A stretch of DNA of 64,000 nucleotides from Ostreococcus lucimarinus. Lineage: Eukaryota. This document shows, one piece after another, positions 1 through 64,000 of this stretch; the first letter of the stretch is position 1, and the number at the start of each line of letters is the position of its first letter. The stretch is taken from the NCBI GenBank assembly GCA_000092065.1, contig CP000581.1; one strand, written 5' to 3'. The position numbers and the translations under genes were made by a program. The notes under the pieces were generated by a model, which saw only the letters and a list, made by a program, of their open reading frames with translations, ran no database searches and had not been told where the DNA came from.

Positions 1-1117
1 GGCGCCGGCGCCGGCGGCGAAGAAGAAGCGCGGAGGAGGCGGGCGTAAGAAAGTCATCGAGGAAGAGGAAGAGGCGGCCCCGGCGGAGGTGGCGGGAGAA
101 GAAGAGACGCAAGCGGCGAATGATGACGTTGAAGATTACAAACCGAACGCCGAGGAGGAGGAGGCGAAGCCGAGCGGCAAGAAGCGCAAGCTCAGTAAAA
201 AGGCTGACGGCGAAGACAAAAAGGATAAACAGCCCGCGGAGAAGAAGCCGGCGAAATCGAAAAAGGTAGAAATCGAAAAACCAGTGATCAAAGTACCGTC
301 GAGTACACCTAGATTGTTAGAGTTGAAAACCGAGCTCGAGGATGGGCTGCAGGCGTACGAGGACACGCAAGAGCAACAAGAGCGTGCTCGATTGGAGCTT
401 GAAAAAGCAAAGGAAGCCGTGGCTGCGGCGCAGATGAAAGTGGAGCAGGCAAATTCGCACGCCAACCGCGTCGTTCGAAGATTGAAGCAAACCGCTCGGC
501 ATATTCAGGAGCAAAGCGTGAACCCAGTCATGTTGCAGGAAACGTTAATCACCAAAACCGTGAAAAAAGGTAGCAAGGTGAAGGATCCTTCGCTCGCAGA
601 CTTTGCAAAGACGTGTGGAACGGTGATGGTAGAGTGGATCGAGCTTGTACGAACCTCTGCAGTGAACATGGTCGCCGTTCAGCCCGTGGAAGAGGTGAAG
701 AAAGTGGTCAAGGAGGAAAATTCGGCGGAGGACGTGAAGATGGAAGACGCTGAAGACAAGCCCGCGACGGATTCACCTGCCAAGTTAAACTTGCCTCCGG
801 TATTAGCGGAAACATTTGCTAAGAAGGGGTCGGTTGCCAAGCCCGCGGCTCCGGCTGCTGGCGGAGTACCTAAAGAGCCCGCGCACGACGCCACTCGTCT
901 CCGCGTGGCACGCTACTTGGAGCAAGAGCACGGCTTATCTCGAAACGCCTCGCTCACGCTCGAAGCTGCGCTTTTCGATCAAGCGGGGGAACCAGGTATG
1001 GCGTACAAAGCCGCGCTCAAGCGCATCGTGAACCAGCCGTCCATCATGTCGTCCAACGCGCCGGCGCTCGATTCAGGCACAGTCAAACCGGCGCTCTTGC
1101 TCGCGTTTCGAGGTTAA
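1..1117 (+). CDS. Lys/Glu-rich acidic-basic nuclear-type protein, 5' partial; the C-terminal ~50 aa resemble a DEK-C-like helical domain
   Basis: The reading frame is open from nt 2 upstream of the listed start (APAPAAKKKRGGGGRKKVIEEEE...), so the gene continues beyond the window edge. It contains long KKxK/EEE tracts and a coiled-coil segment. The C-terminal TRLRVARYLEQEHGLSRNASLTLEAALFD...KAALKRIVNQ has the spacing of a DEK-C/SAP-like DNA-binding helix bundle. That family assignment is weak. Confidence 0.4.
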   Translation, partial: APAPAAKKKRGGGGRKKVIEEEEEAAPAEVAGEEETQAANDDVEDYKPNAEEEEAKPSGKKRKLSKKADGEDKKDKQPAEKKPAKSKKVEIEKPVIKVPSSTPRLLELKTELEDGLQAYEDTQEQQERARLELEKAKEAVAAAQMKVEQANSHANRVVRRLKQTARHIQEQSVNPVMLQETLITKTVKKGSKVKDPSLADFAKTCGTVMVEWIELVRTSAVNMVAVQPVEEVKKVVKEENSAEDVKMEDAEDKPATDSPAKLNLPPVLAETFAKKGSVAKPAAPAAGGVPKEPAHDATRLRVARYLEQEHGLSRNASLTLEAALFDQAGEPGMAYKAALKRIVNQPSIMSSNAPALDSGTVKPALLLAFRG

Positions 1118-1136
1118 CGCGACGGTTAGCGCTGGC

Positions 1137-1172
1137 AAACGAACGAACGAACGAACGAACAAACGAACAAAC
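1137..1172. repeat. (GAAC/ACGA)n microsatellite
   Basis: gaacgaacgaacgaacgaacaaacgaacaaac seen directly, just 3' of the first gene. Confidence 0.8.
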
Positions 1173-1541
1173 TTTTGTAATTCATTCACTCCCTACTACG
1201 ACCTAAAAGTCTCGCATAAATCACACCCAATCCCTCTCCGTCTCCCGACGTCGTCCCGCAAACCTTCAACGCAACTTAAATCCGAGTTTCCGCATCGGCT
1301 GCATCAGCGTCTCGTGCACCAGCGTCGACGACCGCAACCGCATCCTCTGTTTCGGCGTCTTCGCGAACGCGCAGTGTCTCTTTCCCTTTCGTTTCCGCAG
1401 TATCTTCCCGCTCGCCGTGACTTGAAACCTGCCCTTGTACGACGAGTACGGCTTAATCTTCACCTTCGTCTTCCCGTTCGCCCCGACCTTGACCTTGCGC
1501 GCGTACGCGCGCCGCGCCGCGACGCCGCCGATCGACGATCG

Positions 1542-1582
<41 letters not shown>

Positions 1583-1583
1583 C
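1542..1583. repeat. (GCCGTC)n hexamer repeat in a GC-rich intergenic tract
   Basis: cgccgtcgccgtcgccgtcgccgtcgccgtcgcc seen directly. A related (GACGGC)n block lies at about 1797-1824. Confidence 0.75.
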
Positions 1584-1842
1584 GCGCGCCGTCGTCGCCG
1601 TCACCATCGCCGTCGACGCGAACGCGCGACACCGCGCGCGCGCCGCCTCGACGGCGCCCGTCGACGACTCGCGCGCGCGCGCGGGCGCGAGCGCGGCGCG
1701 CCGGACGACGCGCGACGTCGTCGCGCGCGCGGACGCGAGCGCGCGGCGCGCGACCGCCGCGAGCATGACGCGACCGAGTCTGCAGACGCGGTCGCGGCGA
1801 CGGCGACGGCGACGGCGACGACGGCCGGCGACGGCGCGCGCG

Positions 1843-2853
1843 ATGGCGCACGTCGCGCTCGCGCTCGTCGCGCTCGTCGCGCTCGCGCGCGCGACGACGC
1901 GGGACGAGGGCGAGGCGCTGCGACGCGCGGAGGACGCGCGCGCGGCGGAGCGGCGCGGGCGAACGACGGCGGAGCGCGCGCTGCGCGAGGCGCGCCTGGA
2001 GCTCGAGCGCTGCCGACGAGCGATGGACGCGCGCGGAGGCGCGACGCGAGCGAGGGCGTCGACGTCGCACGAGATGATGGCGATGGGGACGTTCGCGAGC
2101 GCGTTCGATCGAAGGCTGGGGACGCCGCGGCAACCGTCGCTGGTGCCGCTGGCGCGAGGACGCGTCGAACTCGACGCCCGGGTGCCGGCGAGCGCGCTGG
2201 AGGGATTGGACGAGTTCACGCACTGTTGGTTGGTGTACGTGTTTCATGAGAACACGGATCTGGGCGCGGGGGCGGAGAAAAATGGGAAAGTGGGCGCGGC
2301 GGATGGGCCGAAATCGACGCTTCGCGGGAAGATTCGGGTGCCGAGATTGAACGGGGAGAAGCGAGGGTGCTTGGCGACACGAACGCCGCATCGACCGTGT
2401 CCGATAGGACTTAGCTTAGTGCGAATCGTTCGCGTGAATGGGAAATCGTTGGACGTGGCGGGGGCGGACTTAGTGCACGGGACGCCGGTTTTGGACGTAA
2501 AACCATACGTGCCGTACAGCGATTGCGTCGTCGACGCTCGCGCGCCGGAGTGGGTCGGAAACGATCTCGCCGATGGTGACGGACCGTTGACCGTAGATGA
2601 AGTGAAACTTACGGACGCCGGCGAGGCTGCTTTGCGCGCGGCGTGGGAGCGTCGGCGCAAAGATTCACTGTACGAAAGCGCCGACGAATTCGTCGCGTTT
2701 GTGACGCAGGCGCTCGGGCGAGACATTCGGTCGTATCACCAGCGCTTGGGCGATGTTGCGCCAGACACGGATTGGCGCGTAAGTTTAGATGGTGTTATCG
2801 TCGTGTACCGTCAGTCAGCGAAGCGCGTGGTCGTCGTCGGGGCTGAAAACTAG
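1843..2853 (+). CDS. TRMO: tRNA (adenine37-N6)-methyltransferase TrmO/TsaA family (YaeB/UPF0066)
   Basis: The C-terminal 230 aa align to E. coli YaeB: RQPSLVP~[17 protein letters not shown]~[38 protein letters not shown]~[41 protein letters not shown]~GTPVVDIKPYLPF. The start was chosen at the in-frame M (MAHVALAL) after the GC-rich low-complexity tract. An alternative M lies at about 1765. Confidence 0.75.
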   Translation: [336 protein letters not shown]

Positions 2854-2868
2854 TGTTAGAAACTTGTA

Positions 2869-5283
2869 TTACTGCTGCTCTACTTGGCGCCCTTCCGTCG
2901 TCGCGTTGACAAACTTTTTAAATACGACGTTCTCGTCGGCTTTAGTCGGGTTCTTCGAAGAATCCGACGGACTTTCTGCGGTGATTTCTTTTAAGATTTC
3001 ACTGGCTCGTTGCACGGCGCGGCTCGAAGCACCGTCTTGCGTGTTGTTTTGGAGCACCGTCTCGACAGCGCGCTCCGCCTCTTCGTCTGTCACCTTGTTC
3101 GAGGCGGCGACTATCTTTTCAACGATATCTTCCTGACTATCGACGTCTTTGCCCTTGCCCTTCTTCCACGCACGTGGTGCGATATTTATGGGTTCTTTCA
3201 GATTCTTGATGAGTTCATCTTTATTCTCCGTCTCTTCGACCACATTAGTCGCCGCTTGCCACACGGCCTCCGCTCCAGACTTTTTCGCCCCTCGTACCTC
3301 CTCCAACGTTTGCTCGATGATCGTGTCCGTCATTTCTAACCGTTCAGACGCAACCTGTAATCCATCGAGATCGGTGTTGACGTCTTCGGTCAGTTCTAGG
3401 ACGTCCGATGTTTCTTCGAGCGCATCGTCCGTTGCTCGTACTTTCTCAAGCGCCTCATCTGCGCGCTCGTGAACGTCGTCGGAGCTCTCATCAGCCTGGC
3501 TCGCTTCCCCTTCCTCTTCTATATCTCTCAACGTCTCGCGAACCTCGCGTAGGGTATCGCTTACATTTCTGTACGATTCTCTCGCTTTGGCGAATTTCTC
3601 CTTTGCCTCTCGCACGTCCTCTTCGTCGACATCTTTTCGAAACGGATTGAGCGAGTCGAATTCGCGCATCGCCGCTGAACGCGTTTCCTGACTTGAAGCG
3701 AGCGCGAGCGTGGATGTCACATCTTTCACCACGCTCTCGCTTAATTTCGACTCTTCGGAAAGTTGTGAAACAACTCGTTCTACGGCATCGATTCTTCTGA
3801 ATTTCGCCGCCGCGGTGAGAATCCTGTCGTAAACTTGCACCCTCGATCGTACGAATGTTTGAGCGGCGACGAGTCGTTGTATGATGACGACAACCTCAGC
3901 TTCTTCTTTCAAGGACTGCAGTGTGCTTCGTGTACATGCGATACCAATAAATACGCCAAATAGAATTAGCGCGTGCGCGCTGAGACGCACACCGCTCCCG
4001 AGCTGCTGCAGTAGTTTGAAATCATTCATACTTTTCTTCGAGCTCGACGACGGACACGTGCGCAGAAACATCATCCCAGGAAGAATGAATGTAAGTATCG
4101 AGCATGTCGTGCTACCGATGAGACCGAACACGTGTTGAATGTTTGGCACTGAAATGGACACGCGCAAGCAGCTGTAAAGCACGAGAACATCAAACACTAA
4201 TTCGGTGTGTCTTCCCGCCACGCGCGAGAGCGACAGCAAGAGCGAGGGCGATATTTCTCGCAAGGAAATGAAGAGAAGCGGCACGCCGGTGCATATAGCG
4301 CACCCGTACAAGAACCGTACCAACTGCGTGTAAATCCCAAACCATCCACTTTCCGCACCAAAGTTGCGCAAAACGTTACCGTTCACGCTCGACCCGAACG
4401 CCACGTATCCGCACGCGCCGGTGACGATGTAAAAGATCAACAAATGCACCATCGTCTCGTTCGCGATGCCGACGACGCGCGAGGTCGACATCACCGCCGT
4501 GCCCGAACTCTTCAACGCTGGAAACACCATCACGTGCGCCGCAAAATTAAATACCATGATCGGTAGCACCAGACCCAGCCCGCTCGCGTCCCACGTCTTC
4601 GACGCGCTCGATTTCCCGTCGCCGAGCGCCAACCGTCGCGCCGCGAGCGTCACCAAACACAATCCAAACAACCCCGTCGTCGCCAACCCGAACCCCACCA
4701 CTTTTTCGAGTCTTTTTTGACTCTTCACGAACGTCGCCAACGGCAAAAACACCCCAAACGTCACCCCCGCCATGACGCGTTCGCGATTCACCTCCACCCC
4801 AGCCGGCAGCACGCCGCTCGACGCCGCCGTGAAGAAATTATCCCCCACGATGTTTACGTACGCCACCACCACCCCGACCAACAGCGCGGCGATGCTATAC
4901 TTCGCGACGATCCTCCCTCGTCGTCCCAGCGTCGCGCTCGTCAAATCTTCGTACGACCACGCGCCGTGCGCGTTCGCGCAGTACAACATTTGCTCGAGCG
5001 ACAGCGCGCACGCCAGGCACGCCCCCGCGCTCGTCGCCGTCGTCAGCGCCAATCCGCACGCCGCGAAGCACGACGGCACCGCGAGCGCGCCGCTGCCGAG
5101 CATCGAGTTCAGGAGGCTCTTCGAGCTCGCGCGCGACGACGACGACGGCGCGAACGCGCGACGACGCGCCGCGCTCGAGCTCAGAATCTCATCTTGCGTC
5201 CGCCGCGGCGTCGAGCGCGCGCGCGCCGCGGCGTCGAGCGCGCTCGCGCTCGCGCGGGCGACCGCGCGCGCGGGGTCGCGCAT
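2869..5283 (-). CDS. Amino-acid transporter (Aa_trans/SLC38-AVT type) with a long acidic coiled-coil C-terminal tail
   Basis: The N-terminal SKSLLNSMLGSGALAVPSCFAACG matches the Aa_trans signature (N..n.ilGaGiLalP), followed by about 10 hydrophobic segments. About 330 aa of E/D/K-rich coiled coil follow the membrane domain. The stop lies only 15 bp from the TrmO stop (convergent). Confidence 0.7.
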   Translation of the reverse strand: MRDPARAVARASASALDAAARARSTPRRTQDEILSSSAARRRAFAPSSSSRASSKSLLNSMLGSGALAVPSCFAACGLALTTATSAGACLACALSLEQMLYCANAHGAWSYEDLTSATLGRRGRIVAKYSIAALLVGVVVAYVNIVGDNFFTAASSGVLPAGVEVNRERVMAGVTFGVFLPLATFVKSQKRLEKVVGFGLATTGLFGLCLVTLAARRLALGDGKSSASKTWDASGLGLVLPIMVFNFAAHVMVFPALKSSGTAVMSTSRVVGIANETMVHLLIFYIVTGACGYVAFGSSVNGNVLRNFGAESGWFGIYTQLVRFLYGCAICTGVPLLFISLREISPSLLLSLSRVAGRHTELVFDVLVLYSCLRVSISVPNIQHVFGLIGSTTCSILTFILPGMMFLRTCPSSSSKKSMNDFKLLQQLGSGVRLSAHALILFGVFIGIACTRSTLQSLKEEAEVVVIIQRLVAAQTFVRSRVQVYDRILTAAAKFRRIDAVERVVSQLSEESKLSESVVKDVTSTLALASSQETRSAAMREFDSLNPFRKDVDEEDVREAKEKFAKARESYRNVSDTLREVRETLRDIEEEGEASQADESSDDVHERADEALEKVRATDDALEETSDVLELTEDVNTDLDGLQVASERLEMTDTIIEQTLEEVRGAKKSGAEAVWQAATNVVEETENKDELIKNLKEPINIAPRAWKKGKGKDVDSQEDIVEKIVAASNKVTDEEAERAVETVLQNNTQDGASSRAVQRASEILKEITAESPSDSSKNPTKADENVVFKKFVNATTEGRQVEQQ

Positions 5284-5382
5284 GGCGCGCGCGACGACGC
5301 GGCGCGCGGCGCCGTGTGCCGACGCGCGGGGCCGTTATCGTTCAAAGCGACCGGCGACGCGGCAGAGCGCGACGCGCGCGCG

Positions 5383-8300
5383 ATGCGGCGCGCGACGCCG
5401 CGCGCGCGCGAGCGTCGAGCGGCGCGCGTCGAGCGAGACGCGACGTCGAGCGACGACGACGACGACGACGACGCGCCGCGAGTGGACGATTTGTTGGTGC
5501 CGTCGTCGAGCGACGACGAAGACGAAGACGAAGGCGACGACGACGGCGGCGAGACGACGCGCGAGGCGACGCGCGACGTCGGAACGATGCCGCTGTCGCT
5601 GTCGCGATCGATCGGGGACGCGAGCGACGCGGCGGTGCGAGTGCTCGTGCGACGAGTGTCGAGACGCGCGGAGGCGTCGGCGGCGGACGAAGACGACGAG
5701 GACGACGCGAGCGCGGACGACGCGAACGAGGACGAGAGCGAAGAGGATGGTTTAGCGATCGCGGCGATGCGCGAGGCGAGGTTGCTCGCCGGAGAGCGAG
5801 GGAAGAGCGAGGTGGGGACGTCGACGGCGGACGACGCGCGAGACGAGGCGAGACGAGCGCTTCGCGCGCTGCGAGCTCGAACGGAAAAGAATAGGACGGT
5901 GGGGACGGCGGCGAGCGCGGGTGGGGTGGTAGATTTAGTGAATGTGGAGAGAGTGACGAACGCTATGATGGATACCGTCGACGCGGGGAGGGCGATGTGT
6001 TGCGCGCTGGGTCCCGGAGAACGCGTCGCCGTGGGAACGGAGGGCGGTTTTATTTTTCTCGAACGCGGCGTGAACGATGAGCGGACGGTTTCGTGCCTGA
6101 AATCGGCGAATACTTTTGCTGGAATTTCAGCCACGCCCGGGGTGACGAGTTTGTGCTTCGATGAAAGGGGTGAGTGGCTCTTGGTGGGACACGACGACGG
6201 CGGTCTCACGCTGTGGGATATCAAGCGCACGCCGACGATTTTGAAAACAATCGTCGGCGCGCATCGAACGCCCGTGATAGCGCTCGTAATGCTTTCAAAA
6301 GTGGAGTCAAACGGTGTTGTTGACGTGATATCGTCCGAGGAGGGTGGCCTCGTCATTCATCACACGCTTTCGCCTCTCGGAATGGGTGTCGTTCGAGTCA
6401 AATCGGCGTCGCTCGGCGAGCGGACGTTCGTGATAGCGGCGCACGCGCTGCCTCGAGTCGGCTCGGTGAGTGTATCAGATATTAACGCCCATGATAATGG
6501 TATCATCAGTCCTACGTACGGTGAAACGCTGAGCGCAGCGAAGAATATTGCAGACGCCGCAGGCGTTGCGGCGTTGTGCACGATGAACGCCGTGCTCATC
6601 ATGCGACTCAATCCACGAGCTGAGGTCATCGCAAAGATCGTTCGGCCGCCAAACATCGCGGCTACCGTGCTACCTGTGATGTGTTGGAGCCCGAGGTGGG
6701 CGGATGAAGTCACTACGCATGACAACGTAGAAGAATGCAATCTTGTCGTGGTATGGGGCGCGAGCGTGTACGTGCTCTCCGTCGACGTTGAATCGATCAA
6801 GCGATCGCCTGGAGAAAATGAACGAACTAAACGCGCCGCAAATACATCGCGTATCCTGAATTCGTGGAGCATCGATCCAGAAGGCGTCGTTGCGAGTGCG
6901 ATGGCGACGGCTTGGCTGTCGCAAGACTTGATTTGTGTCCTTAGTAGCCGAAACAAGCTATTTGTTTACACGTCTCATGGGCAGCTCATAGAACGTGTTG
7001 CGACGAGCGAGCCTCCGATTGCTCGTGAAATTGTACAAGCCACCGCGAGCCATGACGCTGTTTTCGAGCGTTTGCCATATTGGCATGGATCTGTCGCCGT
7101 GCGCGGCGTTCATTTCGCTATGCTATCACCTTCGAGATTACGACGCGGCAAATTTTTCGGTTGGTTCGAGCGAATGCAAGCAAAGAAGGCGGAAGGCAAC
7201 TGGGTTGGTACTTTGAACACGCTTATTGAAGTCGCATCGGATGAGCTGCCGTTGTGGCCGAGCTTGTCGAAAAAGTATGCAGATCCGGAGACTACCCGGG
7301 AAAGGGCGGTGCAAGCGTTTGTCGACGTAGTCCCACAGTTCCTTGATGAATCTTTGAACAAACGTGGTATCGACTCTGACGATGCTGCGTATTTCGAACT
7401 AATAACAAGTGTCGTTTTCGGTCTGTTGCTTGCGTTTAACGCACTGAATCAAGTGTATGCGCCGGTGGTATTCGGTGCCTTCCTAAACTCAAAATGCAAA
7501 GCGGCGTTTTTGAAAGGCATGGTGCCCCATATCTTATCGGACAAGTTGCGTTCGTTACCTGCAGAAGTGATGCAAGCGCTCGTGGAGCACTATGCTGCGC
7601 TTGATGCGGCAAATGTGATTGAACAGTGCGTTCTGCATATGGATGTAGAATCGCTTGATTTGAATCAAGTCGCTCGACTCTGCAAACATCATGGCATGTA
7701 CAGCGCGCTCGCGCACGTGTTCACGAGAGCTTTAAATGATTTCATCACACCGGTCGAAGCCATGTTTCAAGCCTCGCTGGAGCCCAAGTTTGGTGATAAA
7801 GCTCGCGTTCGACAGGTCTTGCTGTTTATTTTCAAGACTATTCAAGGCGAACAGTTTCCAACAAACGGTTGTAGATTGTCGAGCGAAATCGTTAGTCAGT
7901 TTCGAATGGAGGTGATGAAATTTCTGTTTGAGCCAGTCGATCTTAATGTGTTTACAATGAGCACGCATGATTCCGAGTCAAGTTTGAGTACCACGTGGAA
8001 CGCAGCGATGGCGCTCGCCGTACGAGAAGACGATTCATCATGTCCACCATTGCGTCTTTTGTATCTTCTTCTTGCCGAACCCAAAGCCTCGACTGTTGTG
8101 CTGACGGAAATTTTGAAAGACTGGGACGCAAGTGAGAGCGAAATACTCGCCATAGATGGCCTTCCAACCGATCGCATGGGATCTCAGGTTATTGTTGAAG
8201 CCGTGGTTTTCGCCGCCGGTGCGTGTGGTCCCGTAAATTCAGCTCCAACTCGTTCAAGACTTCTCACGTTTGCCGCAAGCATCGTCGGTACCGGCCGCGC

Positions 8301-9678
8301 CACAGTGACGCAGCAAGTTGAACGGGAGCTCTTGGAAACTTTGGCGCTCGCGAAGACGAAACATGACGTCATAGAAAGAGAGAAGGCGATGGTATCCATC
8401 ATCGGACGGCGCATAGACGAAGATATTACGTTGAATGACGAGTGTCAAATCCTCAATCTCGCGCGAGAAGCACATTTTGCTCAAGCCGAAGCCGTGATAT
8501 ACATCGCATCTGGTGATCATATCAACGCTTTGAAGGCGCTCGCCGGTGATGAGCACCGGAGAAACGCTGCTGTACATTATGTAGACGTGTGCCTTGGTAA
8601 ATCAGGTCCAGGCATCGTGCATGCAGAGCAAATGAACGCTGGACCAGCGGTGGCACGAGCGCATCCACTCGACACCGAGAGCGCCAAGGTCTTTCAAAAC
8701 GAGCTCCTTGCGATCATGCCCGTCGTCGCCGCTAAATCCGCTGATGTATGCGCTCGTATTGCAATCGCGTACTTCCCACACGCACAAGCTGAAGTTCTGA
8801 ACGCACTATCATCGGAGCCTGTCTTGCAGTTTCAATACCTGCGACAAGTTCTCGAAGCCGTGCACGAAGTTAAAGACGGCGTCGGCAGCCCTCACGACAT
8901 GAGTCTCGTGGACTTGGTGTCGGCGACAAAATCCGTCGTAACGACGGAAATGGCTGAGTTGTACTTTCGACTCATGTGTCAATTCGAACCACAAGATGTG
9001 TTGAAGTACTTAAAAAGTGAAGACGTGAAGAGTTTAGACGAAGCTCGGTGCCTTGAATACTGCCGAGAGTTCAACGTCATGGATGCTACGGCCTACTTGC
9101 TCGAGGCTGCGGGTAACTACAACGAAGCGCTCAGTATTCATCTATGCAACTACTCCACTGGTATTCGCGCGATGGCGCAGCTCTTCACGACGAGTGGGGC
9201 AGAGTGGACAAAGACTGCGCCCGCGGAGAGTTTGATGAAGGGATTCGTCATCGAGACAAACGAAGCTTTACATGTAGCCGTCGGGATGTGTAGACGCGTC
9301 TCGAGCGAAGTATCAAATAGTGAAGAAATGTGGTGGTCTTGCCTCGATAGTGTGTTCCGTTCGTTGTTAGAGCTCACGGATGGCGCTTACAAGAGAGTGC
9401 GCGATGTTCTTGACGAACACTTGGAAGATGTTTTACGAGTGATGCTCGGACGTGTAGATAACGCGCATCTTTTGGAGATGATTATCAGCCGCTACGGCGG
9501 TAGAGATATCTCCGAACTTAGAAAATTACTCACACGCGTTTTCGGAAATTGCGCACTCGAGAGAGAGTTCTTAAAATCAGAGGGATCTAGCGTTAAGCAA
9601 GAGGCAGATAAAAAAGTTCTCGAGGATTTCCAAATTCGTCGCCGCGCTCAACGAGGGACGCGGCGCACGGTTCGATAG
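5383..9678 (+). CDS. VPS8: Vps8-like CORVET subunit (N-terminal WD40/beta-propeller plus Vps8-type alpha-solenoid); no C-terminal RING
   Basis: WD40-like LWDIKRTP...HRTPVIALV occurs near the N-terminus. The central block LNQVARLCKHHGMYSALAHVFTRALNDFITPVEAMF resembles the Vps8 family core (LCREHGLYDA...NDYVTP). Start set at the first in-frame ATG (5383) after the divergent transporter start at 5283. The listed ORF start at 4717 is a GC-rich read-through. Confidence 0.55.
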   Translation: MRRATPRARERRAARVERDATSSDDDDDDDAPRVDDLLVPSSSDDEDEDEGDDDGGETTREATRDVGTMPLSLSRSIGDASDAAVRVLVRRVSRRAEASAADEDDEDDASADDANEDESEEDGLAIAAMREARLLAGERGKSEVGTSTADDARDEARRALRALRARTEKNRTVGTAASAGGVVDLVNVERVTNAMMDTVDAGRAMCCALGPGERVAVGTEGGFIFLERGVNDERTVSCLKSANTFAGISATPGVTSLCFDERGEWLLVGHDDGGLTLWDIKRTPTILKTIVGAHRTPVIALVMLSKVESNGVVDVISSEEGGLVIHHTLSPLGMGVVRVKSASLGERTFVIAAHALPRVGSVSVSDINAHDNGIISPTYGETLSAAKNIADAAGVAALCTMNAVLIMRLNPRAEVIAKIVRPPNIAATVLPVMCWSPRWADEVTTHDNVEECNLVVVWGASVYVLSVDVESIKRSPGENERTKRAANTSRILNSWSIDPEGVVASAMATAWLSQDLICVLSSRNKLFVYTSHGQLIERVATSEPPIAREIVQATASHDAVFERLPYWHGSVAVRGVHFAMLSPSRLRRGKFFGWFERMQAKKAEGNWVGTLNTLIEVASDELPLWPSLSKKYADPETTRERAVQAFVDVVPQFLDESLNKRGIDSDDAAYFELITSVVFGLLLAFNALNQVYAPVVFGAFLNSKCKAAFLKGMVPHILSDKLRSLPAEVMQALVEHYAALDAANVIEQCVLHMDVESLDLNQVARLCKHHGMYSALAHVFTRALNDFITPVEAMFQASLEPKFGDKARVRQVLLFIFKTIQGEQFPTNGCRLSSEIVSQFRMEVMKFLFEPVDLNVFTMSTHDSESSLSTTWNAAMALAVREDDSSCPPLRLLYLLLAEPKASTVVLTEILKDWDASESEILAIDGLPTDRMGSQVIVEAVVFAAGACGPVNSAPTRSRLLTFAASIVGTGRATVTQQVERELLETLALAKTKHDVIEREKAMVSIIGRRIDEDITLNDECQILNLAREAHFAQAEAVIYIASGDHINALKALAGDEHRRNAAVHYVDVCLGKSGPGIVHAEQMNAGPAVARAHPLDTESAKVFQNELLAIMPVVAAKSADVCARIAIAYFPHAQAEVLNALSSEPVLQFQYLRQVLEAVHEVKDGVGSPHDMSLVDLVSATKSVVTTEMAELYFRLMCQFEPQDVLKYLKSEDVKSLDEARCLEYCREFNVMDATAYLLEAAGNYNEALSIHLCNYSTGIRAMAQLFTTSGAEWTKTAPAESLMKGFVIETNEALHVAVGMCRRVSSEVSNSEEMWWSCLDSVFRSLLELTDGAYKRVRDVLDEHLEDVLRVMLGRVDNAHLLEMIISRYGGRDISELRKLLTRVFGNCALEREFLKSEGSSVKQEADKKVLEDFQIRRRAQRGTRRTVR

Positions 9679-9740
9679 CTAGTTTAGGAAAATCAGAAAA
9701 GTAAAAACAAATTGCTAACATTGCTAAAGCTCGACGCGTT

Positions 9741-11009
9741 TCAATCTCCTGTTTCTTGGCGAACAAGCTTGCCAGACGGTGTTTCTGTGTAGTCGACGAC
9801 CACGTCCCCTGTTGGAATGTCAACCATCGATCGCGAGCGATGCAACCCGTTTTCAGATTCCGTATCTTCGTCAAACGACAGGCGTGGGGGCTTCCAGCCA
9901 TCTTTCACCGCCTTCGTTAAAGGTGGAACGAAGTCTTTCTTGCGGCTCACCAGGCCCGGAAGTTTCAGCATCGTTCCATCGTTCTCGAGCACTCCACTGT
10001 ACGCCGCCACGGCGAGCGAGGCCTCGACGCGTCCGCAGATCAGCAGTGTGGACGTGAGGTTGACAATGTCGACGATAGCTAGAAGCATGGCTTTCGTGGA
10101 TGGCGTCACCAACTTTACGGCGCGCATTTCCGGAAGTATATCCGCCGCTCGCGAGAGCGATGCGTCCGCATCCGTCGTCTCGATGACCGAATACGCCACC
10201 TCGTACGTCTCCTGATCACCAGTGAACTTGAACTGCTTCATATCACCGTTCACGAGTGCATACGGTGTCATCAGACTCAGCGACTGACTCTTCGCGCGAA
10301 ACTGTCGGGCTGCGAGCTCGTTCACATCCTGGACCTCTAAGTACTGCACCAGCATCGTCACGACGCGCTCATCCCACGTCGTCGTCGTTGGAGACTTCAA
10401 GTTTAGCGTGTCACTCAAAATCGCGCTAAGCAACATTCCGGCTATGTGTTTGGGCAAAAACTTCCCTTGTACCGCGTGATTATGCGCGATGATGGACGAC
10501 ATGCACCCCCACGGTCGAATGTCGACGAAAATCGGTCGCTCAGTCACGATGGTGTTCGACTGCAGCGCGTGATGATCGATAATCCCCACGATGTTCCCCA
10601 TCGGAATCGCCGGGTTCAACTGCGACTGCTGCTGAAAATCAACCAAGCAGACGTTCCTATCCGGTCGTTCCGCTAAAAGTGTCTCCACGGGTTCGGGCAG
10701 CGTCGCGCCCCACGTATCCAGCGCGAATCGCGTCTCCGTGTTCACGGCGCTCGCGACCGCCGCGCTCCCTCCGTACAGATTCGCCGCCCCGATCGCCCCC
10801 GCGACGGAATCTAAATCTGTCACCAAGTGTCCGACGAATATCGCGTCGTCCAGGCTCGGAAAGAACGCGTTCGTCTCCCCCTCGCGCGTCGGCAGGTGCG
10901 CCAGGAGTTTTTCAGCCTCCGCCCAGTTCGCGTCGACCGCGTGCTCCAGCGTCGTCTCTTCGCGCGCGCTGTACGTCTCCCGCCGCTCGCGCTTCAGCGT
11001 CATCTTCAT
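9741..11009 (-). CDS. DHH-family phosphoesterase: family II inorganic pyrophosphatase / exopolyphosphatase (DHH plus DHHA2)
   Basis: GHLVTDLDSVAGAIGAANLYGG (Asp-rich motif I/II) and GIIDHHAL (DHH motif) are present, plus a DHHA2-like C-terminal half. Start set at MKMTLKRE (aa 201 of the listed ORF). The 200 upstream residues are R/S/T low complexity that overlaps the divergent promoter. A targeting extension cannot be excluded. Confidence 0.7.
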   Translation of the reverse strand: MKMTLKRERRETYSAREETTLEHAVDANWAEAEKLLAHLPTREGETNAFFPSLDDAIFVGHLVTDLDSVAGAIGAANLYGGSAAVASAVNTETRFALDTWGATLPEPVETLLAERPDRNVCLVDFQQQSQLNPAIPMGNIVGIIDHHALQSNTIVTERPIFVDIRPWGCMSSIIAHNHAVQGKFLPKHIAGMLLSAILSDTLNLKSPTTTTWDERVVTMLVQYLEVQDVNELAARQFRAKSQSLSLMTPYALVNGDMKQFKFTGDQETYEVAYSVIETTDADASLSRAADILPEMRAVKLVTPSTKAMLLAIVDIVNLTSTLLICGRVEASLAVAAYSGVLENDGTMLKLPGLVSRKKDFVPPLTKAVKDGWKPPRLSFDEDTESENGLHRSRSMVDIPTGDVVVDYTETPSGKLVRQETGD

Positions 11010-11267
11010 CGACGCGATCGCGACCGCGACGACGCACGCCCACGCCGCCGTTCGGCGCGGCGTCGCCGGTCGCGCGCGCGGTGTCGTAACCGCCTCGACG
11101 CTCGCGTCGGCGCGCGCGCGAGCGCGTCGCGCGCGCGAGCGCGTCGCCGTCGTCCGCGACGACGCGGCGATGACGCGTCGCGCCTCGCTCGCGCGCGCTC
11201 GAGGCGCGCGCGCGTCGCGATGTCGCGTCGTCGCCGTCCGTCGCCGCGCGTCGTCGAGCGATGCATC

Positions 11268-11290
11268 GGTCGATCGATCGATCGATCGAT
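11268..11290. repeat. (GATC)n microsatellite in a bidirectional promoter
   Basis: gtcgatcgatcgatcgatcgatgg lies between the PPase start (11009, minus) and the VPS26C start (11317, plus). Confidence 0.8.
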
Positions 11291-11316
11291 GGACGCGCGC
11301 CAGACGACGACGCGCG

Positions 11317-12294
11317 ATGAGCCGCGTGGACGTGTTCCTGGAGTCGAGCGATAGTAAATACCGCGAGCGCGACGTCGTGCGCGGCGAGGTGGTGGTGCGC
11401 GTCGAACGCGAAGACGCGCCGTTCGCGCACAACGGTGTTCTGCTCACGGCGTGTGGAAACGTGCAGCTGCGCGTCGGAGACTCGAGCGTGAGCGTGCTGG
11501 AATCGCTGTTCATGGTCGTCGAACCGGTGCGCGTGCTGGACGTGTCGCTGGTGCTGGCGCCGCCGGGACGGCTGGCGGTGGGGGTGCACGCGTTTCCGTT
11601 TTCGTTCACGCTGGGGAGCTTTCCGCCGACGACGCCGATGTACGAGACGTTTCACGGGCAGAACACGCAGATAGTGTACGCGATCGATGCGGAGGTGGTG
11701 CGGCCGATCCTGCGTGGGGGGTCGCTGTCGACGGGGATGTGCGAATTTTTAGTGGAGACGAAGCCGGACGAGGACGACGTCGCCGACGCGGCGGCGAGCG
11801 AGACGATGGCGTTCGAGATCACGGAGGAGCGGCAAGATTTGGGACCGGCGCCTGGATTGTTAGCGAGCGAAGGGTTCTTGATTCGCGGATCGTTCGATAA
11901 GACGAGTTGGTTTTTAGAGGAGGCGATCACGGGGCGGCTCGTCGTCGAACGCTCGGCGGCGCCGCTCAGGGCGATCGAAATCGAGCTGTGTCGCATCGAG
12001 GGTTGCAGCACGAGCGAGGGTCAGGTGGTGAGTGAGACATCGCCCGTGCAGTTCACGCAAATCGTCGACGGCGACTGTCCGCGCGGGGTGGAGATTCCGA
12101 TACACGTCGTCATCCCGCGCCTGTTCGCGTGTCCGAGCGTGCAGGCGCCGACGTTTAGCGTCGCCTTCATGCTGCGCGTTCTGTGCGTGTTCGAGCCATT
12201 GAACCCTGGAAATAAAGAACCGGTGGCCGTTCGCGCGGTGCCAATTCAGTTATACCGAGGCGGGCCCGACATCCCGAGCGCGTTGGCGTATTAA
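11317..12294 (+). CDS. VPS26C: VPS26C / DSCR3 (retriever complex arrestin-fold subunit)
   Basis: Strong match to human DSCR3: PMYETFHGQNTQIVYAIDAEV~LYETYHGVFVNIQYTLRCDM; GRLVVERSAAPLRAIEIELCRIEGC~GELVVESSEAAIRSVELQLVRVETC; IVDGDCPRGVEIPIHVVIPRLFACPSVQAPTFSVAF~IADGDVCRGLSVPIYMVFPRLFTCPTLETTNFKVEF. Start at the in-frame ATG (MSRVDVF), 326 aa. Confidence 0.8.
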   Translation: MSRVDVFLESSDSKYRERDVVRGEVVVRVEREDAPFAHNGVLLTACGNVQLRVGDSSVSVLESLFMVVEPVRVLDVSLVLAPPGRLAVGVHAFPFSFTLGSFPPTTPMYETFHGQNTQIVYAIDAEVVRPILRGGSLSTGMCEFLVETKPDEDDVADAAASETMAFEITEERQDLGPAPGLLASEGFLIRGSFDKTSWFLEEAITGRLVVERSAAPLRAIEIELCRIEGCSTSEGQVVSETSPVQFTQIVDGDCPRGVEIPIHVVIPRLFACPSVQAPTFSVAFMLRVLCVFEPLNPGNKEPVAVRAVPIQLYRGGPDIPSALAY

Positions 12295-12506
12295 ATCTCG
12301 TAGTGCGAATAGCGTTAGCGTCTCGAAGAGACATACAATCAAATCAAACCCCCGTCGACCCGGGTCACGGCGTCGTCGCGCGCATCGCGCTTACTTCGTT
12401 CGCGCGCGCGCGTGCGCTATTTTCTCGCTCACTCGTCGTTCATTATCATCACAACGAACGAACGACGACGTCCCGTTCGTTCTTCTACATAGCCTTCTAA
12501 TCAATC

Positions 12507-12782
12507 TCAATCCTCCTCCTCGCTCTCGTCCTCGTCCTTGGCGTTGATCCTCTCGCACGCGTCGATCCAATCGCTGTACACGTCGATCGGTTCGCTCAGG
12601 TGCGTGATGTTGCACGTGTACTTCTGTCCGCACGTCCCGCACTCCACCAGCCCCTTCTCGGCGACGTGATCGAGTCGCGCGAACACGCTCTTGTCGTGAT
12701 TGCAAAACGGACACGTGAACGTCGTGTCCACCTTCGGGGCCACCTTCTTGGGCGGCGGCTTGGAGCTCTTGCGCTTGCCCAT
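12507..12782 (-). CDS. ELF1: Transcription elongation factor 1 homolog (ELF1, Zn-ribbon)
   Basis: MGKRKSSKPPPKK...FTCPFCNHDKSV...ECGTCGQKY...IDVYSDWIDACE plus an acidic tail; 91 aa. This is the classic Elf1 C4 zinc ribbon. The rest of the listed 237-aa ORF is GC-rich read-through. Confidence 0.85.
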   Translation of the reverse strand: MGKRKSSKPPPKKVAPKVDTTFTCPFCNHDKSVFARLDHVAEKGLVECGTCGQKYTCNITHLSEPIDVYSDWIDACERINAKDEDESEEED

Positions 12783-12840
12783 GGCGAGCGCGCGCGGGCG
12801 GTCGTGCGACGAGCGATGCGGCGCGCGCGCGACTCTGCGG

Positions 12841-12880
12841 ACGGGACGACGGACGACGGACGACGGACGACGGACGACGC
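12841..12880. repeat. (GGACGAC)n heptamer repeat in the ELF1 / APH-kinase divergent promoter
   Basis: acgggacgacggacgacggacgacggacgacggacgacgcg seen directly. Confidence 0.75.
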
Positions 12881-13037
12881 GCGCGCCACACGCGCGCGCG
12901 AACGACGCGCGGCGCGAGCGATGGCGACGCGCGCGAACGCGCGCGGCGCGCGCGCGACGCGCGCGAGCGCGCCGACGGTGACGTCGCGCGTCGCGCGGGG
13001 ACGGCGCGTCGCGGATAAAACGCGTGGGACGCGCGGG

Positions 13038-14025
13038 ATGACGGCGGCGGCGAGCGTGGCGTCGACGAACGAGTCCGCGGAGGCGGCCGCGGCGCCGGCG
13101 GTGGTGTCGACGTCGACGTTCGCGAGCGCCGACGACGCGGAGCTGCGCATGACGTGCGAGGCGTTCGCGCCGGGGAGCGCGTTCGCGCTGACGGATACGA
13201 GCGGCGGCGTGAATAATCACGTGCGATATTGCGATTGCGAGAACGGTGAGCGATTCGTCGTTCGATTATATAATAATGGACGCGAAACCGAGCGTGTTTG
13301 AACTCATTCCTGGTTCGCTCCCGAAGACGCGCTTCGCCGACGCGGTGGGAGAGGCGACGGCGGCGCTTTCGAAGTGTATGGAAGAAGCCGAAAGCGAAGT
13401 GCGTGCCGTTGCTCCGGTGAGCCCGACGAGCGTGTATCGGGACATCTTCGGAGCGTTCATCAAGAAAGGTGGGTCGCGCGATGCATTTTTCGTCGAGGCG
13501 GAGACGAACCCAGGTTTGGATGCCGTTCGAGTTTCGGTGAACGACTTGCTCAACTCTATTCGCGTACTTGAAGAAAAATTGGCCGACATCGAATCTTCGG
13601 GAGGCTTACCCGAGACGCTGATCCACGGCGACGTCCATTACGATAATTCCCTCGCGGATGAGACGACGGGTAAAGTCACGGGCATCATCGACTTTGAGTT
13701 TGCATCGTACGACTGGCGTATGATGGAAGCCGCCGCAGGTTTGTCCAAGTACGTCGGCGAACGCGATCCTCTGCCGTTCGTTGTCGACTACATCAAGGGA
13801 TTTTGCCGGCGCGCGACGCCGACCGAGGCCGAGATCGACGCCCTTCCGGACTTGATAAAACTTCGCGTGCTCGAAACCGTCGTGTACTTCGTCGCGAGAA
13901 GCGCCGCGAAAGAAGACGACATCTCGCAACTAGCGCTCAGAGCCGAAAACTACGCCGCGCGCGTTCGATGGATCGACGCCAACGCGCAAGTCATTCGCGA
14001 CACCATGCGCACCGCGCTCGCGTAA
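13038..14025 (+). CDS. APH-fold phosphotransferase (homoserine kinase type II / aminoglycoside-phosphotransferase-like). The reading frame is broken between the N-lobe and the C-lobe.
   Basis: The N-lobe in frame 0 (about 13038-13298) reads ...ALTDTSGGVNNHVRYCDCENGERFVVRLYNNGRETERV*, which is the Gly-rich loop plus the VxLK-type beta3 strand. The C-lobe in frame +1 (13246-14025) carries LIHGDVHYDN (HGDxHxxN catalytic loop) and IIDFEFASYDWRMME (DFE metal-binding motif). The frames can only be joined by a 1-nt shift near 13285-13295 or by an unconventional intron. See findings. Confidence 0.55.
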
Positions 14026-14186
14026 ACGATCGTTATTTTTTAACTATTCTTTCTCCATTCACTCGCGCGCTCGCGCGCTCGCGTTTTCGCTCTTCACTAA
14101 AACCGTAAAATCCACGCCTGGATGCAATCTCGAGATCTTCGTATGCGCAAACAGTCGCGGGCGACGCGACGGCACAACTCGACACG

Positions 14187-15557
14187 ATGCTTTCGACGAC
14201 CATCACCACCCCGAGCGCTTTCGTGAAGCCGCAAGCGCCGCGAACGCGCGTCAAGGCGCGCGCCGACAGCACCATGGCCCCGCCCACGACGCGCGTGCCG
14301 CCGAGAAACCCCGAAGGTGCGCGACGGCGCGATCGATGCGCGCCGACGCGATGTCGTGGTTTATCCAGTGCGATGGGTGACGATGACGACGCGTGTGACG
14401 GCGTGCGATGCGTGAACGACGCGATGGGGATGAGAAAGGATGTGAAATGATATCGATCGCCGCGAAACGCGTCGACGCGGGCGAACGCGATGACTGACGA
14501 GTGTGGATGACGATTGATTGCTCCAGGCGCGCCGACGGTGGTGCCGCAAGATTTGCCGAGCCGACCGCGACGCAACCGCCGCTCGCCGACGGTGCGAAAG
14601 GCGTTCCGCGAGACGATTCTCACGCCGGATAACTTCATTTACCCGATTTTCGTGCACGAGGGCGATGAGAACATTCCCATCGGTTCTATGCCGGGACAAG
14701 ACCGCCTGAGCTTCAAGAATGGCATGATCAAGCAAGTGCGCGAGGCGCGCGCGGCCGGCGTGAACCAAGTGGTCGTCTTCCCGAAGACCCCGGATAACTT
14801 GAAGACGGCTTGCGGGAAGGAGGCGTTCAATCCGAACGGCTTAGCCCAACGCTCGATCTCGTTGTTGAAGGATACGTTCCCCGATTTGGAAGTGTACACC
14901 GACGTCGCGCTCGATCCGTACAACACTATGGGCCACGACGGCATGGTGCGCTCCGACGGCGTCGTCATGAACGACGAAACGGTGTACTATTTGTGCCAAC
15001 AAGCCGTGTCCCAAGCGCGCGCGGGTGCTGATGTTATTTCTCCGTCCGATATGATGGATGGTCGCGTCGGTGCCATTCGCCAAGCGCTCGACGACGAAGG
15101 TTTCACCAACGTCGCCATCATGAGTTACACCGCCAAGTACAACAGCGCGTACTACGGTCCGTTCCGTGATGCCTTGGCGTCGGCGCCGCGTCCGGGTAGT
15201 GAAGACTGGAAGATTCCGAAGGACAAGGCTGAGTACCAAATGGACCCGGCCAACTACCGTGAGTGCTTGCGCGAAGCTGCTCTCGATGAACAAGAGGGCG
15301 CGGACATCATGATGGTCAAGCCGGCGGGCGCCTACTTAGACATCATCCGCGCGCTTAGAGACAGCACCACGCTCCCAATTTCCGCGTACCAAGTGTCTGG
15401 CGAATACTCCATGTTGAAGGCTGCCGCCGCGGCGGGTTACCTTAACGAACGCGATGCGGTCTTGGAATCCTTGATCGCCATCAAGCGCGCCGGAGCCGAC
15501 TTGACGTTAACGTACTATGCCATCGATGCCGCCAAGTGGATCCAAGAAGGCAACTAA
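14187..15557 (+). CDS. HEMB: Delta-aminolevulinic acid dehydratase (porphobilinogen synthase), Mg-type, with a transit peptide encoded on a separate 5' exon: join(14187..14316,14527..15557)
   Basis: Exon 2 is unmistakable ALAD: PRRNRRSPTVRKAFRETILTPDNFIYPIFVHEGDE..., DVALDPYNTMGHDG in place of the Cys-rich Zn site (so plant/plastid Mg-type), and the active-site Lys region MVKPAGAYLDII. Exon 1 reads MLSTTITTPSAFVKPQAPRTRVKARADSTMAPPTTRVPPRNPE, which is Ser/Thr/Arg-rich and transit-peptide-like. Donor G|GTGCGC at 14317; acceptor TGATTGATTGCTCCAG| ending at 14526. The join is in frame and gives ...NPE-G-APTVVPQDLPSRPRRNR, as in plant ALADs. Confidence 0.8.
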
Positions 15558-15795
15558 GTTGAACGCGAGTAGGACATACATTTTTAATATCGATGATTAC
15601 GCAATGATTTACGAACGAGCGCCGACGAAGGAGGCAAAACAGGGCGAATGCGCATGAGGTCGGCGAAGCTTCTGACTTTTCACTACACCGCTGATGAAAT
15701 CTAACTCAAACCTCGAGACGCTCCAGCGCTAGACACCGCTCTCGACGATCTAGGGTCGATCATATTCGATCGAATTCTCCACTCCACGCGACCAC

Positions 15796-16549
15796 TTAGT
15801 AGAAGTAGCCGAGCACCTTGCCACCAACCTTCTTGCGACGGGCCTCCTCGTGGTCCATGATGCCCGACGACGTGGTGAGCACGATGACACCAAACAAACG
15901 AGAGGGCAAAAGTCGACCAACCCAGTCCTCAAGGTCGTGGTGGGACAAATCATAACGCGGGCTACGAGTTTAAAACCATTCATCGTCAGTCTCCGAGTCT
16001 TAATCGACGTTTAAAGAAGACGCGCTTCTCGACGAGCGTTCGCGCAGACCCTAAAACACACGCACCTGATGACGCCGCACTTGTTGATACGTCCGTTAAG
16101 CTCAACGACGATCTTTCCCGCTCTGTGATCATCAATGAACTCGAATTCGTTGATGTAGCCTATTCGTTGTAAACCATTCCGTCGTCAGTCTCCACATTCA
16201 TCCTGTGATGCGCGCGCCGCTTTCAGGATCGTTCGCGCGCGTCCCGCTCGCGTTCCCCTCTCTTCACACGTACCGTGCTTTTGCATCACTTGCAAGAACT
16301 TGATCACCACCTTGGAAACCGGGCGCACGAGCACCTGACGCTTCCCACGCTTTTCCGCGTTGTACATCGACTCTGCAGAGCGCGCGAACACGATCGATCG
16401 CGAGGTTAGTCACAGACCCTAAAACACCACAGCGCGAGGACGCGATTCGGCGCCGTCGCGACACGCGCGACGTCGCGACGCGTCATAACGCGCGTGCGAA
16501 CGATGATAGACGTACTGAGAGTGTCATTCAAGACGCTGATTCGGACCAT
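15796..16549 (-). CDS. RPS15A: 40S ribosomal protein S15a (uS8), 4 exons: complement(join(15796..15961,16066..16159,16274..16372,16516..16549))
   Basis: Not in the ORF track as one unit. The spliced translation is [130 protein letters not shown] (130 aa). It is colinear with human RPS15A (130 aa) at about 70% identity. Donors: A|GTACGT, G|GTACGT, AG|GTGCGT. Acceptors: TCTGCAG|, CGAATAG|, CTCGTAG|. Exon lengths 34+99+94+166 = 393 nt, and all phases are consistent. Confidence 0.9.
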
Positions 16550-16679
16550 GGCGCTTGTCTCTTGACCGCACGCGTCGTCTAAAGGCGGATGCGACTGGCC
16601 GCGCGAGGGCTTTCGACTTCGTGGTCCGTGTGGCAAGACCGACATTAGGGCTTTCAGCGCTTTCGAGGCCGTCGGGCGT

Positions 16680-16805
16680 CTGAAGGAGTCTGCTCGTGAT
16701 ACGGACGACGACGATGGTCATCTGAAGGAGTCTACTCGTGATACGGACGACGACGATGGTCATCTGAAGGAGTCTACTTGTAATACATACATACGATGAA
16801 GATCG
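16680..16805. repeat. 42-bp tandem repeat, about 2.7 copies, upstream of RPS15A
   Basis: tctgaaggagtctgctcgtgatacggacgacgacgatggtca is followed by a near-identical copy (g to a) and then a degenerate third copy. It lies about 130-250 bp 5' of the RPS15A ATG on the minus strand, immediately 3' of the cyclophilin gene. Confidence 0.75.
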
Positions 16806-17894
16806 TCATCTAAAGGATTCTAGGACGCCGGCGCGGACGATTTTTGCCTCGCCCGTGGGCTCGCCGTCGGAAGAGGCCAACTTGTTGATCGCCCAAGCGT
16901 GCTCCATGCCGTCGACGACTTCGCCAAAGATGACGTACGAGCCATCTAAATGCGGCGCTGGGGCCATGACGATACTAAAGTGCCCTGTGTTGGTGTTTGG
17001 TCCGGCGTTGGCGACGCTTAGCAAACCAGGCCGGTCGTGTTTGAGTCGCAAGCCGCCGGGATCGTCGTCGAACGCTTTTCCCGGATTCACAGCACTTCCC
17101 GAGGCGGTGTGCGACCCTGTCTGGTCAATGAATCGGTCGAGAATTCTATAAAACTTCGAACCGACCCATGTATACTCTTCCGAAGGTTCGCCCACGCACA
17201 TTCGTCGGAAATTTTCCGCCGCGAGCGGGCTCGTGTCGGCGTACAATACAAATTCGATGCGCTCCGCGTCAGCGCCGTCGATGGAGACGTCGAGGTACAC
17301 GCGATGATTCCCTTTGGCGTGGCGTCTTTTAGTCTTCGCTCTTTCTTCTGCGTTGACTTCTTCCTCCGCTTTTTCCGCTTCTTCCGATGAAAACAACGCC
17401 CCGCTCGTCCATCGAGAGTCACCGCCTCGTCGTTCCGCGGCAAACAGTGCCCGCGCCGCGTTCTTCGCGTCGTACTTCAACCAACACTCCCCGCGCTTTC
17501 TATCACCTCCGCACCCCCCTTCGTCGCCGCACCAGACCCATACGTTACATTTTCTCGCGCTCTCTTCGCACGCTCGGCAGCACGCCTCGGCGCTCGACGT
17601 CTTGAAATCGCTGCCCCAGCGCACGACGCCGCCGTCGAGCTCAACGCGAGCCCCGACGTCCGCACCGCACGTTCCGGTCATCGATGATCGTCGTGAATCG
17701 ATCGCGCGCACGACATCGACGTCATCGACGCCATTTACGTCGCTCACGAACGCGCGCGAGTGCGACGTGATTGGATTGTTCACGATGACGTAAAACGCGA
17801 GCGCAACGGCGGCGGCCACGGAGTAACGCACCGTACGCAGAAGCGCTCGAGCGTCGACATTTCGTCTGTACTGCCCGCCACGCGCGAGAGCCAT
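16806..17894 (-). CDS. Membrane-anchored cyclophilin-type peptidyl-prolyl isomerase with an N-terminal PAN/Apple-like Cys-rich domain
   Basis: N-terminal signal anchor (YSVAAAVALAFYVIVNN). PAN-like Cys pattern FKTSSAEACCRACEESARKCNVWVWCGD...GECWLKY. C-terminal cyclophilin domain VYLDVSIDGADAERIEFVLYADTSPLAAENFRRMC...FYRILDRFIDQTG...GHFSIVMAPAPHLDGSYVIFGEVVDGMEHAWAI. Confidence 0.75.
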   Translation of the reverse strand: MALARGGQYRRNVDARALLRTVRYSVAAAVALAFYVIVNNPITSHSRAFVSDVNGVDDVDVVRAIDSRRSSMTGTCGADVGARVELDGGVVRWGSDFKTSSAEACCRACEESARKCNVWVWCGDEGGCGGDRKRGECWLKYDAKNAARALFAAERRGGDSRWTSGALFSSEEAEKAEEEVNAEERAKTKRRHAKGNHRVYLDVSIDGADAERIEFVLYADTSPLAAENFRRMCVGEPSEEYTWVGSKFYRILDRFIDQTGSHTASGSAVNPGKAFDDDPGGLRLKHDRPGLLSVANAGPNTNTGHFSIVMAPAPHLDGSYVIFGEVVDGMEHAWAINKLASSDGEPTGEAKIVRAGVLESFR

Positions 17895-17972
17895 CGCCGC
17901 GCGGAGGTCTGACGAGGAAGGACGACGCGAGCCAGTCGAAAATATCTATTTCTACGTTACAACTAAGATGAG

Positions 17973-19901
17973 CTAGTACGCGTTGGAAAACGCGGTATTC
18001 GCGCGCCCGTCGAGATGGCGAGGACTTTCACCGCTCGTCAACGCGGTGTACATGGACGGCTCCGCGGCGGGCTGTTTTGGATTCGGCGCGGCGGCGCCCG
18101 ACGCCGTCGGAGGAAGACCAGACTTCTTCGCAAGCTTGGCAGATACTTCGTACTTCATCGTCGGCTTTATGGCCATATGGAACTGCGCTTCAAGACCGGC
18201 AAAGGAGCCAAAAATCATGTCAGCCAAGGGCATGAGCATCCATTGCACTTGGCTCACGAGTTGCCACCACATTGGCGCGACGTTGCACTCGAAGTGTTCT
18301 CTGTCGTGAATGACGAAGAGACGAATGTAAAATTCACTGATGATGATGGCCCAGCACGCAAACGTCATCGGAAAGAACGCTACTACGGTGAGAGAGCGTA
18401 ACCCAATTCCAAATGGATACGTCTCGAGCACTGGGTTCGCCCAAGTCGAGCATAAACCGCCCAACATGCACGTAAACCAAAAGAGAGTCCACGAAATGTG
18501 GTGCTCCGCCGCGTGCACGTACAGCTTCATCATCCGCGTGAATGAAACCTTGTCTCGTCTCTCTAAGTAATTCATCACGATGTACGACAGATCGATCGCC
18601 CCCCAGGCGTGTCTTTTGGCTTGAATGTATCGAGCCTTAATGGCCTCATTCCATGACCGCTCTTCGATGGCATCGTTGCCCATCACCATGAAGATGGGCA
18701 CAACGCGGTAATCACCATCCTTTTTAAACCAGCACTTTAAATAGTGGTGCCAATCTTCGGGGATGATATCCACATCCCAACCACCGCACTCGATGGACGT
18801 TCTGAGACTTTGCGAATAAATCGCAAATGGGAACGGATGACTAAACGGCGACGCGAGTTGACCGAGGAAACCGACGCTATCAATCACAGCCTTGATACGA
18901 ATGAGAATCGGTACGTTCCAAATGTTCGGGAAAAAAGTCTCCGCAGCCTGGTACGTGGTGTTGTACGGCTTTGGATTTTGCACGTGATTATACGCCAAGC
19001 AGTCCATGAACTGCGAGTCAAAGTACGTATCCGCGTCGCACACCGTGAGCATAATTTGCTCCGGCGCCAATCCGCGCTTCTCCACAAACTCTCTCTTGAC
19101 GCATCGAACCGACCACGCACAGTTCGAACTTTTCCCGACCGCCTCGCCTGCGCCGAGCACGTGCTTGGTGTAATACAGTCCCAGGAGCGACGACCCGAAC
19201 TCGTCGATTAGTTCTCCCACCTTGGCCGGCGCCTCGGTGTCTCGACTCTCCGTCGCGAGTACGACGATTAATCGCTCTTTCGCACACGTCTGCGTCGCCA
19301 ACGTCCCTACAGTCTTACGCAGTGTCCCGAGAGGCTCTTTGTACGTGGGAATCACGCACACATGGATGATATCGTTAAACTTATCCGTGAGTCCGCGCTT
19401 CAACTTCCCGTCCACGCCGCTCGTCCACGTGTGCTCGTCGTCCCCAACCAACGTCGGTTTTTCGTTCGCCTTGTACACCTGTCCGGCGCCGCCAAAGAAC
19501 CTATCGTAACACGGTGATTTCAACGTTCCATCGTTTCCGAGTCGATGCCAATCCGCATCCTTATACGTGTGTAACAACGGAATCCCAACCAGCAACGCCG
19601 CGAAGCCGCTGTGAATGCCTTTCACCCACCCATAACAAATGTACGCGCAGATGAACGCCACCGTCAGCGCTGGGCTCAGGCGCGCCCCCCACAGCAAAAC
19701 AAACGTAATCAGCGTCATGCTCATCGCGAATGGCAGCGTGAACATCACCCGTTCCAACGCTCCGCCGCGGTACGCGATGTTGTCCCGAAGATCCTCGCTC
19801 GCGTCGTCGAGCAACGCGGCGTCGCCGACGTCCATCGAGCGCACTTTCGGGCGCGCGAGGGCGTCGGAGACGACCAAGCGCACTCGCGTCGATCGAGTCA
19901 T
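17973..19901 (-). CDS. Family-2 membrane glycosyltransferase (Glyco_trans_2_3-like; processive beta-glycan-synthase-like)
   Basis: TM helices flank a cytosolic GT-A domain: VCDADTYF (DxD), QAKRHAWG (QxxRW-like), and a C-terminal multi-TM pore region (TLFWFTCMLGG..., FFPMTFACWAIIISEFYIRLF). The substrate is unknown. Confidence 0.6.
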   Translation of the reverse strand: MTRSTRVRLVVSDALARPKVRSMDVGDAALLDDASEDLRDNIAYRGGALERVMFTLPFAMSMTLITFVLLWGARLSPALTVAFICAYICYGWVKGIHSGFAALLVGIPLLHTYKDADWHRLGNDGTLKSPCYDRFFGGAGQVYKANEKPTLVGDDEHTWTSGVDGKLKRGLTDKFNDIIHVCVIPTYKEPLGTLRKTVGTLATQTCAKERLIVVLATESRDTEAPAKVGELIDEFGSSLLGLYYTKHVLGAGEAVGKSSNCAWSVRCVKREFVEKRGLAPEQIMLTVCDADTYFDSQFMDCLAYNHVQNPKPYNTTYQAAETFFPNIWNVPILIRIKAVIDSVGFLGQLASPFSHPFPFAIYSQSLRTSIECGGWDVDIIPEDWHHYLKCWFKKDGDYRVVPIFMVMGNDAIEERSWNEAIKARYIQAKRHAWGAIDLSYIVMNYLERRDKVSFTRMMKLYVHAAEHHISWTLFWFTCMLGGLCSTWANPVLETYPFGIGLRSLTVVAFFPMTFACWAIIISEFYIRLFVIHDREHFECNVAPMWWQLVSQVQWMLMPLADMIFGSFAGLEAQFHMAIKPTMKYEVSAKLAKKSGLPPTASGAAAPNPKQPAAEPSMYTALTSGESPRHLDGRANTAFSNAY

Positions 19902-20041
19902 CGCTCGCGCGAGCGTGGCGGTCGCGCGCGACGACGTGTGCGGCCGCAGACGAGCCGTAACACCCTCCGGCGCGGTGACAGTCCGTGTGGCTGCGCAATC
20001 GAGTTCACGATAGAAATCGCGCGCGCGGGCGCGTCAGACTC

Positions 20042-22303
20042 ATGCGCGGCGCTCGACGGGGCGTCCTGAACGTCTTACGCGCGACGTTTGAACTCTCCGT
20101 CGCGTCTCGAGGGGCGCTGCGTCGATACTCAGCGCGGACGCACGGTTTAATCGCGCGTACTCCGAGCGTGGAACCGACCGCGTCGAGCGCGATGCGAACG
20201 AAAGTCAGCGCATCGACGGTCGCGCGCACGTTTGACGGTGCGCGGCGATGCGCGCGATCGTTCGCAACGCCGGCGCGAAGGGTGGTGACTCGAGCGGCGT
20301 CGCGCGAGGACGACAGCGAGCGGACGTATTTGCAAACTTTGAAAATTGCAAACTTTGCGTTGGTGAGCGAGCAGACGATTGAGTTTGAGAAGGGGTTGAA
20401 TGTCATCACCGGGAAGTCGGGATCGGGTAAATCGGTGCTGTTGGACGCCATCGCGCAGATTTGTGGATCACCGGCGAAGGAGGAGAGCATTCGGGCGAAC
20501 GCGGGTGGGGCGAAACTGGAGGCGACGTTTCGCGTGGCGACGGCGTCTCTCGGATCGATTTACGACATCGTGAACGATCAGATTACGTCTTTGTCCACGA
20601 AGGATGGGAAAAATGTCAAGCCGTTCGCACCGCCGAAAGAAGACGCAAATGCGTTGAATATCACGAGGGAGTTGCAGTACGTCGACTCGAGCGGGAAGAC
20701 GAAGCGCATTCGAAGCGTGTGTCGCATCAATGGCAGAGTGGTCCCACTGAAAGCACTCAAGGCTTTGGGTGAGATTCTCATGGATTTCAATGGTCAAGGC
20801 GCTGCGTCGACGCTGAGCGACGAGAACGCGCAGCTAGAGTTGTTGGATGAGTGGGCAGGCACGAAGGCGATGCGACAAAAATTTGAGCGCCTGTCCACGG
20901 AGTTGGCGGTACAGTTCAACAAGGTGAAGAACGCGGTAGAGCTCTTGCCGGGCGAGCGCGAAGAACTCGAAGCTTTGTTGGAGGAGTATTACGCAGTTGA
21001 TCCGGAGCCACTCGAAGACGTCGCCTTGAAAGCTGAACTTAGAAGGTTGGAGTCGAGCCGAGTCGCCGTGGAAATGTGCGGTTCTGTGATTTCAACCATC
21101 GCGGGCGAGCGTGGAGCGAGAGGTTTGCTTCGTGAAGCTGCGCACGAAGTGAAAGGCTTGATCGCCGCTGCCGAACGCCGCGCTGAGAGCGCGAGTTCGT
21201 CAACGCGCACCCCAGGAGATGAGGACTCAGCGTCTGAACCGGAACCAGGCCTCGACGAGGCGTCGCTGCAAGGCTTGAACGATGCGCTCGACCTCCTTTA
21301 CCAGGCCGAACAAATCTCCGAGAACGCGGAGGAGCAGGTGGGAAAGTACGCCGAAGCCCTCGCGAGCTCGCCACACCGGCGAGAGGAAGCGCAGGCACGT
21401 TTGCGCGAACTCGATAGATTGTTCAAAACGCTGCGAGTGCGAACCGCCGACGCTGCCATTGAAGCCGCTCAAGCTGCTCAGGAAAGGCTCGAAGCCGCGG
21501 AGGTGGGCGAAGAAGAACGCGAAGAAAGTATCGCGGAGTTGGATCGCTTACGCAAGGCCACCGCGGATTGTGCGTTCCAATTAGCGCTTGCTCGTCGAGA
21601 AGCCGCGGGCGCCCTCAGAGGTGCCGTCACGTCGGCTTTGACGGACCTGGAGATGGCTGGAAGCCGATTCGACGTCACTCTTTCGTGGACTGCGCGCGAG
21701 GGAGCGAGTGAGGATACGAATGGAAACGTTTTGCGCGTCCCGAGAGCGAGCGAAATCGGTGAAGACGACCATCTTGTCTTTGCGGTGCGTCCGACTGGTT
21801 TGGATCGCGCGACGTTTTTGCTCGCCGCCGGACAAAACGAACCGCTCCGACCGATGGCGTCGATCGCTTCCGGTGGTGAAAAGGCTCGATTAATGCTCGC
21901 ATTGAAAATGGCTCCAGTCATGACGGATGATTACGCGAGCACGCGCGCTAATCGAGAGCTCGCGAGCGGTGGCATCTCCGTCTTTGACGAAGTCGACAGC
22001 GGCGTCGGCGGTCGCGTCGGCGCTCGCATCGGCCACGCCCTTCGTCGCCTCACCACCACGGGCTCGCAGCAAGTTTTGTGTGTCACCCATCTCCCTCAAG
22101 TCGCCGCGTGCGGCGATACCCACCTCATAGTTTCCAAATCACCCGACGACGACGCCGACGGTCGCACCACCATCGACATCCGCCGCATCGATTCTCGCGA
22201 CTCTCGCGTCGAGGAAATCTCCCAAATGCTCGGCATCGGCGACGTCGAGGGTCGCGAGAGCGCCAACAGACTCGTCGACGAGGCCGTCGCCGCGTTTTCC
22301 TAA
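20042..22303 (+). CDS. RECN: DNA repair protein RecN (SMC-like ATPase) with an N-terminal extension that is probably organellar targeting
   Basis: N-terminal YLQTLKIANFALVSEQTIEFEKGLNVITGKSGSGKSVLLDAIAQICG (Walker A, RecN-type). Long coiled coil. C-terminal ASGGEKARLMLALK (signature) and ISVFDEVDSGVGG (Walker B), then LCVTHLPQVAA (H-loop). Start is uncertain; alternatives are 19985 (listed ORF), 20042 and 20192. Confidence 0.75.
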   Translation: MRGARRGVLNVLRATFELSVASRGALRRYSARTHGLIARTPSVEPTASSAMRTKVSASTVARTFDGARRCARSFATPARRVVTRAASREDDSERTYLQTLKIANFALVSEQTIEFEKGLNVITGKSGSGKSVLLDAIAQICGSPAKEESIRANAGGAKLEATFRVATASLGSIYDIVNDQITSLSTKDGKNVKPFAPPKEDANALNITRELQYVDSSGKTKRIRSVCRINGRVVPLKALKALGEILMDFNGQGAASTLSDENAQLELLDEWAGTKAMRQKFERLSTELAVQFNKVKNAVELLPGEREELEALLEEYYAVDPEPLEDVALKAELRRLESSRVAVEMCGSVISTIAGERGARGLLREAAHEVKGLIAAAERRAESASSSTRTPGDEDSASEPEPGLDEASLQGLNDALDLLYQAEQISENAEEQVGKYAEALASSPHRREEAQARLRELDRLFKTLRVRTADAAIEAAQAAQERLEAAEVGEEEREESIAELDRLRKATADCAFQLALARREAAGALRGAVTSALTDLEMAGSRFDVTLSWTAREGASEDTNGNVLRVPRASEIGEDDHLVFAVRPTGLDRATFLLAAGQNEPLRPMASIASGGEKARLMLALKMAPVMTDDYASTRANRELASGGISVFDEVDSGVGGRVGARIGHALRRLTTTGSQQVLCVTHLPQVAACGDTHLIVSKSPDDDADGRTTIDIRRIDSRDSRVEEISQMLGIGDVEGRESANRLVDEAVAAFS

Positions 22304-22493
22304 TCATCGCTTGTAACGCAGTCGTCGCCGCCGCCCGCGCGCCGGTTACCATCAATTTGAAACCCGATCTTTTTTTCCCAAACGACGGGACTCCGCGTCG
22401 AGTCCTGATTCGTCGTTCTTCTCGAACTTTCGAGAGAAACGAGAAACTGCCGCTGACGCGGCAGTTCGCGGCGCGAGCGAGCGAGCGCGAGCG

Positions 22494-25400
22494 ATGGAGC
22501 GCGCGGAGAGCCCGCCGCGCGCGCGGCGAACCTCCGTCGACGGCGGACGCATGGGAAGCCCGCGAAACAGCCAAGACCTGAGCGGCACGCTCGCGTCGTC
22601 GCCGCTGAGGAACTTGCACGCCGACTCCGAGGCTGGACGACTGGCGCGCGCGTCCATGAGCTCGCTCACGGGCGCCGTGGCCAGCCGAGGCTCGATCGAT
22701 GACTTGCGACAACGCATGGAGACGATCGGGACGCCCGCGACCGTGGCCGCGGGGGCGGGAGCGAACGCGGGGGAGATTGAAACCACGCGCGTCGATCGGT
22801 TGTTGCGCGAACGCGAGCAGATGCGAAAGACTCGATCGCAGACGAATCTGAACGCGAGCGATGAGGGCGATGATTTTGATGGTGAATCCGTTGGACGCGT
22901 GCAGTCCCTCATCATCGCGGCGAATCGATTGCCGATCAGTGTGAAGAAGAAGCCGGACGGGACGTGGGATCTTCGGACGTCGGCGGGCGGACTGGTGAGC
23001 GCGCTGTTGGGCGTACGAAAGACGTACGACATGACGTGGATTGGATGGCCGGGGGTGTTCGTAGAAGAGGGACCCGATCGCGACGCGCTCACGGCGACGT
23101 TACGTAAGCAGAACTTCTTGCCGGTGTACTTGACGAAGACGCAAGTCGAGCTGTATTACAATGGGTACTGCAACAATGTGCTGTGGTCGCTGTTTCACTA
23201 CGTGCCGCTGAGTTTCGAAGCCAAGCTCAGCGAAGATACGAACATGCACGCGCAATGGTTGGCTTATAAGGAAGCCAATCGCGCGTTTAGCGATGCCATC
23301 ATGAGCGTGTATCGCACAGGGGACGTCGTCTGGGCGCACGATTACCATTTGATGCTCGTGCCGCAAATGTTGCGAGCGTACGAAGATAGCATGAAAATTG
23401 GTTGGTTTCTGCACACGCCGTTTCCGAGTTCGGAAATTTACCGAATGTTGCCGATGAGAGAAGAGCTGTTGCACGGGTGTTTGGCGGCTGATCTCGTTGG
23501 CTTTCACACGTACGATTACGCGCGGCACTTTGTATCGGCGACGAGCCGAATTCTTGGTTTAGAGGCGACACCCGAGGGCGTGGAAAATAACGGGAGCTTT
23601 ACGCGTGTTGCGGCGTTTCCCATCGGTATCGATCCGGGTCGCTTCACCTCGGCTCTACGCACAAATGAGGTGCAGGTGCACATTAACGAGCTCCGCGAAC
23701 GCTTCCGAGGTCGCAAAGTCATGCTCGGTGTCGACCGTCTCGACATGATCAAGGGTATCCCGCACAAGTTGTTGGCGTTTGAGAAATTTTTGAGTGAGAA
23801 TCCTGATTGGGCGAATAAGGTGATTCTCATCCAGATCGCCGTGCCGACTCGCAGCGACGTTCCGGAGTACCAACGACTCGCCTCGCAAGTGCACGAACTT
23901 GTTGGGAGAATCAACGGCCGTTTCGGCTCCATCGGGAGCGTTCCGATTCAGCATTTGGATTGTACTATGCAGTTTCCTGAGCTTTGCGCGCTTTATGCAG
24001 TTACAGACGTCATGCTCGTCACTTCTCAGCGCGACGGTATGAACCTCGTCTCTTATGAGTTTGTTTCGTGCCAAAGCAAGAACGACGCCGGCGTGTTGGT
24101 TCTATCCGAATTCGCGGGCGCCGCGCAGTCTATCGGCGCTGGGGCTCTTTTAGTGAACCCGTACAACGTCACCGACGTCGCAAGCGCCATTAAAGACGCG
24201 TTAACGATGCCTGAAGTGGAAAAGATTGAGCGACACAGAAGCAGCTTCTCGCACGTGAGCATTCACACTTCGCAAGCGTGGGCGGACACGTTCATCAGTG
24301 AACTCAACGACACGCACGTCGAAGCAGAATTACGTCAAAAGCGTATTCCGCCGCATCTCAAGCCCGAAGCGATGGTCAAATCGTTTCAAATGGGTAAAGA
24401 ACGGCTCATCATTCTGGGCTACAACGCCACACTCACCGATCCCATGGAGAGCAAGACCAAGATACGGCCGAAGCTCGAGTCGCAGAAGAGTCGTCACAAG
24501 ATTCATCCGGTCGCACAGGAGTGCCTCACGCGCCTGTGCGATGATCCTAATACCACTGTTTGTATCTTCAGCGGTTCCGAGCGCAACAAGTTGGCGCAAA
24601 TCTTTGCGATGTTGCCCAAGGTTTGGATCGCGGCGGAAAATGGCGTTTTTATTCGACCACCACTTCAAGGCAAGAACGGCACCGACACTCCAAAGTGGCT
24701 GACCATGATTGAGACTACGAATTTGGACTGGTTGGAGAGCGTTGAAGTCGTTTTTGAGTACTTTTGTGAGCGTACTCCGAGAAGTCACGTGGAGATGCGC
24801 GAAACGTCGCTGGTGTGGAGTTACAAGTACGCCGATCCGGACTTTGGTCGTCAACAAGCGCGCGACTTGCTACAGCACTTATGGACTGGCCCGATTTCGA
24901 ATGCTCCCGTGGATGTCATCATGGGTGCAAAGTCTGTCGAAGTGCGTCCGGTCGGCTTGAGCAAGGGAACCGCAGTCGAGCGCATCGTGCAAATGATCGG
25001 CGGACACGGCAAAGAACTCATTGAAGTCGATTTCGTCGCGTGCTGCGGTCACTTCTTAGGCCGTGACGAGGATATCTTCTCGTTCTTGGAGATGAAGTCT
25101 TTGCCTCCGGAGGATCAGTTGCCAGCTGTGCAAACTTCGCCGGGATCTCCCATCAAAATGAACAGCGCCGTCGGCATTTCCAGCCCGATTGCGGGCGACC
25201 CTGATTCCGACGACGAAAAGAAAGAAGCCGATATTCGATTCCACGACGTCTTCACCTGCACCGTTGGACGCAAACGTTCGAGTGCTCGGTACTACGTGAA
25301 CGATTCCGACGAGATTGCGCAGTGTCTCGCAGCCCTGACGAACAGCTTGAACGACGGAAAAGGCTTCATCGAACTCTTGCAGTTTGAGGACTCGTTGTCG

Positions 25401-25511
25401 AGCGCTCCTTCGATGAGCAGCTCTAGAAACAACTTACGCGAACGAATCGGGAGTTTACCCCTCGTCAACGAGAAGGAGGTCTTTCGAACCTCAAGCGGAC
25501 AGAGCATTTAA
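22494..25511 (+). CDS. TPS: Trehalose-6-phosphate synthase/phosphatase (GT20 TPS domain plus C-terminal TPP-like domain)
   Basis: LIIAANRLPISVKKKPDGTWDLRTSAGGLVSAL, YYNGYCNNVLWSLFHYV and HDYHLMLVPQMLR are GT20 hallmarks. The C-terminal half has a HAD-like trehalose-phosphatase fold (LIILGYNATL... region). 1005 aa. Confidence 0.85.
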   Translation: MERAESPPRARRTSVDGGRMGSPRNSQDLSGTLASSPLRNLHADSEAGRLARASMSSLTGAVASRGSIDDLRQRMETIGTPATVAAGAGANAGEIETTRVDRLLREREQMRKTRSQTNLNASDEGDDFDGESVGRVQSLIIAANRLPISVKKKPDGTWDLRTSAGGLVSALLGVRKTYDMTWIGWPGVFVEEGPDRDALTATLRKQNFLPVYLTKTQVELYYNGYCNNVLWSLFHYVPLSFEAKLSEDTNMHAQWLAYKEANRAFSDAIMSVYRTGDVVWAHDYHLMLVPQMLRAYEDSMKIGWFLHTPFPSSEIYRMLPMREELLHGCLAADLVGFHTYDYARHFVSATSRILGLEATPEGVENNGSFTRVAAFPIGIDPGRFTSALRTNEVQVHINELRERFRGRKVMLGVDRLDMIKGIPHKLLAFEKFLSENPDWANKVILIQIAVPTRSDVPEYQRLASQVHELVGRINGRFGSIGSVPIQHLDCTMQFPELCALYAVTDVMLVTSQRDGMNLVSYEFVSCQSKNDAGVLVLSEFAGAAQSIGAGALLVNPYNVTDVASAIKDALTMPEVEKIERHRSSFSHVSIHTSQAWADTFISELNDTHVEAELRQKRIPPHLKPEAMVKSFQMGKERLIILGYNATLTDPMESKTKIRPKLESQKSRHKIHPVAQECLTRLCDDPNTTVCIFSGSERNKLAQIFAMLPKVWIAAENGVFIRPPLQGKNGTDTPKWLTMIETTNLDWLESVEVVFEYFCERTPRSHVEMRETSLVWSYKYADPDFGRQQARDLLQHLWTGPISNAPVDVIMGAKSVEVRPVGLSKGTAVERIVQMIGGHGKELIEVDFVACCGHFLGRDEDIFSFLEMKSLPPEDQLPAVQTSPGSPIKMNSAVGISSPIAGDPDSDDEKKEADIRFHDVFTCTVGRKRSSARYYVNDSDEIAQCLAALTNSLNDGKGFIELLQFEDSLSSAPSMSSSRNNLRERIGSLPLVNEKEVFRTSSGQSI

Positions 25512-25610
25512 ATCACTCGAACGATCCGTTCAAACCTACGCATTCAAAGCACGCACCACTAGCGACGAGTTGAGCATGTAAAAAATAACAATTACAACAT
25601 TGAGGCGTGG

Positions 25611-26984
25611 CTACAACATAGGAATATACGCAGGCAAAGCTTCAGTCCCGGAGTAATCGGGACTATAATCATCGTCTGATTTAGGCAAAGTTCGTTTATG
25701 CTCGTGAAGGAGCTTCATAATGCGCTCTTTAAGCTCATCGATTCCTCGACCTTCGTCGGCACTCGTCGCGGTCGCGTTTGGAATTTGCGCCATCGCGCGT
25801 TCAGCCTCCTTAACGTCCTCTTCGCTCCATAACTCTTGCGTATCCGGGTCTGTCTCACCTCCTAAAACCGGTACTAGTGCCGACTTGGAGAAGACGTCGA
25901 TCCACGGTCGACGCTCGGCGAATTGTTTGTAGAGCTCTTCTCTGAGCTGCAACTGGTCGTCGATGGACGTGCCCGATAGCCCGGTTAAATCGGTGACGAA
26001 AATCACGCACGTCGGCAAGTGCTCCAACGTCGCGATGGTGAGCATTTCAATTTTATTTCGATCGGCCTCCGATCGATTAATCAAGCCCGGGGTGTCCGTG
26101 ACCACGTGTCGCTCGTCGTCGACGAAAAAGTGCCCCATCTTGATGCCCTTCGTCGTGAACGGGTAGTTACACACTTCCGGCAATCCACTAGACAGCACGC
26201 GCACCAACGAGCTCTTCCCCACGTTCGGTGCACCGACGAGCGCGACTGTGGGCGTCTCGAGCTCCGCCACCGGAAGCTTCCGGAGCAACTTGGCGATGGA
26301 TTTCAAATCGTCCACGCACCTCGCGTACTTTCTGTAATACGCCTCCATCTCCGCGAACCCCTTCTCTCGCATCTCTTCCGCCTCTTTCAGCGCCGTCGTC
26401 TTCGTGACTTGCGACGCGTACCCTTTACCTATCCCAAGCATCCCCTTCCGCATCGAATCCACCGCCGCGAGCGTCGTTCTATACTTTTTATCGCTCAGCG
26501 TCAGCTCCAACAGCGCCCGCTCAAACGGGTGCAACCGCTCCGGCGGCGGAAACCCCTTCACGTACTCCTTCAACGGTTTACACACCCCCGTCGTCAGCGC
26601 GTCGAGTTGTTTCGCGCTCTTATTCCTCTCCCTCGCCGCATCCTTCAATCCCCGCGTCGGCGTCACCCGTCCCGCTCGTTTCACCGCGCTCGCGATCAAT
26701 TGCTCCGCGGGCGACACGTTCGGCAACCGCCCGAACGCTCCCGGCCGGTGCGCTCGCCTCGTCGTCGCCGCCACCGTTTCGTCCGTTCGCGCGTCCGCGT
26801 CTTCGTCCTCGCGTCCGCGCTCGCGCGGTTCGTCGCGCGCGTCCCTCGTCGACGTTCCCGCGTCGTCGCGCGCGTCGCCGCCGCCACCGCGCGCGCGCGT
26901 CGTCGTCGTCGTCGTCGCGCGTCGCGCTCGCGTCGTCCACGGTCGTCGCGACAGCGCGCCGGCGATCGCGCGCGCCGTCGCCAT
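25611..26984 (-). CDS. NOG1-family GTPase, short organelle-type (archaeal/plastid NOG1-like) with an N-terminal extension
   Basis: NOG1 N-domain followed by a G-domain: LVGAPNVGKSSLV (G1), NYPFTTKG (G2), DTPGLINR (G3), plus the NOG1-type EDRNKIEMLTIATLEHL. There is no long NOGCT tail; total 457 aa. The N-terminal 90 aa are R/T-rich and transit-like. It resembles plant plastid NOG1-like GTPases; that comparison is from recall, not an alignment. Confidence 0.65.
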   Translation of the reverse strand: MATARAIAGALSRRPWTTRARRATTTTTTRARGGGGDARDDAGTSTRDARDEPRERGREDEDADARTDETVAATTRRAHRPGAFGRLPNVSPAEQLIASAVKRAGRVTPTRGLKDAARERNKSAKQLDALTTGVCKPLKEYVKGFPPPERLHPFERALLELTLSDKKYRTTLAAVDSMRKGMLGIGKGYASQVTKTTALKEAEEMREKGFAEMEAYYRKYARCVDDLKSIAKLLRKLPVAELETPTVALVGAPNVGKSSLVRVLSSGLPEVCNYPFTTKGIKMGHFFVDDERHVVTDTPGLINRSEADRNKIEMLTIATLEHLPTCVIFVTDLTGLSGTSIDDQLQLREELYKQFAERRPWIDVFSKSALVPVLGGETDPDTQELWSEEDVKEAERAMAQIPNATATSADEGRGIDELKERIMKLLHEHKRTLPKSDDDYSPDYSGTEALPAYIPML

Positions 26985-27075
26985 CGCGATCGCGCGCGCC
27001 GTCGACGCGTCGCGCCGTGCCGACGCCGTCGACGCGGCGCCGTCGCGCGCGAATGAATCGGCGCGCGGCGACCGA

Positions 27076-27095
27076 CCTAAACCCTAAACCCTAGG
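27076..27095. promoter_or_regulatory. Two tandem telo-box / interstitial telomere-like repeats (CCTAAACCCTAAACCCTAGG)
   Basis: Seen directly. They lie in the 314-bp divergent promoter between the NOG1-like GTPase (start 26984, minus) and the PP2C (start 27299, plus). The AAACCCTAA telo-box is an established plant cis-element of translation and ribosome-biogenesis genes. Confidence 0.6.
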
Positions 27096-27298
27096 AAGCC
27101 CTCATCAGGCGAACGCGACCGACCGACCGACCGACGGACGGCGCGACGGCGCGACGCGTCCGACGACGCCGCAGACGCGCGCGGCGTCGACGCGCGCGGC
27201 GAAACGTCGAAAAAAACGCGCGTTCGCGATCGACGCGCTCCGAGGCGGCGCGAGCGACGCGCGCGCGACGGGAAGGCGCGATCGGAGACGCGATTGGA

Positions 27299-28273
27299 TT
27301 GGCGACGCGATCGAGCGAACGACGCGCGATGGCGACGCGAGTGCGCGCGAGCGACGCGGGAACGGCGCGCGCGATGCGGGTGAACGCTTGGAGATCGCGC
27401 GGACGCGGCGGTGGGGGGGTCGGGACGACGCGAGGAGGCGCGAGAAGGGCGAGGGGAGGGACGGCGGCGCGCGCGGCGGCGACGAGGTTGGAGGTTTCGA
27501 GCGCGGGGGCGATTTTAGTGCCGCATCCGGATAAGGCGGATAAGGGCGGCGAAGACGCGTGCTTCGTGTTGAAGCAAAGCGGTGCGTTCGGGGTGTTCGA
27601 CGGCGTCGGAGGATGGGCGGAGGAGGGGGTGGATCCGGCGGAGTATAGCGAAAAGTTTGCCGAGAAATCCGCGCAGAGCGTGTTGGCGGGACAACGCGAC
27701 CCGGTCGCGGTGATGAGGGACGCGCACGAGGCGACGCAGGTGATCGGTTCGTGCACGGCGTGCATCGCGGTGTTGAAAAATGGAAACGTGCTGGATATCG
27801 CGAACTTGGGCGACGCCGGGGCGTTGGTTTCGCGCGACGGCGGCGTGGTGTTTCACACAAAGTCGCAACAGCACGAGTTCAACTTGCCGTATCAGCTCGG
27901 CTGGACGAAGGTGTATCCCGAAGGCGATCGCCCGGACGCGGCGGATCGCGTCGAGGTAGAGATGAAACCGGGCGATGCCGTCGTTTTGGGGTCGGATGGT
28001 TTATGGGACAACGTGCCGTACGCTGAAGTCGCGGCGCTGTGCGCCGAGCACCAAGGCGACGCCGAAGAGTGCGCCGAGGCCATCGCGACGCTCGCGTTCG
28101 GTTACTCTTGTGATCCCGAGTACGACTCGCCTTTCACGCAAGAAGCGCGAAAAGCGGCGGAGGGGAGACCGGAATGGGCCGATAGAAGAAACTTGATTGG
28201 TGGGAAGATGGACGACATCGCCGTCGTGTGCATGTTCGTAGAAGCTTCGCGAGGTTTGAGCGGTGGGACTTAG
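27299..28273 (+). CDS. PP2C-family protein phosphatase (PTC7 / SpoIIE-like PPM)
   Basis: EDACFVLKQSGAFGVFDGVGGW (PPM motif DGxGG), ...LGSDGLWDNV and a C-terminal MDDIAVVCMFV (metal-binding Asp). N-terminal 75 aa are Arg/Gly-rich and look like a targeting sequence. Confidence 0.75.
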   Translation: MATRSSERRAMATRVRASDAGTARAMRVNAWRSRGRGGGGVGTTRGGARRARGGTAARAAATRLEVSSAGAILVPHPDKADKGGEDACFVLKQSGAFGVFDGVGGWAEEGVDPAEYSEKFAEKSAQSVLAGQRDPVAVMRDAHEATQVIGSCTACIAVLKNGNVLDIANLGDAGALVSRDGGVVFHTKSQQHEFNLPYQLGWTKVYPEGDRPDAADRVEVEMKPGDAVVLGSDGLWDNVPYAEVAALCAEHQGDAEECAEAIATLAFGYSCDPEYDSPFTQEARKAAEGRPEWADRRNLIGGKMDDIAVVCMFVEASRGLSGGT

Positions 28274-28349
28274 AGGCATTTTTAAAACTTCAAATCGCGA
28301 CATAGACTACAATCATCTGCTAAACTAACGTCGCCTCAACGACGTCGCT

Positions 28350-29432
28350 TCACGCAAGCTCGTCGTCGAGACCGCGCACGAGGAGCATGAACCACAGAGC
28401 GCTCGTGAAACTCTTCTCTTTAATCGTCATCGTCAACGCGCCGGCGAGGACGGTTTTCACGAGCTGCGCGTCGAGACCTTTGTACATACCACTCACGCCT
28501 TCTTCTCTGTGCACTCGCTTGAGCGTGCCTAATAGCGAACGTCTATCTTCCTCGCGCGTTCCCGCCTTTTGCAAAACCTTGGCGCGCACGAGAGGGTACG
28601 TCAGCATCGTCGCCGTCGCCTTGGACGCGGCGCCGAGGACAAAGGCGTCAAACATCGACAACTCCACGACGGGCTTTAAGATCCCACGCCGCTGCGCGCG
28701 AGCGTTGTGCACGATCATCAACTTTTGACGAAGTTGCTCGAAGACGGTGTATTGAATCGCGGGATTGATCGTCAGCGCGAGTGAAGCGCCGAGACCGCTA
28801 TACAATCCGCCGCGCGCGTCGGCGGCGCCTCGTCCGCCTCGCAACGCTCGTAAAGTGTTTTTGAACCCATCATCGCCCTCGTCGTCATCGAACGCCTTTG
28901 AGCCAGTATCACCGACCGTTTTCTTTCCTTCCAGTTGTTTCCGCGTCGTGTACGTATCTAAAGGCTCCGTGACGAGCACGTTACAGCATCCCGCCGCCGC
29001 CGCCGCCGCGAGCGTCGCCCCCACCCCAATCTTTTTCCCCGTTCGCTCCTCGTACGTCCGCTTCAGCGCGCTGAACGCTAAAAAGTACAAAAAGCTCGAC
29101 GAAAGCGAATGTGCCGACTTCGCCAACGCCCCACCGTACGCCCCCGCCGCGCCTTCCTCGCGAAACACCCGCGCCAACTTTGTCACCCACTGGGGACACC
29201 AAAAACCGTTACCGTCGTCGTCGGCTTCCGAGTTGTTTCCGCGCGCCGCGCTCTCGGCCTGGATCCGCGTCTTCACCGTGTCGATCGGGTATAACGCGAG
29301 CGTGCCGAACAATCCGCCGAGCGCGCCTGCGAACGCGCGCGTCGTCGTCAGTCGCGCGGTTTCGTCGGAAGCGATCGAGCCGTGCGAACGCGTCGAGCCG
29401 TCGAGACGCGCGCGGCGCGACGCGAGACGCAC
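28350..29432 (-). CDS. Mitochondrial carrier family (SLC25) protein
   Basis: Three tandem approximately 100-aa repeats, each with the PxD/ExxK/R-type signature (LYPIDTVKTRIQ, EPLDTYTTRKQ, TYPLVRAKVLQ) and 6 TM helices. Confidence 0.8.
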   Translation of the reverse strand: MRLASRRARLDGSTRSHGSIASDETARLTTTRAFAGALGGLFGTLALYPIDTVKTRIQAESAARGNNSEADDDGNGFWCPQWVTKLARVFREEGAAGAYGGALAKSAHSLSSSFLYFLAFSALKRTYEERTGKKIGVGATLAAAAAAGCCNVLVTEPLDTYTTRKQLEGKKTVGDTGSKAFDDDEGDDGFKNTLRALRGGRGAADARGGLYSGLGASLALTINPAIQYTVFEQLRQKLMIVHNARAQRRGILKPVVELSMFDAFVLGAASKATATMLTYPLVRAKVLQKAGTREEDRRSLLGTLKRVHREEGVSGMYKGLDAQLVKTVLAGALTMTIKEKSFTSALWFMLLVRGLDDELA

Positions 29433-29591
29433 CGGCCAAGGCCTCGACGAGGATCTTATCGTTCGACGTGAGCTTGCTCGACGCCTTGATGACGGACGTC
29501 GTCGGCGTCGGCGTCGACATCGCGAGAAGAGCGTGGAGAAGTGCGGCGCGGCGCGACGCGACGGGCGACGCGGAGGAAGTCGACTCGTGGA

Positions 29592-29766
29592 ATATTATAT
29601 TGAAAAGCTTACTTGAGGAGGAGTTCGGCGCATTGCACGGCGTTTAAGGCGGCGCCCTTCTTGATTTGGTCACCACACACGAACAAATCCAAGCCCTTGT
29701 TGTTGGGCTGGGAGATGTCTTGACGGATGCGACCGACGTAGACGTCGTCGTTATCCGTGGCGTCGA
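29592..29766. repeat. Repeat A: a 175-bp, 100% identical duplicate of the ASADH 3' coding end plus its downstream 32 bp (original at 36001..36175)
   Basis: Compared base by base: atattatattgaaaagcttacttgaggaggagttcggcgcattgcacggcgtttaaggcggcgcccttcttgatttggtcacc...ccgtggcgtcgag is identical at both places. The minus-strand ORF 29609..29839 ends with the same 47 aa as ASADH ([51 protein letters not shown]). Confidence 0.9.
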
Positions 29767-29791
29767 GACACGCCGTAACGCGTCTGCGCGC

Positions 29792-30027
29792 GATCGTCTC
29801 TCTCGTCAGTCTCCCGCGTCGCGTCGTCCTCGCGCGCACGCACCGGCACCTCGCGACGACTCTCGCGTCGGTCGTCGACCGTCAACGCGCCGAGACGCGC
29901 GCGCGCGCCCACCGTCTCGCGCGAGGACGACGACGGTGAAGACGACGCATCGTCTCGCGACGCGTCGGCTCGCGACGCGTCGGCTCGCGACGAGCGCGCC
30001 TCCACGCGCGCGCGAGGGCGCGCGTCC
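29792..30027. repeat. Repeat B copy 1 (about 235 bp; second copy at 34715..34949, about 95% identity, same orientation)
   Basis: atcgtctctctcgtcagtctcccgcgtcgcgtcgtc...gaggacgacgacggtgaagacgacgcatcgtctcgcgacgc...gagggcgcgcgtcc is present on both flanks of the peroxidase-PAN gene, with a few substitutions and one 15-nt unit variation. Confidence 0.85.
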
Positions 30028-30271
30028 ACGAGCTTGTCGCGCCGGGACGCCCGGCGCGCATGCCCCCAGCGCTTGTGCGTGAGACGCCCGCGCGCGTCAT
30101 CAATCAGTTCGCAGCATGGGGAATCCCCATGCCCGAAGAGCGACGCGACGCGGGCGACGAACACTGACGCGCGCGACCAAGACTCGTGCCCGGGTGGGCA
30201 CCTGCCGTTTTTTGTTTTTTTGTTTTTTGTCTATCTACTGTAAAGAGAATGTTAAATATGTAACATCGTGT

Positions 30272-30390
30272 GGGTCCGCTTTAAGTAGTTTAGGTCCGCT
30301 TTAGTACCTAGTAGTGTTTGGATCCGTTATAGTGCTATCTTGGGTCCGCCCTCAGTGGTCGTCCCGACCGACCGACCGACCGACCGATCG
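30272..30390. promoter_or_regulatory. Promoter-proximal degenerate approximately 20-bp tandem repeats (GGTCCGCTTTAGTA-like, 4 copies) followed by a (GACC)6 microsatellite, preceded by a T-rich tract (30206..30232)
   Basis: gggtccgctttaagtag / ttaggtccgctttagtac / ttggatccgttatagtg / ttgggtccgccctcagtgg, then cccgaccgaccgaccgaccgaccgatcgac. They end about 30 bp before the ATG at 30420. This is the only AT-rich upstream stretch in the window. Confidence 0.5.
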
Positions 30391-30419
30391 ACATTCTGGC
30401 GCGCGCGCGTCGCCCCGCG

Positions 30420-33400
30420 ATGGACGAATCGACGCCGTTGATCGGGCGGCGACGGGAAGGGAGACGCGGCGCGCGCGGCGCGCTCGTCGTCGGCGCGCTC
30501 GCGTGCGCGTGCGGAACGCTCGTGGCGTTGGCGAATTGCCCGCACCTGGTGTCGACACTCTCACGGGCGATTGGTGTTGGAGACGCGGACGGCGCGGGTG
30601 CGCGCGGGGTGAACGCGGTCTTCGCGCGCCTCGGTGCGGTGTGGGGACGCGATGATTCTGATTACGTGTACACGTCGCTCGAACGTGATTTACTGCGCCC
30701 TCACGAAGACGACGATGAAATCGAAGACGAAATCGACGAAATTGACGCCGACGCGAAGGACGGAAAGGTTGCCGAACACACTTCGACAGACCAACTGCAC
30801 GGTCGAGGAAACGAAGGCTTGGCAAAGGTCGCAACTCTGGGCGAGCCCGCACTTCCGACCGATTTGCCGCCGTCACGCGCGTTGGCGACGCTCGACGAGA
30901 TTGAAGCTGTTTTACTGGGCAACTGGCGAAAGTGGACGCGCTTGGACGTCGTGCGCGGACGCGCTGAACTGGAAACCGTGCGAGATAAACTCGCTGCTCT
31001 CGTTGGTGATGACGTGAATGAAACAACTGTCGCCAACTCTGCCGCAGAGGTGACAAACGAGACGTCGTTTATTTCTTGCAAGGCTGAACAACTCGTACGT
31101 GAAATCCTGAGTGAGTACGGCGGCGCACCCAAACTTCTACTCCCAAAATTGTTGCGCTTCATTTTCCACGACGCGGTTGACGAGAACAACTTATTAATCC
31201 AAAAGGATGGAGGCTATGTACCGTTTAGGGCACCAACTGGCTCGATATACGGCGGTTTGGACCTTTGCCTTTACTCTCCCCTGACGCATGGAACGTCTGG
31301 GAAACCAGACCCTGGGCATAACAGAAATGTTCGAATGAACCGCGAGGTTATCAAATTGTGTGACGCTGTCTGTAAAGATTTGAATACTGGTTTATGTGAA
31401 CTGCAGAATGATAAACCTAAACGGTGCTATACGGACATGTTAGCGTTTAGTTCCATAATCGTTCTGGAGAAGCACTCAAAGCTTAGTGCCCCATCTTCAA
31501 TGGTTTGGGGAAGGCGAGGCGGTGAGTGTGGCAACAGCATCGTTACACCATTTACCAAAAGCAGGGAGAAGCTTGAATCCTACGTTGGAAAACCTGCGCT
31601 GAACTTTGCGCCGGCGCTTCATGCCATGGACGATCCCGGCACCTTCTCGAGAGTCTTTGCAAAACTTGGATTTACGCCTTCAGAGCACGTCGCGTTGATG
31701 GGAGCTCACAGTGTGGGTAAAATTTCACCATGCGCGAGTGGACTCAACGGTATCGAAAAAGGTAACTTTTGCCCGATGAAGAAGCGATATGATCCACCCA
31801 TCGAGATAGGGAATGAATCCCCACAGTGCCAGCCACAAAAACACGTTCAGGGCAACTGTTGGAAACCCTCTGGACCGAAGTCTTATGCCACTCCGTATTA
31901 CTACTTCTTTCGTGGTGGGAGAACAGGGTACAAGACCGGCTTCGCCGACGGTGGGGTTTGGGATCACACGCCTGATTCGCTTGACAATCAGTATTACAAG
32001 TTGATGTACGACGAAGACTATGGGGGACGCACTAAGTGTTGCGGGAAAAAGAAGAATGGCGGTTGCCATCGGGGTGGGCAACCAGTCGACAGGGAAACTG
32101 GGAGAAAACTCCCTTTTTCCTCATTATGCAACATAAATTGGTGCCGCTCAGACCGCAAAGGTAGGACACACATGAAGTCTACAAAAGCTTGGGTCGAACC
32201 CAGACATTCGCTCTTAAAATTGCCCTACTTTCGCGGAACCATCGTGAAAATGATAAGACTTGCCGGTGATTGGGCTCTTCTCGGGAACAATGAAACACAA
32301 TCGATTCTGAAGCGTTATGCAGAAGATGAAAACGAATTCCATTCCAATTTTGCGGTGGCCTGGGATAAGGTGTTACGGAAGGGGTACTTCCTTGACGAGC
32401 TGAAAACGTGTTCGAACGTGTCAGGACCGAAAGATGCGCAACTTCTTACTCGCCTAAGGGAGTACCAAGCTGCACTGTCGGCCAAACGCGCCAAACGCGT
32501 GGCCAAAAATGCACGACGCGCCGGGGTCGAAGCCGAAAGTTCTGACCAAACATCGAATCTTGGAGATCAAAGTTCACACAACAAACTTGGACAACAAAGT
32601 TCAGCACAAGAAGATGCAACCACAGATAAAACACTGCAAGTTGCAACGGCAACCATGGATGATGCGAAGTACGACGACGGGCTTGACACTGCAACGAACG
32701 CATCGGATCTCGAGCAAGTTGTACCAAAGTCAATTTCAACGACCATTCAACATTGTGATAAGTTCAATGTGCTTGGTCTCGTCAAACACATCCGGTCAGA
32801 GATACAGAAGCTCCCTCGAGATACTACACCTCTTGCGATAGGGCAAGAGCTCACTGCGGCGAGAGACGTAGTCATGGGACAAAACGTACAGATGAGCGAG
32901 CCGACGCCTGCGCCTGCGCCCACACCTACGCCGACGCCTGCGCCTGCGCCTGCGCCTGCGCCTGCGCCTGCGCCTGCGCCCACACCCGCACCTTCGCCAG
33001 GAGTGGAGCAAAGCGACGAGTCCAGCAACGAAGATGGAGGTGACGCGAAAATCTACAGCTTGGAGCACGCAGGCGCACGGTGCGTAGGGCTGCCTCGTGC
33101 CAAGCGAGTGAAGCGAACGCGCAGTGTGGAGGAGTGTGCTGAGTTGGTGAAAAAACGTGGGCACCTCCACTTTGCCTTCCTCCGCAACACCGTGTGCTTG
33201 GAGCAGCCAAAACCGTGGAGCAAATGTCGTCGCATTCGCAAGGGCCGATTTGATCTTTACAAGATCAAAGCAGAGCCTGCGCCTCCTGCGCCTCCGCCTG
33301 CGCCTCCTGCGCCTCCTACGCCGTCTACGTGGTCGTCTACGTGGTCGTCTACACCTTCCACTTACAGTTACAGTGCAGCGACATGCAAGCGCGATCGTGG

Positions 33401-34619
33401 CAAGTTCGTTGATGGGAAATGCTGGCATATGGCTACGACTGACACATCTTGTGAAGAGACATGTGCTGACAAAAATCTTCAATATGATGAGGGCACGCAC
33501 CTGGGCTCGCCGAAGAACCCTGAGACCTGGGACAAGTGTGTGGCTGTCGCCCAGATGTTTAAAAAGCAGGCAAGGACGAATGGGCCAGCGATCGGCGGGG
33601 GTGGTGGCTGTGGCTGTTCAGTCTTTAAGATTCCTGTTTACGGTACGAATGATGCAGTTCGCCTGAGTGGCGCCAATACTACGAGCCCCGAGTGTTGGAA
33701 GATGGGCCCAATCCAAGCACGTCTCTGCGCATGCAAACCAGCATCAGCTGTTGGCGCAAGTTGCACCTCTTCCTCAAGCTGCTTGAACGCTTATTGTAAG
33801 TCAGGCGTTTGCACGAGTTTTTTGGCCCAGAACAGTGCATGCACCGAGCACGCTTCGTGCGTGACAGGCTATTGCTCACCAACGGAACGTAAATGCACGA
33901 CGGTGTCATGGAAGTCACAAAAAGGCGCGTATGCCAAAAAGTACTATAACGCTGGTAAAAAGAAATTCAGGGTTATGCCAAAACAGAAGAACGTACCTGA
34001 TTGGGAGGCGATGACGACGTTTCCAAAGGGTTTTTGTATCGGAAATGACAGCGCCGGTTGCTTGATAGCACGCGGTGTCAACCGCCAGAAGACGATTCAA
34101 AAAGCCAAACAGCGTTGTGCGTCGTCTGAGGAATGCGTGGCTGTTTGGTGTTGCGCAACAGGATGTCCAGCCACGACGTGTCATGCAGTCAAGACTAGAA
34201 CTCCAAATTACGCGGCGAACGATTGCCCGCTCTTTCCTGGAAGCTTCCGCGAGACCAAATACCCGGCTACGTTCTATACTAAAGACACGGAGGGCGCTCA
34301 AGTACACGAGTCACCGCGAAACATCGTGACGGAAGTGGACATTGCTGCGAGTGCCGATGAAGGGGAAAACATGTACAGTCGGATAAAAGGAGGGAAAAGA
34401 AGGAAGGTAGACGCAAAGCAATGCCCCTTACAAAAATTGAAAGCGCACACCTTGGACGAGTGCGCTGAGATGGTGAGGGAACACGGAAGCCTTCACTTTG
34501 CCTTCGGACATAAAAGGTGCTTTTTGGCCAAACAACCGTGGAGCGAATGCGAGACGAGCCATGGCAAGTATGATCTTTTTCAAATCGACGAACACGCACG
34601 CGACGACGATGAAGATTGA
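30420..34619 (+). CDS. Giant secreted/membrane-anchored plant-type (class II/III-like) heme peroxidase fused to Pro-Ala/Pro-Thr mucin-like linkers, Cys-rich modules and two PAN/Apple-like domains (1399 aa)
   Basis: N-terminal hydrophobic anchor (ALVVGALACACGTLVALANC). Peroxidase motifs: LLRFIFHDAV (distal His, R..FHD), ALMGAHSVG (proximal His), DSLDNQYYKLM (FDNxYY). (PA)n and PxxP linkers are encoded by (CCTGCG)n at 32904..32990 and again at 33275..33350. Two approximately 60-aa repeats, ...SVEECAELVKKRGHLHFAFLRNTVCLEQ... and ...TLDECAEMVREHGSLHFAFGHKRCFLAKQ..., have PAN-like Cys spacing. Additional Cys-rich (EGF/GCC-like) segments are present. Confidence 0.7.
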   Translation: MDESTPLIGRRREGRRGARGALVVGALACACGTLVALANCPHLVSTLSRAIGVGDADGAGARGVNAVFARLGAVWGRDDSDYVYTSLERDLLRPHEDDDEIEDEIDEIDADAKDGKVAEHTSTDQLHGRGNEGLAKVATLGEPALPTDLPPSRALATLDEIEAVLLGNWRKWTRLDVVRGRAELETVRDKLAALVGDDVNETTVANSAAEVTNETSFISCKAEQLVREILSEYGGAPKLLLPKLLRFIFHDAVDENNLLIQKDGGYVPFRAPTGSIYGGLDLCLYSPLTHGTSGKPDPGHNRNVRMNREVIKLCDAVCKDLNTGLCELQNDKPKRCYTDMLAFSSIIVLEKHSKLSAPSSMVWGRRGGECGNSIVTPFTKSREKLESYVGKPALNFAPALHAMDDPGTFSRVFAKLGFTPSEHVALMGAHSVGKISPCASGLNGIEKGNFCPMKKRYDPPIEIGNESPQCQPQKHVQGNCWKPSGPKSYATPYYYFFRGGRTGYKTGFADGGVWDHTPDSLDNQYYKLMYDEDYGGRTKCCGKKKNGGCHRGGQPVDRETGRKLPFSSLCNINWCRSDRKGRTHMKSTKAWVEPRHSLLKLPYFRGTIVKMIRLAGDWALLGNNETQSILKRYAEDENEFHSNFAVAWDKVLRKGYFLDELKTCSNVSGPKDAQLLTRLREYQAALSAKRAKRVAKNARRAGVEAESSDQTSNLGDQSSHNKLGQQSSAQEDATTDKTLQVATATMDDAKYDDGLDTATNASDLEQVVPKSISTTIQHCDKFNVLGLVKHIRSEIQKLPRDTTPLAIGQELTAARDVVMGQNVQMSEPTPAPAPTPTPTPAPAPAPAPAPAPAPTPAPSPGVEQSDESSNEDGGDAKIYSLEHAGARCVGLPRAKRVKRTRSVEECAELVKKRGHLHFAFLRNTVCLEQPKPWSKCRRIRKGRFDLYKIKAEPAPPAPPPAPPAPPTPSTWSSTWSSTPSTYSYSAATCKRDRGKFVDGKCWHMATTDTSCEETCADKNLQYDEGTHLGSPKNPETWDKCVAVAQMFKKQARTNGPAIGGGGGCGCSVFKIPVYGTNDAVRLSGANTTSPECWKMGPIQARLCACKPASAVGASCTSSSSCLNAYCKSGVCTSFLAQNSACTEHASCVTGYCSPTERKCTTVSWKSQKGAYAKKYYNAGKKKFRVMPKQKNVPDWEAMTTFPKGFCIGNDSAGCLIARGVNRQKTIQKAKQRCASSEECVAVWCCATGCPATTCHAVKTRTPNYAANDCPLFPGSFRETKYPATFYTKDTEGAQVHESPRNIVTEVDIAASADEGENMYSRIKGGKRRKVDAKQCPLQKLKAHTLDECAEMVREHGSLHFAFGHKRCFLAKQPWSECETSHGKYDLFQIDEHARDDDED

Positions 34620-34621
34620 GT

Positions 34622-34714
34622 CCCAAGAAATGAAATCCTTTACAAGTTTACAAGAAATGAAATCCTTTTACAACAATTTTTGATCACCATCCTTTTTAAA
34701 CAATTTTGATCACC
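34622..34714. repeat. AT-rich 3' UTR direct repeats (caagaaatgaaatcc x2; ttttgatcaccatc x2)
   Basis: Seen directly, immediately after the peroxidase-PAN stop codon. Confidence 0.6.
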
Positions 34715-34949
34715 ATCGTCTCTCTCGTCAGTCTCCCGCGTCGCGTCGTCATCGCGCGCACGCACCGGCACCTCGCGACGACTCTCGCGTCGGTCGTCGA
34801 ACGTCAACACGCCGAGACACGTGCGCGCGCCCACCGTCTCGCGCGAGGACGACGACGGTGAAGACGACGCATCGTCTCGCGACGCATCGTCTCGCGACGC
34901 GTCGGCTCGCGACGAGCGCTCCTCCACGCGCGCGCGAGGGCGCGCGTCC
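34715..34949. repeat. Repeat B copy 2
   Basis: See 29792..30027. Confidence 0.85.
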
Positions 34950-35254
34950 GCGCGTGGCGCGACCGGCGCGCGGGCGCGACCGACGGCGCGAGGCGCTGGC
35001 TATGTGTACGCACTCATAGTAGTGGTCACGATGACGTATCGTGCGCGTTCTTCACCCATCTATTTGCATTCCTCGACATCGCACTCGTAGTAGTGGTCAC
35101 GACGGCGGGAAAACCACCGTTCCTCCGCGGCTCACTGTTTGCGCATAGAGAAAAATTCCGGCGTGGTCGCCCGCGTCAGGAGGGACTCTTGGAGGTGTGT
35201 GACTCGTCGCTACATCTTAAACCTCGTGCGGAGATAGATCCCTTGCGGAGACGA

Positions 35255-35294
35255 TTACGCCGACGAGGGGAGACGATCGACGCGCGCGCGCGCG
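35255..35294. repeat. Repeat C (40 bp, ttacgccgacgaggggagacgatcgacgcgcgcgcgcgcg). Second copy at 35959..35998, directly abutting repeat A / the ASADH 3' end.
   Basis: Seen directly. The two copies flank the PLAC8 gene as direct repeats. Confidence 0.8.
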
Positions 35295-35452
35295 CGGGAC
35301 GCGGCATACATCGACGCACCGCGCGCCAAAACTCTCAAAGTATCGTCACCGAGCGCACACGCTCGATTTTGACGCATCTCGACGCACGTTTGTAACGCGC
35401 GCGACACCTGTTCAATCCTCAATCGGATCACTCAATTAACTTTTAAAACACC

Positions 35453-35836
35453 ATGCCGGAACGTAACCCTGGTTTGGCTTACATGATGCACGTCCCCGGT
35501 GGCTGCATGGAGGACACCGGCGATTGCTGCTACGCGTCCTGCTGCCCGGCTTGCCACATGGGTTCGATCGCGGACAGAACGAACACGGGCAGCTTCTGCA
35601 TGACGGCCGCTATCGCGAGTTGTCTCGGCCCATTCTCGCCCCTCTACTTGAAGTGCGTCGCGAGCAAGGCTCTCGAATCCGTCGGCGTCAAACCGGTCGG
35701 ATACGTGGAATCCTGCTCCATGCCGAGTTGCGTGGCGTGCCAAGTCAGCCGCGAGATCAACGAGAGAAAGCAAATGGGCGGCAAGACCGGCGGCGCGCCC
35801 ACCGCCGCTCCGACGGCGCAAACCGTCGCGCGATGA
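35453..35836 (+). CDS. PLAC8-family (FW2.2/CNR/PCR-like) small Cys-rich membrane protein
   Basis: GDCCYASCCPACHMG...FCMTAAIASCLGPFSPLYLKC...SCSMPSCVACQVSREINERK matches the PLAC8 signature: a CCxxxCCPxC start and a C-terminal CxxCA(L/C)xQxxRE. 127 aa. Confidence 0.75.
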   Translation: MPERNPGLAYMMHVPGGCMEDTGDCCYASCCPACHMGSIADRTNTGSFCMTAAIASCLGPFSPLYLKCVASKALESVGVKPVGYVESCSMPSCVACQVSREINERKQMGGKTGGAPTAAPTAQTVAR

Positions 35837-36017
35837 TTCCAATCATCATCCACTCGCGCCTCGGCCGACGCCATCGGCCGCGCGACGCCTCTGCGTTCGT
35901 CAACGACGACACAGCACGCACGACAATTACAATAAGTTTAATATGAATGACACGCACTTACGCCGACGAGGGGAGACGATCGACGCGCGCGCGCGCGCGA
36001 ATATTATATTGAAAAGC

Positions 36018-37235
36018 TTACTTGAGGAGGAGTTCGGCGCATTGCACGGCGTTTAAGGCGGCGCCCTTCTTGATTTGGTCACCACACACGAACAAATCCA
36101 AGCCCTTGTTGTTGGGCTGGGAGATGTCTTGACGGATGCGACCGACGTAGACGTCGTCGTTATCCGTGGCGTCGAGCGGGGTGGGGAAACGGTTGGCGGC
36201 GCGATCGTCGATGATGGAAACGCCCGCGGCGGAGGACAAGATTTCTTTCGCCTTGACTTCATCGAGCGGGTTCTTCAACGTCAAGTTGATGGATTCCGCG
36301 TGCGCACGCATCACCGGCACCCGAATGCACGTGGCGGTGATGTTGACGTCTTTGAAGTCCCAAATCTTTCTCGTCTCCTTGACCATCTTCATCTCTTCCT
36401 CGTTGTAACCATTCTCCGTCATCGGGGCGTTGTGAGAGAACAAGTTGAACGCATACTGCCACTGGAAGATTTCCATCGTCTTGCACTCACCGTCGTTCAC
36501 CACTTCTCTCGTTTGTTGCTCCAACTCCTTCATCGCGAGCGCGCCGGCGCCGCTCGCCGCTTGGTACGTCGACACGACGATACGTTCGACGCCCACGGCG
36601 CGGTGAATCGGCGTCACCGCCATGAGCGCGATGATGGTGGAGCAGTTCGGGTTCGCGATGATCCCAGCCTTACCACCGAGCTTCAAGTGCGCCATGGCTT
36701 CCGGATTCACCTCCGGAATCACCAACGGCACCCCATCCGTCATGCGAAACGCGCTCGAGTTATCCACCACGAAGCACCCCTTCTCCACCGCCACCGGTCC
36801 AAACTTTTTCGAGATCGACCCCCCCGCGGAGAACAACGCGATATCTTGCCCATCGAACGAGCTCTCCGTCAGTTCCTCCACGACGTACGTCTCGCCGTCG
36901 AAATCCACCTTCGACCCCGCGCTTCGCGCGCTCGCCAGCATCTTCATCTCGCTATACGGAAAGTCCCTCTCCTTGAGCACGCGCAGGAACTCCTGTCCGA
37001 CCGCGCCCGTGATTCCCGCGATGACCACCTTCGGTCCGTCCGCCGTTCGCTTCGCCTCGACGCGCACCGCCCCTCGCGTCCCGCGCGCGCCCCGCGCGAT
37101 CCTTTTCGTCGTCGCTTTCAGCGCGTTCGCGTTCGCGATTCGCGCTCTCGCGCTCGTCGTCGCGCGCATCGTCGTCGTCCGCTCGTCCCTCGTCCCTCGT
37201 CGGCGCTCGTCGCGGCGCGTCGGCGTGTGTCGCAC
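36018..37235 (-). CDS. ASD: Aspartate-semialdehyde dehydrogenase with an N-terminal transit-like extension
   Basis: VVIAGITGAVGQEF (Rossmann fold), GIIANPNCSTIIALMAVTPIH (active-site Cys), ...YQAASGAG... and the C-terminal [19 protein letters not shown]. The first 70 aa are R/T/A-rich. Confidence 0.85.
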   Translation of the reverse strand: MRHTPTRRDERRRGTRDERTTTMRATTSARARIANANALKATTKRIARGARGTRGAVRVEAKRTADGPKVVIAGITGAVGQEFLRVLKERDFPYSEMKMLASARSAGSKVDFDGETYVVEELTESSFDGQDIALFSAGGSISKKFGPVAVEKGCFVVDNSSAFRMTDGVPLVIPEVNPEAMAHLKLGGKAGIIANPNCSTIIALMAVTPIHRAVGVERIVVSTYQAASGAGALAMKELEQQTREVVNDGECKTMEIFQWQYAFNLFSHNAPMTENGYNEEEMKMVKETRKIWDFKDVNITATCIRVPVMRAHAESINLTLKNPLDEVKAKEILSSAAGVSIIDDRAANRFPTPLDATDNDDVYVGRIRQDISQPNNKGLDLFVCGDQIKKGAALNAVQCAELLLK

Positions 37236-37504
37236 CGCGCGCGCGTCGCCTCTCTTTTGGGGTTTCTCGACGCGCGCTGATCTTCGCCATACGAGGGTGT
37301 TTTTCGACGTTCGCCGCGCGAGGGTTTTTTTCGACGCGCGCGAATCGAACGAATCGAATCTCGCGCGCGAGGGCGCGACGCGACGGACGCAGATCGCGAC
37401 GCGCGCGAACGCCGAGCGAAGGCGGAACGCGCGAAGGCGCGAAGGCGCGAACGCGCGAAGGCGCGAACGCGAGCGACGGACGCGGGACGCGACGGCGAGC
37501 GACG

Positions 37505-40300
37505 ATGCCGATGCGGTTGGACATCAAGCGCAAGCTCGTGCAGCGGAGCGACCGGGTGAAGGGGGTGGAGATACACCCCACGGAACCGTGGATACTGACG
37601 AATCTGTACTCGGGGAACGTGGCGATATGGGATTACGAGACGAACGCGCTGGTGAAGTCGTTCGAGGTGACGGAACTGCCGGTGAGGACGTCGAAGTGGA
37701 TCGCGCGCAAGCAGTGGATCGCGACGGGGGCGGACGACATGTTCCTGAGGGTGTATAATTATAACACGTCGGAGTTGGTGGTCGGGTTCGAGGCGCACAG
37801 CGATTACATACGGTCGATCGCGGTGCATCCGACGCAACCGTACGTGGTGACGTGCTCGGATGATATGCTCATCAAGCTTTGGGATTGGGAAAGGCAGTGG
37901 GACTGCGCGATGGTGTTCGAGGGACACTCGCACTACGTGATGCACGTGGTGTTCAACCCGAAGGATACGAACACGTTCGCCAGCGCCTCGCTCGATCGCA
38001 CCATCAAGGTGTGGAACGTGACGTCGCCGGTGTGCAATTTTACGCTCGAGGGTCACGAAAAAGGGGTCAACTGCGTCGACTACTTCGCCGGCGGCGATCG
38101 CCCGTACCTCATCTCCGGCGCTGACGATAAGTTGGCTAAGATTTGGGATTACCAGACGAAATCGTGCGTTCAAACGCTCGAAGGTCACGCGCACAACGTT
38201 TCGGCGGTGAGCTTCCACCCCGAACTTCCCGTGATCATCACCGGGAGCGAGGACGGGACGCTGCGCATCTGGCATCAGAATACGTATCGCTTGGAGAACA
38301 CGCTCAACTATGGATTGGAGCGGGTTTGGGCGATCGGTTGCTTGAAGGGATCGAATTCGGTGGCGATCGGTTACGACGAAGGGACGGTGATGTTCAAGAT
38401 CGGTCGCGATGAGCCCGTGGTGAGCATGGACAGCACCGGTAAGATCATCTGGTGCAAACACAACGAAGTGCAGACGACAAACGTCAAGGCGCTTCCGGCG
38501 GATTACGAAGCCGCGGACGGTGAGAGACTGCCGTTACCGGTGAAGGAACTCGGTAACAGTGAACTGTACCCGCAGAGCTTGGCGCACAACCCGAACGGAC
38601 GGTTCGTTGCCGTTTGCGGCGACGGCGAATACATCATCTACACCGCCCTCGCGTGGAGAAATAAGAGCTTCGGGAGCGCGATTGAATTCGCTTGGAGCAT
38701 CGATCCCAGCGAGTTCGCTGTTCGTGAAAGTTCGAGTAAGATTAAAGTTTTCAAGAACTTTACGGAAAAGAACGCTTTCCGCCCTAATTTCACCGCTGAA
38801 GGTTTGCACGGCGGCGCATTGCTCGGTCTTCGCTCGACGGATTTCATTTGCTTTTACGATTGGGATGAGTGCCGTGTCATTCGTCGCTTGGATGTGTCGG
38901 TTAAAAACGTCATCTGGAGTGAGTCGGGTGAAATGGTCACCATAGTAAGCGATACGAGCTTCTTTATCCTGCGATACAACCTTGAAGCGACTGCGGAGGC
39001 TTTCGCATCTGGACACGTGGACGAGAGCGAGGGCGTTGAAGAGTCGTTCGAGCTGATTTCCGAAATCAACGAGTCGGTCAGCACGGGTATTTGGGTGGGA
39101 GATTGCTTCATCTACACTAACACCGATAAGCGTTTGAACTACTGCGTCGGTGGCGAAGTGACGACCCTTACACACTTGGATCGTTCCATGTTCATCTTGG
39201 GTTACCTCGCGGCGCAAAACCGTGTCTTCTTGATGGACAAGAATTTTGCCGTCGTGTCCTTTACTTTGCTGTTGACCGTGGTCGAATTCAAGACATTGAT
39301 CCTTCGCGGTGAGTTGGAGGCCGCAGAGGAAGTTCTCGAGACGATCCCGGTCGATCAGCACAATTCCATCGCGCGCTTCCTCGAGTCTCGCGGCTTGGTG
39401 AGCGACGCCTTACGCATTGCGACCGACCCGGATTTCAAGTTTGAACTCGCTGTTCAATTAGGTGAACTCGATATCGCCCGAGAAATCGTAGAAACGGAAG
39501 GTGCGAATGAGTCGAAATGGAAGCAACTCGGTGAGCTTGCGATGTCGAATGGTGACCTCGAGCTCACGAACAAGTGCTTAGAAAAGTCTGGAGATTTGTC
39601 TGGTCAGTTGTTACTTGCGACCTCATCTGGATCACCAGAGACGCTCAAGCAACTCGTGGAGGAATCGAAACTCAAGGGTAAGAACAATGTGGCGTTTGTA
39701 TCGATGTTCATGCTGAAAGATATCGATGGTTGCATCGACTTATTGATCGAGACAAAGCGTATTCCCGAGGCGGCGTTCATGGCGCGCACATATGCGCCGA
39801 GTCGTGTATCTGAAATCATCGCATTGTGGAAGGATGACTTGAGTAAGGTAAACAAGAAGGCAGCCGAGGCTTTAGCCGATCCAGCGGGACATCTGGAGTT
39901 ATTCGAAGGCTTTGATGAGGCACTCGACGCGGAAAAACACGCCAGAGCGCAAGCGGGCGCCCAGGCCGACGCGTGCGAATATGGCGTCGGGCTCGCCGTT
40001 GACAAGCTTACGGATGCGATCGACGACATCGATGTGAACGAGCAACAAGATCAGTCAGAAGCTGTAGCGGAGCCCGAAATCGAGGAAGAGGCGTCGCCGG
40101 AATCCGATATCGCGGTGGAGCCAGAATCTGAAGTGGTGGATGAGGCGGAACAGGAAGTCGAGGCAGAACAGGAAGTCGAGGCGGAACAGGAAGTCGAGGC
40201 GGAACAGGAACCCGAGGTATCATCCGGCGAGCCAGCCGCAGATGGTGGTGAAGAGGATTGGGGTTTGGACGATGACGCCGCACCGGCGAAGGCTGATTAA
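37505..40300 (+). CDS. COPB2: Coatomer subunit beta-prime (COPB2)
   Basis: MPMRLDIKRKLVQRSDRVKGVEIHPTEPWILTNLYSGNVAIWDYETNALVKSFEV... is near-identical to eukaryotic beta-prime COP WD40 repeats. An alpha-solenoid follows, then an acidic Glu/Gln-rich tail encoded by (GGAACAGGAAGTCGAGGC)n. Confidence 0.9.
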   Translation: MPMRLDIKRKLVQRSDRVKGVEIHPTEPWILTNLYSGNVAIWDYETNALVKSFEVTELPVRTSKWIARKQWIATGADDMFLRVYNYNTSELVVGFEAHSDYIRSIAVHPTQPYVVTCSDDMLIKLWDWERQWDCAMVFEGHSHYVMHVVFNPKDTNTFASASLDRTIKVWNVTSPVCNFTLEGHEKGVNCVDYFAGGDRPYLISGADDKLAKIWDYQTKSCVQTLEGHAHNVSAVSFHPELPVIITGSEDGTLRIWHQNTYRLENTLNYGLERVWAIGCLKGSNSVAIGYDEGTVMFKIGRDEPVVSMDSTGKIIWCKHNEVQTTNVKALPADYEAADGERLPLPVKELGNSELYPQSLAHNPNGRFVAVCGDGEYIIYTALAWRNKSFGSAIEFAWSIDPSEFAVRESSSKIKVFKNFTEKNAFRPNFTAEGLHGGALLGLRSTDFICFYDWDECRVIRRLDVSVKNVIWSESGEMVTIVSDTSFFILRYNLEATAEAFASGHVDESEGVEESFELISEINESVSTGIWVGDCFIYTNTDKRLNYCVGGEVTTLTHLDRSMFILGYLAAQNRVFLMDKNFAVVSFTLLLTVVEFKTLILRGELEAAEEVLETIPVDQHNSIARFLESRGLVSDALRIATDPDFKFELAVQLGELDIAREIVETEGANESKWKQLGELAMSNGDLELTNKCLEKSGDLSGQLLLATSSGSPETLKQLVEESKLKGKNNVAFVSMFMLKDIDGCIDLLIETKRIPEAAFMARTYAPSRVSEIIALWKDDLSKVNKKAAEALADPAGHLELFEGFDEALDAEKHARAQAGAQADACEYGVGLAVDKLTDAIDDIDVNEQQDQSEAVAEPEIEEEASPESDIAVEPESEVVDEAEQEVEAEQEVEAEQEVEAEQEPEVSSGEPAADGGEEDWGLDDDAAPAKAD

Positions 40301-40377
40301 AATCACACTAGCTTGATGTAAATACGAGAGGCAAACCTTGCGTTGCGCCAGCAGCCACAGAGTACGACTCGGTCGAC

Positions 40378-41022
40378 ATGCCGCACGTTCGCGCACTCAC
40401 GGTAACGTGCGGGAACGCGGGAAAGAAAAAAGCATCCGCGGCATCAAAGCAGCAATCTGCGGCGTCCAAGAAGTCGTTGGCGTACCGCGTTTCCCGTGGC
40501 GGGCTGACGCTGGAGAAGATTCCGCAGCCGTTAGTCGAACGCTCGCCGTCCGTCGCTCTGGCCTTCACTTACCTCGGTGACGCGGTTTGGGAGCTCTACG
40601 CTCGACAACACATGATTCTAAAGCGCGTCACGTCGAGCGAGAGCGCGTCGACGTCGGGAAGGGCCATCAGGCCTCAAGACGGCGTCTCCAAGGGCTGGTG
40701 CAGCGCCAAAGCCATGCACGCACACCTGAATAGGCTTCTTGAACAGGATTTATTGACAGATCAAGAGCTCGCGGTGTTGAAATGGGGAAGAGATTTCGGA
40801 CACGAGTCGCGGTCGGGACATAAAGGGGATGTGCACAGGGACGCAAGCGCTTTGGAGGCGCTTGTGGCGTACCTGTATTTATTCGAGAGCGATAGGTTGC
40901 ACGAAGTATTAGAGCTGTGCGGCATGACCTTTTGCGGGAAGCCTCTGAACGGGCTCGTGGGAATCGCGGACGCAACGCTCGAGACGATGGACGCCCTGAA
41001 TTTCGACGTTGAGGCGGTTTGA
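40378..41022 (+). CDS. Mini-ribonuclease III (RNase III domain only), plastid/organelle type
   Basis: RNase III signature ALAFTYLGDAVWELYAR (ERLEFLGDA-like), ...LKWGRDFGH. 214 aa with a basic N-terminal extension. Confidence 0.7.
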   Translation: MPHVRALTVTCGNAGKKKASAASKQQSAASKKSLAYRVSRGGLTLEKIPQPLVERSPSVALAFTYLGDAVWELYARQHMILKRVTSSESASTSGRAIRPQDGVSKGWCSAKAMHAHLNRLLEQDLLTDQELAVLKWGRDFGHESRSGHKGDVHRDASALEALVAYLYLFESDRLHEVLELCGMTFCGKPLNGLVGIADATLETMDALNFDVEAV

Positions 41023-41079
41023 TGATACCGTTCATCGCATAGATTTAGACTCAATATAGCAATTTCACTACCGTCAAGC

Positions 41080-42108
41080 TCAAGCTTCCGCGGCGTAATC
41101 TTCCTTGATTTCAATAGCGCTCATCTTTTCGATCGTCGCACTCACTTCTTCATCGCCTTTTGTTTCACCTTCTTGCTCACTACAAAGACATTTGAGCCAG
41201 TCATCCATTTTCTTCACAGTCGTCGGTAAGAAACCGTCCACTGTCGTAACGCAGTCCTTCTGTCCTGGCGTGTGACCTTCCGGCACGAGGAAGTCGGGAA
41301 TATCTTCATCCTCAAGTAATCTTTGCAAACCAGTATACTGCGACTCTGCTTGGCTGAAAATCTTGATTTTATGTTGCGTGTGCACCGCGAGAAGAGGTTT
41401 GACCGCGCTCCACAAGTAGTCAAACGCTGACGGCGCGTTGACAACGTAGATGGCCTTGGAGAGCTCCGGATAGTTGTGCGAAGCGACGCTATTGATTGTC
41501 TTCAACACATAGAGGCATCTCAACGCCGACATACCTATCCCGTCCATGTCGATGATGACGACTTGCTTATCCACCAAACCGTCGTAATCGTCGCTCGAAG
41601 CCTCTTGCTCCTTGCCCTCAGCTTTGATCTTCTTCGCTCTCTCTGTAGCCTCGGGGATAATCGACTGCACCAAGTGCTCAGCGCGTACGATCGTAGAGTA
41701 GACGTGCGTTTCGTCGCTTGCCGACGTCGCTAACGCGGCATCACCCTTACCCAGCCGTAACATGTACACCGGGAACCCCTGTTTCGTGTAGCATAAAAAT
41801 GGTGTCCCCGTCATAATCTTACGGTTATCGGCGAGCAAATCCCATCGTGGTTCGCTCGCTAGGATCGCATCAACGCCCACACGATCGCCAATTTTCACTG
41901 TCTTACGCCACTCCATCGCCTCTCTCAGCGCGGCCTCGGCGTTATCCAAACTATACTTGCGCGCTACTAAAAATCGTCGAAGCGTCGCGCGGCGGTTCCC
42001 CAACGGGCACATCCCCTCGGGAATTTCCTCGCAGTCCTCCCCGAATCGCCCCGCCAATTCATCCACGAGCTCTTTCCAGTTCTCCGGGTGCGGAAACTCG
42101 TGAAACAA
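41080..42108 (-). CDS. SEC14-like phosphatidylinositol transfer protein (CRAL-TRIO)
   Basis: CRAL-TRIO N-domain LRRFLVARKYSLDNAEAALREAMEWRK and a lipid-binding domain (...VIIDMDGIGMSAL...YPELSKAIYVVNAP...). Confidence 0.8.
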   Translation of the reverse strand: MFHEFPHPENWKELVDELAGRFGEDCEEIPEGMCPLGNRRATLRRFLVARKYSLDNAEAALREAMEWRKTVKIGDRVGVDAILASEPRWDLLADNRKIMTGTPFLCYTKQGFPVYMLRLGKGDAALATSASDETHVYSTIVRAEHLVQSIIPEATERAKKIKAEGKEQEASSDDYDGLVDKQVVIIDMDGIGMSALRCLYVLKTINSVASHNYPELSKAIYVVNAPSAFDYLWSAVKPLLAVHTQHKIKIFSQAESQYTGLQRLLEDEDIPDFLVPEGHTPGQKDCVTTVDGFLPTTVKKMDDWLKCLCSEQEGETKGDEEVSATIEKMSAIEIKEDYAAEA

Positions 42109-42685
42109 TTTAGTAGGATCAGTTTCCCTGCGTTTGTCAAAGCGCGCTCCGTCAGTCGCGGCCGGCGTCCTCGACAGCTATCGGCGAGGTTTCTGATCTC
42201 ATCCATATCCGCGTCGTTCGCTTCGATTGATCGCTCTTTTGCCACCGCGTGTCGCGCGGGAGCGCGTCAACAAACACCATCGCGCGCGTCGTCGATCGCG
42301 CGCACGTACGGTTTATCCTCGCCATCCGCGGTCGCCGAGAACCAGCCACCGACGCTGCCAAACATGGAACTCATTTCCCTCGTCCGCCGCGCGCGATCGC
42401 GTGCGCGCGCGACGCGTGCGCGTGGACGTGGGCGCGAGAAACTCCTTAACCACCGATCGGCGTCGATACGACGCGCGTCGAGGAGCCGCGGGCGTGCGCG
42501 CGAAGGTCTGAGGTTTGATCGAACGAAGAAAGAACGAAGCGCGCCGACGGCAGAACGCGTCGCGCGGCGAATCGAGCGCGAGCGAAGTCGCTAAGGCGTC
42601 CGACGACGCGCTTTCGAGCGACAGCTAGCGGCGATCGCGCGCGCAGGCGGTGAAAGAGGCGCGGCGCGCGAAGTTGACGGATTCA

Positions 42686-45140
42686 ATGAAGGTCGAGGCG
42701 AACGCCGCGATGGAAATTGCGGTGGCGGAGGTGAAAAAGACGGAAGTCGAGCGCGGGAATAAGGTGCTGGTGACGCCTTTGTACGGAGTGAAGGGTAAGT
42801 AACGAGAGGACGCGAACGGCGGATGGTGCGAATGAAGAGATCAGAGTGACTGACGACGGCGAATTACGAACGAATCGCGCAGGAGAACAACCGATGTGCT
42901 ATCACGTCTCCATCGATGGCTGTAACATCTTGCTCGATTGTGGATGGAATGACAAATTTGATGTGGACATGCTCAAGCCGCTGGCGGCGATCGCGCCGAA
43001 GGTTGACGCGGTTTTGATTTCGCATCCAGACACGGCGCACTTGGGCGCGTTGCCCTACGCGTTTGGAAAGTTGGGAATGAATTGCAAGGTTTACGCGACG
43101 CTGCCGGTGCACAAGATGGGACAGATGTACATGTATGATCACTTTTTGACGAGGCAAGATCAGGGGGATTTTCAGGAGGTGTTTTCGCTCGACGACGTCG
43201 ACACGGCTTTCGCGGCGTTTGTGCCCGTCAAGTACATGCAATTGTCGATGCTGCGCGGGAAGGGTGATGGAATCTCGGTCATGGCTTACGCCGCTGGCCA
43301 CACGCTTGGTGGTGCGGTGTGGAAGATAGGAAAAGATGCTGAAGACGTGGTGTACGCCGTAGATTACAACGTGCGGAAGGAGAGACACCTGAACGGCACA
43401 TCTTTCGACGCCATTCACAGACCTGCGCTTCTCATCACTGACGCGAGTAGTGTCGACCGCGAAGTGCCGAACAAGACTACTCGAGACGCCAAGCTGATTG
43501 ATTCGATATTGTCTAGCTTGCGCATGAACGGTAACGTGCTCATTCCGATCGATCCCGCTGGGCGCGTGCTCGAGTTGATTTTGTTGCTAGAAGAGAAGTG
43601 GGCGCAGCGTCAATTGGGATCGTACCAAATCGTGCTTTTGACCAACGTGGCGTATAACACGCTCGATTTCGCGAAATCACATTTAGAATGGATGGGGGAT
43701 CACGTGACAAACGCATTCGAGCGTAGACGCGAGAACCCATTTAACACAAAGTTTCTCACGCTGTGCCACTCGATGGAGGAGTTGCAGGCGTTACCGCCGG
43801 GGCCTAAAGTCGTCCTCGCGTCGTTCGGAAGCTTGGAGGCGGGACCATCGAGACATTTGTTCGCTGAATGGGCTGAAGATAAGAGCAACTTGGTGATTCT
43901 CACCGGTCAACCGGAGCATGGTTCGCTCACTGAGCAAGTCGTGCAGCTCAGCGCGAAGGCCACGGCGAAGAAAAAGATCAAGCTCACGTTATCGCGCCGC
44001 ATCCCTTTGGAAGGATCAGAGCTAGCGGAGCACGAGAGTAGTCGCAAATCGAGTACAAGTACTGAGCTGGAGAAGAAGGAGAGCGAGACTGTGATAGCAG
44101 AGGAAGAAATGACGGATATAAAACCGGTTGAAGCAGAGGCTGAGCCCATGGATGTACTTTTTGGTGTGACAACGGTGGGATCTACTCAGGAAGCCGATTT
44201 ACGACGGCGCGATACCTTGACGGAGGGATTCACACCGATTTCCACGCCACATGGTCCCATGTTTCCTGATGAAGTGTGGGAGCCGACGATGACGGATTAT
44301 GGTCAAGAGATAGACATCGAAACGTTTCATCAAATTTCACAAATGTCGAGCGGGATACCTATTCCAGAACCGATGAAGGAGACAACTGTAGTCGACGACC
44401 TTGATGTCGCAAACATCGAAGAAGACGAAGAAGAAGAGCCTCAAGAGGTTCCTACGAAACTCGTCACCGAGACTCGTGAAATTAACATCCGTGCGACAAT
44501 CATAACTGTTGACTTTGAAGGAAAGGCAGACGGCAAGAGCGTCCGCACTCTCATCACGCAAGCTGCGCCGAGACGGGTAGTTTTAGTTCATGGTGATGCG
44601 AAGGAGACTAAAACGCTCAAAGATGCGCTCACTGCGGGATTACCCGGTGTGCAGATCGATGCTCCTGATGCGGGTAAGACGATTGAGTGCACTTCGGCTT
44701 CGGCAACGTACAAGATTCGCGTCTCAGACGCGCTCTTTCAAAAGGCAAACATGCGAGACATGGCGGGTTACAAAGTTGGCTGGGTCAACGGTGTCGTTGG
44801 CAAAGCCTTGGAAGAGGGTGGTGCTCCAATGTTGCTGCCTGTCTCTGCCTTGAACTCGAACGCTGATGGCATGGCGCTCGCGCCGTCAAACGCCACGATG
44901 ACAAAGGTGTCTGCGCAGCCCGGTTCCGTATTTTTGGGCGATTTGCGTCTTTCTGATTTCCGTCAGGCGCTAGCTCAAGAAGGCATCATCGCCGAATTCG
45001 CCGATGGTGTGCTGGTGTGTGCCAACGGTCGTGTCACGGTTAGAAAGGACGGTGATGAAAAGCTCGTCGTCGAGGGCGCGTTATCCCAAGACTATTTCGA
45101 GGTTCGACAGATCCTTTACTCGCAGTACAGCATCCTCTAA
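42686..45140 (+). CDS. CPSF2: Cleavage and polyadenylation specificity factor 100-kDa subunit (CPSF2), two exons: join(42686..42794,42883..45140)
   Basis: Exon 2 carries the MBL and beta-CASP domains: ILLDCGWNDKFDVDMLKPLAAIAPKVDAVLISHPDTAHLGALPYAFGKLGMNCKVYATLPVHKMGQMYMYD. The HxHxDH motif is degenerate, as in CPSF100. Exon 1 (MKVEANAAMEIAVAEVKKTEVERGNKVLVTPLYGVKG) supplies the conserved N-terminal strand (human IKLTTLSGVQEESALCY). Donor G|GTAAGTAAC at 42795. The intron contains AGTGACTGACGACGG. Acceptor ATCGCGCAG| at 42882. The join is in frame and gives ...YGVKG-EQPMCYHVSIDG. Confidence 0.8.
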
Positions 45141-45198
45141 AGGAATTGGCTAGCTCTAGATTAACAATGTACTATGACGAAAGTAGATTTGAAACAAC

Positions 45199-47088
45199 TC
45201 ACGCGGAAGACGAGAGCTTCTTCTCCAACTCTGCGATTTGCTCCTTCATCAGCGCCAAGTCTCGCGCCACGCGCTCTGTATTGTTCGGTTGTTTGCTAAT
45301 TTCCACCACCTTTCGCTGCAAATCGGTTTGCGCGCGACGTGCGACGCCGGTGGCTTCAACTTTACTCACTAAGTCGGCGAAGTCGCTATGCATTCCGTGA
45401 AGGTGTTTGTACGCAGCTCGACACAACTCATCCGAGCGCGCTTCTCTGAACAACGTCTCCTCAACGACGGTATATGTGCGTTGTAGCAGCACCTCTGCGG
45501 ATTGGATTTCGGTTTGCACGCTGCGAGTATCGCTCACGATTTTCGAGATCTCTCCTTCCTGCTTCTTGATATTCTTTATGATTTCGTTAACTCGTCGCAC
45601 GAACGAAGGACGGTGCACGTTCTTCGGCGATGCCTCATATTCCTCAAGCAGTTGACGTTGCTCGTGCTCCTTGACGCGCAACAACGCGCTCGTTTCTTTG
45701 CCTTCAGAGCGCCACTGTTCAATCTCCTCGAGTTGATGCTTTGCATTTTCACGCTTTTCACTGGCCGCAACCGCATGCGCTTCGATGGCGGCAATAAGCG
45801 GAGCTTTTGCGGCTTCCCACTCAGCCTTGAGTTGTTCCATTCTCTCCTTCGCAGTGTTGAGCACCTTGTTCAATTCGGCTTCGCTCTCCTCGATGGGACG
45901 ATCGGTGGCCAATACCATACCCACGGCTTGTTTATGCAACAAATAATTCGACTCAAGCTCTGCCGTTCGCGCGCGTTTCTCATCTGTGGACTCCAAAGCT
46001 TCTTTCACTTTGGCCGCGCACGAGGCGATTTCATCATCCACTGTCGACAGCACGGCAATGGCTTCATCGATTCGACGCTGAATATCTTCCACGTCGCGTT
46101 CTCGCGCGCTCAAACGCCCTTCGAGTGTATCAAGAGCCTCATTTTCTACTTCCATCGCTGTCTCGAGAACGTTTGTCTCGTCCATCTTCGTTTCGAGTTC
46201 GCGTCTTGCCCGTCTCGCCTTTGGCTCAGCATAGAATCCGCCTTCAATCGCGAATTTGAACACCTCCGCAATCAATCCACGCAAGCCTCCACGAGTGCGC
46301 AAATCGAATGGTTTTCCATCGGGTCCGATAAAATCTATGCGCTCCACGCCTCCAAACTTCAATCTTTGCGCATCTTCTTCGCGTTCGGTATCCGCGCGGC
46401 TGCGCGACGCATACTCTAAGATGGATGCCAACGTCGAGGCCTCTCCGCCTTCTTTGAGCTTCCCAAAAAACCCAGCCTCGTCCTCCGTCGCCAACCGCAC
46501 CGTGCGAAATTCTTGAGTATCCTCCACGTCGTCCGTCTTTTTCTTCGCCCTCGCCGCGGCCGCGATCCCTGCGAACCCTCCGAGTGACTTGGCCGCCTTT
46601 CCCCACGCCGCGCCCGCGCGCGTCGATTTCGCCACCGCCTTGATCGCACGCTGTCCCGCACTCCCGACCCCGACGGTCTCATTCTTCGTTCGTCCCCCAG
46701 CACTTCCAGAAATCGCCTCTTCGACCTCTTTCCTCGGCAATTTGTCGAGAACGAATTTCAAAATCGACCGCGCGCTCGCCTCGCTCGGATACAAAAACTG
46801 TTGAAATCCAATTTCCCCATCCCCTCCGTACCCAATCGTCCTGAGCGCTTCCGCGTACGCCCCGGCGACGCGAAACCGTTCCGCAACGTTCGCATCGTCA
46901 TCTTCGCTCGGTAGCGTCTCCGGGAGGTGCTTGAACGCGACGGAATCGATGCGGACGAGCGCCGAACGGATGAGTTTGGCGAACGCCACGCCGTCGTCGA
47001 CGAGCGATGCGAGGTCATCGGACGCGATCGGGACGTCCGCGGCGCGAAGGGCGAGGACCAGAACACCGTCGGCGTCGGCGGAGGACAT
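45199..47088 (-). CDS. CCDC22: CCDC22 (CCC/Commander complex coiled-coil subunit)
   Basis: N-terminal IGYGGDGEIGFQQFLYPSE matches human LGYQNFLYPSE. C-terminal VRRVNEIIKNIKKQEGEISKIVSDTRSVQTEIQSAEVLL...LCRAAYKHLHGMHSDFADLVSKVEATG matches human TRRILEIVGNIRKQKEEITKILSDTKELQKEI...AVRKAYKYLAALHENCSQLIQTIEDTG. Start set at MSSADADG (629 aa; human 627). The upstream part of the listed ORF overlaps the next promoter. Confidence 0.8.
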   Translation of the reverse strand: MSSADADGVLVLALRAADVPIASDDLASLVDDGVAFAKLIRSALVRIDSVAFKHLPETLPSEDDDANVAERFRVAGAYAEALRTIGYGGDGEIGFQQFLYPSEASARSILKFVLDKLPRKEVEEAISGSAGGRTKNETVGVGSAGQRAIKAVAKSTRAGAAWGKAAKSLGGFAGIAAAARAKKKTDDVEDTQEFRTVRLATEDEAGFFGKLKEGGEASTLASILEYASRSRADTEREEDAQRLKFGGVERIDFIGPDGKPFDLRTRGGLRGLIAEVFKFAIEGGFYAEPKARRARRELETKMDETNVLETAMEVENEALDTLEGRLSARERDVEDIQRRIDEAIAVLSTVDDEIASCAAKVKEALESTDEKRARTAELESNYLLHKQAVGMVLATDRPIEESEAELNKVLNTAKERMEQLKAEWEAAKAPLIAAIEAHAVAASEKRENAKHQLEEIEQWRSEGKETSALLRVKEHEQRQLLEEYEASPKNVHRPSFVRRVNEIIKNIKKQEGEISKIVSDTRSVQTEIQSAEVLLQRTYTVVEETLFREARSDELCRAAYKHLHGMHSDFADLVSKVEATGVARRAQTDLQRKVVEISKQPNNTERVARDLALMKEQIAELEKKLSSSA

Positions 47089-47239
47089 CGGGACCCGCGA
47101 TGTCGGCCGCGCAATGCGGCGATCGAGACGGACACAGCGACGCCGCGTTCGAGGGTGCTGACGCCATAGCGCCGCGCGCGGTTCGTGTGCGCGCGGACGC
47201 GCCGCGCGCGGGGTCGGCGCGCGAAGCTTTGAATCGGTC

Positions 47240-48205
47240 ATGTCGGACGAACGCGACGCGCGCGATGCCGCGACGACGCCAAAGCCACCGCGAACGCCCG
47301 AAAAGACGCTCGTGCATCGACTCGCGCAACCGAAAAGCGCCGACGAGCTCGTCGCGCTCGTGCCGAAGACTATTCTGCTCACGGAACACGCGGAGGGCGC
47401 GTCCGCGATGGCGCGAGCCGAGGTTTTGGACCATTTTTCGGTAATGTTTTGGATCGCGAACGATTGCTGTTGGAGCCAAGAGACGACGTGGGTATTCGTG
47501 CCGATGGCGTTCGTGGTGATATTCTTTACGCATAACGTGTGGGCGTCGAGGAACGACGCGAATGAGTTCAGACACGCGCTGGCGGTGTTCTTTTGGCTCG
47601 TCGGGGCGAATTCATGTTGGGTTTGGATGGATTTCTACGGGTCGGTGTACGCGCTCGAGGTGTGGTGTGTGATTTGCTTTGCGACGAGCGTACTCATAGA
47701 AGCCGCGCAGCTCACGGTTTTGGCGGTGCCGGCGATGAATAATGCGGGCGAAGTCGACACGCAAGACGTCACCGATGCGTTTCAGGCGATCGCAATTTTG
47801 TCCTGGGCGGCGCACGACTTGACGGTGTTTTTGTATTACAATCTGTCGTCGGTATCGCAAGATTACTGCCGTGTCGCGTGGTGGATCTTGGGCGCTGTAA
47901 TTGTGTTTCAGGTATCGTACTATCTGTACTTACAGATCAAGATTTATCGCGCGCGTCCGGAAAGTTCGGGCGTAGACTATGCCTTGGCTCTTTTCGCGTG
48001 GTCGATCGGGTGTATATTCTGGGAATTTGGTGATTTTTACGCAACCGACCATCAAGATCCGGAACCCGTGTTTCGACCGCCGCGACATGTCGATAACTTT
48101 CGATGGTGGTCGTTTTGGATCATAGTTATCGGCGCGCTACCGCTCGCGGTGTGGTGCGTGCGACACTCATTGAATATCCTGGCGTGGAGTAAGAAGAATC
48201 GATAG
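47240..48205 (+). CDS. Hypothetical Trp-rich multi-pass membrane protein
   Basis: About 7 predicted hydrophobic helices rich in W/F/Y (FWIANDCCWSQETTWVFVPMAFVVIFF..., WWSFWIIVIGALPLAVW). I recognise no family. It is the correct size, on the expected strand, and fills the gap between neighbours. Confidence 0.45.
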   Translation: MSDERDARDAATTPKPPRTPEKTLVHRLAQPKSADELVALVPKTILLTEHAEGASAMARAEVLDHFSVMFWIANDCCWSQETTWVFVPMAFVVIFFTHNVWASRNDANEFRHALAVFFWLVGANSCWVWMDFYGSVYALEVWCVICFATSVLIEAAQLTVLAVPAMNNAGEVDTQDVTDAFQAIAILSWAAHDLTVFLYYNLSSVSQDYCRVAWWILGAVIVFQVSYYLYLQIKIYRARPESSGVDYALALFAWSIGCIFWEFGDFYATDHQDPEPVFRPPRHVDNFRWWSFWIIVIGALPLAVWCVRHSLNILAWSKKNR

Positions 48206-48280
48206 CAAACTAGAATGTACAACTAGAATGTACAACAAGTATCTACCTACAGTAGGACTAAAATTAAATTCTGAATTCTT

Positions 48281-51200
48281 TCATGCTGCCTCGACAGCGC
48301 GCTCGAGTTGGATCTCGAACACGTCCGTTCTGAGGCTGATTCCCTTGCCACGCATGACATCGAGCAGGGCGGCACGTTCTTTGGTCGAAAACACCGACGC
48401 TAGTGATTCGATCCCATACAGCCAAATCGTTTTATTCCACGGTACCGCGTTTATGGCGCGTAAGAAGATTGTCTTAGCGCTGGACGCTTGTCCGCACGAC
48501 ACGTACGCGCGCATGTACGTAAGCCACAATAAAGGCGACTGCGCCGTGATTAATGCCGGTTGCAATGCTCGCTCGAGGACGGAAATTACGCGAGGGTTCG
48601 ATACGAACGGTTTGCCGACCTCCATGCCGAGCGCGTAGTACATCAGCGTCACGTTTGGATTGCGCTCGAGTTCAAAATCCAATAAACGACGCATGCGCTG
48701 CCTGCCTTGGACATCAAGTTCAAGTTCACACATCTTCAGAAGCAGATGCGGACTCCTTGGAAAAACTTTTAGCGCGCATTCAAGACTTGAGCGCCGTGTT
48801 GCGAGTGGCTTCATGTCCAACAGCTTGACGTGCAAACTGTGCCAATGCTCCACGTTCGTCGCGCGAAGTTGCGTCTCTGGTGGTACTGCACAAATCGCAT
48901 CGTCAATTTCCTTGCACGTCTGCTTGTTCAAGTACTGGAAGTGCGCGAAGCATTGAATCAACGCAATTCCATATTCTTGCAGACCATCGTGTTCGCGACC
49001 CTTCCACACACCGCCGCCTGCAAAAGCGTTGTTCATTTTTTGGTTGAACAAATTTTGCGCTCGTAGAAAGACCGTGGCGCCTTCAACGCGGGCGGCGTTC
49101 GGAGTGGTCTCTTCACCAGAATCTACGCTCGCGAGTGCCAACAACACTTTCAGTGCGTTTTCTCTATCACTCTCGCGCAGTTCGCATTCGACCCAAGATA
49201 GAGCTAGATGTGAGATGTCTTGCACCTTGGCTGACGTCGCAGTGCTGAACACTTTTGCATAAATTTTTCGCGCCGATGCCTTACGTCCAGATTCCCACTC
49301 CATTTTCGCAAAATGCGACCAAAGCTTGAGAGAATTTTCGTGGACACCCGACAGAAGCTCCTTTGCAACATCTTTCTCGGTGACGACGCGACATGAGAAA
49401 ATGGTTGGATCATAGCTTGCGAAAACGCGAAACATATTCGCTCCAAGAGCGCCGCGTCCAGCATCGGCGGTGACCCACGCGTGCTCAAGTCCATAACTCT
49501 GTGAAAGCCATGTTCCATTGTGCTTCACGCCATCGGCGGAGGCAAAAACTCTCGAGGCATTTACATACGGACCAGCCGTGCATTCAATGAGATCGAGCGA
49601 TTTATCATGATCAAAATCAGTAGGGAGCTTGTCCAAAGTGCCGACGAGACGTAGTGTTTGCATCCACAATCGCCGCTTTGCAGTTTCGTCGCTCAGCCTT
49701 ATCAAACCGTGCTTGATATCATCGAACCATATCACACGAGGTGACGCGCTTTGTTCATCTTCTTGCACGTCCATCGATCGAGCTGGTCTCCATATCTCGC
49801 AACAGCGTTCCCTCTCTTTCACAATCCATCGACGCAATATCTCATCATCAATTTCAATGTCCGCTGCTGCGTCAAGCTGCTCTTCGAGAAGTGCGAGCGC
49901 GGCTGCGTCTGGTTCTTCATCCTCCTCACTATCGTCGCCAACGCAATCTTCATCGTTGTCTATTGCAGTGTCTTCAAAACGTTCCCAGCCACCACCAAGG
50001 ATGGCTCCTGCTGGCACATCCGGTGGAGGCGGAGGAGGCGGAGGCACTTCGTAAGGCGTTTGATGCGCATGTTTGTTCCTACTCGCTGCGTCTGATTTCG
50101 CATCACGAACTATTATCTTGAGCTCCGTGTTCATGGACATCCATTCGTTCCATCCCGTGGCATTCGGCTCACCGATACGAGGCTCACCGCACTCCCAAAA
50201 TTGCTCGAATGCATCCACCAATTCGTCTTCCGTCTGCGTCGACGGGGAGAGGCAACAAAACTCTACTGCTGCTTGAATCCTTGCTACTGCTAGTTCCGTT
50301 TCACCAGTTTGAATGTCGAATCGACATACATCGACAATGAGATCGACAATTGCGCGTTCTAGTTCAGACACCTTGCTTGGTGCAGCAGATATTTGCTTCA
50401 ACTGGTTCCTTGCTATCGCGAGTGAACGTAACGCTCTGTTGAAGTCGTCACGAACGCTGCTCGCGCTAAAGTTACTAAAGTCACGCATACGGTAACGAAG
50501 ATACGCGTGCCAAATATCAGGACTTCCAGTATTTTGCTCTAACGCGTAATGCCAGCGTGATTTGATTGAAGGACTCTCTTCAACCTTTTCGTACTCCATG
50601 AGCAGCATGATGATCACACGCGCATCGTGCGAATGATACCTCAGTGCCTGCTCCAGTATGGCGATCTTTTTCTCAACCAGTTGACGAATTTCACTTCGTT
50701 TCCTCGTCAAAGCCATGAACTCGTCTTGAAATCGGGCGAATTCGATCCAAAGTTCGACGTCCTCCGGACGCTCTCGCGTCTTTTCATTGAAGCTCTTCGT
50801 CCTTTGCATCAGATGCGCATGCGCGTTCTCCATCCCGTCTTCAGCCATGTGCGGAACGCCCAAGTTGTGTAACTCTAGCTTGACAAACTCTTCGGCGTTT
50901 GTATCTGCCTTTGCCGTATCCACAAGAGAAGGTTTGCGCAGTCTTGGCGCGCTTCGATCGCTTCGCGAAGACATCCCTCGTGTAAAGTAGCGCTCTTTCG
51001 TCGATTCACGCTCGCGTTTGCACGTCAAATTCAATCCATAAAAATCGCTCTCGCGCACTCTTGCCACGCGTTCGTACCACTCTCGCGCTTGATCCACGGC
51101 CCGTCGAAACTTGACGCCGTCTGCGCGCGCGACGCGCCCATATGCCAGATTGTCGCCGTCGCGTCGCGCGTCTTCATACGCATCCCTCCCCTGGCGCATG

Positions 51201-51571
51201 CGAACGTCACCAACGCGCGCATCCCGCGTTAAACGCCCATACTTTTCCTCTAAAGCCGCAATCTTGCGCGCATCGTCAACTCGAAGTCTCTTCTCCCTTC
51301 GTTCGCGCTTCTTCTCTTTGAGCTGCCGCTTGTCCCGCTTACTTTTCTTCCCACGCTTCTCTCCCCGGTCGTCGTCGTCATCTCGCGACGATGTCGAAGG
51401 CGAGATCGAGCGCACGCGCGCATCGGCGACGTCGCCGTCCGCGGGTGCGTCGTTCGCGCTGGCGCGGAAAGAATTCATTCGAAGCCAAGCGTCGGGCGCA
51501 GCGTCGGCGTTAGAACGCGACGAGGATGCGCGAACGCCATCGTCGCGCGCATCGATGGGAAAGAGCGCCAT
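48281..51571 (-). CDS. NRDE2: NRDE2 homolog (MTR4-exosome-associated HAT-repeat protein)
   Basis: MALFP N-terminus as in human NRDE2. DVELWIEFARFQDE~DTQLWMAFVAFQDE; VEKKIAILEQALR~LEKKLAILERAIE; FEQFWECGEPRIGEPNATGWNEWM~FEPFWDSGEPRAGEKGARGWKAWM. C-terminal HAT repeats. Confidence 0.8.
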   Translation of the reverse strand: MALFPIDARDDGVRASSSRSNADAAPDAWLRMNSFRASANDAPADGDVADARVRSISPSTSSRDDDDDRGEKRGKKSKRDKRQLKEKKRERREKRLRVDDARKIAALEEKYGRLTRDARVGDVRMRQGRDAYEDARRDGDNLAYGRVARADGVKFRRAVDQAREWYERVARVRESDFYGLNLTCKRERESTKERYFTRGMSSRSDRSAPRLRKPSLVDTAKADTNAEEFVKLELHNLGVPHMAEDGMENAHAHLMQRTKSFNEKTRERPEDVELWIEFARFQDEFMALTRKRSEIRQLVEKKIAILEQALRYHSHDARVIIMLLMEYEKVEESPSIKSRWHYALEQNTGSPDIWHAYLRYRMRDFSNFSASSVRDDFNRALRSLAIARNQLKQISAAPSKVSELERAIVDLIVDVCRFDIQTGETELAVARIQAAVEFCCLSPSTQTEDELVDAFEQFWECGEPRIGEPNATGWNEWMSMNTELKIIVRDAKSDAASRNKHAHQTPYEVPPPPPPPPDVPAGAILGGGWERFEDTAIDNDEDCVGDDSEEDEEPDAAALALLEEQLDAAADIEIDDEILRRWIVKERERCCEIWRPARSMDVQEDEQSASPRVIWFDDIKHGLIRLSDETAKRRLWMQTLRLVGTLDKLPTDFDHDKSLDLIECTAGPYVNASRVFASADGVKHNGTWLSQSYGLEHAWVTADAGRGALGANMFRVFASYDPTIFSCRVVTEKDVAKELLSGVHENSLKLWSHFAKMEWESGRKASARKIYAKVFSTATSAKVQDISHLALSWVECELRESDRENALKVLLALASVDSGEETTPNAARVEGATVFLRAQNLFNQKMNNAFAGGGVWKGREHDGLQEYGIALIQCFAHFQYLNKQTCKEIDDAICAVPPETQLRATNVEHWHSLHVKLLDMKPLATRRSSLECALKVFPRSPHLLLKMCELELDVQGRQRMRRLLDFELERNPNVTLMYYALGMEVGKPFVSNPRVISVLERALQPALITAQSPLLWLTYMRAYVSCGQASSAKTIFLRAINAVPWNKTIWLYGIESLASVFSTKERAALLDVMRGKGISLRTDVFEIQLERAVEAA

Positions 51572-51662
51572 CGTTGACGGCGCGCGCGTCGATGGCGCGC
51601 GCGTCGACGCCCCGCGTCACGCTTTGAGGTTCGCAGTCGGCGCGTCGTTAGGGGAAAGGGTT

Positions 51663-52091
51663 CTAACTTCTCACATGATATGCGTCCAGCGATGCGGTGA
51701 GATCCGCGGCGCGCTCGCGCTCCACGAAGATTGCGCGGTTTGTTTCTGCGAGATTTTGTTCCAGAGCGCGACAAAGCGAGTCGTGAAGGAGCCGGGCGAT
51801 GAGAGCAGCGCGCTGAAAATGCTCGAGAGTGTCTCGAGCGCCATCGTTTCCTGCGGCGGCGGCGGCGCGACGTTCGGTAATGTAGGCGACGATGTAGGCG
51901 ACTTTCGCGGCGTGGGCGAGGTTCTGCGCGTATTCAGTGATTAGAGAGTCGGCGAGAGAGTTTGCGATGGCGGCAGCACCGACGGCCACTTCTCTCGCGT
52001 GGGCGATGCGTTCGAGCGTCTCTGACGCGAGGGCGGACTCTTCGGCGCGTGCGTCGCGGACTTGATCGCCGTCTTTAGGTGGTTGGCACAT
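51663..52091 (-). CDS. Hypothetical small alpha-helical protein (142 aa)
   Basis: It fills the gap between NRDE2 and QNG1 on the same strand. It is non-repetitive, with helical heptads (IAHAREVAVGAAAIANSLADSLITEYAQNLAHAAKVAYIVAYI...). No recognisable family, so it could equally be a non-coding ORF. Confidence 0.3.
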   Translation of the reverse strand: MCQPPKDGDQVRDARAEESALASETLERIAHAREVAVGAAAIANSLADSLITEYAQNLAHAAKVAYIVAYITERRAAAAAGNDGARDTLEHFQRAALIARLLHDSLCRALEQNLAETNRAIFVERERAADLTASLDAYHVRS

Positions 52092-52237
52092 CGATGATTT
52101 CCGTCGCTAGCAAAATAATTCGCCACTTTTGCGGCGCTGCAGCGCGTTCTGCAGAGTCACAGCGTGCGCACGAGGGTCGAGAACAAATATAGCGCGCAAA
52201 CGAACGTCAACCAACTTACATGCTAACAAGCTACAGA

Positions 52238-53236
52238 CTAATAAAACGTCGTTCGCGTTCTATGATGCGGTTCTACCGAGGTTTTGCGCTTTTCTTCGCC
52301 TCTTTCCCACAGGTACCAGTCTATAACGATGCTGCTGACACGCTCACCGTGCTTTTTCGCGAAGGACTCGCGAATCGCTTCAACCGCCATCACCGTGCAT
52401 GCGCGAATCTCGACTTCTTCCGCACTGTTCGCTGGTATCTCCTCCTTATTCACGATTTTCGTTAACAGAGCGTCGTCATAGTGTAAGATGCCTTGCTCGC
52501 GAAGCGTCACCGGGACTCTGTAATCGGCGAACATGGTCAGCGCCTCGATATCATGAAACGATCCCAAACCTTGTCCGCGAAAGCCGCCCCAGAGATCCCC
52601 CACGAAAATTTGCGCGCGCTTATAGAAGAAAACGTCATCCCCGTTCGCATGCACCTCGTCACGAAATCCCGGGAAGTGTTCAAGAAGGAGCTCCACCAAC
52701 CGCACCGCCGATCCGTTCGCGGCTCGAACAAACTCGGCGCACGAACCGCCGAAACTTTTCGCCAACCCATCACCCACTTCCCGAATCAGTCTAGCCCGCG
52801 TCTCTTCGTCCGGCAGAGGCCGCGGCCAATTCAATATCGCTCGTAAATCTGGCCCACTCATCGTTTGCAACCGCTCGCACGTCAACACCGTCCAATCTCC
52901 CGCGTGTGCGTTCCTCCAGCCTCTCGTAAGATGCTCGTACTCTAGTCCTTCCTCCACGCCGTCGTCGTGATCGGGCCAAAAGCAAAAGTTTATCGCGTCC
53001 ACACACAGCGTGAACATTGCCATCGCCTCGTCGTCTCCACGGACGTCCCCGTGATGCGCGCCGTCGTCGAAGCCGCGACAGCCTCGTTTCAGACGCGCGA
53101 CGTCGTCGTCGCCCAGCGCGTCGACGAACCGCGCGACCGCATCCGCGTCCACTGTAACCTGACGAGCGCGTTGGGCTACCTTTGCACACGTCGCGCGCAC
53201 GCGCGCGCACGGATCGAGGGCATCGACCGACGACAT
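52238..53236 (-). CDS. QNG1: Queuosine salvage protein QNG1 (DUF2419; queuosine 5'-phosphate N-glycosylase/hydrolase)
   Basis: FTLCVDAINFCFWPD, ...FFYKRAQIFVGDLWGGF..., FHDIEALTMFADYRVP and ...IDWYLWERG are the DUF2419 hallmarks. Start at MSSVDALDP (333 aa). Confidence 0.75.
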   Translation of the reverse strand: MSSVDALDPCARVRATCAKVAQRARQVTVDADAVARFVDALGDDDVARLKRGCRGFDDGAHHGDVRGDDEAMAMFTLCVDAINFCFWPDHDDGVEEGLEYEHLTRGWRNAHAGDWTVLTCERLQTMSGPDLRAILNWPRPLPDEETRARLIREVGDGLAKSFGGSCAEFVRAANGSAVRLVELLLEHFPGFRDEVHANGDDVFFYKRAQIFVGDLWGGFRGQGLGSFHDIEALTMFADYRVPVTLREQGILHYDDALLTKIVNKEEIPANSAEEVEIRACTVMAVEAIRESFAKKHGERVSSIVIDWYLWERGEEKRKTSVEPHHRTRTTFY

Positions 53237-53575
53237 GTCGCGATGTGCTGCGCGTGGGGGGAGAAAATTTTTGAAATTGTGACAGCTGACGACACAACGC
53301 CACTCGTGCGCGTCGCACGGCGCGCGGAAAACGGACGACGGACGACGGACGGCGAGAACTGTGACTCGTGCGGGCTCCTTGACTCGTGCGGGCGATCGAA
53401 CCGCGAAGAACTCGACGAGCGCGCGCGGAACGAGATTTTCGTGGGATTGCTCGGGACGATCGCGGCCGGGACATCGAGACATCGGCCGACGCGCGTCGTG
53501 GGAGCGTGCGGACGACGGAGGTGCGGCGACGAGAAGTGTATTTAACGGCGCGTCGGACGCGACGGCGGAGACGAC

Positions 53576-56176
53576 ATGACGAGCGTGAACGTGAACGTGC
53601 AAGGGAGCGATGAGGTGCGAAGGAGGTTTCAGTCTTTTTTGAACGAGTACGTCTACGACGCAAGCGCGGATGCGCCCGACGATGGAGTGCTCGCCAGTCC
53701 GGGTGTTCGAGATGATGCAAGAAGGAATCAGCGACGAGTGTACGTGGAGCAGTTGGAGTACATGGACTCTAAGACGACGTTGACGGTTGATTTTTCACAC
53801 TTGATGGACTACGACAACGAACTCGGTGCCGAGGCGGTGCAGGCGAACTTTTACATGTATCAGCCGTTCTTGAACGAGGCGGTGGGATTATTTGTACGAG
53901 AACATCGACCGGAATTGGTAAGGTACGATGGTGGCGTGGAAAAAGAGTTTTGGGTGAAGTTTTTCAACTTGCCTCGAGTCGATCGGTTACGAAGTTTGAA
54001 GGCAAACAACATCGGGCAACTTTCGAGCTTTAGCGGGACAGTGACGCGCACGTCGGACGTTCGACCGGAGTTGTTGATGGGGTGCTTCAAATGTGGCGAG
54101 TGTGGAACCCTGGTGCCGAATGTGGAGCAGCAGTGTCGGTATACGGAACCGTCAATCTGCCTCAACGAAGTTTGCGGCAACAGAAACAAGTGGACCCTGG
54201 AGCGAGAGGGGTGCAAGTTTGTGGATTGGCAAAGAGTGCGTGTACAAGAGAACGCGGACGAGGTCCCGGCTGGCTCATTGCCAAGAAGCATGGACGTCAT
54301 ACTTCGACACGAAATCGTCGAAGAAGCGCGAGCCGGTGACAAGGCTGTGTTCACTGGCACTTTGCTCGTTGTGCCAGAGGTCGCCCCAAAGAACATGGCG
54401 GGCGATCGCACCGAGCTCCAATCTTCGGCCAAGGGACGAAGCGATGGTATTACGGGCTTGCGTCAGTTAGGTTGCCGAGAACTCTTCTATCGCATGGTTT
54501 TTGTCGCGCAAAGCGTCGTGAACACGGCCGAGCCAAGTGGCGGCGGTGCGGTAGATATTCGCGGCGATGACGAGGAAGAAGTTGTCAAAACCTTTTCTTC
54601 GCAAGAAAAGCGCGAGATCACGCAAATGGCGCAAGATCCGCACTTGTACGACAAGTTTGTGCGCTCTATCGCTCCTACTGTGCACGGACACAGCGATATC
54701 AAGCGTGCCATCACCCTTATGTTATTCGGTGGCGTTCACAAGAGTACTGGTCAGACGAATTTGCGGGGAGACATCAACGTGTTGATCGTGGGTGATCCAT
54801 CCTGCGCGAAAAGTCAGTTCCTGAAGTATGTCACCGCATTCTTACCGCGCGCCGTGTATACTTCAGGCAAGAGCTCTTCTGCGGCTGGTTTGACGGCAAC
54901 TGTCGCTAAAGATATCGAAACTGGTGAATATTGTATCGAAGCCGGCGCGCTCATGCTCGCCGATAACGGTATTTGCTGCATCGATGAATTTGATAAGATG
55001 GACGTGAAAGACCAAGTCGCCATTCACGAGGCGATGGAGCAACAGACCATCAGTATTGCTAAAGCAGGCATTCAAGCGACGTTGAACGCGAGGACGAGTA
55101 TTTTGGCCGCCGCGAATCCAAACGGCGGACGTTACGATCGAAGCAAAAAGTTGCGACATAACTTGTCGCTTCCTCCGGCTATTTTGTCTCGTTTTGATTT
55201 AGTTCACGTCATGATCGATGAACCGGATGAGTTCCACGACTACACGTTGGCTCGACACATCGTGAGCTTGCATCAAAAGCGTGAAACCGCCGTGGAAGTT
55301 GATTTTTCGTTGGAGCAGCTTCAACGTTACATCCGATACGCGCGCACAATCAAACCGAGAATGACGCCGGAAGCTCAGAAAGAAATCGTGGATGCGTACG
55401 TGAAACTGCGTCGGGGTGATAGCCAGCCAGGTACGCAAACAGCGTACAGAATCACCGTTCGTCAGCTCGAGGCAATCGTCCGTCTGTCTGAGGCTCTCGC
55501 GCGATTGCACTGCCGGGCGGAAGTGCATCCGAAGCACGTGAGAGAAGCGAGACGACTTTTGTCCGAGTCCATCATCGCTGTCGAGGCTCGCGATTTGACA
55601 CTCGACGCGGATGACATGGAGCTCGAGAACGACATCAGTGATCCCATCCTTCCCGAAGAAGTTCTCGAGAGCTTGCGAGCTAAGCGACGCGAGCAAGAAC
55701 GTCAAGCAAAAGCGCAAGAGAAAGGAGAGGATGCGGCTGACGGCGAGGACATGGCCCCCGCTGAACCCGAGCCTGTAGCTGAGAAGCGAACGACCACGGT
55801 GAGTTCCGAAAGGTACAATCAGGTCAAACACATTCTCCTGCGCCACATGCGCCAACGCGAGCGCGACAGCGAAGATGGCGCCGAAGCTGGTATGCTCCAG
55901 AAAGATTTAATCAGCTGGTACATCGACGAGCAAGTCGTACCCTCGGGCGTTTCCGATCCCGAGGACCTCTTAGCCGAATACAAACTGGTGCGCAACATCA
56001 TCAAGCATCTCATCAACCGAGAGCAAACGCTCTTGGTCGTGCAAGAGGCGCAACCTGCGCCTTTGCTCGCCGAAGACGACGCAGCATTGGATCCCGCCGC
56101 CGTCGCTGCTCGCGAGCGCCAGCGCATCATTGAGGAGCGCGTGCTCGCCATCAACCCCAACTTTGATTTCGAATAG
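53576..56176 (+). CDS. MCM6: DNA replication licensing factor MCM6
   Basis: Zn finger CFKCGECGTLV...CLNEVCGNRNKW. OB-fold region FVDWQRVRVQENADEVPAGSLPRSMDVILRHEIVEEARAGDKAVFTGTLLVVPEV. GDPSCAKSQFLKYV (Walker A), CCIDEFDKMD (Walker B), SRFDL (Arg finger). C-terminal ...NPNFDFE as in MCM6 (NPNYLLED). Confidence 0.9.
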   Translation: MTSVNVNVQGSDEVRRRFQSFLNEYVYDASADAPDDGVLASPGVRDDARRNQRRVYVEQLEYMDSKTTLTVDFSHLMDYDNELGAEAVQANFYMYQPFLNEAVGLFVREHRPELVRYDGGVEKEFWVKFFNLPRVDRLRSLKANNIGQLSSFSGTVTRTSDVRPELLMGCFKCGECGTLVPNVEQQCRYTEPSICLNEVCGNRNKWTLEREGCKFVDWQRVRVQENADEVPAGSLPRSMDVILRHEIVEEARAGDKAVFTGTLLVVPEVAPKNMAGDRTELQSSAKGRSDGITGLRQLGCRELFYRMVFVAQSVVNTAEPSGGGAVDIRGDDEEEVVKTFSSQEKREITQMAQDPHLYDKFVRSIAPTVHGHSDIKRAITLMLFGGVHKSTGQTNLRGDINVLIVGDPSCAKSQFLKYVTAFLPRAVYTSGKSSSAAGLTATVAKDIETGEYCIEAGALMLADNGICCIDEFDKMDVKDQVAIHEAMEQQTISIAKAGIQATLNARTSILAAANPNGGRYDRSKKLRHNLSLPPAILSRFDLVHVMIDEPDEFHDYTLARHIVSLHQKRETAVEVDFSLEQLQRYIRYARTIKPRMTPEAQKEIVDAYVKLRRGDSQPGTQTAYRITVRQLEAIVRLSEALARLHCRAEVHPKHVREARRLLSESIIAVEARDLTLDADDMELENDISDPILPEEVLESLRAKRREQERQAKAQEKGEDAADGEDMAPAEPEPVAEKRTTTVSSERYNQVKHILLRHMRQRERDSEDGAEAGMLQKDLISWYIDEQVVPSGVSDPEDLLAEYKLVRNIIKHLINREQTLLVVQEAQPAPLLAEDDAALDPAAVAARERQRIIEERVLAINPNFDFE

Positions 56177-56312
56177 GCCATCGTTTGTACATAGTGATTC
56201 CATCATAACTCCTGAACTTTTCCGTCGCCTGGGCCTCGCGCGTGGGTCACCTAATCATCACACGGCGACGCGCGCGCTCGGCGACCCGGGAGCGCTCCAG
56301 CCCTCGGTTTGA

Positions 56313-59300
56313 ATGGACCACACCGAGGATGCGGCAACAACAACCGTCTCCCTCGAGCGTCTCGTCAAGCTCGAGCGTGACAACGCGTTGATGTTGAGTT
56401 TCATTCTCGACGACAAACGCCTCGAGTTCAATCTACCGCCAGGAACGTCGATGGATGACGTGAACTACGGCGCGGTGAACGTCCAAGACGTAATCGAGCG
56501 ACTACGACGTAACGAGCGCGTAGACTTGAGCGGGGTGCTCACGGCGTCCGCGGCGACGAAACGAGCAGGAGGGGACGCCGCAACGCAAGAAACGAGCGCG
56601 TGCGCGCCGAAGCGGCTGGAACGGAGCAAAGCGATTTCCAACGAATCGTCGACGGCGAAAAATTCGACTAATCCGTTCGAAAACATGGTGAATGTTGGTG
56701 TGAGCGATGGTATGGGTACGGCAGTAGCAACGGTAGAGGCGAAAAAAGCAGACGAGACGACCGCGGTCTTTACGCTCGACAAAGCGCCGTCGTGCGCAAG
56801 CTCTGGCGAACTGAAGTTACCAGATTTGTATTCGGCTCTCAGCGTTACAGATTTACGCGAACTGGCGTTTGAAATTGTTTGCTCGGTACAGATGGACGAA
56901 GAGCAGTTAGAAACGGCTCGCATCGCCTTAGATATCGACCAGGAACTTGCTGACAAGATTCAAAAGCATTCTGAGAAATTCGCGCCAGCCATCAAAGAGG
57001 AGGGGATCTCAGCGCGTATCCATCTGCGCGCGATGATATCCGCGATAGAGCATTTTAATGGCCCTCTCGGCGAGGGTGAGCAGTTTTTCAAGAAGCGTTG
57101 TCGCGCAGCATGCGAGCTGTTGTGGGCGCGTCATTGCTCTGAGCAAAACGCGAGTGCGAGCAAGAAGACAGCAGCGAAGCATGATTCAGACGACGATACT
57201 CCGAATCTTACGACACAAAACGTATTGTCCGAGATAAACAGAATGTTGACGCTTCCTGAAGTCGACGCCACATGGGTCGAGTCGGCGATTGAGATGATTG
57301 AATCCGTAATCGAAAGCGAAAAGAACGGTTTTGGGTACCCTGGCATCTTTGGTATGAAGTTATACGTCGAACTTTTAAGCGCAGTCTTTGACCAGGTGGA
57401 AGATTACACTCTGGCATACGATGCAACGACCATCATTGACAGCTTTCAACCCGTGGCATGCGCTTTGGGTTTGACAGATGAAACTTCTAGAGGTGTGATG
57501 CTGGCGTTTGCCGTAGTCAGGCAAGCGATCGCAGCCATGAAAGACGTGGGAATAGACTACGACGAAGGATCACCAGCGCTGGCTCTTTTATCAAAAGCGA
57601 GAGATAGTTTGCATCGTACGGAGACGAAAATGTCGCCGGCGGTTGCTTCAGCGGTGAGTTCTATTCTGAGCTGGGGCAGATTCATGCTGCACGACTTCAT
57701 GCACACCGTCGCGCCACCAGCGACACACGATGATCGTGACATCCTGATGATCGATCCAGAGGTGTTTGACGTTATTGTTGACATCACTTACGACACAGCG
57801 CAAATGTTGGGTCTAGATGGTGTCGCTATTTTGAAGGATGCTTGTCAAAAGTCTGCGTGCGCAGAGTATGATCGCGTTCGCACCGCTGCGATGGAGGATG
57901 CGAATGTACAAGGCGGTGATGCAACGTGTACCTCCCTCCGAACGATCGCTCAAACGACAGCACACAGCGCCGATCAGTTCTCTGCGCATCTAGAACGGTA
58001 CATAGTGACCTCCCCTGGAATGAGTTCCAACGTGACGGGATGCTTTGCTGCTCAACTCGGCGACCGCTTCAAGAAAGATTTATACGCTTGGCTCGAGTCA
58101 GGACCGCAACTCAATGTTCAATCTTTAGAGACTATATGGACGGTTGGTGATCTACAAAACGCACTCGTCGCTACTGGTGGTGATGCGGTCGAGCCCATGG
58201 CGTTAGATGAGCGCACGTCTGTTCTCGTGTTCACTTGGCTGAATGTGAAAATTGACGATTTAAACACCATCGTCGATCGATGCATCTCGACCGAGAGATG
58301 GAAAGTAAACAAGGATAGCGCTCCCGTTCCGAGTGCAGTCGACTTTTTACGAGCCGTGAACGAGACGTTGGATGGTTTTTTCTCGTTGAAAATCCCTGCG
58401 CACGTGAGCGCTTTGAGAGCGCTGACTGAGGGCATCGACGCCGCTGTGCGAAAGTATTCAAGGTCTGCCGTTCAATCGCTCGGTTCGGCTGAAGAGATCG
58501 TGCCGCCAATACCTACTATGACACGGTACAAAAAGGCTATAGTCGACGATCTCCACAACAATTTCAAGTCCGAAGAACCGCCACGATTTTCTTTTGAAGA
58601 AGGATGCGTCGGTGCGTCGACGCTGCGTTTGACTTCACTGAAATTCCTCATGGATAAGATGTACTTGCTTGAGCAAGAAATCATTCCGAAGTGGAAAAGT
58701 ATGCAACGTTCTGCGTCACTGCTGACTCATCCCAACGCGGAACACGTCGTGCCGAGTGCAGATTGGTTTGAAGGCATGATGGCTGGGGCGAGACAGGCGC
58801 TTCGCCAGAGCATGAGTCAAATAGCGAACCACATGGCGTACAGCGTTATCTATCGGGATTTGAGCGGCGCAATTCTACATAACATCTATGCGCAAGGCGT
58901 TCATAGAAGTTCGCACAACATCAGCACTGAGATATTGCCGTACTTGGATGGCGTCTTGGGTTACGTAGCCGTGCGACTGGACAGTCAGACTCGAAACGCG
59001 GTTGGCTCTTTTTTGCTACAAGCCACGGTCTCGGGATGGATGCGTGTGTTGTTGAACGGTGGGCCGAGTCGTGTGTTCGTTGCAAACGATGTTGAGCTTT
59101 TAGAAGAAGAAATAGAAATTCTTCGAGACTTTTTCATCGCGGGAGGCAACGGCTTGGACGTCGCCGAAGTCACCGCTCGCATCACGCCGATGTCCGCCAT
59201 TCTGTCCATGATGAGCCTCTCCACGGACGACTTGTGCCAAAATTACACCGATTTGAGTCAAAAAGAGATGCACACGCCGGTGTCAAACGCGGACGACACC

Positions 59301-59438
59301 GATATCATAAATATCCACACCGCCGACGTCGTCTTGCGAGTGCTCTGCCACCGCGCAGAACACTCGGCGAGCAAGTGGATCAAGGCACACTTTTCCATAC
59401 GCAAAACGGAATCTGCCGGCATGTTCGGTTTCATGTAG
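56313..59438 (+). CDS. Large conserved protein, probably a Munc13-homology (DUF810/MHD1-MHD2) tethering factor
   Basis: 1041 aa, largely alpha-helical. The C-terminal segment LEEEIEILRDFFIAGGNGLDVAEV... matches the MHD2-type motif (DL..L.dfF.a.G.GL) of plant unc-13 homologs. The assignment is from recall only. Confidence 0.4.
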   Translation: MDHTEDAATTTVSLERLVKLERDNALMLSFILDDKRLEFNLPPGTSMDDVNYGAVNVQDVIERLRRNERVDLSGVLTASAATKRAGGDAATQETSACAPKRLERSKAISNESSTAKNSTNPFENMVNVGVSDGMGTAVATVEAKKADETTAVFTLDKAPSCASSGELKLPDLYSALSVTDLRELAFEIVCSVQMDEEQLETARIALDIDQELADKIQKHSEKFAPAIKEEGISARIHLRAMISAIEHFNGPLGEGEQFFKKRCRAACELLWARHCSEQNASASKKTAAKHDSDDDTPNLTTQNVLSEINRMLTLPEVDATWVESAIEMIESVIESEKNGFGYPGIFGMKLYVELLSAVFDQVEDYTLAYDATTIIDSFQPVACALGLTDETSRGVMLAFAVVRQAIAAMKDVGIDYDEGSPALALLSKARDSLHRTETKMSPAVASAVSSILSWGRFMLHDFMHTVAPPATHDDRDILMIDPEVFDVIVDITYDTAQMLGLDGVAILKDACQKSACAEYDRVRTAAMEDANVQGGDATCTSLRTIAQTTAHSADQFSAHLERYIVTSPGMSSNVTGCFAAQLGDRFKKDLYAWLESGPQLNVQSLETIWTVGDLQNALVATGGDAVEPMALDERTSVLVFTWLNVKIDDLNTIVDRCISTERWKVNKDSAPVPSAVDFLRAVNETLDGFFSLKIPAHVSALRALTEGIDAAVRKYSRSAVQSLGSAEEIVPPIPTMTRYKKAIVDDLHNNFKSEEPPRFSFEEGCVGASTLRLTSLKFLMDKMYLLEQEIIPKWKSMQRSASLLTHPNAEHVVPSADWFEGMMAGARQALRQSMSQIANHMAYSVIYRDLSGAILHNIYAQGVHRSSHNISTEILPYLDGVLGYVAVRLDSQTRNAVGSFLLQATVSGWMRVLLNGGPSRVFVANDVELLEEEIEILRDFFIAGGNGLDVAEVTARITPMSAILSMMSLSTDDLCQNYTDLSQKEMHTPVSNADDTDIINIHTADVVLRVLCHRAEHSASKWIKAHFSIRKTESAGMFGFM

Positions 59439-59598
59439 TCGTCATCATTTCCACGCCTATTCTCGATTCGTAGACGACGACGACGCGTCGTCGCGCTCGC
59501 CGAGGAAGAAATAGATAGAAATAGAAATCCCAAGTCTTGCGAAAGCAGCAAAGCTTCGTCGACCGACCGCGAACACCATTCTTTGACGCCCGCGCGCG

Positions 59599-61188
59599 AT
59601 GGAGTCGAAGCCGCTGCTCGACGTCGTCACCGTGCGTGACGACAGCGATGACGGATCGATCGATCACGCGCACGTCGCGCCGTCGCGCGCGATCCGTCGA
59701 CGGACGAAGTGCGTCGCCTTTGCGTGCGTGACCCTGCTCTTGAGTGCGTTCGTCTTCCTGATGGCGCACGACGCGGTGCGATCGGAATCGTTAGGGCGCA
59801 CGAACTCGGTGGCGTGGTTCAAAACGATGCTCTCTGGCGCTCCGTCGACGGATGTCGAAGCTGGGGGCGATGGAAACGCGAGCACAGCGCAAGGAAAGGG
59901 TGCGGCGCTCGGTCAATCGAGGGTGTTGACGCCGACGAAGGCGTTGACGAGGCAGATGGTGTTGGTAGAGGAGACGCGGAACGTGCCGATGAAGGATAGA
60001 TCGGTCGTCGAAGTAACGCGATCATACGATGGTCGCCGAGTGCGAGTGCCAACGTTTTTGGAAAAGTGGGCGACGGCGCCGTTTTGGGAAGACAACGCGT
60101 ACCTCAACGTGCACGAGAGTCCGAATTCAGAGACGGGAAAGCTTTTCGTCAGTGGACACTCGACGGATATGGGGAAATACGCCAACGTGTGGTTGGCGTC
60201 GGCCACGCATTGGGGGTTGCCGGCGAGAATTACCGGTCACGGGACGACCTGGAACAACTGGGAGGATAAGACAATGGGTTTGAGGACAGATTTAGAACAC
60301 ATGAGCGGCAATCCCGTCGTCGTCGTGAGCGACACGGGCGATGTTTTCTTCTCGTGTGGGCAAGACGAGTTGCTCAAACGATTCGAAGACAGTGGAGCGG
60401 ATATGCTTGTTAGTGGAGAGACGCAACTGTACCCGGAAGTCATGAGTTATTACGAGTTTCGCGACGACATTGACTGGATGGATAAGCACAACAATATGGG
60501 TGAAATCGGTCGAGTCGCTGAAGGCGAGCCGTTCCGCGGCGGCATTCCTGGTGACCCACGCGCATTCCGTTGGCCCAACGCCGGCTTGATGATGGGTCGC
60601 AAAGATGCACTGCTCAAGTATTTCGACTATCTCGAAGATAGTTTTGTCGAGACGGAGAATCTCTCAGGCGAGCGACGCTTTCGAAGCACGTGCAAGGCGT
60701 TTCAGCACACCGATGCACAAGCAAAGGAGGAGCGTATGAACGATGGATTTTACGACGATCAGCTTTGTTTGGCCTCGTACGCCATGTCTCGCATCGCCGA
60801 CCGCGATCCAAAATTCAAAATCGACCTCGACGGGTCGATCCTCCACTCTCCCGGAGCGATGGATATGCGACTGATGCGCCGAGATGAAAAAACTGGCCGC
60901 GTGTACAACGCCGAGACCGGGAAATCGCCATGCGCGTGGCATTTCAACACCGCCAACGCCAAAACTCATTTATCGATGGCCGTGGAAAAGTTCCCAAACT
61001 ATTTCGTCTCCGAGAACGTTGGAAACGAAATCCTGGGCCGGGAATTCGAGCCCGCGCTCGGCGCAGTCCCGACGCCGCCGCCGAAGTCCAAAAAGAAATC
61101 GTCCAAAAAGTCGAAGAAGCGATCCCACGTCGTCGTCGTCGACGACGACGACGACGACCCCTTCGACTTTGACCTCAACCTCGCGTGA
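59599..61188 (+). CDS. Type II membrane glycosyltransferase with an LH3/PLOD-type GT-A domain (hydroxylysine/hydroxyproline-glycan glycosyltransferase-like)
   Basis: N-terminal cytosolic tail plus one TM (CVAFACVTLLLSAFVFLMA). The lumenal domain aligns to the human LH3 N-terminal GT domain: NPVVVVSDTGDVFFSCGQDELLKRFEDSGADMLVSGETQLYPE~[45 protein letters not shown], plus downstream conserved blocks. Basic/acidic low-complexity C-terminus. Confidence 0.65.
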   Translation: MESKPLLDVVTVRDDSDDGSIDHAHVAPSRAIRRRTKCVAFACVTLLLSAFVFLMAHDAVRSESLGRTNSVAWFKTMLSGAPSTDVEAGGDGNASTAQGKGAALGQSRVLTPTKALTRQMVLVEETRNVPMKDRSVVEVTRSYDGRRVRVPTFLEKWATAPFWEDNAYLNVHESPNSETGKLFVSGHSTDMGKYANVWLASATHWGLPARITGHGTTWNNWEDKTMGLRTDLEHMSGNPVVVVSDTGDVFFSCGQDELLKRFEDSGADMLVSGETQLYPEVMSYYEFRDDIDWMDKHNNMGEIGRVAEGEPFRGGIPGDPRAFRWPNAGLMMGRKDALLKYFDYLEDSFVETENLSGERRFRSTCKAFQHTDAQAKEERMNDGFYDDQLCLASYAMSRIADRDPKFKIDLDGSILHSPGAMDMRLMRRDEKTGRVYNAETGKSPCAWHFNTANAKTHLSMAVEKFPNYFVSENVGNEILGREFEPALGAVPTPPPKSKKKSSKKSKKRSHVVVVDDDDDDPFDFDLNLA

Positions 61189-61343
61189 CTCGCTTAGTTT
61201 CATAGCACCATTAGTACGATTCCAAACAAAAGCAACCGCGAGCGCGCTCCACATTTTTAAACCCGAAAAGTCGGCTGTCGTCCAGATGGAATTTTTCGAA
61301 TACCGCACACCGCGCCGTCGGCCGAACGCGCTGACCGTCGCGC

Positions 61344-63299
61344 GTGACGCGAAGTGACGTAACATCGCAACGCACCGTGACGCATCGCAGCATGACGCAG
61401 AACGACGCCGTCGACGCGCTCGTGACGGACCCACTGGGATTCATCCAGCGCGCGTTCGCTCGATCGACGACGACGACGACGACGAAGCCGACCGATGAGG
61501 ATTGGGGCGTGCGCGAGACCGCGCTTGAACTCACACGATGCGAGGAAAAGTTCAACGCGCTGCCGGAGATTAACGCGCACGGCGGGGTGGAGACGATTCA
61601 AAACAACGCCCTGGTTCGGTTTCGCGGCTTGGTGCAGGACATGTACGAGCCGGAGTACTACGTCGGGGCGTATGAACGCGCGAATGGGGACGAGAAGACG
61701 TGGGTGACGACGAAATATGCGGAATCAACGATGGATGACGTGAACGGAGGGATCGGAGAGAGCGTACTGTTCGAGAGACGCGTGCTGTATTGCGTGCCGG
61801 TGCCGGGCGAACGGCGGTGGGTGGGCGAACGCGAGCGGGCGACGATGAACGAGCGGGCGGCTAGTGAAGATGCACACGGGGAGAAGCGAGCGCGAGAGGA
61901 GGAAGCACATATGGACGTGTGTGCGGATGCGAACGTGATGACGCCGACGACGGGGACGGCGATGTTGATTAGACCGGACATTGAACGCGTGAAAAAGGCG
62001 AGCGCGGGGGATCGCACGGCGCCGGATACTCCGGAACAGATTGGTGAAGAAGAGGTCCACGAGGAATCGCTCGATCAGTTGCTAAACTTTCCTCTTATTC
62101 CTGAGTCGCGTTCGCCGTGCATTGTGAAGTTGTACGGCGAAACGGACGACTCACTGAAGTTGAACGACGTCGTAGAATTTGTCGGCATGCTGTACTATGC
62201 GCCAGAACTCGGAGTCGAGAAACGGGATCAGCAGATGGAAGACAGCCCGAACGCCGCTTTGTACGCGTCATCGGCGTTTCCCGAGGAAGATGCGTCCAAG
62301 AATCCGGTGACGAGTTTGGTTCCTAGATTCCACGCCTTGGCGTACAAGGTGACGTCCCAGAATAAATTTGTCAACTCGACGCCGGTGGAACGCTTCAGTG
62401 AAACCGAAATGGAAACTTCGCACAAGCTCTCGCCAGAGCAGGTTAATTCGGCGCGCTCTAAATTACTGGATATCCTTACTAACGTCCTCGGTGGTGATGT
62501 TTTTGCAGCGGAGTTGGTGTTGATGACGTTGATTTCGCGCGTCCACACGCGAACGGACATGCTCACATTGGGTAAGTTTTCTGTCAACCTCACCGGATGT
62601 AAATTGGATTCGTGCGAAACGGGAACGATATCTGAAATGCTGTCTACTGTGATCGGTCAGGTGTGCCCGAGCACTGCACACCTTCCCGTGACAGTACCCG
62701 CGCTTAACGCACGCTCGTGGTCGCCGAAGAAGGATTACGTGTACAACCGTCTTCGCTCTGGTCCGTTGCAACTTGCCGCGAGCACAGTTTTGCTATTGGA
62801 CGAGACCAAACTGGAGGCCGGTACTTTGACTGAGATTGGCATTCGAAACGTCGATGCGCTGAAGTCGCTGTCTACGTTGCAAGATCTCGAGTACGATTTT
62901 CAGTATCATCAGATGCGAATGCCCGTGGACGTTCCGCTCATCATCTTGTCCGACACGAAGAGCATCATTCCGGCGGACGTTATCGTACCTTTGCGACGCG
63001 TGCGTCAGCCGAAAGTCATCGAAACCACCGAAGATGAACTTGCAATCATGCGTGCCTTCGTCTCCGGAGCTCGCATGACTAAGCACACGATCTCTGAACA
63101 AACATCTGCGGACATCGAAACCGAAATCGTCGCCGCTCGCAAAAACGACAAGGCGTTGACGCAAGAAGTTTTACATTTGCTGCTCACCATGGCGCGTCTC
63201 CACGCCCTCGCCCTCGGAGGTTCAGAAGTCACGAAGCAGACGTGGATCGAAACCGTCGAAATCAATCGCCGTGTCGCCGAACGGAATCGCGTCGTTTAG
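61344..63299 (+). CDS. MCMBP: MCM-binding protein (MCMBP/ETG1)
   Basis: [20 protein letters not shown]~[35 protein letters not shown]~[26 protein letters not shown]~[23 protein letters not shown]~DYDFSYHQMEFP (human MCMBP). Confidence 0.85.
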   Translation: [651 protein letters not shown]

Positions 63300-63388
63300 C
63301 AGGTTGTCAACGTTGTCGCTTCCCCACGACCGTCATTGTCCCGCGCGTGTGCGCCCGTCTCGCGCGTGTTGAACGCACCGACGCACGC

Positions 63389-63967
63389 ATGACGTCTTCA
63401 CACCTTCGTCGCGCCATCTCGCGTCTCGCGCTCCGCGTCTCGTCCTCTATCGTCGTCGCGCGCGCGGCGACAACGCGCGACGTCTTGCACACGTCGTGTG
63501 CCACGTGGACGCCGCGACACGACCGCGTGTGGCGCTCGACGCGCCCGTTCGCGTCCGACGTCGATCGACCGGCATCGTCTGTGACGGCAGAGGAACCGAA
63601 AGACGTCGAAGACGCCTCACCATCGACGCCGAACGCGAGAAAAGATTTATACATGATGTTCACGTGCGGGCGGTGCGACGCGCGCGCTGCGAGAGGATTC
63701 AGTCGCCAAGCGTACGAAAACGGCGTCGTCATCGTGACTTGCCCGGGATGTCAAGCGAAACACGTCGTCGCCGATCGAATGGGATGGTTCGGCGAGCCGG
63801 GGAGCGTGGAGGATTTCATCGCGCAAAAGGCGGACGCGGAGGATGGCGAAGGCGGCGTCGCGCGCGGATCGATGAAACTCGTCGAAGGCGAAGATGGGAC
63901 GTTAGAGATAGATAAGAGTGAGCTCGAAGAGTGGTTGAAGAAGTTCACCGCGAGTAAAGGCGCGTAG
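63389..63967 (+). CDS. DNL-type zinc-finger protein (Hsp70 escort protein Hep1/Zim17/Tim15-like) with an organellar presequence
   Basis: MFTCGRCDARAARGFSRQAYENGVVIVTCPGCQAKHVVADRMGWF is the zf-DNL signature. Start at MTSSHLRRAISRLALRV... (amphipathic presequence), which lies after the MCMBP stop. Confidence 0.75.
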   Translation: MTSSHLRRAISRLALRVSSSIVVARAATTRDVLHTSCATWTPRHDRVWRSTRPFASDVDRPASSVTAEEPKDVEDASPSTPNARKDLYMMFTCGRCDARAARGFSRQAYENGVVIVTCPGCQAKHVVADRMGWFGEPGSVEDFIAQKADAEDGEGGVARGSMKLVEGEDGTLEIDKSELEEWLKKFTASKGA

Positions 63968-64000
63968 TCCGCGTTCGATTGTAATCATAGCTTTAGACGA

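Follow-up and report, generated by a model that had tools for sequence, protein, structure and literature searches.

The interval between the mitochondrial carrier gene and the ASADH gene on chromosome 1 of Ostreococcus lucimarinus CCE9901 is probably a structurally polymorphic island of accessory genes, assembled by at least two nested insertions of the copy type in which illegitimate repair of a DNA break left long duplications of the target. We analyzed it within a 64-kb stretch of that chromosome (the window, to which coordinates refer unless a contig is named), and no prior description of the locus was found in the literature searched. Ostreococcus genomes are haploid and extremely compact, so that nearly any insertion would be expected to damage a gene; here the addition of genes can be traced stepwise, the empty allele still occurs in nature, and duplication of the target leaves both neighbours with a complete end.

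Three pairs of direct repeats mark the segment: A (29590-29767) and A' (35999-36176), of 178 nt each and 100% identical; B (29793-30030) and B' (34715-34952), of 238 nt each and 96% identical, with differences at 9/238 positions; and C (35255-35296) and C' (35958-35999), of 42 nt each and again 100% identical. All three had been recognized in a preliminary description made from the letters of the sequence, the coordinates of which were off by only 1-3 bases. To the left lies the conserved carrier gene (28350-29520, minus strand; two exons, ATG at 29520; Pfam Mito_carr, E=8e-39), whose exon 1 and intron are conserved with O. tauri and with the lineage of contig L012, followed by the 69 bp (29521-29589) that form the non-duplicated part of the ancestral ASADH-to-carrier spacer. 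To the right lies the equally conserved and intact ASADH gene (36018-37169, minus strand; Pfam PF01118 and PF02774; XP_001415825 of O. lucimarinus CCE9901), of which A' is the genuine 3' end, continuous with the remainder of the gene. A, also on the minus strand, is a pseudo-copy of that end on the carrier side, holding the final 52 codons, the stop codon and 19 nt of 3' UTR; the truncated ORF already reported there (29609-29839) is present and matches the ASADH C-terminal domain weakly in Pfam. No further copies of A, B or C occur within the 64-kb window, and the one other place at which B and C were seen is the native PLAC8 locus in relatives. The layout was recovered at 99.5-99.8% identity in independent assemblies of 1.13 Mb (L001) and 93 kb (L016) and in Tara scaffolds (L019, L026 and L027), and contigs L028-L035 likewise reproduce it. 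A 76-aa ORF of L016, considered as a third copy of A, was rejected, this contig being merely collinear with the window; L015, considered as a divergent ASADH allele, was also rejected, as it matches the window perfectly as far as ~36650 and then shows ~70% identity to its end, probably a chimeric contig end.

The same site is found without the insert. In O. tauri and the L012 lineage the carrier gene comes right after ASADH, with 75-78 bp from the ASADH stop to the carrier ATG, and it is equally adjacent in the lineages of L048/L050 and L058; the ancestral spacer of O. lucimarinus measures 88 bp, and the motif AATATTC(C)ACGAGTCG is common to the spacers of the window and of O. tauri. Within O. 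lucimarinus itself, a 35-kb wild contig (L047, with flanks 99.3-99.7% identical) and a second contig (L062) each carry exactly one A, continuous with the 69-bp spacer segment, and the empty site is thus a segregating allele of this species. The empty site is precise, by spacer sequence, in L047, L062, O. tauri and the L012 lineage, and is given by gene adjacency in L048 and L058. The expectation that an unoccupied site would run directly from carrier to ASADH is therefore borne out both among species and as an allele. ASADH is nearly invariant in O. lucimarinus (1/993 differences), the A' region shows 0/178 differences across all haplotypes compared, and every non-lucimarinus lineage sampled at the ASADH locus has only 74-80% DNA identity.

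The backbone of the insert, comprising the 25 bp after A, B/B', the following spacer and the PLAC8 gene, is a contiguous copy of a second locus, to which it is ~94% identical. The copied part comprises a DUF8204 gene's 5' end together with PLAC8, and the locus occurs in its native position in a different Ostreococcus lineage. By blastn, positions 9262-10505 of L065 match window positions 29760-30059 at 92% and 34715-35957 at 91% (94% overall by alignment). The left end of this first insert (29768-29792, minus strand), which holds further codons of the truncated DUF8204 gene, agrees with L065 at 24/25 positions and is contiguous there with B; B (minus strand) represents the ~71 first codons and 5' leader of the DUF8204-family gene and agrees with the native locus of L065 at 225/238. 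B' (minus strand), encoding the N-terminal 71-77 aa of the DUF8204 neighbour and contiguous on its right with donor-type spacer, agrees with L068 at 236/238 positions, or at 298/300 when the next 62 bp are included, and its translation has 92% aa identity to the DUF8204 N-terminus of L065. Between the DUF8204 fragment and PLAC8, the intergenic sequence (34953-35452), C included, derives from the donor and is collinear with L065, L068 and L069, and the PLAC8 3' region (35837-35957, plus strand) agrees with L065 at 113/121. The PLAC8-like gene itself (35453-35836, plus strand; XP_001415487) encodes a small Cys-rich protein of 127 aa, which scores 20.6 bits against PF04749 (cut-off 34.4; E=9e-4) and bears the UniRef name PLAC8 family protein; in another lineage a homologue (87% aa identity) is flanked by DUF8204 and RanBP1 genes, an order found in three related contigs, and a search of viral contigs found no relatives of it.

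The copy begins inside the DUF8204 coding sequence, an arbitrary end point that leaves a truncated gene, and it entered ASADH 52 codons before the stop. At the left junction the last 8 nt of A, GCGTCGAG, are common to target and donor locus. At the right, C' appears to be a secondary patch standing in place of the original end: L008 has 215 bp instead at this position, of which the first ~41 bp match the donor's own 3' flank and the remaining ~175 bp are unmatched filler at what would be the ancestral right junction. On the two strands of the 64 kb together GCGTCGAG is found just 28 times, a point in favour of the microhomology; against this, the word is GC-rich and fairly common.

Nested within the DUF8204 fragment is a second insert of different character. 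Its gene (30420-34619, plus strand) encodes a 1399-aa protein with, in order, a basic N-terminus, a hydrophobic stretch that we read as a putative membrane anchor, a haem peroxidase domain (PF00141; 45 bits, gathering threshold 27), a Pro/Ala-rich linker and a Cys-rich C-terminal part with an internal Cys-containing repeat. The domain is a divergent class I peroxidase with distant and weak matches to solved APX and CcP structures. The preliminary gene identities stand for the peroxidase domain, ASADH and the mitochondrial carrier, but the PAN/Apple assignment does not, as no Pfam family matches residues 831-1399 at E<=5. The gene brought with it an upstream region (30031-30419, plus strand) that lacks clear homology to the donor PLAC8 locus (the B/B' match stops at 30030 and the L065 blastn alignment fades by 30059) and falls within a 4922-bp unit tandemly duplicated in L018; the peroxidase 3' region (34620-34714, plus strand) forms the right end of the insert and adjoins the start of B', and at the array junction of L018 a B copy comes directly after it. 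Relatives of the protein were found only in uncultured eukaryotes and one dinoflagellate transcriptome (~45% identity), the gene has 49-54% GC against ~58-65% in its flanks, and searches yielded neither a donor of the gene nor relatives of its domain in viral contigs. As had been proposed, it looks acquired.

Wild haplotypes show that the island has continued to change. L018 carries two tandem 4922-bp peroxidase units joined via one B copy, L022 lacks the peroxidase gene and has one B, which is mosaic, and diagnostic sites of B and B' are shuffled among haplotypes, B variants being mosaics; the B/B' pair now drives unequal recombination and gene conversion, two processes that had been anticipated. 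The extra substitutions in B are clustered at one end. L002, L003, L006 and L034 have an unrelated 166 bp in place of B'. In some haplotypes the whole left half has been swapped for a different membrane-protein gene: L043 lacks A, the 25 bp that follow it, and B, and carries an alternative cargo gene for which neither a Pfam family nor a solved-structure relative was found. We considered L043 as the first state, with A gained later by exchange with the empty allele, and rejected this, since the 25 bp and B missing from it are contiguous in the donor, which makes L043 derived. In a sister lineage the same site holds an unrelated DUF285/BspA-like gene flanked by a ~69-bp duplication of the carrier 5' end, the two arms of which come from different contigs. 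The island varies from 2.5 to 11 kb, and the alternative cargoes at the spacer (peroxidase, a 437-aa membrane protein and a BspA-like giant protein) are, judged by sequence, putative membrane or surface proteins. Once formed, it draws further insertions and rearrangements.

The history that best accommodates these observations would have three steps. In the first, a ~1.5-kb copy holding the DUF8204 5' end, the divergent promoter region and the PLAC8-like gene would have been joined into ASADH via the GCGTCGAG microhomology, leaving the 178 bp from the join point to 19 nt past the stop on both sides as A and A'; by virtue of this duplication ASADH kept its complete coding end and the carrier gene its ancestral upstream sequence. 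In the second, the 4.7-kb peroxidase gene, of foreign or unknown origin, would have entered the DUF8204 fragment with duplication of ~238 bp, the present B and B'. In the third, C' would have taken the place of the original right end as a templated patch and, in some haplotypes, the 166 bp that of B'; in others the membrane-protein gene would have replaced the entire left half. The order of these smaller events is probable rather than certain. At each insertion, end joining or template switching at a DNA break would have duplicated a long stretch of target. The repeats had been taken for one nested framing device; instead, the three pairs are best read as traces of distinct events, of which two duplicated the target and one was a later patch, and both B' and C' are missing from some wild haplotypes. 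This history carries a cost: the divergence of B from B' (9/238) exceeds that of B' from the donor lineage (2-4/238), which calls for extra assumptions of mutagenic repair or conversion. Overall, the earlier reading of a genuine inserted structure survives; the recency attached to it is not supported, and the mobile element and the single framing set do not hold.

The perfect identity of A and A' had suggested a very recent event. Nesting places A/A' before B/B', which are only 96% identical; inserts that have a common right-hand junction (C' abutting A') diverge by ~3% between haplotypes, and ASADH is near-invariant. Homogenisation or constraint is therefore the better reading, and we infer that the identity was kept by conversion, by constraint on A as the carrier promoter, or by both.

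Among alternatives to end joining of a free fragment, replicative template switching of the FoSTeS/MMBIR type fares best, though we consider it unlikely. A fork stalled or broken in ASADH would have switched by microhomology to the PLAC8 locus, copied ~1.5 kb and returned 178 bp behind its exit point, and the process would have been repeated for the peroxidase gene and for the B' and C' patches. Such a course agrees with microhomology at the sole testable junction, with a duplicative copy in which the truncated neighbouring gene was copied along, with several short patches whose templates lie at distances between a few hundred bp and a few kb (as C for C'), and with the piling of substitutions at one end of B that error-prone synthesis would give. 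It sits poorly with a donor in another species, which offers no resident template and would require capture of free DNA, and the O. tauri precedent of a 518-bp duplication arose with exogenous linear DNA. The scars left by the two mechanisms are nearly the same.

A mobile element that captured host sequence and inserted with target-site duplication, whether a non-autonomous transposon, a Helitron-like element or an integrating virus or episome, is very improbable, even though the insert is flanked by direct repeats and the locus has been hit repeatedly by different genes in different lineages. Duplications of 69, 178 and ~238 bp are much longer and more variable than those made by transposases; the backbone simply reproduces a chromosomal locus as one contiguous copy, truncated neighbouring gene included; and it has no other copies in the window and no relatives in viral contigs. 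Consistent with the preliminary description on this point, a survey of inverted repeats in 28000-38000 showed no pair linking the ends of the insert (29768 and 35998), which are bounded by neither terminal inverted nor long terminal repeats; the repeats found are all GC-rich, chance-like and <=42 nt with 71-87% complementarity. ORF and Pfam searches of the insert found no transposase, integrase or reverse transcriptase; the peroxidase and PLAC8-like genes are its only long ORFs with protein-family support, Pfam giving only PF00141 and the weak PLAC8 match. No tRNA or Rfam family was found.

Slightly less credible again is integration of the Campbell type, in which circular DNA bearing the 178-bp ASADH fragment recombined with ASADH, the homologous stretch ending up on either side of the insert. 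Homologous recombination is within the capacity of Ostreococcus, and a perfect long direct repeat would arise in one step. However, the donor-type locus and ASADH have only 8 bp in common at the junction, not 178 bp, the right junction originally held unrelated filler, and the same architecture is seen again at other targets, namely B and the carrier 5' end, for each of which a separate circle with matching sequence would have to be supposed. Collapse or expansion of repeats in the reference assembly can be practically discounted: many short-read metagenome contigs do end in or near the repeats, but at least six independent assemblies from different projects cover the full A-to-A' structure and separate contigs carry a clean empty allele, which disposes of the earlier concern about an artefact.

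A further reading of the same evidence, which we advance only tentatively, is that the PLAC8 segment may have originated in another species of Ostreococcus and, after transfer, been captured during break repair, and that the ASADH-carrier spacer may serve as a recurrent landing pad for alternative membrane- or surface-protein genes, possibly under viral pressure. It draws on the close match of the insert to the L065/L068 native locus, on the fact that none of the RanBP1, ribosomal S5 and CofD proteins of that lineage shares a 90%-identity cluster with any CCE9901 protein, and on the much lower identity of other lineages at the ASADH locus. The locus would then be a candidate for the exchange of genes among species of picoalgae; in any event it offers markers of presence/absence and copy number that can be tested by PCR in wild populations of O. 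lucimarinus.

Several known systems offer partial parallels. In plants and animals, end joining mediated by Pol theta, as in T-DNA and transgene integration, leaves microhomology, nearby-templated patches and occasional target duplications, all of which recur here; Pol theta filler patches are typically tens of bp, whereas the present duplications span 69 to ~238 bp, and the likeness is one of scars. Transposons likewise leave direct target repeats around the insertion and a clean empty site, but their duplications are short and of fixed length, and here element termini and enzymes are missing and the cargo is simply copied from another locus. In human genomic disorders, segmental duplications undergo non-allelic homologous recombination (NAHR), and the ~240-bp direct repeats at ~96% identity have similarly yielded a tandem duplication, a probable deletion and mosaic conversion tracts; in contrast to the human case, the scale is that of kilobases in a 13-Mb haploid genome and the repeats are by-products of insertions. 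Nearer in phylogeny is the hypervariable small outlier chromosome of Mamiellales, which is reported to be linked to prasinovirus resistance (PMC5498103, PMC5082852, PMC13390643). It resembles the island in strain-variable content, alternative putative membrane or surface cargo, duplications and deletions within a species, and GC lower than that of the genome around it, and differs in that the island occupies a few kilobases between two housekeeping genes on ordinary chromosome 1.

The nearest precedent comes from O. tauri, in which an integrated transgene vector lay between direct copies of 518 bp of MetAP2, together with filler DNA, and integration was attributed to an NHEJ-like pathway (Thomy et al. 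2021, PMC8002553). The two cases have in common the genus, a long direct target duplication, junction filler of unknown origin and no element-encoded machinery. That insertion was a laboratory event in which PEG was used to introduce an artificial plasmid (PMC8002553), whereas the inserts described here arose in nature from chromosomal or foreign genes, lie one within the other, have been fixed for long enough to have diversified and still segregate against an empty allele in the sea. The island is a natural counterpart of what was obtained when DNA was forced into O. tauri.

All three direct-repeat pairs of the preliminary description were recovered by a repeat search of 28000-38000: A (29590-29767) and A' (35999-36176), 178 nt and 100% identical; B (29793-30030) and B' (34715-34952), 238 nt and 96% identical; and C (35255-35296) and C' (35958-35999), 42 nt and 100% identical. 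None has additional copies within the 64-kb window. Repeat A comprises the last 52 ASADH codons, the stop codon and 19 nt of 3' UTR, and the truncated ORF described at 29609-29839 is present, with a weak match to the ASADH dimerisation domain. Domain searches bore out the identities assigned to ASADH (XP_001415825 by exact protein look-up), the mitochondrial carrier and the haem-peroxidase domain; the PLAC8 label (XP_001415487, by the same look-up) has a domain match, although a sub-threshold one, and the PAN label on the peroxidase gene is without Pfam support. The region so labelled, in the C-terminal half of the peroxidase, carries two copies of a Cys-containing module (..EC.E.V...G.LHFAF..; 33118-33179 and 34444-34505) and matches no Pfam model. 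Alternating (CG)n tracts coincide with several breakpoints or repeat ends (35281-35296, 35984-35999, 30005-30024 and 34927-34946), and (CG)8 forms the end of both C and C'; such tracts can form Z-DNA and provoke breaks in other systems.

The expectation of an empty site with the carrier gene beside ASADH was confirmed in other lineages and within the same species. The carrier ATG lies 78 bp past the ASADH stop in O. tauri (L011) and 75 bp past it in a second lineage (L012-L014), and the carrier gene directly follows ASADH in the L048/L050 and L058/L061 lineages. The motif AATATTCACCAGACG lies within the O. tauri spacer and AATATTCCACGAGTCG spans the left edge of A in the window, so that each copy retains its ancestral surroundings on one flank, A towards the carrier gene and A' towards ASADH. 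The empty allele persists within O. lucimarinus itself: L047, a 35-kb contig with 99.3% and 99.7% identity to the two flanks, and L062 both lead, base for base, from ASADH to the carrier gene with just one A on the way, so that the filled allele equals the empty one plus 6409 bp (a 6231-bp insert and the second A). Nor is the filled form an assembly artefact, a concern raised at the outset, since independent assemblies match the window collinearly over the full A to A' layout: a 1.13-Mb JGI contig (L001), a 93-kb SPAdes contig (L016), Tara scaffolds (L019, L026 and L027) and several 6-kb contigs.

The insert was assembled in at least two nested steps, of which the first brought in the PLAC8 gene. 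Relatives of the PLAC8-like protein occur in close Ostreococcus lineages only, and in L065-L069 the native gene sits at a different locus within a conserved order, Voldacs - DUF8204 - PLAC8 - RanBP1 - nucleoporin. By DNA comparison, positions 9262-10505 of L065, a contig of a lineage with the donor-type native locus, align collinearly with the window over two intervals: 29760-30059 (25 bp after A, plus B; 92% identity) and 34715-35957 (B', spacer, C, PLAC8 and its 3' region; 91%). A segment reconstructed with a single B showed 94% identity to L065 and L068 in a multiple alignment, and L068, of the same donor-type lineage, matches B' and the next 62 bp at 298/300 positions. In translation, B' corresponds to the N-terminal 71-77 residues of the neighbouring DUF8204 gene (92% amino acid identity). 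The insert backbone is thus an ordinary contiguous copy, about 1.5 kb long, of the DUF8204-PLAC8 locus, ending inside the neighbouring gene. At the left junction, donor sequence (...GCGTCGAG followed by ACACGCC...) and ASADH target (...GGCGTCGAG followed by CGGGGTG...) share 8 bp of microhomology, a word that occurs 28 times in the window, both strands counted. At the right end, the wild haplotype L008 has 215 bp in place of C', the first ~41 bp of which continue the donor's own 3' flank and the remaining ~175 bp of which match none of the sequences compared; this indicates that the reference acquired C' later, as a patch copied from C, and that the original junction held filler.

The peroxidase gene entered this backbone second. 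The donor-type locus has one B, which runs without a break into the 25-bp stretch at one end and into the spacer at the other, whereas in the window 30031-34714 (an upstream region, the 4.2-kb gene and a 3' region) sits between two copies, which identifies B and B' as the target duplication of this second event. Protein relatives of the peroxidase comprise a variant of the same protein at 94% and a single relative at 45%, the latter encoded beside a COG5 gene in an uncultured eukaryote; an exhaustive profile search added about 100 distant relatives, from uncultured eukaryotes and a dinoflagellate transcriptome, and found none in sequenced Mamiellales. Given these few relatives, their absence from sequenced Mamiellales and a GC content (49-54%) lower than that of the surroundings, we infer that the gene was acquired. 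Just upstream of it and after a T-rich tract, a GG(T/A)TCCGC/T motif occurs in four spaced copies over 30262-30352 (gggtccgcttta, aggtccgcttta, ggatccgtta and gggtccgccc), which may be a promoter element brought in with the gene.

The preliminary description took the perfect identity of A and A' as a sign of a very recent event, a reading that the nesting does not support: A/A' must be older than B/B', yet the older pair is identical and the younger 96% identical, so that perfect identity of A is no evidence of recency. Moreover, the reference and the wild haplotype L043 have the right-hand junction in common and differ by 3.3% across the shared insert; ASADH differs between them at 1/993 positions and A' at 0/178. 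Conversion from the selected end of ASADH, constraint, or both would more likely account for the identity of the two copies; A is also the sequence that ancestrally bordered the carrier gene on its upstream side, where the native spacer is only 88 bp. Within PLAC8 itself (35453-35836 against L043 7455-7838), 14/384 nt differ, with nine amino acid changes, and several haplotype differences touch Cys positions, a pattern that suggests fast or diversifying evolution of this small Cys-rich protein.

In the sea the ASADH-carrier locus is highly polymorphic. Four contigs (L002, L003, L006 and L034) have an unrelated 166 bp in place of B' and 89 flanking bases. In another, L018, two 4922-bp peroxidase units follow each other in tandem with one B copy linking them, and the far end carries the 166-bp variant, exactly as expected from unequal exchange between the reference and 166-bp forms; and diagnostic sites of B and B' are shuffled among haplotypes, indicating gene conversion or recombination between copies. 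Non-allelic recombination or conversion on the repeats, one of the mechanisms first proposed, is thus documented by both its tandem product and its mosaics. In L043 and L046 a 1.54-kb cassette (L043 8251-9790) takes the place of A, B, the peroxidase gene and the carrier-side spacer from 29548, while the PLAC8 part and the C'-A' junction are kept. The cassette encodes a 437-residue ORF that has a hydrophobic stretch at its N-terminus and is without relatives in Pfam or PDB, and its stop codon in L043 falls exactly at the breakpoint with window position 35037. A further left flank, in L010 (1-101), joins window position 34996 and matches none of the sequences compared, which hints at yet another cargo at this position. 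One contig, L015, matches the window at 100% identity over 10 kb and then falls abruptly to ~70% over the 3' half of ASADH (change at ~10600-11241, window ~36650-36018), ending 95 bp past the ASADH stop; it is probably a chimeric assembly, joined where the sequence is conserved, a replaced gene end being the less favoured explanation.

The same spot received a different gene in a sister lineage of ~78% DNA identity. There, the 3' end of a >1400-residue gene with DUF285/BspA-type repeats comes after ASADH (L037 11170-15398, L038 1329-5561), and L051, L054, L056 and L057 have, upstream of the carrier gene, the 5' end of a gene that carries repeats of this type; the DUF285 match was tested, and the hydrophobic and charged-repeat stretches that follow the repeats were read by eye. 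On the ASADH side the spacer leads into the carrier 5' leader, the ATG and the first ~15 codons before breaking into the foreign gene, and on the far side these ~69 bp recur ahead of the intact carrier gene (88% identity, the arms being on different contigs), a duplication that preserves the carrier 5' end. Since the closely related contigs L048 and L050 have the empty site, a separate insertion with the same kind of long target duplication is indicated. A 2.9-kb megahit contig (L022, 1-2903) joins sister-lineage ASADH and 183 bp downstream (99.7% to L037), through a 5-bp overlap (CAAGT), to the middle of an O. lucimarinus-type PLAC8 (window 35653), continuing through C, the spacer, a single mosaic B without the peroxidase gene, and A to the carrier gene. 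It is either chimeric or a real recombinant between lineages, and its right half is the only example of PLAC8 without peroxidase but with A.

The origin of the backbone bears on transfer between species. Non-lucimarinus lineages recovered at the ASADH locus all show 74-80% DNA identity to the window, the ASADH upstream spacer is hardly alignable between lineages, and in a carrier-gene scan no lineage took a position between these and O. lucimarinus. RanBP1, ribosomal protein S5 and CofD of the L065 lineage fall in 90%-identity clusters without any CCE9901 protein. Against this background, the insert's 94% identity to the PLAC8 region that is native to L065 and L068, a match that extends to the non-coding parts, would favour either a source lineage resembling L065/L068 or a hypervariable locus at which different species share old alleles. 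Between L065 and its close relative L069, identity is 93.5% over 18 kb but only 83% around PLAC8 (~9262-10548), so the region is hypervariable even where it has never moved.

As to mechanism, illegitimate break repair would fit the target duplications of the three insertions (69, 178 and ~238 bp), the microhomology at the one testable junction, the filler, the truncated donor copy and the lack of element features at the insert (terminal repeats, transposase, tRNA or Rfam family). Capture of a free DNA fragment at staggered breaks is given the edge, as the donor may have been foreign DNA; replicative template switching, another form of such repair, comes second. The mobile element also proposed earlier is contradicted by a backbone that is a plain chromosomal copy cut off inside a neighbouring gene. 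That the ASADH-carrier site was used repeatedly may be a matter of survivorship and not of a fragile sequence: most insertions into so dense a haploid genome are lethal (PMC8002553), and an existing island is one of few safe targets.

The closest documented case of break repair of this kind comes from O. tauri transformed with PEG: in one line a 518-bp stretch of MetAP2 stood as a direct duplication on the two sides of the vector, and a junction had gained 83 bp of unknown origin, an outcome that the authors ascribed to an NHEJ-like pathway (PMC8002553). The likeness lies in the long direct target duplication and the filler at a junction, and the ASADH-carrier locus is a well-resolved natural example of this known process, with the donor as its interesting question.

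Follow-up and report, generated by a model that had tools for sequence, protein, structure and literature searches.

A dispensable haem peroxidase with predicted PAN/Apple-fold modules in a 6.2-kb insertion of Ostreococcus lucimarinus

Introduction

Fungal Hybrid B haem peroxidases combine a peroxidase domain with C-terminal WSC or CBM21/34 domains (PMC5571214, PMC4232752) and have been reported to be strictly fungal and monophyletic (PMC5571214). In Mamiellales picoalgae, dispensable gene cassettes are known from Bathycoccus through Tara Oceans (PMC5128809). Reactive-oxygen chemistry outside the cell has been widely measured in phytoplankton, and few of the responsible surface enzymes are known. 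The peroxidase gene described here is a concrete candidate for such an enzyme, with a predicted intact active site and built-in modules that may target it. Coordinates refer to the window, which is the whole stretch of 64,000 nt analysed from Ostreococcus lucimarinus contig CP000581.1 (GCA_000092065.1).

A single intron-less gene

The gene and the parts of its product are as follows.
30420..34619, + strand: multidomain peroxidase ORF, 1399 aa, a complete, uninterrupted open frame of 4.2 kb
30471..30551, + strand: N-terminal hydrophobic segment, aa 18-44 (approximate), Kyte-Doolittle maximum 2.19
31062..32414, + strand: enlarged haem peroxidase domain, aa 215-665, supported by PF00141, relatives and invariant residues
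32415..32894, + strand: Cys-poor spacer, aa 666-825
32895..32996, + strand: hinge 1, Pro-Ala/Pro-Thr, aa 826-859, with a length-polymorphic CCTGCG hexamer array
33045..33275, + strand: module 1, predicted PAN/Apple fold, aa 876-952, 4 Cys, net charge +14, pI 10.4
33276..33371, + strand: hinge 2, Pro-rich, aa 953-984, PAPP repeats and then STWSSTWSST
33372..34349, + strand: Cys-rich cassette, aa 985-1310, 326 aa with 27 Cys
34350..34595, + strand: module 2, predicted PAN/Apple fold, aa 1311-1392

The interval 30420-34619 is one real, intron-less gene. The 1399-aa protein recurs in identical or near-identical form on many independent marine metagenome contigs, and an orthologue that is 94-96% identical keeps the full-length frame with all indels in frame, which disposes of the concern that the ORF might be a chimeric model. 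A read-through of two genes, one for the peroxidase and one for a separately expressed Cys-rich cassette protein, is extremely unlikely. Such a fusion would be suggested by the occurrence of the cassette together with module 2 as a stand-alone secreted protein with its own signal peptide in other taxa, and by the lack of the cassette in most family peroxidases. However, the 4.2 kb contain no stop codon, frame shift or internal signal peptide, and the orthologue and all wild alleles retain the same full-length ORF. Furthermore, the related sequence P0049 holds module 1, linker, cassette and module 2 together on one 2.2-kb contig, and peroxidase and module are kept within one ORF in the P0002 cluster. 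Codon differences between the ORF and its orthologue comprise 57 amino-acid-changing and 39 synonymous-only ones, indicating that constraint on the ORF is only moderate.

The haem peroxidase domain

The peroxidase assignment made in the initial annotation is upheld by Pfam PF00141, which scores 45 bits against a gathering cutoff of 27 and covers aa 240-636 (profile positions 15-237 of 237). The catalytic motifs read there are likewise intact, with RFIFHD at aa 246-251, GAHSVG at aa 428-433 and DNQYY at aa 522-526. There are 45 relatives of the domain at 29-48% identity, most of which span more than 90% of it, and their PF00141 scores range from 44 to 73 bits. R246, F249, H250, H430, D515, T517, D522 and D617 are invariant in 28 of 28 family members; R246, F249 and H250 are assigned to the distal site, H430 is the proximal His and D617 its Asp partner. 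In an alignment with the Leishmania peroxidase 3riv (E=7e-23), the key residues fall on LIRLAWH, GAHTCG and LPSD.

With peroxidases of class I (APX/CcP), class II (LiP/MnP/CiP) and class III (HRP), the domain shares the PF00141 match, the distal R-x-x-F-H, the proximal His and its Asp partner. It differs from them in large, family-specific Cys-rich insertions that carry invariant CCG and WCRSDRKGRTHMKS motifs, and it is about 150 residues longer than a typical peroxidase domain. Its earlier description as class II/III-type is not supported for the domain as a whole: when the family profile is compared with the PDB, the best 60 matches are all class I, led by Leishmania peroxidase/APX (7e-23), with CcP at about 1e-17. 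Likeness to the other classes is confined to two short blocks, both sub-significant, of which 'LRxxFHDAI' resembles class II (E=1.5) and 'TPxxFDNxYF' resembles class III (E about 0.08). The motif FHDCFxxGCD after the distal His is part of the conserved Cys framework of class III enzymes; on direct reading this motif is absent from the ORF, which has RFIFHDAVDENN with no Cys after HD. Class II and III peroxidases contain two structural Ca2+ sites, a distal one with the pattern D...GG-x-D-x-S and a proximal one formed by S/T after the His and D-x-T-x-x-D. By this general motif knowledge, D251, G278/G279/D281, S431, D515, T517 and D522 are candidate Ca2+ ligands, and they are conserved. Judged from its sequence, the domain represents an unclassified lineage within the peroxidase-catalase superfamily and has a predicted intact catalytic apparatus; it is best described as an 'other non-animal peroxidase' lineage (10.1101/851881).

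The divergence of the domain, with its extra residues and a score of just 45 bits, and the relatively frequent amino-acid-changing differences would suit a non-catalytic scaffold in a protein that is purely an adhesin or receptor. However, the catalytic and haem-ligating residues are all invariant among relatives with no more than 30-45% identity, and because of this a pseudo-enzyme is not expected. We therefore consider a scaffold role very unlikely.

PAN/Apple-fold modules, Cys-rich cassette and hinges

The protein contains 56 Cys residues, concentrated in the peroxidase domain and aa 985-1392, in agreement with the Cys-rich content noted initially, and it has eight N-X-S/T sequons. The tail that follows the peroxidase domain is about 735 aa long rather than the 900 aa of extracellular modules first reported.

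Modules 1 and 2 are paralogous (39% identical, E=4e-13) and have four Cys each. In an AlphaFold2 model with a pLDDT of 90.5, the module is predicted to fold over about 70-80 aa into an alpha-helix packed on an approximately five-stranded antiparallel sheet, and viral PAN proteins are the top matches to this fold in the BFVD viral structure library. The nearest known fold is the PAN/Apple superfold, represented by the HGF N domain, plasminogen PAN, the apple domains of factor XI and prekallikrein, the apicomplexan MIC4/SML-2 lectins, MANEC and WSC. Within the module family, for which there are 26 representatives, C13, C31, C51 and C61 are invariant or nearly so. PAN domains have core disulfides that tie the helix to the sheet, and one of the four Cys is likewise a helix residue. 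Canonical PAN domains have a second helix Cys; in contrast, the modules of the ORF have Val at this position and just four Cys. Pfam PAN_1-4, WSC and MANEC give no match in the ORF, in the isolated modules at E<=10 or in the multi-copy relatives, and hhalign shows no significant similarity between the modules and a true PAN_4 domain (E=0.11). Of the claim of two PAN/Apple domains, the fold is thus supported for both modules by confident models, whereas PAN family membership by Pfam is not. The 4-Cys modules would define a PAN-superfold module family missed by current HMM libraries. One protein of this family includes a ricin-B lectin domain.

A PAN module fused to a cyclophilin at 16806-17894 had also been proposed, and Pfam PAN_4 indeed matches that ORF at 43 bits (cutoff 27). 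However, sequence comparison detects no relationship between the cyclophilin PAN_4 domain and the modules of the peroxidase ORF; the two have a fold theme in common and do not form one lineage-specific family of PAN-tethered surface enzymes.

No fold assignment was reached for the conserved Cys-rich cassette at aa 985-1310. EGF-like domains, suggested earlier as a point to check, were detected neither in the ORF nor in its fragments, and the EGF-family Pfam models give no match to the Cys-rich fragment at E<=10.

The spacer at aa 666-825 contains a basic KR-rich stretch at aa 689-700 and an element of about 45 aa that is conserved in a 45%-identical relative. Two Pro-rich linkers are present as annotated, hinge 1 and hinge 2, but only hinge 1 is encoded by the hexamer; hinge 2 is encoded by a different 9/21-nt repeat. 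In place of a perfect (CCTGCG)14, the array consists of 7 perfect copies at 32937-32978 and 2 more at 32907-32918, and Tandem Repeats Finder reports 12.7 copies with 88% match. The expected length variability is observed both between relatives and within wild populations: alleles carry 7, 6 or 4 CCTGCG copies, and some otherwise identical wild alleles are set apart only by one unit. Both hinges may act as extended spacers and are probably O-glycosylated.

This architecture invites comparison with the Hybrid B peroxidases. In contrast to those reportedly strictly fungal enzymes, the ORF comes from a marine picoeukaryote, and its peroxidase domain is larger by about 150 aa with family-specific Cys-rich insertions. 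Hybrid B peroxidases have WSC domains, whereas the modules here match no WSC or PAN HMM, and the ORF adds the 326-aa cassette and the Pro-rich hinges. Other peroxidases of the family carry Pfam-significant ShK or PAN_2 tails. The combination of a peroxidase with PAN/WSC-fold modules, so far described from fungi, would thereby be extended to marine picoeukaryotes.

Probable entry into the secretory pathway

The hydrophobic segment at aa ~18-44 is the sole such segment in the protein and is preceded by an Arg-rich n-region. Because this n-region is long, with five Arg, and the hydrophobic core comprises about 19-23 residues, the segment is probably a type II signal anchor and possibly a cleaved signal peptide. 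Either would direct the protein into the secretory route, which is also supported by the classical signal peptides of relatives, the C-terminal transmembrane segment of P0002, and the 56 Cys and eight sequons.

Cleavage would yield a soluble secreted enzyme, held near the cell only by binding of its PAN modules or released into seawater. An A-x-A-like site follows the hydrophobic core (VALA|NC, with A-L-A|N at aa 36-39), and signal peptides also start the stand-alone cassette proteins and, in short classical form, most family relatives. P0002 depends on a distinct transmembrane segment at its C-terminus, implying cleavage of its own N-terminus. Against these points stand the five-Arg n-region and the core length, which favour the type II anchor, and a soluble form is possible but rather unlikely.

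Residence in the ER, Golgi or vacuole instead of the surface, with a role such as oxidative cross-linking of maturing glycoproteins or scales, is also unlikely, and distinctly so. Golgi-resident enzymes typically have a type II anchor and a short cytosolic tail, and no feature of the sequence points specifically to the plasma membrane. However, PAN/Apple/WSC modules, like Pro-rich hinges, typically occur in extracellular proteins, and the multi-copy module relatives, with 2-9 tandem copies, have long ectodomains ending in a hydrophobic TM-like stretch, as read by eye. Furthermore, the dispensability of the gene in wild populations is less expected of a core biosynthetic step.

A proposed mode of action

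The protein is most likely a dispensable peroxidase that acts in the secretory pathway or at the cell surface and is targeted to glycan or protein ligands. A signal anchor or cleaved signal peptide would route it into the secretory pathway, so that the catalytic domain and all modules would lie on the extracellular or lumenal side. The cassette and both PAN-fold modules may bind glycan or protein ligands, which for the basic module 1 are probably anionic or sulfated polymers. Such binding would position the peroxidase and make H2O2-driven one-electron oxidation local, either at the cell surface or on whichever partner is bound, with cross-linking, radical formation or peroxide removal as possible outcomes. 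Taken as one joint reading, a dispensable secretory-pathway haem peroxidase whose modules and cassette bind ligands and so position local oxidation is somewhat favoured by us. The more specific role in cell-wall or scale cross-linking is speculation.

An accessory locus with variable copy number

The elements of the locus are as follows.
29590..29767, no strand assigned: copy 1 of the outer direct repeat, bounding the 6.2-kb insertion on the left, with a single copy in empty haplotypes
29793..30030, no strand assigned: inner 238-bp direct repeat, upstream copy, with three copies of the 15-bp unit CGACGCRTCGKCTCG
34715..34952, no strand assigned: inner 238-bp direct repeat, downstream copy, substrate for unequal crossing-over
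35453..35836, + strand: small Cys-rich ORF of 127 aa, part of the same insertion as the peroxidase gene
35999..36176, no strand assigned: copy 2 of the outer direct repeat, formed by the authentic 3' end of the aspartate-semialdehyde dehydrogenase gene
36018-37235, minus strand: aspartate-semialdehyde dehydrogenase gene

The peroxidase gene is accessory: a 6.2-kb insertion in a housekeeping region contains it, and wild populations have it in 0, 1 or 2 copies. Five marine metagenome haplotypes carry the segment (L007, L009, L010, L012 and L013). In two empty haplotypes (L008 and L011), 6231 bp that include both the peroxidase gene and the 127-aa ORF are missing exactly at one 178-bp repeat copy, and the flanks are 99.4-99.9% identical. 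Haplotypes with and without the segment belong to the same species-level population and have identical borders. The two 178-bp outer copies are 100% identical and translate to the same C-terminal peptide, copy 1 being a duplicated fragment of the dehydrogenase gene with its last 52 codons, stop and 19 bp. The inner copies are 96% identical at a spacing of 4922 bp. One metagenome contig has two gene copies in tandem, joined in the inner repeat by the clean junction of an unequal crossover; the hybrid middle repeat places this one exchange between positions 87 and 95. Changes in copy number come from recombination at the flanking direct repeats.

As with the dispensable cassettes of Bathycoccus (PMC5128809), a two-gene cassette sits in a conserved housekeeping-rich region with identical borders across metagenomes. 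Here, in contrast, the borders can be placed at a perfect 178-bp duplication of the neighbouring gene's 3' end, and the 238-bp repeat nested within them mediates the step to two copies. The locus shows with textbook clarity how compact algal genomes gain and amplify dispensable cassettes, first through a long flanking duplication and then through unequal crossing-over.

It is conceivable, and in our estimate quite doubtful, that the gene encodes a dispensable surface recognition-and-oxidation device whose presence, dosage (0/1/2) and hinge length are kept polymorphic by biotic selection. If so, the PAN-fold modules could dock, or defend against, giant viruses, grazers or bacteria, and the peroxidase could draw on H2O2, either ambient or self-made, for cross-linking or damaging the bound target. 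Copy-number and microsatellite variation would then be the footprint of a surface arms race in a very abundant group of ocean eukaryotes, and the 4-Cys module an unrecognised PAN-superfold family widespread in marine protists. Because natural 0-, 1- and 2-copy haplotypes exist with breakpoints resolved to the base pair, function is approachable by association in ocean metagenomes and metatranscriptomes and by comparison of isolates.

The co-inserted 127-aa ORF shows weak similarity to PLAC8 (20.6 bits, below the cutoff of 34.4). The 15-mer CGACGCRTCGKCTCG is confined to the two inner-repeat copies, with 6 exact sites against 0.43 expected.

Architecture of the peroxidase ORF and its relatives

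The multidomain peroxidase is encoded by a single uninterrupted reading frame, and a second enzyme gene in the window carries a PAN_4 domain.

Multidomain enzyme genes in the window
30420-34619, plus strand: multidomain peroxidase ORF, 1399 aa, one uninterrupted open frame
16806-17894, minus strand: cyclophilin (Pro_isomerase) with a hydrophobic segment at the N-terminus and a PAN_4 domain significant in Pfam

Upstream of the ATG of the peroxidase ORF, no ATG, GTG or TTG occurs back to the in-frame stop at about 30333. The catalytic motifs quoted in the initial annotation are all found in the ORF: RFIFHD (aa 246-251), GAHSVG (aa 428-433) and DNQYY (aa 522-526). The sole strongly hydrophobic stretch lies at aa ~18-44 (Kyte-Doolittle maximum 2.19), and the n-region before it contains five Arg. 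The region C-terminal of the peroxidase domain measures about 735 aa, shorter than the 900 aa originally claimed for the tail.

The same fusion is found in other sequences. P0001, a near-identical orthologue (94% at the protein and 96% at the DNA level), is collinear with the ORF along its full length; its indels of 2, 9 and 14 aa are all in frame and its called N-terminus is longer. The P0002 type, a cluster of 106 sequences from Tara Oceans scaffolds, joins the peroxidase to one module in a single ORF; its middle region differs, and a transmembrane segment lies at its C-terminus. P0002 itself is 45% identical to the ORF (best local alignment, 53% of the query) and 62% identical in the peroxidase domain (family alignment). 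The remaining 45 family peroxidases lack the PAN-fold module of the ORF and bear small disulfide-rich tails of other kinds, among them ShK (P0004) and PAN_2 (P0035), both Pfam-significant. With such a variety of tails, the grafting of binding modules onto this enzyme is a recurrent theme, in parallel with the fungal Hybrid B peroxidases, where WSC or CBM domains are joined to a peroxidase (PMC5571214). The ORF probably encodes a haem peroxidase of the secretory pathway joined to binding modules of PAN/WSC fold, which would be a variant of a known architecture. The observations of the initial annotation are largely borne out and its interpretation partly so; what is new beyond it is a PAN-fold module family invisible to HMMs and a well-resolved copy-number polymorphism.

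The peroxidase domain and its class

Because Pfam PF00141 matches aa 240-636 well above its gathering cutoff (45 bits against 27) over nearly all of its 237 positions, the assignment of this domain to the peroxidases stands. The domain is about 150 residues larger than usual. Homology was searched domain by domain; a whole-protein search was dominated by low-complexity words and gave 2 matches. The peroxidase domain has 45 relatives (29-48% identity), the majority of which span more than 90% of its 453 aa; named sources include MMETSP and EukProt, transcriptome collections of marine protists. R246, F249, H250, D251, H430, D515, T517, D522 and D617 are invariant in a 28-member alignment, as are family-specific motifs inside insertions, such as CCG and WCRSDRKGRTHMKS. 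In the insertion at aa ~535-610 (window ~32020-32250), which classical peroxidases do not have, the pattern CCG...C...WCRSDRKGRTHMKS is invariant or nearly so among relatives sharing only 30-45% identity.

The family profile matches solved peroxidases in the PDB in four blocks. In this alignment the R-x-x-F-H of the distal site, the GAH of the proximal site and the Asp partner fall on their counterparts in Leishmania peroxidase (E=7e-23) and in cytochrome c peroxidase, and all of the best 60 PDB matches belong to class I. The distal block alone shows a weak preference for class II fungal enzymes (LRivFHDAI, E=1.5), and the 'TPxxFDNxYF' block alone prefers plant enzymes of class III (E~0.08). 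On direct reading, the ORF lacks the class III Cys motif FHDCF..GCD. Because the PDB matches are of class I, the block preferences are weak and this Cys motif is missing, the earlier label 'class II/III-type' finds an echo in two short blocks only, and the enzyme is best regarded as a member of the peroxidase-catalase superfamily outside both class II and class III. It fits the 'other non-animal peroxidases', a category of the literature (10.1101/851881). Class III peroxidases are absent from chlorophytes, according to the accessible literature.

PAN-fold modules

The two modules (aa ~876-952 and ~1311-1392) are about 75 aa long with 4 Cys each and are paralogues (39% identity, E=4e-13). Pfam searches with the whole ORF protein and five fragments at E<=10 returned the peroxidase match only, with no PAN, EGF or WSC, and modules 1 and 2 searched individually matched no Pfam family even at E<=10. 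The module profile had no relevant match among PDB sequences. An exhaustive module-profile search over 1.84 billion representatives (E<=1e-3) matched 26 proteins. Among these, relatives from other protists (P0053-P0056, P0062-P0073) contain 2-9 tandem copies and, by eye, a C-terminal hydrophobic, transmembrane-like stretch, and in P0071 a ricin-B lectin domain is placed N-terminal of the copies. Pfam recognised no copy in the multi-copy proteins, giving chance-level matches only. This tandem-copy 4-Cys PAN-fold repeat family is apparently undescribed and invisible to Pfam. A strongly basic character (net +14, pI 10.4) marks module 1 and the proteins closest to it; the multi-copy versions of other protists are acidic.

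At the fold level, the modules are comparable to leech antiplatelet protein, the apple domains of factor XI and kallikrein, the Toxoplasma MIC4 and Sarcocystis SML-2 lectins, MANEC, Kremen WSC and the WSC domains of fungal copper-radical oxidases. The proposal of two PAN/Apple domains is therefore right for the predicted fold but not for recognisable sequence, with no Pfam PAN match and a non-significant hhalign comparison (E=0.11) between the module family and the PAN_4 domain of the cyclophilin. By their predicted fold the modules are a divergent PAN-superfold family missed by current HMMs. The PAN module noticed on the cyclophilin is a genuine PAN_4 domain. Because no sequence relationship was detected between it and the ORF modules, the idea of one lineage-specific family of PAN-tethered enzymes is too strong. 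The exact cyclophilin-PAN_4 protein is also present in a public sequencing run (L002).

Spacer, hinges and Cys-rich cassette

The spacer (aa 666-825) contains few Cys and has KR-rich dibasic clusters. Within this otherwise low-complexity region, a ~45-aa element (aa ~772-818, window ~32730-32870) is kept in the 45%-identical P0002, with the pattern ISTxxxxxDKFxVxGxVKxIRS...GxELxxxRDxV.

The Pro-Ala hinge is encoded by CCTGCG units: a perfect run of 7 spans 32937-32978, and a further 2 stand at 32907-32918. Tandem Repeats Finder reports 12.7 copies at 88% match, so that a 'perfect (CCTGCG)14' array was an overstatement. Nor do all the Pro-rich linkers derive from this array, as the second is coded by a different, 9/21-nt repeat. 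Between P0001 and the ORF, the difference in the Pro-Ala hinge amounts to exactly 14 aa, corresponding to 7 hexamer units. Among wild alleles on marine metagenome contigs, L007 and L012 encode a protein identical to that of the window, L009 and L010 differ from it solely by one CCTGCG unit (6 instead of 7), and L013 has three substitutions and a hinge shorter by 2 aa, with a perfect run of 6 units. The predicted hypervariability of the array is thus seen both against the orthologue and between wild alleles, and because of these hinge differences the array is the most mutable site of the gene.

The cassette (aa 985-1310) contains 27 Cys. Relatives have it, together with module 2, as a stand-alone protein that bears a signal peptide of its own and is acidic in its N-terminal region (P0059, P0074, P0075, P0077-79), and in P0049 module, linker, cassette and module all lie on a single contig. 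Its sub-regions match nothing in Pfam, and searches of the PDB with profiles of regions A and C were empty. When the sub-regions were compared by hhalign with the module family or PAN_4, a marginal 25-column match was all that appeared, and AlphaFold2 modelled the cassette with low confidence (pLDDT 53). EGF-like models were among those proposed for the Pfam check; no EGF domain was detected in the ORF by Pfam at E<=10.

Possible function at the cell surface

Topology signals, the content of Cys and N-glycosylation sequons and the extracellular character of PAN/WSC-fold modules suggest that the peroxidase and its tail are located outside the cytosol. Either an uncleaved N-terminal signal anchor would tether the protein, or the protein would be secreted and held by its modules. 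The HGF N domain, MIC4, WSC domains and the fungal oxidases that bear WSC serve as analogues; judged by them, glycans or proteins are the most likely ligands of the modules, and anionic or sulfated polymers would be suitable partners for the basic module 1. Both kinds of hinge, Pro-Ala and Pro-Thr, may resemble arabinogalactan-type glycomodules and would serve as extended spacers. The putative enzyme would then carry out local H2O2-dependent one-electron oxidations.

Insertion polymorphism and copy number of the locus

The window (57% GC) is eukaryotic, compact and poor in introns, and its housekeeping genes include Vps8, SMC-like, trehalose-P synthase/phosphatase, NOG1, mitochondrial carrier, beta'-COP, CPSF100 and NRDE-2; an Rfam scan of it found no RNA families. 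This genome architecture, the GC content and the marine origin of the metagenome contigs suggest a green picoalga of the Mamiellophyceae type. The peroxidase gene lies within two nested direct repeats.

Features flanking or accompanying the peroxidase gene
29793-30030 and 34715-34952: inner direct repeat, 238 bp, 96% identical, spacing 4922 bp
29590-29767 and 35999-36176: outer direct repeat, 178 bp, perfect
35453-35836, plus strand: Cys-rich ORF of 127 aa, co-inserted with the peroxidase gene, PLAC8 sub-threshold (20.6 bits against a cutoff of 34.4)

Two classes can be told apart among contigs in which the adjacent mitochondrial-carrier protein is identical. L007, L009, L010, L012 and L013 are filled, carrying the peroxidase gene. 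In the empty contigs L008 and L011, the flanks are 99.4-99.9% identical and are joined exactly via one 178-bp copy; the missing segment of 6231 bp includes the peroxidase gene and the small PLAC8-like ORF. The outer repeat consists of the last 52 codons of aspartate-semialdehyde dehydrogenase, the stop and 19 bp. As this is the 3' end of that gene, what lies at 29590 is a fragment duplicated from it, and the filled state is accordingly the derived one. GC3 of the peroxidase ORF (0.545) is below that of highly expressed neighbours and inside the range of the window, and is no ground for calling the composition of the insert anomalous. GC3 of the 35453-35836 ORF (0.79) is the highest among the window genes checked.

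A further contig (L019/L020; three samples) contains two tandem peroxidase units at 4922-bp spacing that differ by only two bases. Its middle 238-bp repeat is of the downstream type at positions 37 and 87 and of the upstream type from 95 onward, which makes it the product of a single crossover in unequal recombination. Such a hybrid implies that copy number varies by this route. An assembly loop as the source of the two-copy contig was rejected, the middle repeat being unique recombinant sequence. The 0/1/2-copy polymorphism and the mutable hinge suggest that the peroxidase is a conditionally useful surface trait, not a core function.

In L003, the contig of the 96%-identical orthologue, the gene adjoins a kinase/cNMP-binding gene and an Amo1_N gene. 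Homology is restricted to window 30388-34636, from 32 bp 5' of the ATG to 17 bp 3' of the stop, and the gene therefore has another neighbourhood in this close relative. In a more distant relative (L004-L006) the context is a third one, with COG5 on one side and an S8 protease on the other. Dispensable cassettes of 2-4 genes with fixed borders have been described in a Mamiellales picoalga from Tara data (PMC5128809), and the peroxidase locus is a base-pair-resolved example of this kind.

In contigs L014 and L018, ~328 bp (34688-35014, including the downstream 238-bp repeat) are swapped for ~167 bp of different sequence, which adds to the structural variants of the locus. Directly after the stop and just 5' of the downstream 238-bp repeat, an AT-rich 26-bp tandem repeat (34662-34717, ~2.1 copies of ATCCTTTTAAAACAATTTTTGATCACC) may be a 3'-end or terminator element.

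What the first reader, a model, noticed from the sequence alone, without database searches (positions are those of the whole stretch)
35255..35998. PLAC8 gene flanked by identical 40-bp direct repeats
The repeat is TTACGCCGACGAGGGGAGACGATCGACGCGCGCGCGCGCG. It occurs 160 bp upstream and 120 bp downstream of a complete 127-aa PLAC8 ORF. The downstream copy abuts the ASADH stop region.

Short direct repeats bracketing a single small gene look like a target-site duplication or a recombination footprint. They are nested inside the larger A...A' duplication.
Basis: seen in the sequence. Interest (0 to 1): 0.5.

Follow-up and report, generated by a model that had tools for sequence, protein, structure and literature searches.

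The report
Junction scar of a copied gene
The two identical 42-bp repeats around a small PLAC8-like gene are real, but they are a repair scar left where a copied gene segment was pasted next to another gene in a marine picoalga (Ostreococcus), not the footprint of a mobile element.

Summary
The repeat is confirmed and is 42 bp, not 40: 35255-35296 and 35958-35999, identical, with no other copy in the window.

It is not genome-wide. A scan of JGI metagenome contigs found its core at only two kinds of locus.

The window is from an Ostreococcus-like alga. The PLAC8-like gene lies in a segment (34715-35957) that is 91-93% identical to another locus, DUF8204-PLAC8-RanBP1, in related genomes. There the 42-mer occurs once, upstream of the gene.

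Homology to that donor locus stops at 35957. The second 42-mer fills the gap up to a duplicated 178-bp ASADH 3' end.

Many contigs with an identical ASADH protein carry the empty site, with Mito_carr next to ASADH and a single 178-bp copy. So 29768-35998 is a segregating 6.2-kb insertion with a 178-bp target duplication.

The downstream 42-mer is therefore a junction patch copied from inside the insert. Laboratory DNA insertions in O. tauri show the same anatomy.

It is not a target-site duplication and not a mobile cassette. This is an ordinary mechanism with a well-documented natural example, so interest is modest.

Side observations are alternative haplotypes at the site and dN/dS of about 4 in the PLAC8-like gene.

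The parts
35255..35296 (+). r1: the original copy of the 42-mer, part of the conserved upstream (promoter or 5'UTR-proximal) region of the PLAC8-like gene
   Evidence: It lies inside the uninterrupted homology of 34715-35957 to the donor locus. It is single-copy there and partly conserved down to the 79%-identical lineage L015 and its relative L053.
35958..35999 (+). r2: secondary copy of r1 (42/42 identical) filling the right-hand junction between the copied segment and the duplicated ASADH 3' end. Its last base is shared with a2.
   Evidence: Donor homology ends at 35957, and the donor continues GTCCATCCATCGACC.... r2 is absent in haplotype L008 and longer (56 bp plus 22 bp of filler) in haplotype L025/L026/L021.
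35453..35836 (+). PLAC8-like ORF, 127 aa, a divergent PLAC8 branch
   Evidence: Pfam PLAC8 gives 20.6 bits, below the gathering score. The family profile finds only 15 proteins among 1.84e9 representatives. The distant ones hit PLAC8, and P0153 scores 43 bits, above the gathering score. dN/dS against the donor copy is about 3.8.
34715..35957 (+). S: a copy of the DUF8204-PLAC8 region of the DUF8204-RanBP1 locus. It holds a 5' fragment of the DUF8204 CDS, the divergent intergenic region, r1, PLAC8 and the 3' flank.
   Evidence: blastn gives 91-93% identity to L011:7295-8505 and L014:1180-2404, and 79% to L015. The donor context is conserved in L011-L015. The core shared by all filled haplotypes is 35036-35957.
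34715..35036 (+). b2 patch: the left part of S in this haplotype, 99.4% identical to the L014 donor type (2 differences in about 322 bp), so a recent secondary copy from the donor locus
   Evidence: This stretch is replaced by 166 bp of unknown origin in L002/L003/L006/L048 and by a different gene in L025/L026.
29590..29767 (-). a1: the ancestral-position copy of the ASADH 3' end (19 nt of UTR plus the last 159 nt of CDS) next to the Mito_carr 5' region. It is one arm of the 178-bp target duplication.
   Evidence: Window 28366-29767 is colinear with O. tauri L019. The empty alleles L029/L032-34/L036/L040/L043/L045 have this copy only.
35999..36176 (-). a2: the second arm of the target duplication, forming the functional 3' end of ASADH (CDS 36018-37169)
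   Evidence: It is 100% identical to a1. In the empty alleles the left and right flanks overlap on exactly one 178-bp copy.
29760..30030 (+). b1: an older copy of the DUF8204 5' fragment (donor L011:7262-7529). It joins a1 through an 8-bp microhomology, GCGTCGAG, at 29760-29767.
   Evidence: Junction sequences are. Identity is 95-96.6% to the donor and 96.2% to b2.
30031..34714 (+). BIG segment: a 1399-aa ORF (30420-34619) with a peroxidase-like domain and its flanks, lying between b1 and b2. It is part of the 6.2-kb insertion.
   Evidence: ORF. Pfam peroxidase E=1.5e-11. It is absent from the empty alleles and from haplotype L025/L026. GC3 is 54.5% against 69-82% for neighbouring genes.
29768..35998 (.). 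The whole segregating insertion (6231 bp) relative to the empty allele
   Evidence: Empty and filled alleles occur among contigs encoding the identical ASADH and Mito_carr proteins.

Best explanation
The downstream 42-mer (r2) is a junction patch. It is a short second copy of the PLAC8 gene's own upstream sequence (r1, 703 bp away), written into the right-hand junction when, or shortly after, a copied DNA segment was pasted between ASADH and Mito_carr by illegitimate (end-joining or template-switching) repair of a chromosome break.

Shown:
1. The ancestral, still-segregating allele has ASADH directly next to Mito_carr.
2. The filled allele carries 6.2 kb of extra DNA flanked by a 178-bp direct duplication of the ASADH 3' end.
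3. The PLAC8 part of the insert is a copy of the DUF8204-PLAC8-RanBP1 locus. It includes a truncated DUF8204 fragment, which fixes the direction of copying.
4. Donor homology ends one base before r2, and r2 ends at the first base of the duplicated ASADH end.
5. The left junction uses an 8-bp microhomology.
6. The zone occupied by r2 differs between haplotypes: 42 bp; 56 bp plus 22 bp of filler; or no r2 but a longer donor copy plus 18 bp of filler.

Inferred: the enzymology (Pol-theta or NHEJ-type templated synthesis, or replicative template switching), and whether the patch arose at the first insertion or in a later repair at the same junction.

The repeat pair has no demonstrated function. 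r1 is probably promoter or 5'UTR sequence.
For: - Repeat exact and unique in the window.
- Donor locus and the extent of homology, 34715-35957.
- Junction sequences and the 8-bp microhomology GCGTCGAG.
- r is single-copy upstream of PLAC8 in L011, L014, L015 and L053.
- O. tauri has ASADH next to Mito_carr, colinear with window 28366-29767.
- Empty alleles have one 'a' copy, in contigs encoding the identical ASADH and Mito_carr proteins.
- Haplotype variation is confined to the junction zone.
- The r core is found in only 9 JGI metagenome stretches, all at these two loci.
- Experimental precedent in O. tauri line T3: a vector insertion flanked by a 518-bp direct target duplication, with a 62-bp duplication of an internal noncoding vector segment at the 3' junction and 83 bp of filler of unknown origin (PMC8002553).
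Against: - Junctions J2 (35957|35958) and J3 (r2|a2) show only 0-1 bp of microhomology, so a templated-synthesis primer site cannot be pointed to.
- The donor locus exists as a tandem array in some haplotypes (L023/L028). There a second r naturally follows PLAC8, so r2 could be a remnant of a second unit rather than a fresh copy of r1.
- Haplotype L008 (no r2) carries donor sequence plus array spacer up to the same a2 boundary. Whichever state is ancestral, one later event must have ended within 1-2 bp of that boundary. This is unexplained.
- In haplotype L025, r1 and r2' differ at 2 core positions.
Confidence: 0.55

Rival explanations
1. r2 is the leftover of a second tandem PLAC8 unit. The donor was a haplotype with a tandem duplication: x-r-PLAC8, then a 228-bp spacer, then x'-r'-PLAC8'. 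The copied tract ran from DUF8204 through unit 1 and the spacer into unit 2, ending after r'. Later deletions removed the spacer and x', leaving r' as r2.
For: - Donor haplotypes L023/L028 carry exactly such an array: unit L011:7569-8535 plus a 228-bp spacer.
- Haplotype L008 at the ASADH locus still has 34 bp more donor sequence plus 160 bp that are 94% identical to that spacer.
- Haplotype L025 keeps 13 more bp of x-type sequence left of r2.
- The core shared by all filled haplotypes (35036-35957, equivalent to L011:7616-8505) nearly equals the tandem unit.
Against: - No haplotype with spacer + x' + r' contiguous at the ASADH locus was seen among about 35 contigs.
- Beyond 13 bp, the sequence left of r2' has no significant similarity to x.
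- r2 is 42/42 identical to r1 in this haplotype, although the two units of the donor array are 94-98% identical to each other.
- L008 would need a deletion ending exactly at the a2 boundary.
Confidence: 0.28
2. The 42-mers are a target-site duplication, or attachment-site-like repeats, made when a mobile PLAC8 cassette inserted.
For: Identical direct repeats bracket a single small gene. The gene is indeed at a non-ancestral position.
Against: - The empty site lacks the 42-mer.
- r is part of the copied segment and is single-copy at the donor.
- The copied segment extends 540 bp beyond r1 to the left.
- The real target duplication is 178 bp of ASADH.
- There are no terminal inverted repeats apart from the (CG)n tracts, and no transposase or integrase domain was found in the ORFs scanned against Pfam.
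- The r core occurs at only two kinds of locus in the JGI metagenome contigs.
- There is no viral homolog.
Confidence: 0.03
3. r2 is kept because it works. For example, a (CG)8 or Z-DNA-forming insulator or terminator between the convergent PLAC8 and ASADH genes, or a regulatory motif needed on both sides.
For: r1 is conserved across donor lineages. r2 is retained in most filled haplotypes and is 100% identical to r1.
Against: - L008 lacks r2 yet encodes the identical PLAC8 and ASADH proteins.
- Donor loci have no downstream copy.
- The conserved block around r1 extends past r's right end (GGGACGCGGCATAC...), so r is not a discrete conserved module.
- No Rfam family matches.
Confidence: 0.06
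4. Chance low-complexity match or assembly artefact.
For: 16 of the 42 bases are a (CG)8 tract, and the genome is rich in CG-repeats.
Against: - 0 matches in 100 shuffles.
- The 26-bp non-repetitive part is also identical.
- The same structure occurs in more than 20 independent assemblies from different samples.
Confidence: 0.01

Closest known systems
Random DNA integration in Ostreococcus tauri transformants (line T3; Cells 2021;10:664, PMC8002553)
   Same: The insert is flanked by a long direct duplication of the target (518 bp there, 178 bp here). A short duplication of an internal noncoding part of the insert sits at its 3' junction (62 bp there, 42-56 bp here). There are short fillers of unknown origin (83 and 64 bp there, 18-22 bp here). 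The genus is the same.
   Different: There the insert was a transforming plasmid introduced with PEG. Here it is native genomic DNA from another chromosomal locus, fixed in natural populations and further remodelled into several haplotypes. The repair pathway is not established in either case.
Filler DNA and templated insertions at end-joining junctions (plant T-DNA integration, Pol-theta-mediated end joining). This comparison rests on my own knowledge; relevant references are listed in PMC8002553.
   Same: A junction patch is copied from sequence near the break. Microhomology is present at one junction (8 bp).
   Different: Typical templated insertions are shorter and copied from within tens of bp. 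Here 42-56 bp are copied from about 700 bp away, and two junctions lack microhomology. Pol-theta involvement was not tested.
Replicative template switching (FoSTeS/MMBIR) complex rearrangements. This comparison rests on my own knowledge.
   Same: Insertion of a distant segment is combined with duplication of the target and short templated pieces at breakpoints. Different haplotypes show repeated rewriting of the same junctions.
   Different: There is no direct evidence for a replication-based origin. Junction microhomology is present at only one of three junctions.
Transposon target-site duplications and cassette-flanking repeats
   Same: Identical short direct repeats bracket one gene.
   Different: The repeat is donor sequence, not target. 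It is absent from the empty site. There are no terminal repeats, no recombinase or transposase domain in the ORFs scanned against Pfam, and no family of copies.

Membership tests
Mobile-element target-site duplication | The repeat sequence is present once at the empty (pre-insertion) site and doubled at the filled site | tested here: not met
   The empty alleles (L029, L032-34, L036, L040, L043, L045) contain no copy of the 42-mer. What is doubled is the 178-bp ASADH 3' end.
Mobile-element target-site duplication | Element termini (TIR or LTR) and/or an element-encoded transposase or integrase | tested here: not met
   The only inverted repeats are the self-complementary (CG)n tracts. The ORFs scanned against Pfam gave PLAC8-like, peroxidase and semialdehyde-dehydrogenase hits only.
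Mobile-element target-site duplication | Multiple copies at unrelated sites with the same flanks | tested here: not met
   The r core occurs in 9 JGI metagenome stretches. All are either the ASADH locus or the DUF8204-RanBP1 donor locus. Only that one collection and the fetched loci were searched.
Break-repair insertion with target duplication and junction patch (as in O. tauri transformants) | Filled and empty alleles differ by an insertion flanked by a direct duplication of target DNA | tested here: met
   The insertion is 6231 bp with a 178-bp duplication. The flanks of the empty alleles overlap on exactly one copy. O. tauri is colinear with the empty state.
Break-repair insertion with target duplication and junction patch (as in O. 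tauri transformants) | The junction patch is a copy of sequence internal to the insert | tested here: met
   r2 (35958-35999) equals r1 (35255-35296) at 42/42 positions. Donor homology stops at 35957.
Break-repair insertion with target duplication and junction patch (as in O. tauri transformants) | Microhomology at junctions | tested here: inconclusive
   There are 8 bp (GCGTCGAG) at the a1|b1 junction, but 0 bp at 35957|35958 and 1 bp at the r2|a2 junction.
Break-repair insertion with target duplication and junction patch (as in O. tauri transformants) | Dependence on the end-joining or Pol-theta machinery | not testable with these tools
   This requires genetics in culture.
PLAC8 family (Pfam PF04749) | Match to the family HMM at or above the gathering score | tested here: not met
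   The window protein scores 20.6 bits against a gathering score of 34.4, with E=8.6e-4 and full-length profile coverage (7-101 of 101). 4 of 6 close relatives hit, all below the gathering score.
PLAC8 family (Pfam PF04749) | Transitive homology to bona fide members | tested here: met
   A profile of the family finds distant relatives (P0145-P0153). 7 of the 10 scanned hit PLAC8, most of them over the whole profile. P0153 scores 43 bits, above the gathering score.
PLAC8 family (Pfam PF04749) | Cys-rich CCxxxxCPC-type motif | tested here: inconclusive
   The sequence shows DCCYASCCPAC (CPAC instead of CPC), and the motif varies among paralogs. The canonical motif is recalled from memory. The AF2 model has pLDDT 38 and is unusable.

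The most novel reading that the evidence does not exclude
The PLAC8 segment, and perhaps the whole 6.2-kb block, did not come from the alga's own genome. It was acquired from a different, co-occurring Ostreococcus lineage by a natural transformation-like event.

Three observations fit this reading:
- The donor-type contigs are found in the same sample series as a second species whose genes are only 73-87% identical to the window.
- The insert has the same junction anatomy as laboratory PEG transformants.
- The captured PLAC8-like gene then evolved under strong positive selection (dN/dS about 4) as a dispensable, presence/absence accessory gene at a recurrently rewritten site.
Probability: 0.15. 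Interest if true: 0.7.

Novelty: new member of a known kind. Interest (0 to 1): 0.33.

Why it matters
The 42-bp repeat itself is a by-product and has no demonstrated function.

The locus is nevertheless a clean natural example of how gene copies move in a very compact picoalgal genome. Empty and filled alleles still segregate. The donor locus is identified. All three junctions are readable. The signature matches what is seen when DNA is forced into O. tauri in the laboratory.

This links laboratory integration outcomes to natural gene duplication and presence/absence variation in Ostreococcus. It also flags one intergenic site, the ASADH 3' end next to the Mito_carr 5' end, that has been rewritten several times.

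It is useful to specialists but does not change how we think about genome evolution.

Tried and rejected
- **Target-site duplication or mobile cassette.** Rejected on the empty allele, the single r at donor loci, the lack of termini and the lack of a copy family.

- **b1/b2 as a target duplication made when BIG inserted into the copied segment.** This was my working idea. It was weakened because b2 plus 82 bp is 99.4% identical to the L014 donor type but only 96.2% identical to b1, so b2 looks like a later patch from the donor.

- **The 166-bp alternative segment of L002/L003/L006/L048 as a diverged homolog of b2.** Local alignment is only marginally above mononucleotide shuffles, so its origin is left unknown.

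- **Assigning the donor contigs (L011 type) to a species.** GC and GC3 do not discriminate. A second species' ASADH (P0012/L052) occurs in the same JGI series. The 99.4% b2 patch and two shared derived bases in r1 of L025 suggest the donor locus is in the same gene pool. This is not settled.

- **DUF8204 homolog search.** It gave a third lineage (P0131/L049) but no link to the window's genome.

- **AlphaFold model of the PLAC8-like protein.** pLDDT was 38, so no fold search was run. A PDB sequence search found nothing.

- **Viral contigs.** No relative of the protein was found.

- **Rfam on 29400-36200.** Nothing was found.

- **Literature search for PLAC8 plus Ostreococcus.** No papers were found.

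Full report
**Observation.** The repeat is real and slightly longer than reported. TTACGCCGACGAGGGGAGACGATCGA(CG)8, 42 bp, lies at 35255-35296 and 35958-35999. The two copies are identical.

Allowing 3 mismatches, these are the only two copies in the 64-kb window. None of 100 dinucleotide-preserving shuffles gave a match.

The copies bracket a 127-aa ORF at 35453-35836 (+). The downstream copy ends 18 nt from the stop codon of an aspartate-semialdehyde dehydrogenase gene, ASADH, CDS 36018-37169 (-).

**Organism.** The window has 57% GC and long uninterrupted ORFs, including a 931-aa WD-repeat protein at 37505-40300. The closest named ASADH is that of Ostreococcus tauri, at 85% amino-acid identity. 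It is therefore an Ostreococcus-like picoalga whose proteins are not in NCBI.

**Is it a PLAC8 gene?**
- Pfam PLAC8 matches over the whole profile, but at 20.6 bits against a gathering score of 34.4.
- The family is tiny. There were 8 hits among 5.8e9 proteins. A profile search found 15 among 1.84e9 representatives.
- Most of the distant members hit PLAC8, and one (P0153, 43 bits) passes the cut-off.
- I call it a divergent PLAC8-like gene. An AlphaFold model was unusable, with pLDDT 38.

**Where the gene came from.**
- The closest homologs are P0002 (87% identical) and P0005 (67%). They lie in a different, conserved neighbourhood in other contigs...Aldedh, L-PSP, Voldacs, DUF8204 (-), PLAC8 (+), RanBP1 (+), nucleoporin....
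- At the DNA level, window 34715-35957 is 91-93% identical to L011:7295-8505 and L014:1180-2404, and 79% identical to L015.
- The copied tract includes the first ~70 codons of DUF8204 and nothing more of that gene. This truncated fragment shows that the window copy is the derived one.
- In the donor loci of four lineages or haplotypes (L011, L014, L015, L053), the 42-mer region occurs once, upstream of PLAC8, inside a conserved block. Nothing like it follows the gene.

**The junctions.** Donor homology stops at 35957, where the donor continues GTCCATCCATCGACC... In the window the next 42 bases are the second 42-mer. Its last base is the first base of a 178-bp segment, 35999-36176, that is 100% identical to 29590-29767.

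That segment is the 3' end of ASADH: 19 nt of UTR plus 159 nt of CDS.

In O. tauri, ASADH is followed directly by a mitochondrial-carrier gene (Mito_carr). Window 28366-29767, which holds Mito_carr, the intergenic region and the first 178-bp copy, is colinear with that arrangement.

**The empty site.** Many metagenome contigs encode exactly the window's ASADH and Mito_carr proteins and are 99.4-99.98% identical in DNA. Eight of them carry the empty site: L029, L032, L033, L034, L036, L040, L043 and L045. In these, the left and right flanks overlap on a single 178-bp copy.

So 29768-35998 (6231 bp) is an insertion that still segregates, and it is flanked by a 178-bp target duplication. Among the longest contigs read, empty and filled alleles were about equally common. 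This is a biased sample.

The left junction, ASADH fragment to DUF8204 fragment, uses an 8-bp microhomology, GCGTCGAG. The two junctions around the second 42-mer have 0 and 1 bp.

**Specificity of the 42-mer.** A degenerate 25-nt core of the repeat was scanned against the JGI metagenome contig collection. It matched 9 stretches only. All are either this ASADH locus or the DUF8204-RanBP1 donor locus.

**Haplotypes.** The site is structurally polymorphic. I name the states as follows.

| Haplotype | Contigs | Structure |
|---|---|---|
| H0 | L029, L032-34, L036, L040, L043, L045 | Empty site |
| H1 | Window, L001, L022, L031, L035, L037, L039 and others | As in the window |
| H2 | L002, L003, L006, L030, L038/L048 | 34688-35014 replaced by 166 bp of unknown origin; the upstream 178-bp and DUF8204-fragment copies are kept |
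| H3 | L021, L025, L026 | See below |
| H4 | L008 | See below |

- **H3.** Everything from 29548 to 35035 is replaced by a different gene of about 435 aa with no Pfam hit. The downstream repeat is 56 bp, with 13 more bases of upstream-type sequence, and is preceded by 22 bp of filler. Its r1 differs from its r2 at two core bases.
- **H4.** There is no downstream repeat. Donor homology runs 34 bp further. Then come 160 bp that are 94% identical to a 228-bp spacer, then 18 bp of filler, then the same ASADH boundary.
- **The spacer.** It separates two tandem PLAC8 units in donor haplotypes L023/L028.
- **The shared core.** All filled haplotypes share only 35036-35957, which nearly equals the donor's tandem unit (L011:7569-8535).
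- **Relatedness.** Copies at the ASADH locus are 97-100% identical to each other and 92-94% identical to donor copies.

**Interpretation.** The second 42-mer is neither target DNA nor an element terminus. It is a short extra copy of the insert's own upstream region, sitting in the few dozen bases between the end of the copied tract and the duplicated target. That zone is written differently in different haplotypes.

This anatomy has been described for forced DNA integration in O. tauri. In line T3 the vector was flanked by a 518-bp direct duplication of the target gene. It had a 62-bp duplication of an internal noncoding vector segment at its 3' end, and 83 bp of unknown origin at its 5' end (PMC8002553). 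The authors proposed an NHEJ-like mechanism.

I therefore read r2 as a templated junction patch from illegitimate break repair or template switching (confidence about 0.55).

The main rival (about 0.28) is that r2 is what remains of a second tandem unit copied from an array-type donor. H4's spacer and H3's longer repeat favour this. The lack of any intermediate haplotype, and the 42/42 identity to r1, do not.

Both readings make the repeat a rearrangement scar.

One point remains unexplained. H4 and H1-H3 differ right up to the same ASADH boundary, within 1-2 bp. So a later event must have ended almost exactly where the first one did.

**The larger duplications.** The 178-bp pair is the target duplication.

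The 235-bp pair flanking the 1399-aa gene is not a simple target duplication. The downstream copy plus the next 82 bp (34715 to about 35036) is 99.4% identical to the L014 donor type. It is only 96.2% identical to the upstream copy, and the rest of the copied segment is 87-93% identical to donors.

This looks like a recent patch copied again from the donor locus. It suggests, but does not prove, that the donor locus is in the same gene pool.

A second Ostreococcus species, whose genes are 73-87% identical to the window, occurs in the same JGI sample series as the donor-type contigs. The donor's species is therefore not settled.

**Selection on the gene.** Between the window copy and the donor copy there are 25 nonsynonymous and 2 synonymous differences. 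dN/dS is about 3.8, and one-sided Fisher p=0.03. The changes cluster in the Cys-rich segments. Twelve of them are specific to the H1 lineage within 35527-35643.

**Verdict.** The mechanism is of a known kind, so interest is modest. The locus is a tidy natural example, and the side observations may interest specialists.

Noticed in passing
window 29768-35998; empty alleles L029, L032-L034, L036, L040, L043, L045: The whole 6.2-kb block (BIG gene plus PLAC8 segment) is a presence/absence polymorphism among genomes with identical ASADH and Mito_carr proteins. It is flanked by 178-bp direct repeats that are 100% identical in most contigs and differ by 1-2 bases in L046 and L048. The empty allele could be ancestral, or regenerated by recombination between the repeats.
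   Followed up: yes
L025:2191-3731 (also L026, L021): An alternative haplotype carries a different ORF of about 435 aa, with no Pfam hit, in place of window 29548-35035. It lacks the upstream 178-bp copy and the BIG gene.
   Followed up: partly
window 30420-34619 (+): The 1399-aa ORF has a weak peroxidase domain, PAPAPA-type repeats (about 32900-33000 and 33270-33330) and many Cys. Its GC3 is 54.5%, against 69-82% for neighbouring genes, so its composition is atypical for this chromosome. Its origin was not traced.
   Followed up: partly
window 35453-35836 versus L011:8001-8384: The PLAC8-like copies differ by 25 nonsynonymous and 2 synonymous changes (dN/dS about 3.8, Fisher p=0.03), clustered in the Cys-rich segments. 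There is a burst on the lineage of the window haplotype at 35527-35643.
   Followed up: partly
window 34715-35036 versus L014:1180-1500: This stretch is 99.4% identical to one donor haplotype, while the adjacent copied sequence is 87-93% identical. It is a recent second copying event from the donor locus (ectopic conversion or patch).
   Followed up: yes
L023:12537-12977 and L028:10987-11623: The donor locus exists as a tandem duplication of the PLAC8 unit (L011:7569-8535), separated by a 228-bp spacer of unknown origin.
   Followed up: partly
window 29590-30164 (-); protein P0136: In some haplotypes an ORF runs from upstream of BIG through the DUF8204 N-terminal fragment into the duplicated ASADH C-terminus (53 aa), giving a 187-aa chimeric ORF. 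In the window the frame is closed, giving a 137-aa ORF at 29751-30164.
   Followed up: no
L016:11170-15398 and L017: In a related species (ASADH 91% identical at the amino-acid level), an unrelated 1362-aa gene sits at the same position, after the ASADH 3' end. This intergenic site has therefore been rearranged independently.
   Followed up: partly
L015:8001-8312: The PLAC8-like copy in the 79%-identical lineage has an in-frame stop or frameshift near its 5' end. It is a possible pseudogene or a sequencing error.
   Followed up: no
window 40124-40231 and 16664-16789: There are an 18-bp coding tandem repeat (EAEQEV units) in the C-terminal tail of the 931-aa WD-repeat protein, and a 42-bp tandem repeat (3 copies) at 16664-16789.
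   Followed up: no
window 30190-30350: An AT-rich stretch upstream of BIG holds T-runs and four copies of the motif GGTCCGC spaced about 20-40 bp apart. This is unusual in an otherwise GC-rich region.
   Followed up: no

What the first reader, a model, noticed from the sequence alone, without database searches (positions are those of the whole stretch)
59599..61188. Stand-alone LH3/PLOD-type GT-A glycosyltransferase domain as a type II membrane protein
The lumenal domain aligns block by block with the N-terminal glycosyltransferase domain of animal lysyl hydroxylase 3 (DxD-like SDTGDVFF, downstream HxN region). It has no hydroxylase domain.

In an alga this could glycosylate hydroxyproline- or hydroxylysine-rich wall or scale proteins. 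That chemistry is little explored.
Basis: partly seen in the sequence, partly recalled or inferred. Interest (0 to 1): 0.5.

Follow-up and report, generated by a model that had tools for sequence, protein, structure and literature searches.

The report
Membrane-anchored LH3-type glycosyltransferase of Ostreococcus
The gene encodes a membrane-anchored sugar-transferring enzyme of the kind found at the front of animal collagen lysyl hydroxylase 3; the domain call is correct and public databases already carry it, but what the enzyme glycosylates in this wall-less picoalga is unknown.

Summary
ORF 59599-61188 (+) encodes 529 aa and is identical to Ostreococcus lucimarinus XP_001415494, which UniProt already labels "PLOD1-3-like GT domain-containing protein".

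It has one N-terminal membrane anchor (residues 38-56, positive-inside), so it is type II. Its lumenal domain is a GT-A fold of the LH3/PLOD type:
- Pfam PF25342 scores above its cut-off.
- hhalign to human LH3 gives 99.95% probability.

Almost all residues essential for LH3 glucosyltransferase activity are kept: W218, K224, D245/D248, E274, an aromatic at 278, N327, G329, D386/D387/Q388, H448 and N450. There is no accessory or hydroxylase domain.

The clade is found in Mamiellophyceae and differs from LH3 in several ways:
- LH3 Tyr114 is replaced by Gly.
- The glycoloop is shorter.
- There is an extra N-terminal subdomain.
- There are two roughly 40-aa insertions next to the acceptor site.
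- The cytosolic tail carries a conserved ExxxL[LI] sorting motif.

The most likely function is a Mn2+-dependent retaining UDP-hexose (probably UDP-glucose) transferase. The acceptor is unknown. This is a new member of a known kind and of modest interest.

The parts
59599..61188 (+). Complete intron-less CDS, 529 aa plus stop. Identical to O. lucimarinus XP_001415494.1.
59602..59619 (+). Acidic dileucine motif E2-S-K-P-L6-L7 ([DE]xxxL[LI]) at the extreme N-terminus of the cytosolic tail.
   Evidence: Present in 19 of 20 family members with an intact tail and anchor, although the rest of the tail varies. Motif definition and AP-complex recognition: PMC8905187.
59689..59709 (+). Basic cluster AIRRRTK directly before the membrane anchor. 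It gives the positive-inside signal and is possibly a di-Arg ER-export signal.
   Evidence: N flank +5 against C flank 0. The ER-export role is inference from general knowledge of type II glycosyltransferases.
59710..59766 (+). Single transmembrane signal-anchor, residues 38-56 (CVAFACVTLLLSAFVFLMA).
   Evidence: It is the only Kyte-Doolittle window above 1.6 in the protein. It is helical in the model.
59767..59931 (+). Poorly conserved lumenal stem, residues 57-111. Residues 82-109 have pLDDT below 50.
59932..60132 (+). Clade-specific N-terminal subdomain, residues 112-178. It includes the invariant P..FL..W..AP.W motif.
   Evidence: Block-mean pLDDT is 81-97 across it. It is conserved in the orthologues. 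It lies upstream of the region that aligns to LH3, which starts at residue 178-180.
60133..61008 (+). GT-A catalytic core of the LH3/PLOD type, residues 179-470.
60331..60342 (+). Non-canonical DxxD Mn2+ motif D245-T-G-D248, equivalent to LH3 D112-S-Y-D115. LH3 Tyr114 is Gly here.
   Evidence: Alignments. D245 and D248 are D in all 87 distant relatives; among the 22 closest they are D in 21 and 20 respectively. Position 247 is G/T/S/A in the clade but Y in most distant members.
60418..60438 (+). E274-T-Q-L-Y278-P-E, equivalent to LH3 E141...W145-P-E (the essential carboxylate and the gating aromatic).
   Evidence: Roles in LH3: PMC10342707.
60439..60570 (+). Clade-specific insertion 1, residues 281-324, directly after the gating aromatic.
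   Evidence: Shown as an insertion against LH3. Distant relatives match in separate stretches that skip it. Block-mean pLDDT is above 90 except for residues 311-320, which score 71.
60577..60585 (+). N327-A-G329, equivalent to LH3 N165-S-G167 (the Gly-rich loop). LH3 G168 is Leu here.
60631..60750 (+). Clade-specific insertion 2, residues 345-384, containing invariant C365.
60754..60762 (+). D386-D387-Q388, equivalent to LH3 D190-D191-Q192 (the end of the poly-Asp helix, essential for glucosyl transfer).
   Evidence: Mutant data: PMC10342707.
60940..60948 (+). H448-F-N450, equivalent to LH3 H253-G-N255 (the third Mn2+ ligand and the nearby Asn).
61060..61185 (+). Species-specific low-complexity C-terminal tail (K/S-rich, then VVVV-DDDDDD), residues 488-529. 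It is absent from the other orthologues.
   Evidence: pLDDT is below 50 over most of it.

Best explanation
The gene encodes a single-pass type II membrane protein. A short cytosolic tail and one membrane anchor hold a complete, catalytically competent GT-A glycosyltransferase domain of the LH3/PLOD (PF25342) kind in the lumen of the secretory/endosomal system.

Inferred mechanism, by homology to LH3:
- D245, D248 and H448 bind Mn2+ and the UDP pyrophosphate.
- W218 stacks on the uridine.
- K224, E274, N327 and D386/D387/Q388 position and activate the donor hexose.
- The sugar is transferred with retention of anomeric configuration.
- The donor is most probably UDP-glucose, which is the donor of all three characterised relatives (LH3, mimivirus R699, T. 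brucei ESAG3).

The acceptor is unknown and is probably not LH3's acceptor. The clade has added an N-terminal subdomain and two roughly 40-residue insertions beside the acceptor cavity. It has also lost Tyr114 and shortened the glycoloop. The conserved cytosolic ExxxL[LI] motif suggests adaptor-complex sorting between the TGN, endosomes, vacuole and plasma membrane, rather than a static early-Golgi residence.

Shown: the ORF, its topology signals, the fold, family membership, conservation of catalytic residues, the clade-specific additions and motif conservation. Inferred: activity, metal, donor, stereochemistry and localisation.
For: - Identity and expression: exact match to XP_001415494.1. 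Orthologues occur in O. tauri and O. mediterraneus, and a clear homologue (36% identity over the catalytic domain) in Mantoniella antarctica. Several of these come from MMETSP transcriptomes, so the gene is transcribed in relatives.
- Orthology by synteny: the PATROL1 - GT - MCM-BP order is kept in another Ostreococcus-type contig, and GT - MCM-BP is kept in contig L006.
- Family: Pfam GT_PLOD above cut-off; hhalign 99.95% and 90.5% with Ostreococcus-only sequences.
- Catalytic residues: equivalents of LH3 W75, K89, D112, D115, E141, W145 (Y or W), N165, G167, D190, D191, Q192, H253 and N255 are conserved across the clade. The tested ones are needed for LH3 Glc-T activity (PMC10342707). The same hallmarks define ESAG3's active site.
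- Topology: one hydrophobic segment, positive-inside. Four lumenal Cys (C253, C365, C390, C445) are invariant among the 11 Ostreococcus-type sequences and near-invariant in the wider clade.
- Sorting motif: present in 19 of 20 intact tails.
- Donor and stereochemistry precedents: R699 uses UDP-Glc only. ESAG3 is a UDP-Glc-specific, Mn2+-dependent, retaining enzyme. LH3 carries out a retaining alpha-1,2-glucosylation (abstract of 10.1101/841486).
Against: - No biochemical data exist for any member of this clade.
- Tyr114, which helps sandwich the uridine and is called a distinguishing feature of LH/PLOD GT domains, is Gly here.
- The glycoloop that closes over the donor is 8-14 residues shorter, so donor binding could differ.
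- Donor specificity of GT-A enzymes cannot be read reliably from sequence.
- A single-sequence Pfam match covers only profile positions 16-114 of 246. The C-terminal half is seen only with profiles or structure.
- The ExxxL[LI] motif sits at the very N-terminus, and its function there is untested.
- The structure model depends on an alignment that includes distant PF25342 proteins.
Confidence: 0.8

Rival explanations
1. Collagen-type galactosylhydroxylysyl glucosyltransferase. It would add Glc to Gal-Hyl, or sugars to Hyl/Hyp, on collagen-like or hydroxyproline-rich wall or scale proteins.
For: The two structurally closest characterised enzymes, LH3 and R699, do exactly this. The residues lining LH3's catalytic pocket are largely kept.
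Against: - Ostreococcus is described as naked and lacks scales (PMC3355577).
- The family was found in Ostreococcus and in the scaly Mantoniella alike.
- GT25, which makes the Gal-Hyl acceptor, is reported for Micromonas but not Ostreococcus (PMC3797821).
- The window has no 2OG oxygenase and no collagen-like ORF.
- The acceptor side is remodelled by insertions 281-324 and 345-384.
Confidence: 0.1
2. ESAG3-like protein O-glucosyltransferase. It would put alpha-glucose on Ser/Thr of surface or endomembrane glycoproteins. This is a specific version of the best explanation.
For: ESAG3 shows that an LH3-like GT-A without a hydroxylase can glucosylate Ser on a surface protein, using the same DxxD/His/acidic-Gln hallmarks. 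The alga has no obvious collagen pathway. The sorting motif points to post-Golgi compartments that handle surface proteins.
Against: No direct comparison with ESAG3 could be made, because its sequence and structure were not in the libraries searched. No substrate candidate has been identified. Nothing distinguishes a protein acceptor from a glycan or lipid acceptor.
Confidence: 0.25
3. The acceptor is not a protein. The enzyme would extend a glycolipid, a polysaccharide or an N-/O-glycan branch.
For: The next-best structural neighbours are retaining GT-A enzymes that act on glycans and polysaccharides: GT34 XXT1, PBCV-1 A64R, GT8 and GT6. LH3 itself adds Glc to a sugar (Gal), not to an amino acid.
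Against: All characterised members of the LH3-like group act on glycoproteins. No supporting context was found in the window.
Confidence: 0.2
4. A catalytically dead domain, such as a UDP-sugar binder, lectin or scaffold, like the GT domains of LH1 and LH2.
For: LH1 and LH2 keep the fold but lack Glc-T activity. Here Tyr114 is lost and the glycoloop is shortened.
Against: The LH1 defect maps to the D190 position (Ser178 in LH1; Ser178Asp rescues activity). Here that position is Asp (D386), conserved in the clade. So are D387, Q388, E274, the metal ligands and W218.
Confidence: 0.05
5. It belongs to another GT-A family (GT6, GT8, GT34, GT2 or GT25), and the LH3 likeness is only generic GT-A similarity.
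For: All GT-A enzymes share a Rossmann-like core and an acidic metal motif. The single-sequence Pfam hit is partial.
Confidence: 0.02

Closest known systems
Human LH3/PLOD3 N-terminal GT domain (residues 33-277; PDB 6fxk, 6wfv, 8zgc), the collagen Gal-Hyl glucosyltransferase
   Different: - The alga protein has no accessory (AC) domain and no 2OG-Fe(II) lysyl hydroxylase domain.
- It is membrane-anchored type II, not a soluble ER protein.
- Tyr114 is Gly, and G168 is Leu.
- The glycoloop is 8-14 residues shorter.
- It adds an N-terminal subdomain (112-178) and two insertions (281-324, 345-384).
- It has a cytosolic sorting motif.
- Its acceptor is unknown.
Acanthamoeba polyphaga mimivirus R699 (PDB 9dyt, 9dzs, 9e92), a collagen Gal-Hyl glucosyltransferase without a hydroxylase domain
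   Different: Viral and about 450 aa, with its own extra region and only about 18-20% identity. It acts on viral or host collagen, which Ostreococcus is not known to have.
Trypanosoma brucei ESAG3, a retaining protein Ser O-alpha-glucosyltransferase (bioRxiv 10.64898/2026.01.27.701950)
   Same: An LH3-like GT-A in a protist without a hydroxylase. It has the same hallmark set: DxxD, a C-terminal His, a Gly loop and an acidic-Gln pair. It shows that this fold is not restricted to collagen.
   Different: ESAG3 has E/Q instead of D/Q and forms an 18-mer ring. No sequence or structure comparison could be run here. Nothing is known about the quaternary structure of the alga protein.
Uncharacterised 'PLOD1-3-like GT domain-containing proteins' (PF25342) of giant viruses, phages, bacteria, fungi and protists
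   Same: Same Pfam family. These are usually 220-330 aa proteins with the GT domain alone.
   Different: They lack the Mamiellophyceae-type N-terminal subdomain and the two insertions, because their matches break into separate stretches around them. Most keep Tyr at the DxxD position.
Retaining GT-A families GT6 (alpha3GalT, ABO), GT8 (LgtC, glycogenin) and GT34 (XXT1, PBCV-1 A64R)
   Same: General GT-A architecture and the probable retaining, Mn2+-dependent chemistry.

Membership tests
PLOD/LH3-type GT domain (Pfam PF25342 GT_PLOD) | Matches the family HMM above the curated gathering score | tested here: met
   36.3 bits against a cut-off of 27, E 4.4e-9, but only profile positions 16-114 of 246. 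All orthologues carry the precomputed PF25342 label. hhalign to the LH3 GT domain spans the whole domain.
PLOD/LH3-type GT domain (Pfam PF25342 GT_PLOD) | GT-A fold whose nearest solved structures are LH3 and R699 | tested here: met
PLOD/LH3-type GT domain (Pfam PF25342 GT_PLOD) | Non-canonical DxxD motif plus a C-terminal His as Mn2+ ligands (LH3 D112, D115, H253) | tested here: met
   D245, D248 and H448. All three are D/D/H in every one of the 87 distant relatives and near-invariant in the clade.
PLOD/LH3-type GT domain (Pfam PF25342 GT_PLOD) | Tyr inside the DxxD motif (LH3 Tyr114) stacking on uridine, described as a distinguishing feature of LH/PLOD GT domains | tested here: not met
   G247 in the window. 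The position is G/T/S/A in the Mamiellophyceae-type clade and Y in 42 of 87 distant relatives. The role of Tyr114 is described in PMC6082870 and PMC10342707. Many PF25342 members also lack it, so it does not define the Pfam family.
PLOD/LH3-type GT domain (Pfam PF25342 GT_PLOD) | Glycoloop (LH3 G72-G87) carrying the uridine-stacking Trp75 | tested here: inconclusive
   The Trp is kept (W218), and so is the following Lys (K224, equivalent to K89). The loop between them is 8 residues shorter and 14 shorter.
PLOD/LH3-type GT domain (Pfam PF25342 GT_PLOD) | Catalytic pocket residues E141, N165, D190, D191 and Q192 that are needed for Glc-T activity | tested here: met
   E274, N327, D386, D387 and Q388 are conserved in the clade. 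Mutant data for LH3 are in PMC10342707.
PLOD/LH3-type GT domain (Pfam PF25342 GT_PLOD) | Mn2+-dependent transfer from a UDP-hexose with retention of configuration | not testable with these tools
   Needs an enzyme assay and product NMR.
Multifunctional lysyl hydroxylase (PLOD1-3 / LH1-3) | Three-domain architecture: GT domain, accessory GT-like domain and a C-terminal 2OG-Fe(II) lysyl hydroxylase domain | tested here: not met
   Pfam finds only GT_PLOD. The protein ends about 60 residues after the GT core, in a low-complexity tail. It is therefore not a PLOD enzyme.
Collagen galactosylhydroxylysyl glucosyltransferase (EC 2.4.1.66) as a function | The organism makes the acceptor, which requires a lysyl hydroxylase, a GT25 Hyl-galactosyltransferase and collagen-like substrates | not tested
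   The genome could not be searched with the tools available. The window has no 2OG oxygenase or collagen-like ORF. The literature lists GT25 for Micromonas but not Ostreococcus (PMC3797821).
Type II (signal-anchor) secretory-pathway glycosyltransferase topology | Short cytosolic N-tail, one N-terminal TM segment with positive-inside charge, a stem and a C-terminal lumenal catalytic domain | tested here: met
   The tail is residues 1-37 and the TM is 38-56, which is the only strongly hydrophobic segment. Flank charge is +5 against 0. A low-confidence stem (57-111) is followed by the folded domain. Four lumenal Cys are invariant in the Ostreococcus-type orthologues. No dedicated topology predictor was available.

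The most novel reading that the evidence does not exclude
The Mamiellophyceae clade is a post-Golgi (TGN/endosome/vacuole-cycling) protein O-glucosyltransferase that starts or extends a so far undescribed O-glycan on surface glycoproteins of wall-less picoalgae. This would be a green-lineage counterpart of trypanosome ESAG3. It could influence surface properties such as prasinovirus adsorption. The clade-specific subdomain and insertions would form a new acceptor-recognition module, and the conserved ExxxL[LI] tail would direct an unusual localisation for a glycosyltransferase.
Probability: 0.12. Interest if true: 0.6.

Novelty: new member of a known kind. Interest (0 to 1): 0.3.

Why it matters
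If active, this would be the first LH3-type glycosyltransferase studied in the green lineage. It would join mimivirus R699 and trypanosome ESAG3 as examples of the LH3-type fold working without a hydroxylase. That would help show how far this fold has spread beyond collagen biology.

O-glycosylation in prasinophytes is almost unexplored. Ostreococcus is genetically tractable and ecologically abundant, and its surface glycans are plausible determinants of virus-host interaction.

The practical gain is modest. The domain call is already in UniProt, no acceptor can be proposed from sequence, and nothing in the locus points to a new mechanism.

Tried and rejected
- First structure prediction, using only the 11 close orthologues, gave pLDDT 41.5 and was unusable. 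A 109-sequence alignment fixed this.
- The word-indexed homologue search returned only close Ostreococcus-type proteins, even when queried with alignments of distant members. Distant relatives came only from the exhaustive representative search.
- The IMG/VR scan with family patterns found no viral relative. A recent prasinovirus origin is therefore not supported, though this is weak negative evidence.
- The AlphaFold-DB fold library was unavailable.
- A full-text search for the protein's accession numbers found no paper. A search for Ostreococcus + collagen + lysyl hydroxylase gave nothing relevant.
- Gene neighbourhoods gave no functional clue. In Ostreococcus the neighbours are PATROL1 and MCM-BP, and the wider window holds housekeeping genes. 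The homologue on contigs L007/L008 sits at a different, equally uninformative locus.
- A regex scan of the window for collagen-like G-X-Y runs or extensin-like SP3-5 repeats found only short low-complexity matches.
- Opposite-strand and overlapping ORFs within 59599-61188 were treated as by-products of the high GC content. None is conserved as a called gene in the syntenic loci.
- Disulfide pairing of the four invariant Cys could not be checked, because model coordinates are not exposed.
Full report
**What is there**

The window is compact, mostly intron-less and about 57% GC. An ATG-to-stop ORF of 529 codons lies at 59599-61188 on the + strand.

Its translation is identical to Ostreococcus lucimarinus CCE9901 XP_001415494.1 / UniRef A4RR26. 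UniProt already names this entry "PLOD1-3-like GT domain-containing protein".

The neighbouring genes are a PATROL1/Unc13-like protein (56313-59438) and MCM-binding protein (61344-63299). The same PATROL1 - GT - MCM-BP order appears in a second Ostreococcus-type genome. GT - MCM-BP also appears in contig L006, which is AT-richer and looks Bathycoccus-like (my inference), and there the GT gene is tandemly duplicated.

Orthologues of 45-65% identity exist in O. tauri, O. mediterraneus and unnamed marine contigs. Several come from MMETSP transcriptomes, so the gene is expressed in relatives.

**Is the LH3 likeness real?**

Yes. Five lines of evidence agree.
- Pfam reports a single family, PF25342 GT_PLOD, above its gathering score: 36.3 against 27 bits, E 4.4e-9. 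The match covers only the N-terminal half of the profile.
- A profile of the 11 close orthologues finds only LH3 chains in the PDB (best E 8e-4). A sub-threshold second stretch aligns DDQ and the C-terminal His.
- Profile-sequence hhalign against the human LH3 GT domain gives 90.5% / E 1.4e-6 with Ostreococcus-type sequences alone. With 109 family members it gives 99.95% / E 2.9e-38. Both alignments span the whole domain.
It reproduces the published residue numbers and the segments printed.
- An exhaustive search of 1.84 billion representatives found 185 relatives, 36 of them at E 1e-10 or better. Of the 109 sequences in the alignment built from these (the window protein, 9 orthologues and 99 hits chosen at 200-450 aa), 103 match PF25342 and no other GT family appears.

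With that alignment AlphaFold2 gave a confident model: mean pLDDT 81, and mostly above 90 across residues 112-480. An alignment of close orthologues alone had failed.

Fold searches put the model firmly with LH3 and R699.
- The next hit, PBCV-1 A64R, scores 10.9 and is followed by GT34, GT8, GT6 and GT31 enzymes.
- Foldseek agrees: E about 1e-11 for R699 and LH3, against 1e-5 for GT6.
- The best viral models are again "PLOD1-3-like GT domain" proteins.

**Active site**

The alignments and column counts map LH3 residues onto the alga protein as follows.

| LH3 residue | Alga residue | Note |
|---|---|---|
| W75 | W218 | |
| K89 | K224 | |
| D112 / D115 | D245 / D248 | |
| E141 | E274 | |
| W145 | Y278 | W in most relatives |
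| N165 | N327 | |
| G167 | G329 | |
| D190 / D191 / Q192 | D386 / D387 / Q388 | |
| H253 | H448 | |
| N255 | N450 | |

These positions are conserved throughout the clade.

In LH3, D112, D115 and H253 bind Mn2+, and W75 stacks on uridine. Alanine mutants of W75, E141, W145, D190 and D191 essentially lose glucosyltransferase activity. N165A and Q192A keep partial donor turnover but give no detectable transfer to acceptor (PMC6082870, PMC10342707). The same hallmark set defines the active site of T. brucei ESAG3.

LH1's lack of activity maps to Ser at the D190 position. The alga protein has Asp there. A dead domain is therefore unlikely.

There are also departures from LH3:
- Tyr114, the aromatic inside DxxD, is Gly247. 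It is G/T/S/A in the clade.
- G168 is Leu.
- The glycoloop is 8-14 residues shorter.

**Architecture beyond the core**

The protein is built as follows.
- Residues 1-37 form a cytosolic tail.
- Residues 38-56 are the only strongly hydrophobic segment. The flanking charge is +5 on the N side and 0 on the C side, which indicates type II topology.
- Residues 57-111 are a poorly conserved stem, and residues 82-109 have pLDDT below 50.
- Residues 112-178 form a confidently modelled, clade-specific subdomain upstream of the LH3-alignable core.
- Two insertions, 281-324 and 345-384, are absent from LH3. Distant PF25342 proteins also skip them. They sit right after the gating aromatic and before the DDQ helix, on the acceptor side.
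- Four lumenal cysteines are invariant among the 11 Ostreococcus-type sequences and near-invariant in the wider clade.
- The last 42 residues are a species-specific Lys-rich and poly-Asp tail.
- There is no accessory domain and no 2OG-Fe(II) domain, so this is not a PLOD enzyme.

**A conserved sorting signal**

The extreme N-terminus reads M-E-S-K-P-L-L. An E-x-x-x-L-[LI] hexapeptide is present in 19 of 20 family members with an intact tail. This includes homologues only 30-36% identical to the window protein, even though the rest of the tail is not conserved.

This is the acidic dileucine consensus recognised by sigma subunits of AP complexes. In plants it directs TGN-to-vacuole and endocytic sorting (PMC8905187). 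Together with the juxtamembrane RRR, it suggests regulated post-Golgi trafficking. This is inference only.

**What it probably does**

The three characterised relatives are LH3, R699 and ESAG3. All use UDP-glucose, and where the linkage is known they are retaining enzymes. R699 and ESAG3 act without a hydroxylase domain.

I therefore infer a Mn2+-dependent retaining UDP-hexose transferase, most probably a glucosyltransferase. I put about 0.5 on that donor.

The acceptor cannot be deduced. The collagen-type reading is weak for these reasons:
- Ostreococcus is described as naked, although this has been questioned.
- The family was found in Ostreococcus and in the scaly Mantoniella alike.
- A CAZy-based survey lists GT25 for Micromonas but not Ostreococcus.
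- The window holds no oxygenase and no collagen-like ORF.
- The acceptor face is rebuilt.

An ESAG3-like protein Ser/Thr glucosyltransferase and a glycan- or lipid-directed enzyme both remain open.

**Distribution and novelty**

Clear homologues that share the N-terminal subdomain and the insertions were found in the following:
- Ostreococcus species;
- Mantoniella antarctica;
- unnamed marine contigs whose composition and synteny suggest Bathycoccus and Micromonas, which is my inference.

More distant relatives include a chytrid-like fungus, brachiopod PLOD and many short proteins from metagenomes and viruses. No close viral copy was found in IMG/VR. No paper mentions the protein.

The finding is a correct domain identification that public annotation already carries. 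It concerns an uncharacterised algal subfamily, so it is a new member of a known kind. Its interest is modest and rests mainly on the unknown acceptor and the conserved sorting motif.

Noticed in passing
window 59602-59619 (residues 2-7); also L006 and proteins P0002-P0010, P0076, P0077, P0079, P0089, P0090, P0098, P0106: An acidic dileucine motif E-x-x-x-L-[LI] sits at the very N-terminus of the cytosolic tail. It is kept in 19 of 20 family members while the rest of the tail diverges. That is unusual for a type II glycosyltransferase and suggests AP-complex sorting.
   Followed up: partly
L006:378-2660 and L006:2890-4425: In an AT-richer, apparently Bathycoccus-like contig, the GT gene is tandemly duplicated (760 aa and 511 aa), directly upstream of MCM-BP as in Ostreococcus. 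The first copy has a long Glu/Gln-rich lumenal stem.
   Followed up: partly
window 60337-60339 (G247) and about 60252-60270 (loop between W218 and K224): LH3 Tyr114, the uridine-stacking residue inside DxxD, is Gly here and G/T/S/A across the clade. The LH3 'glycoloop' is 8-14 residues shorter. Donor binding may differ from LH3.
   Followed up: partly
window 61060-61185: A species-specific C-terminal tail (KSKKKSSKKSKKRS, then VVVV-DDDDDD). A 99%-identical metagenomic variant (P0001) differs almost only here, with several Asp-to-Ala changes.
   Followed up: no
window 30420-34619 (+), repeats at 32901-33005 and 33276-33329: A 1399-aa ORF with a haem peroxidase domain carries in-frame (A/T)P-rich linkers (PTPAPAPTPTPTPAPAP..., PAPPAPPPAPPAPP). 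These are mucin/AGP-like stretches and the sort of sequence that could be O-glycosylated. No link to the GT was shown.
   Followed up: no
window 17973-19901 (-): A 641-aa ORF matches Glyco_trans_2_3 (GT2-like) just below the Pfam cut-off (26.7 against 27 bits). This may be a second glycosyltransferase in the window.
   Followed up: no
window 16806-17894 (-): An ORF combines a PAN/apple domain with a cyclophilin-type peptidyl-prolyl isomerase domain. This is an uncommon pairing that suggests a secreted or lumenal PPIase.
   Followed up: no
window 22494-25511 (+): A fused trehalose-6-phosphate synthase (GT20) and trehalose-phosphatase gene. It is ordinary, but it is another sugar-nucleotide enzyme in the window.
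   Followed up: no
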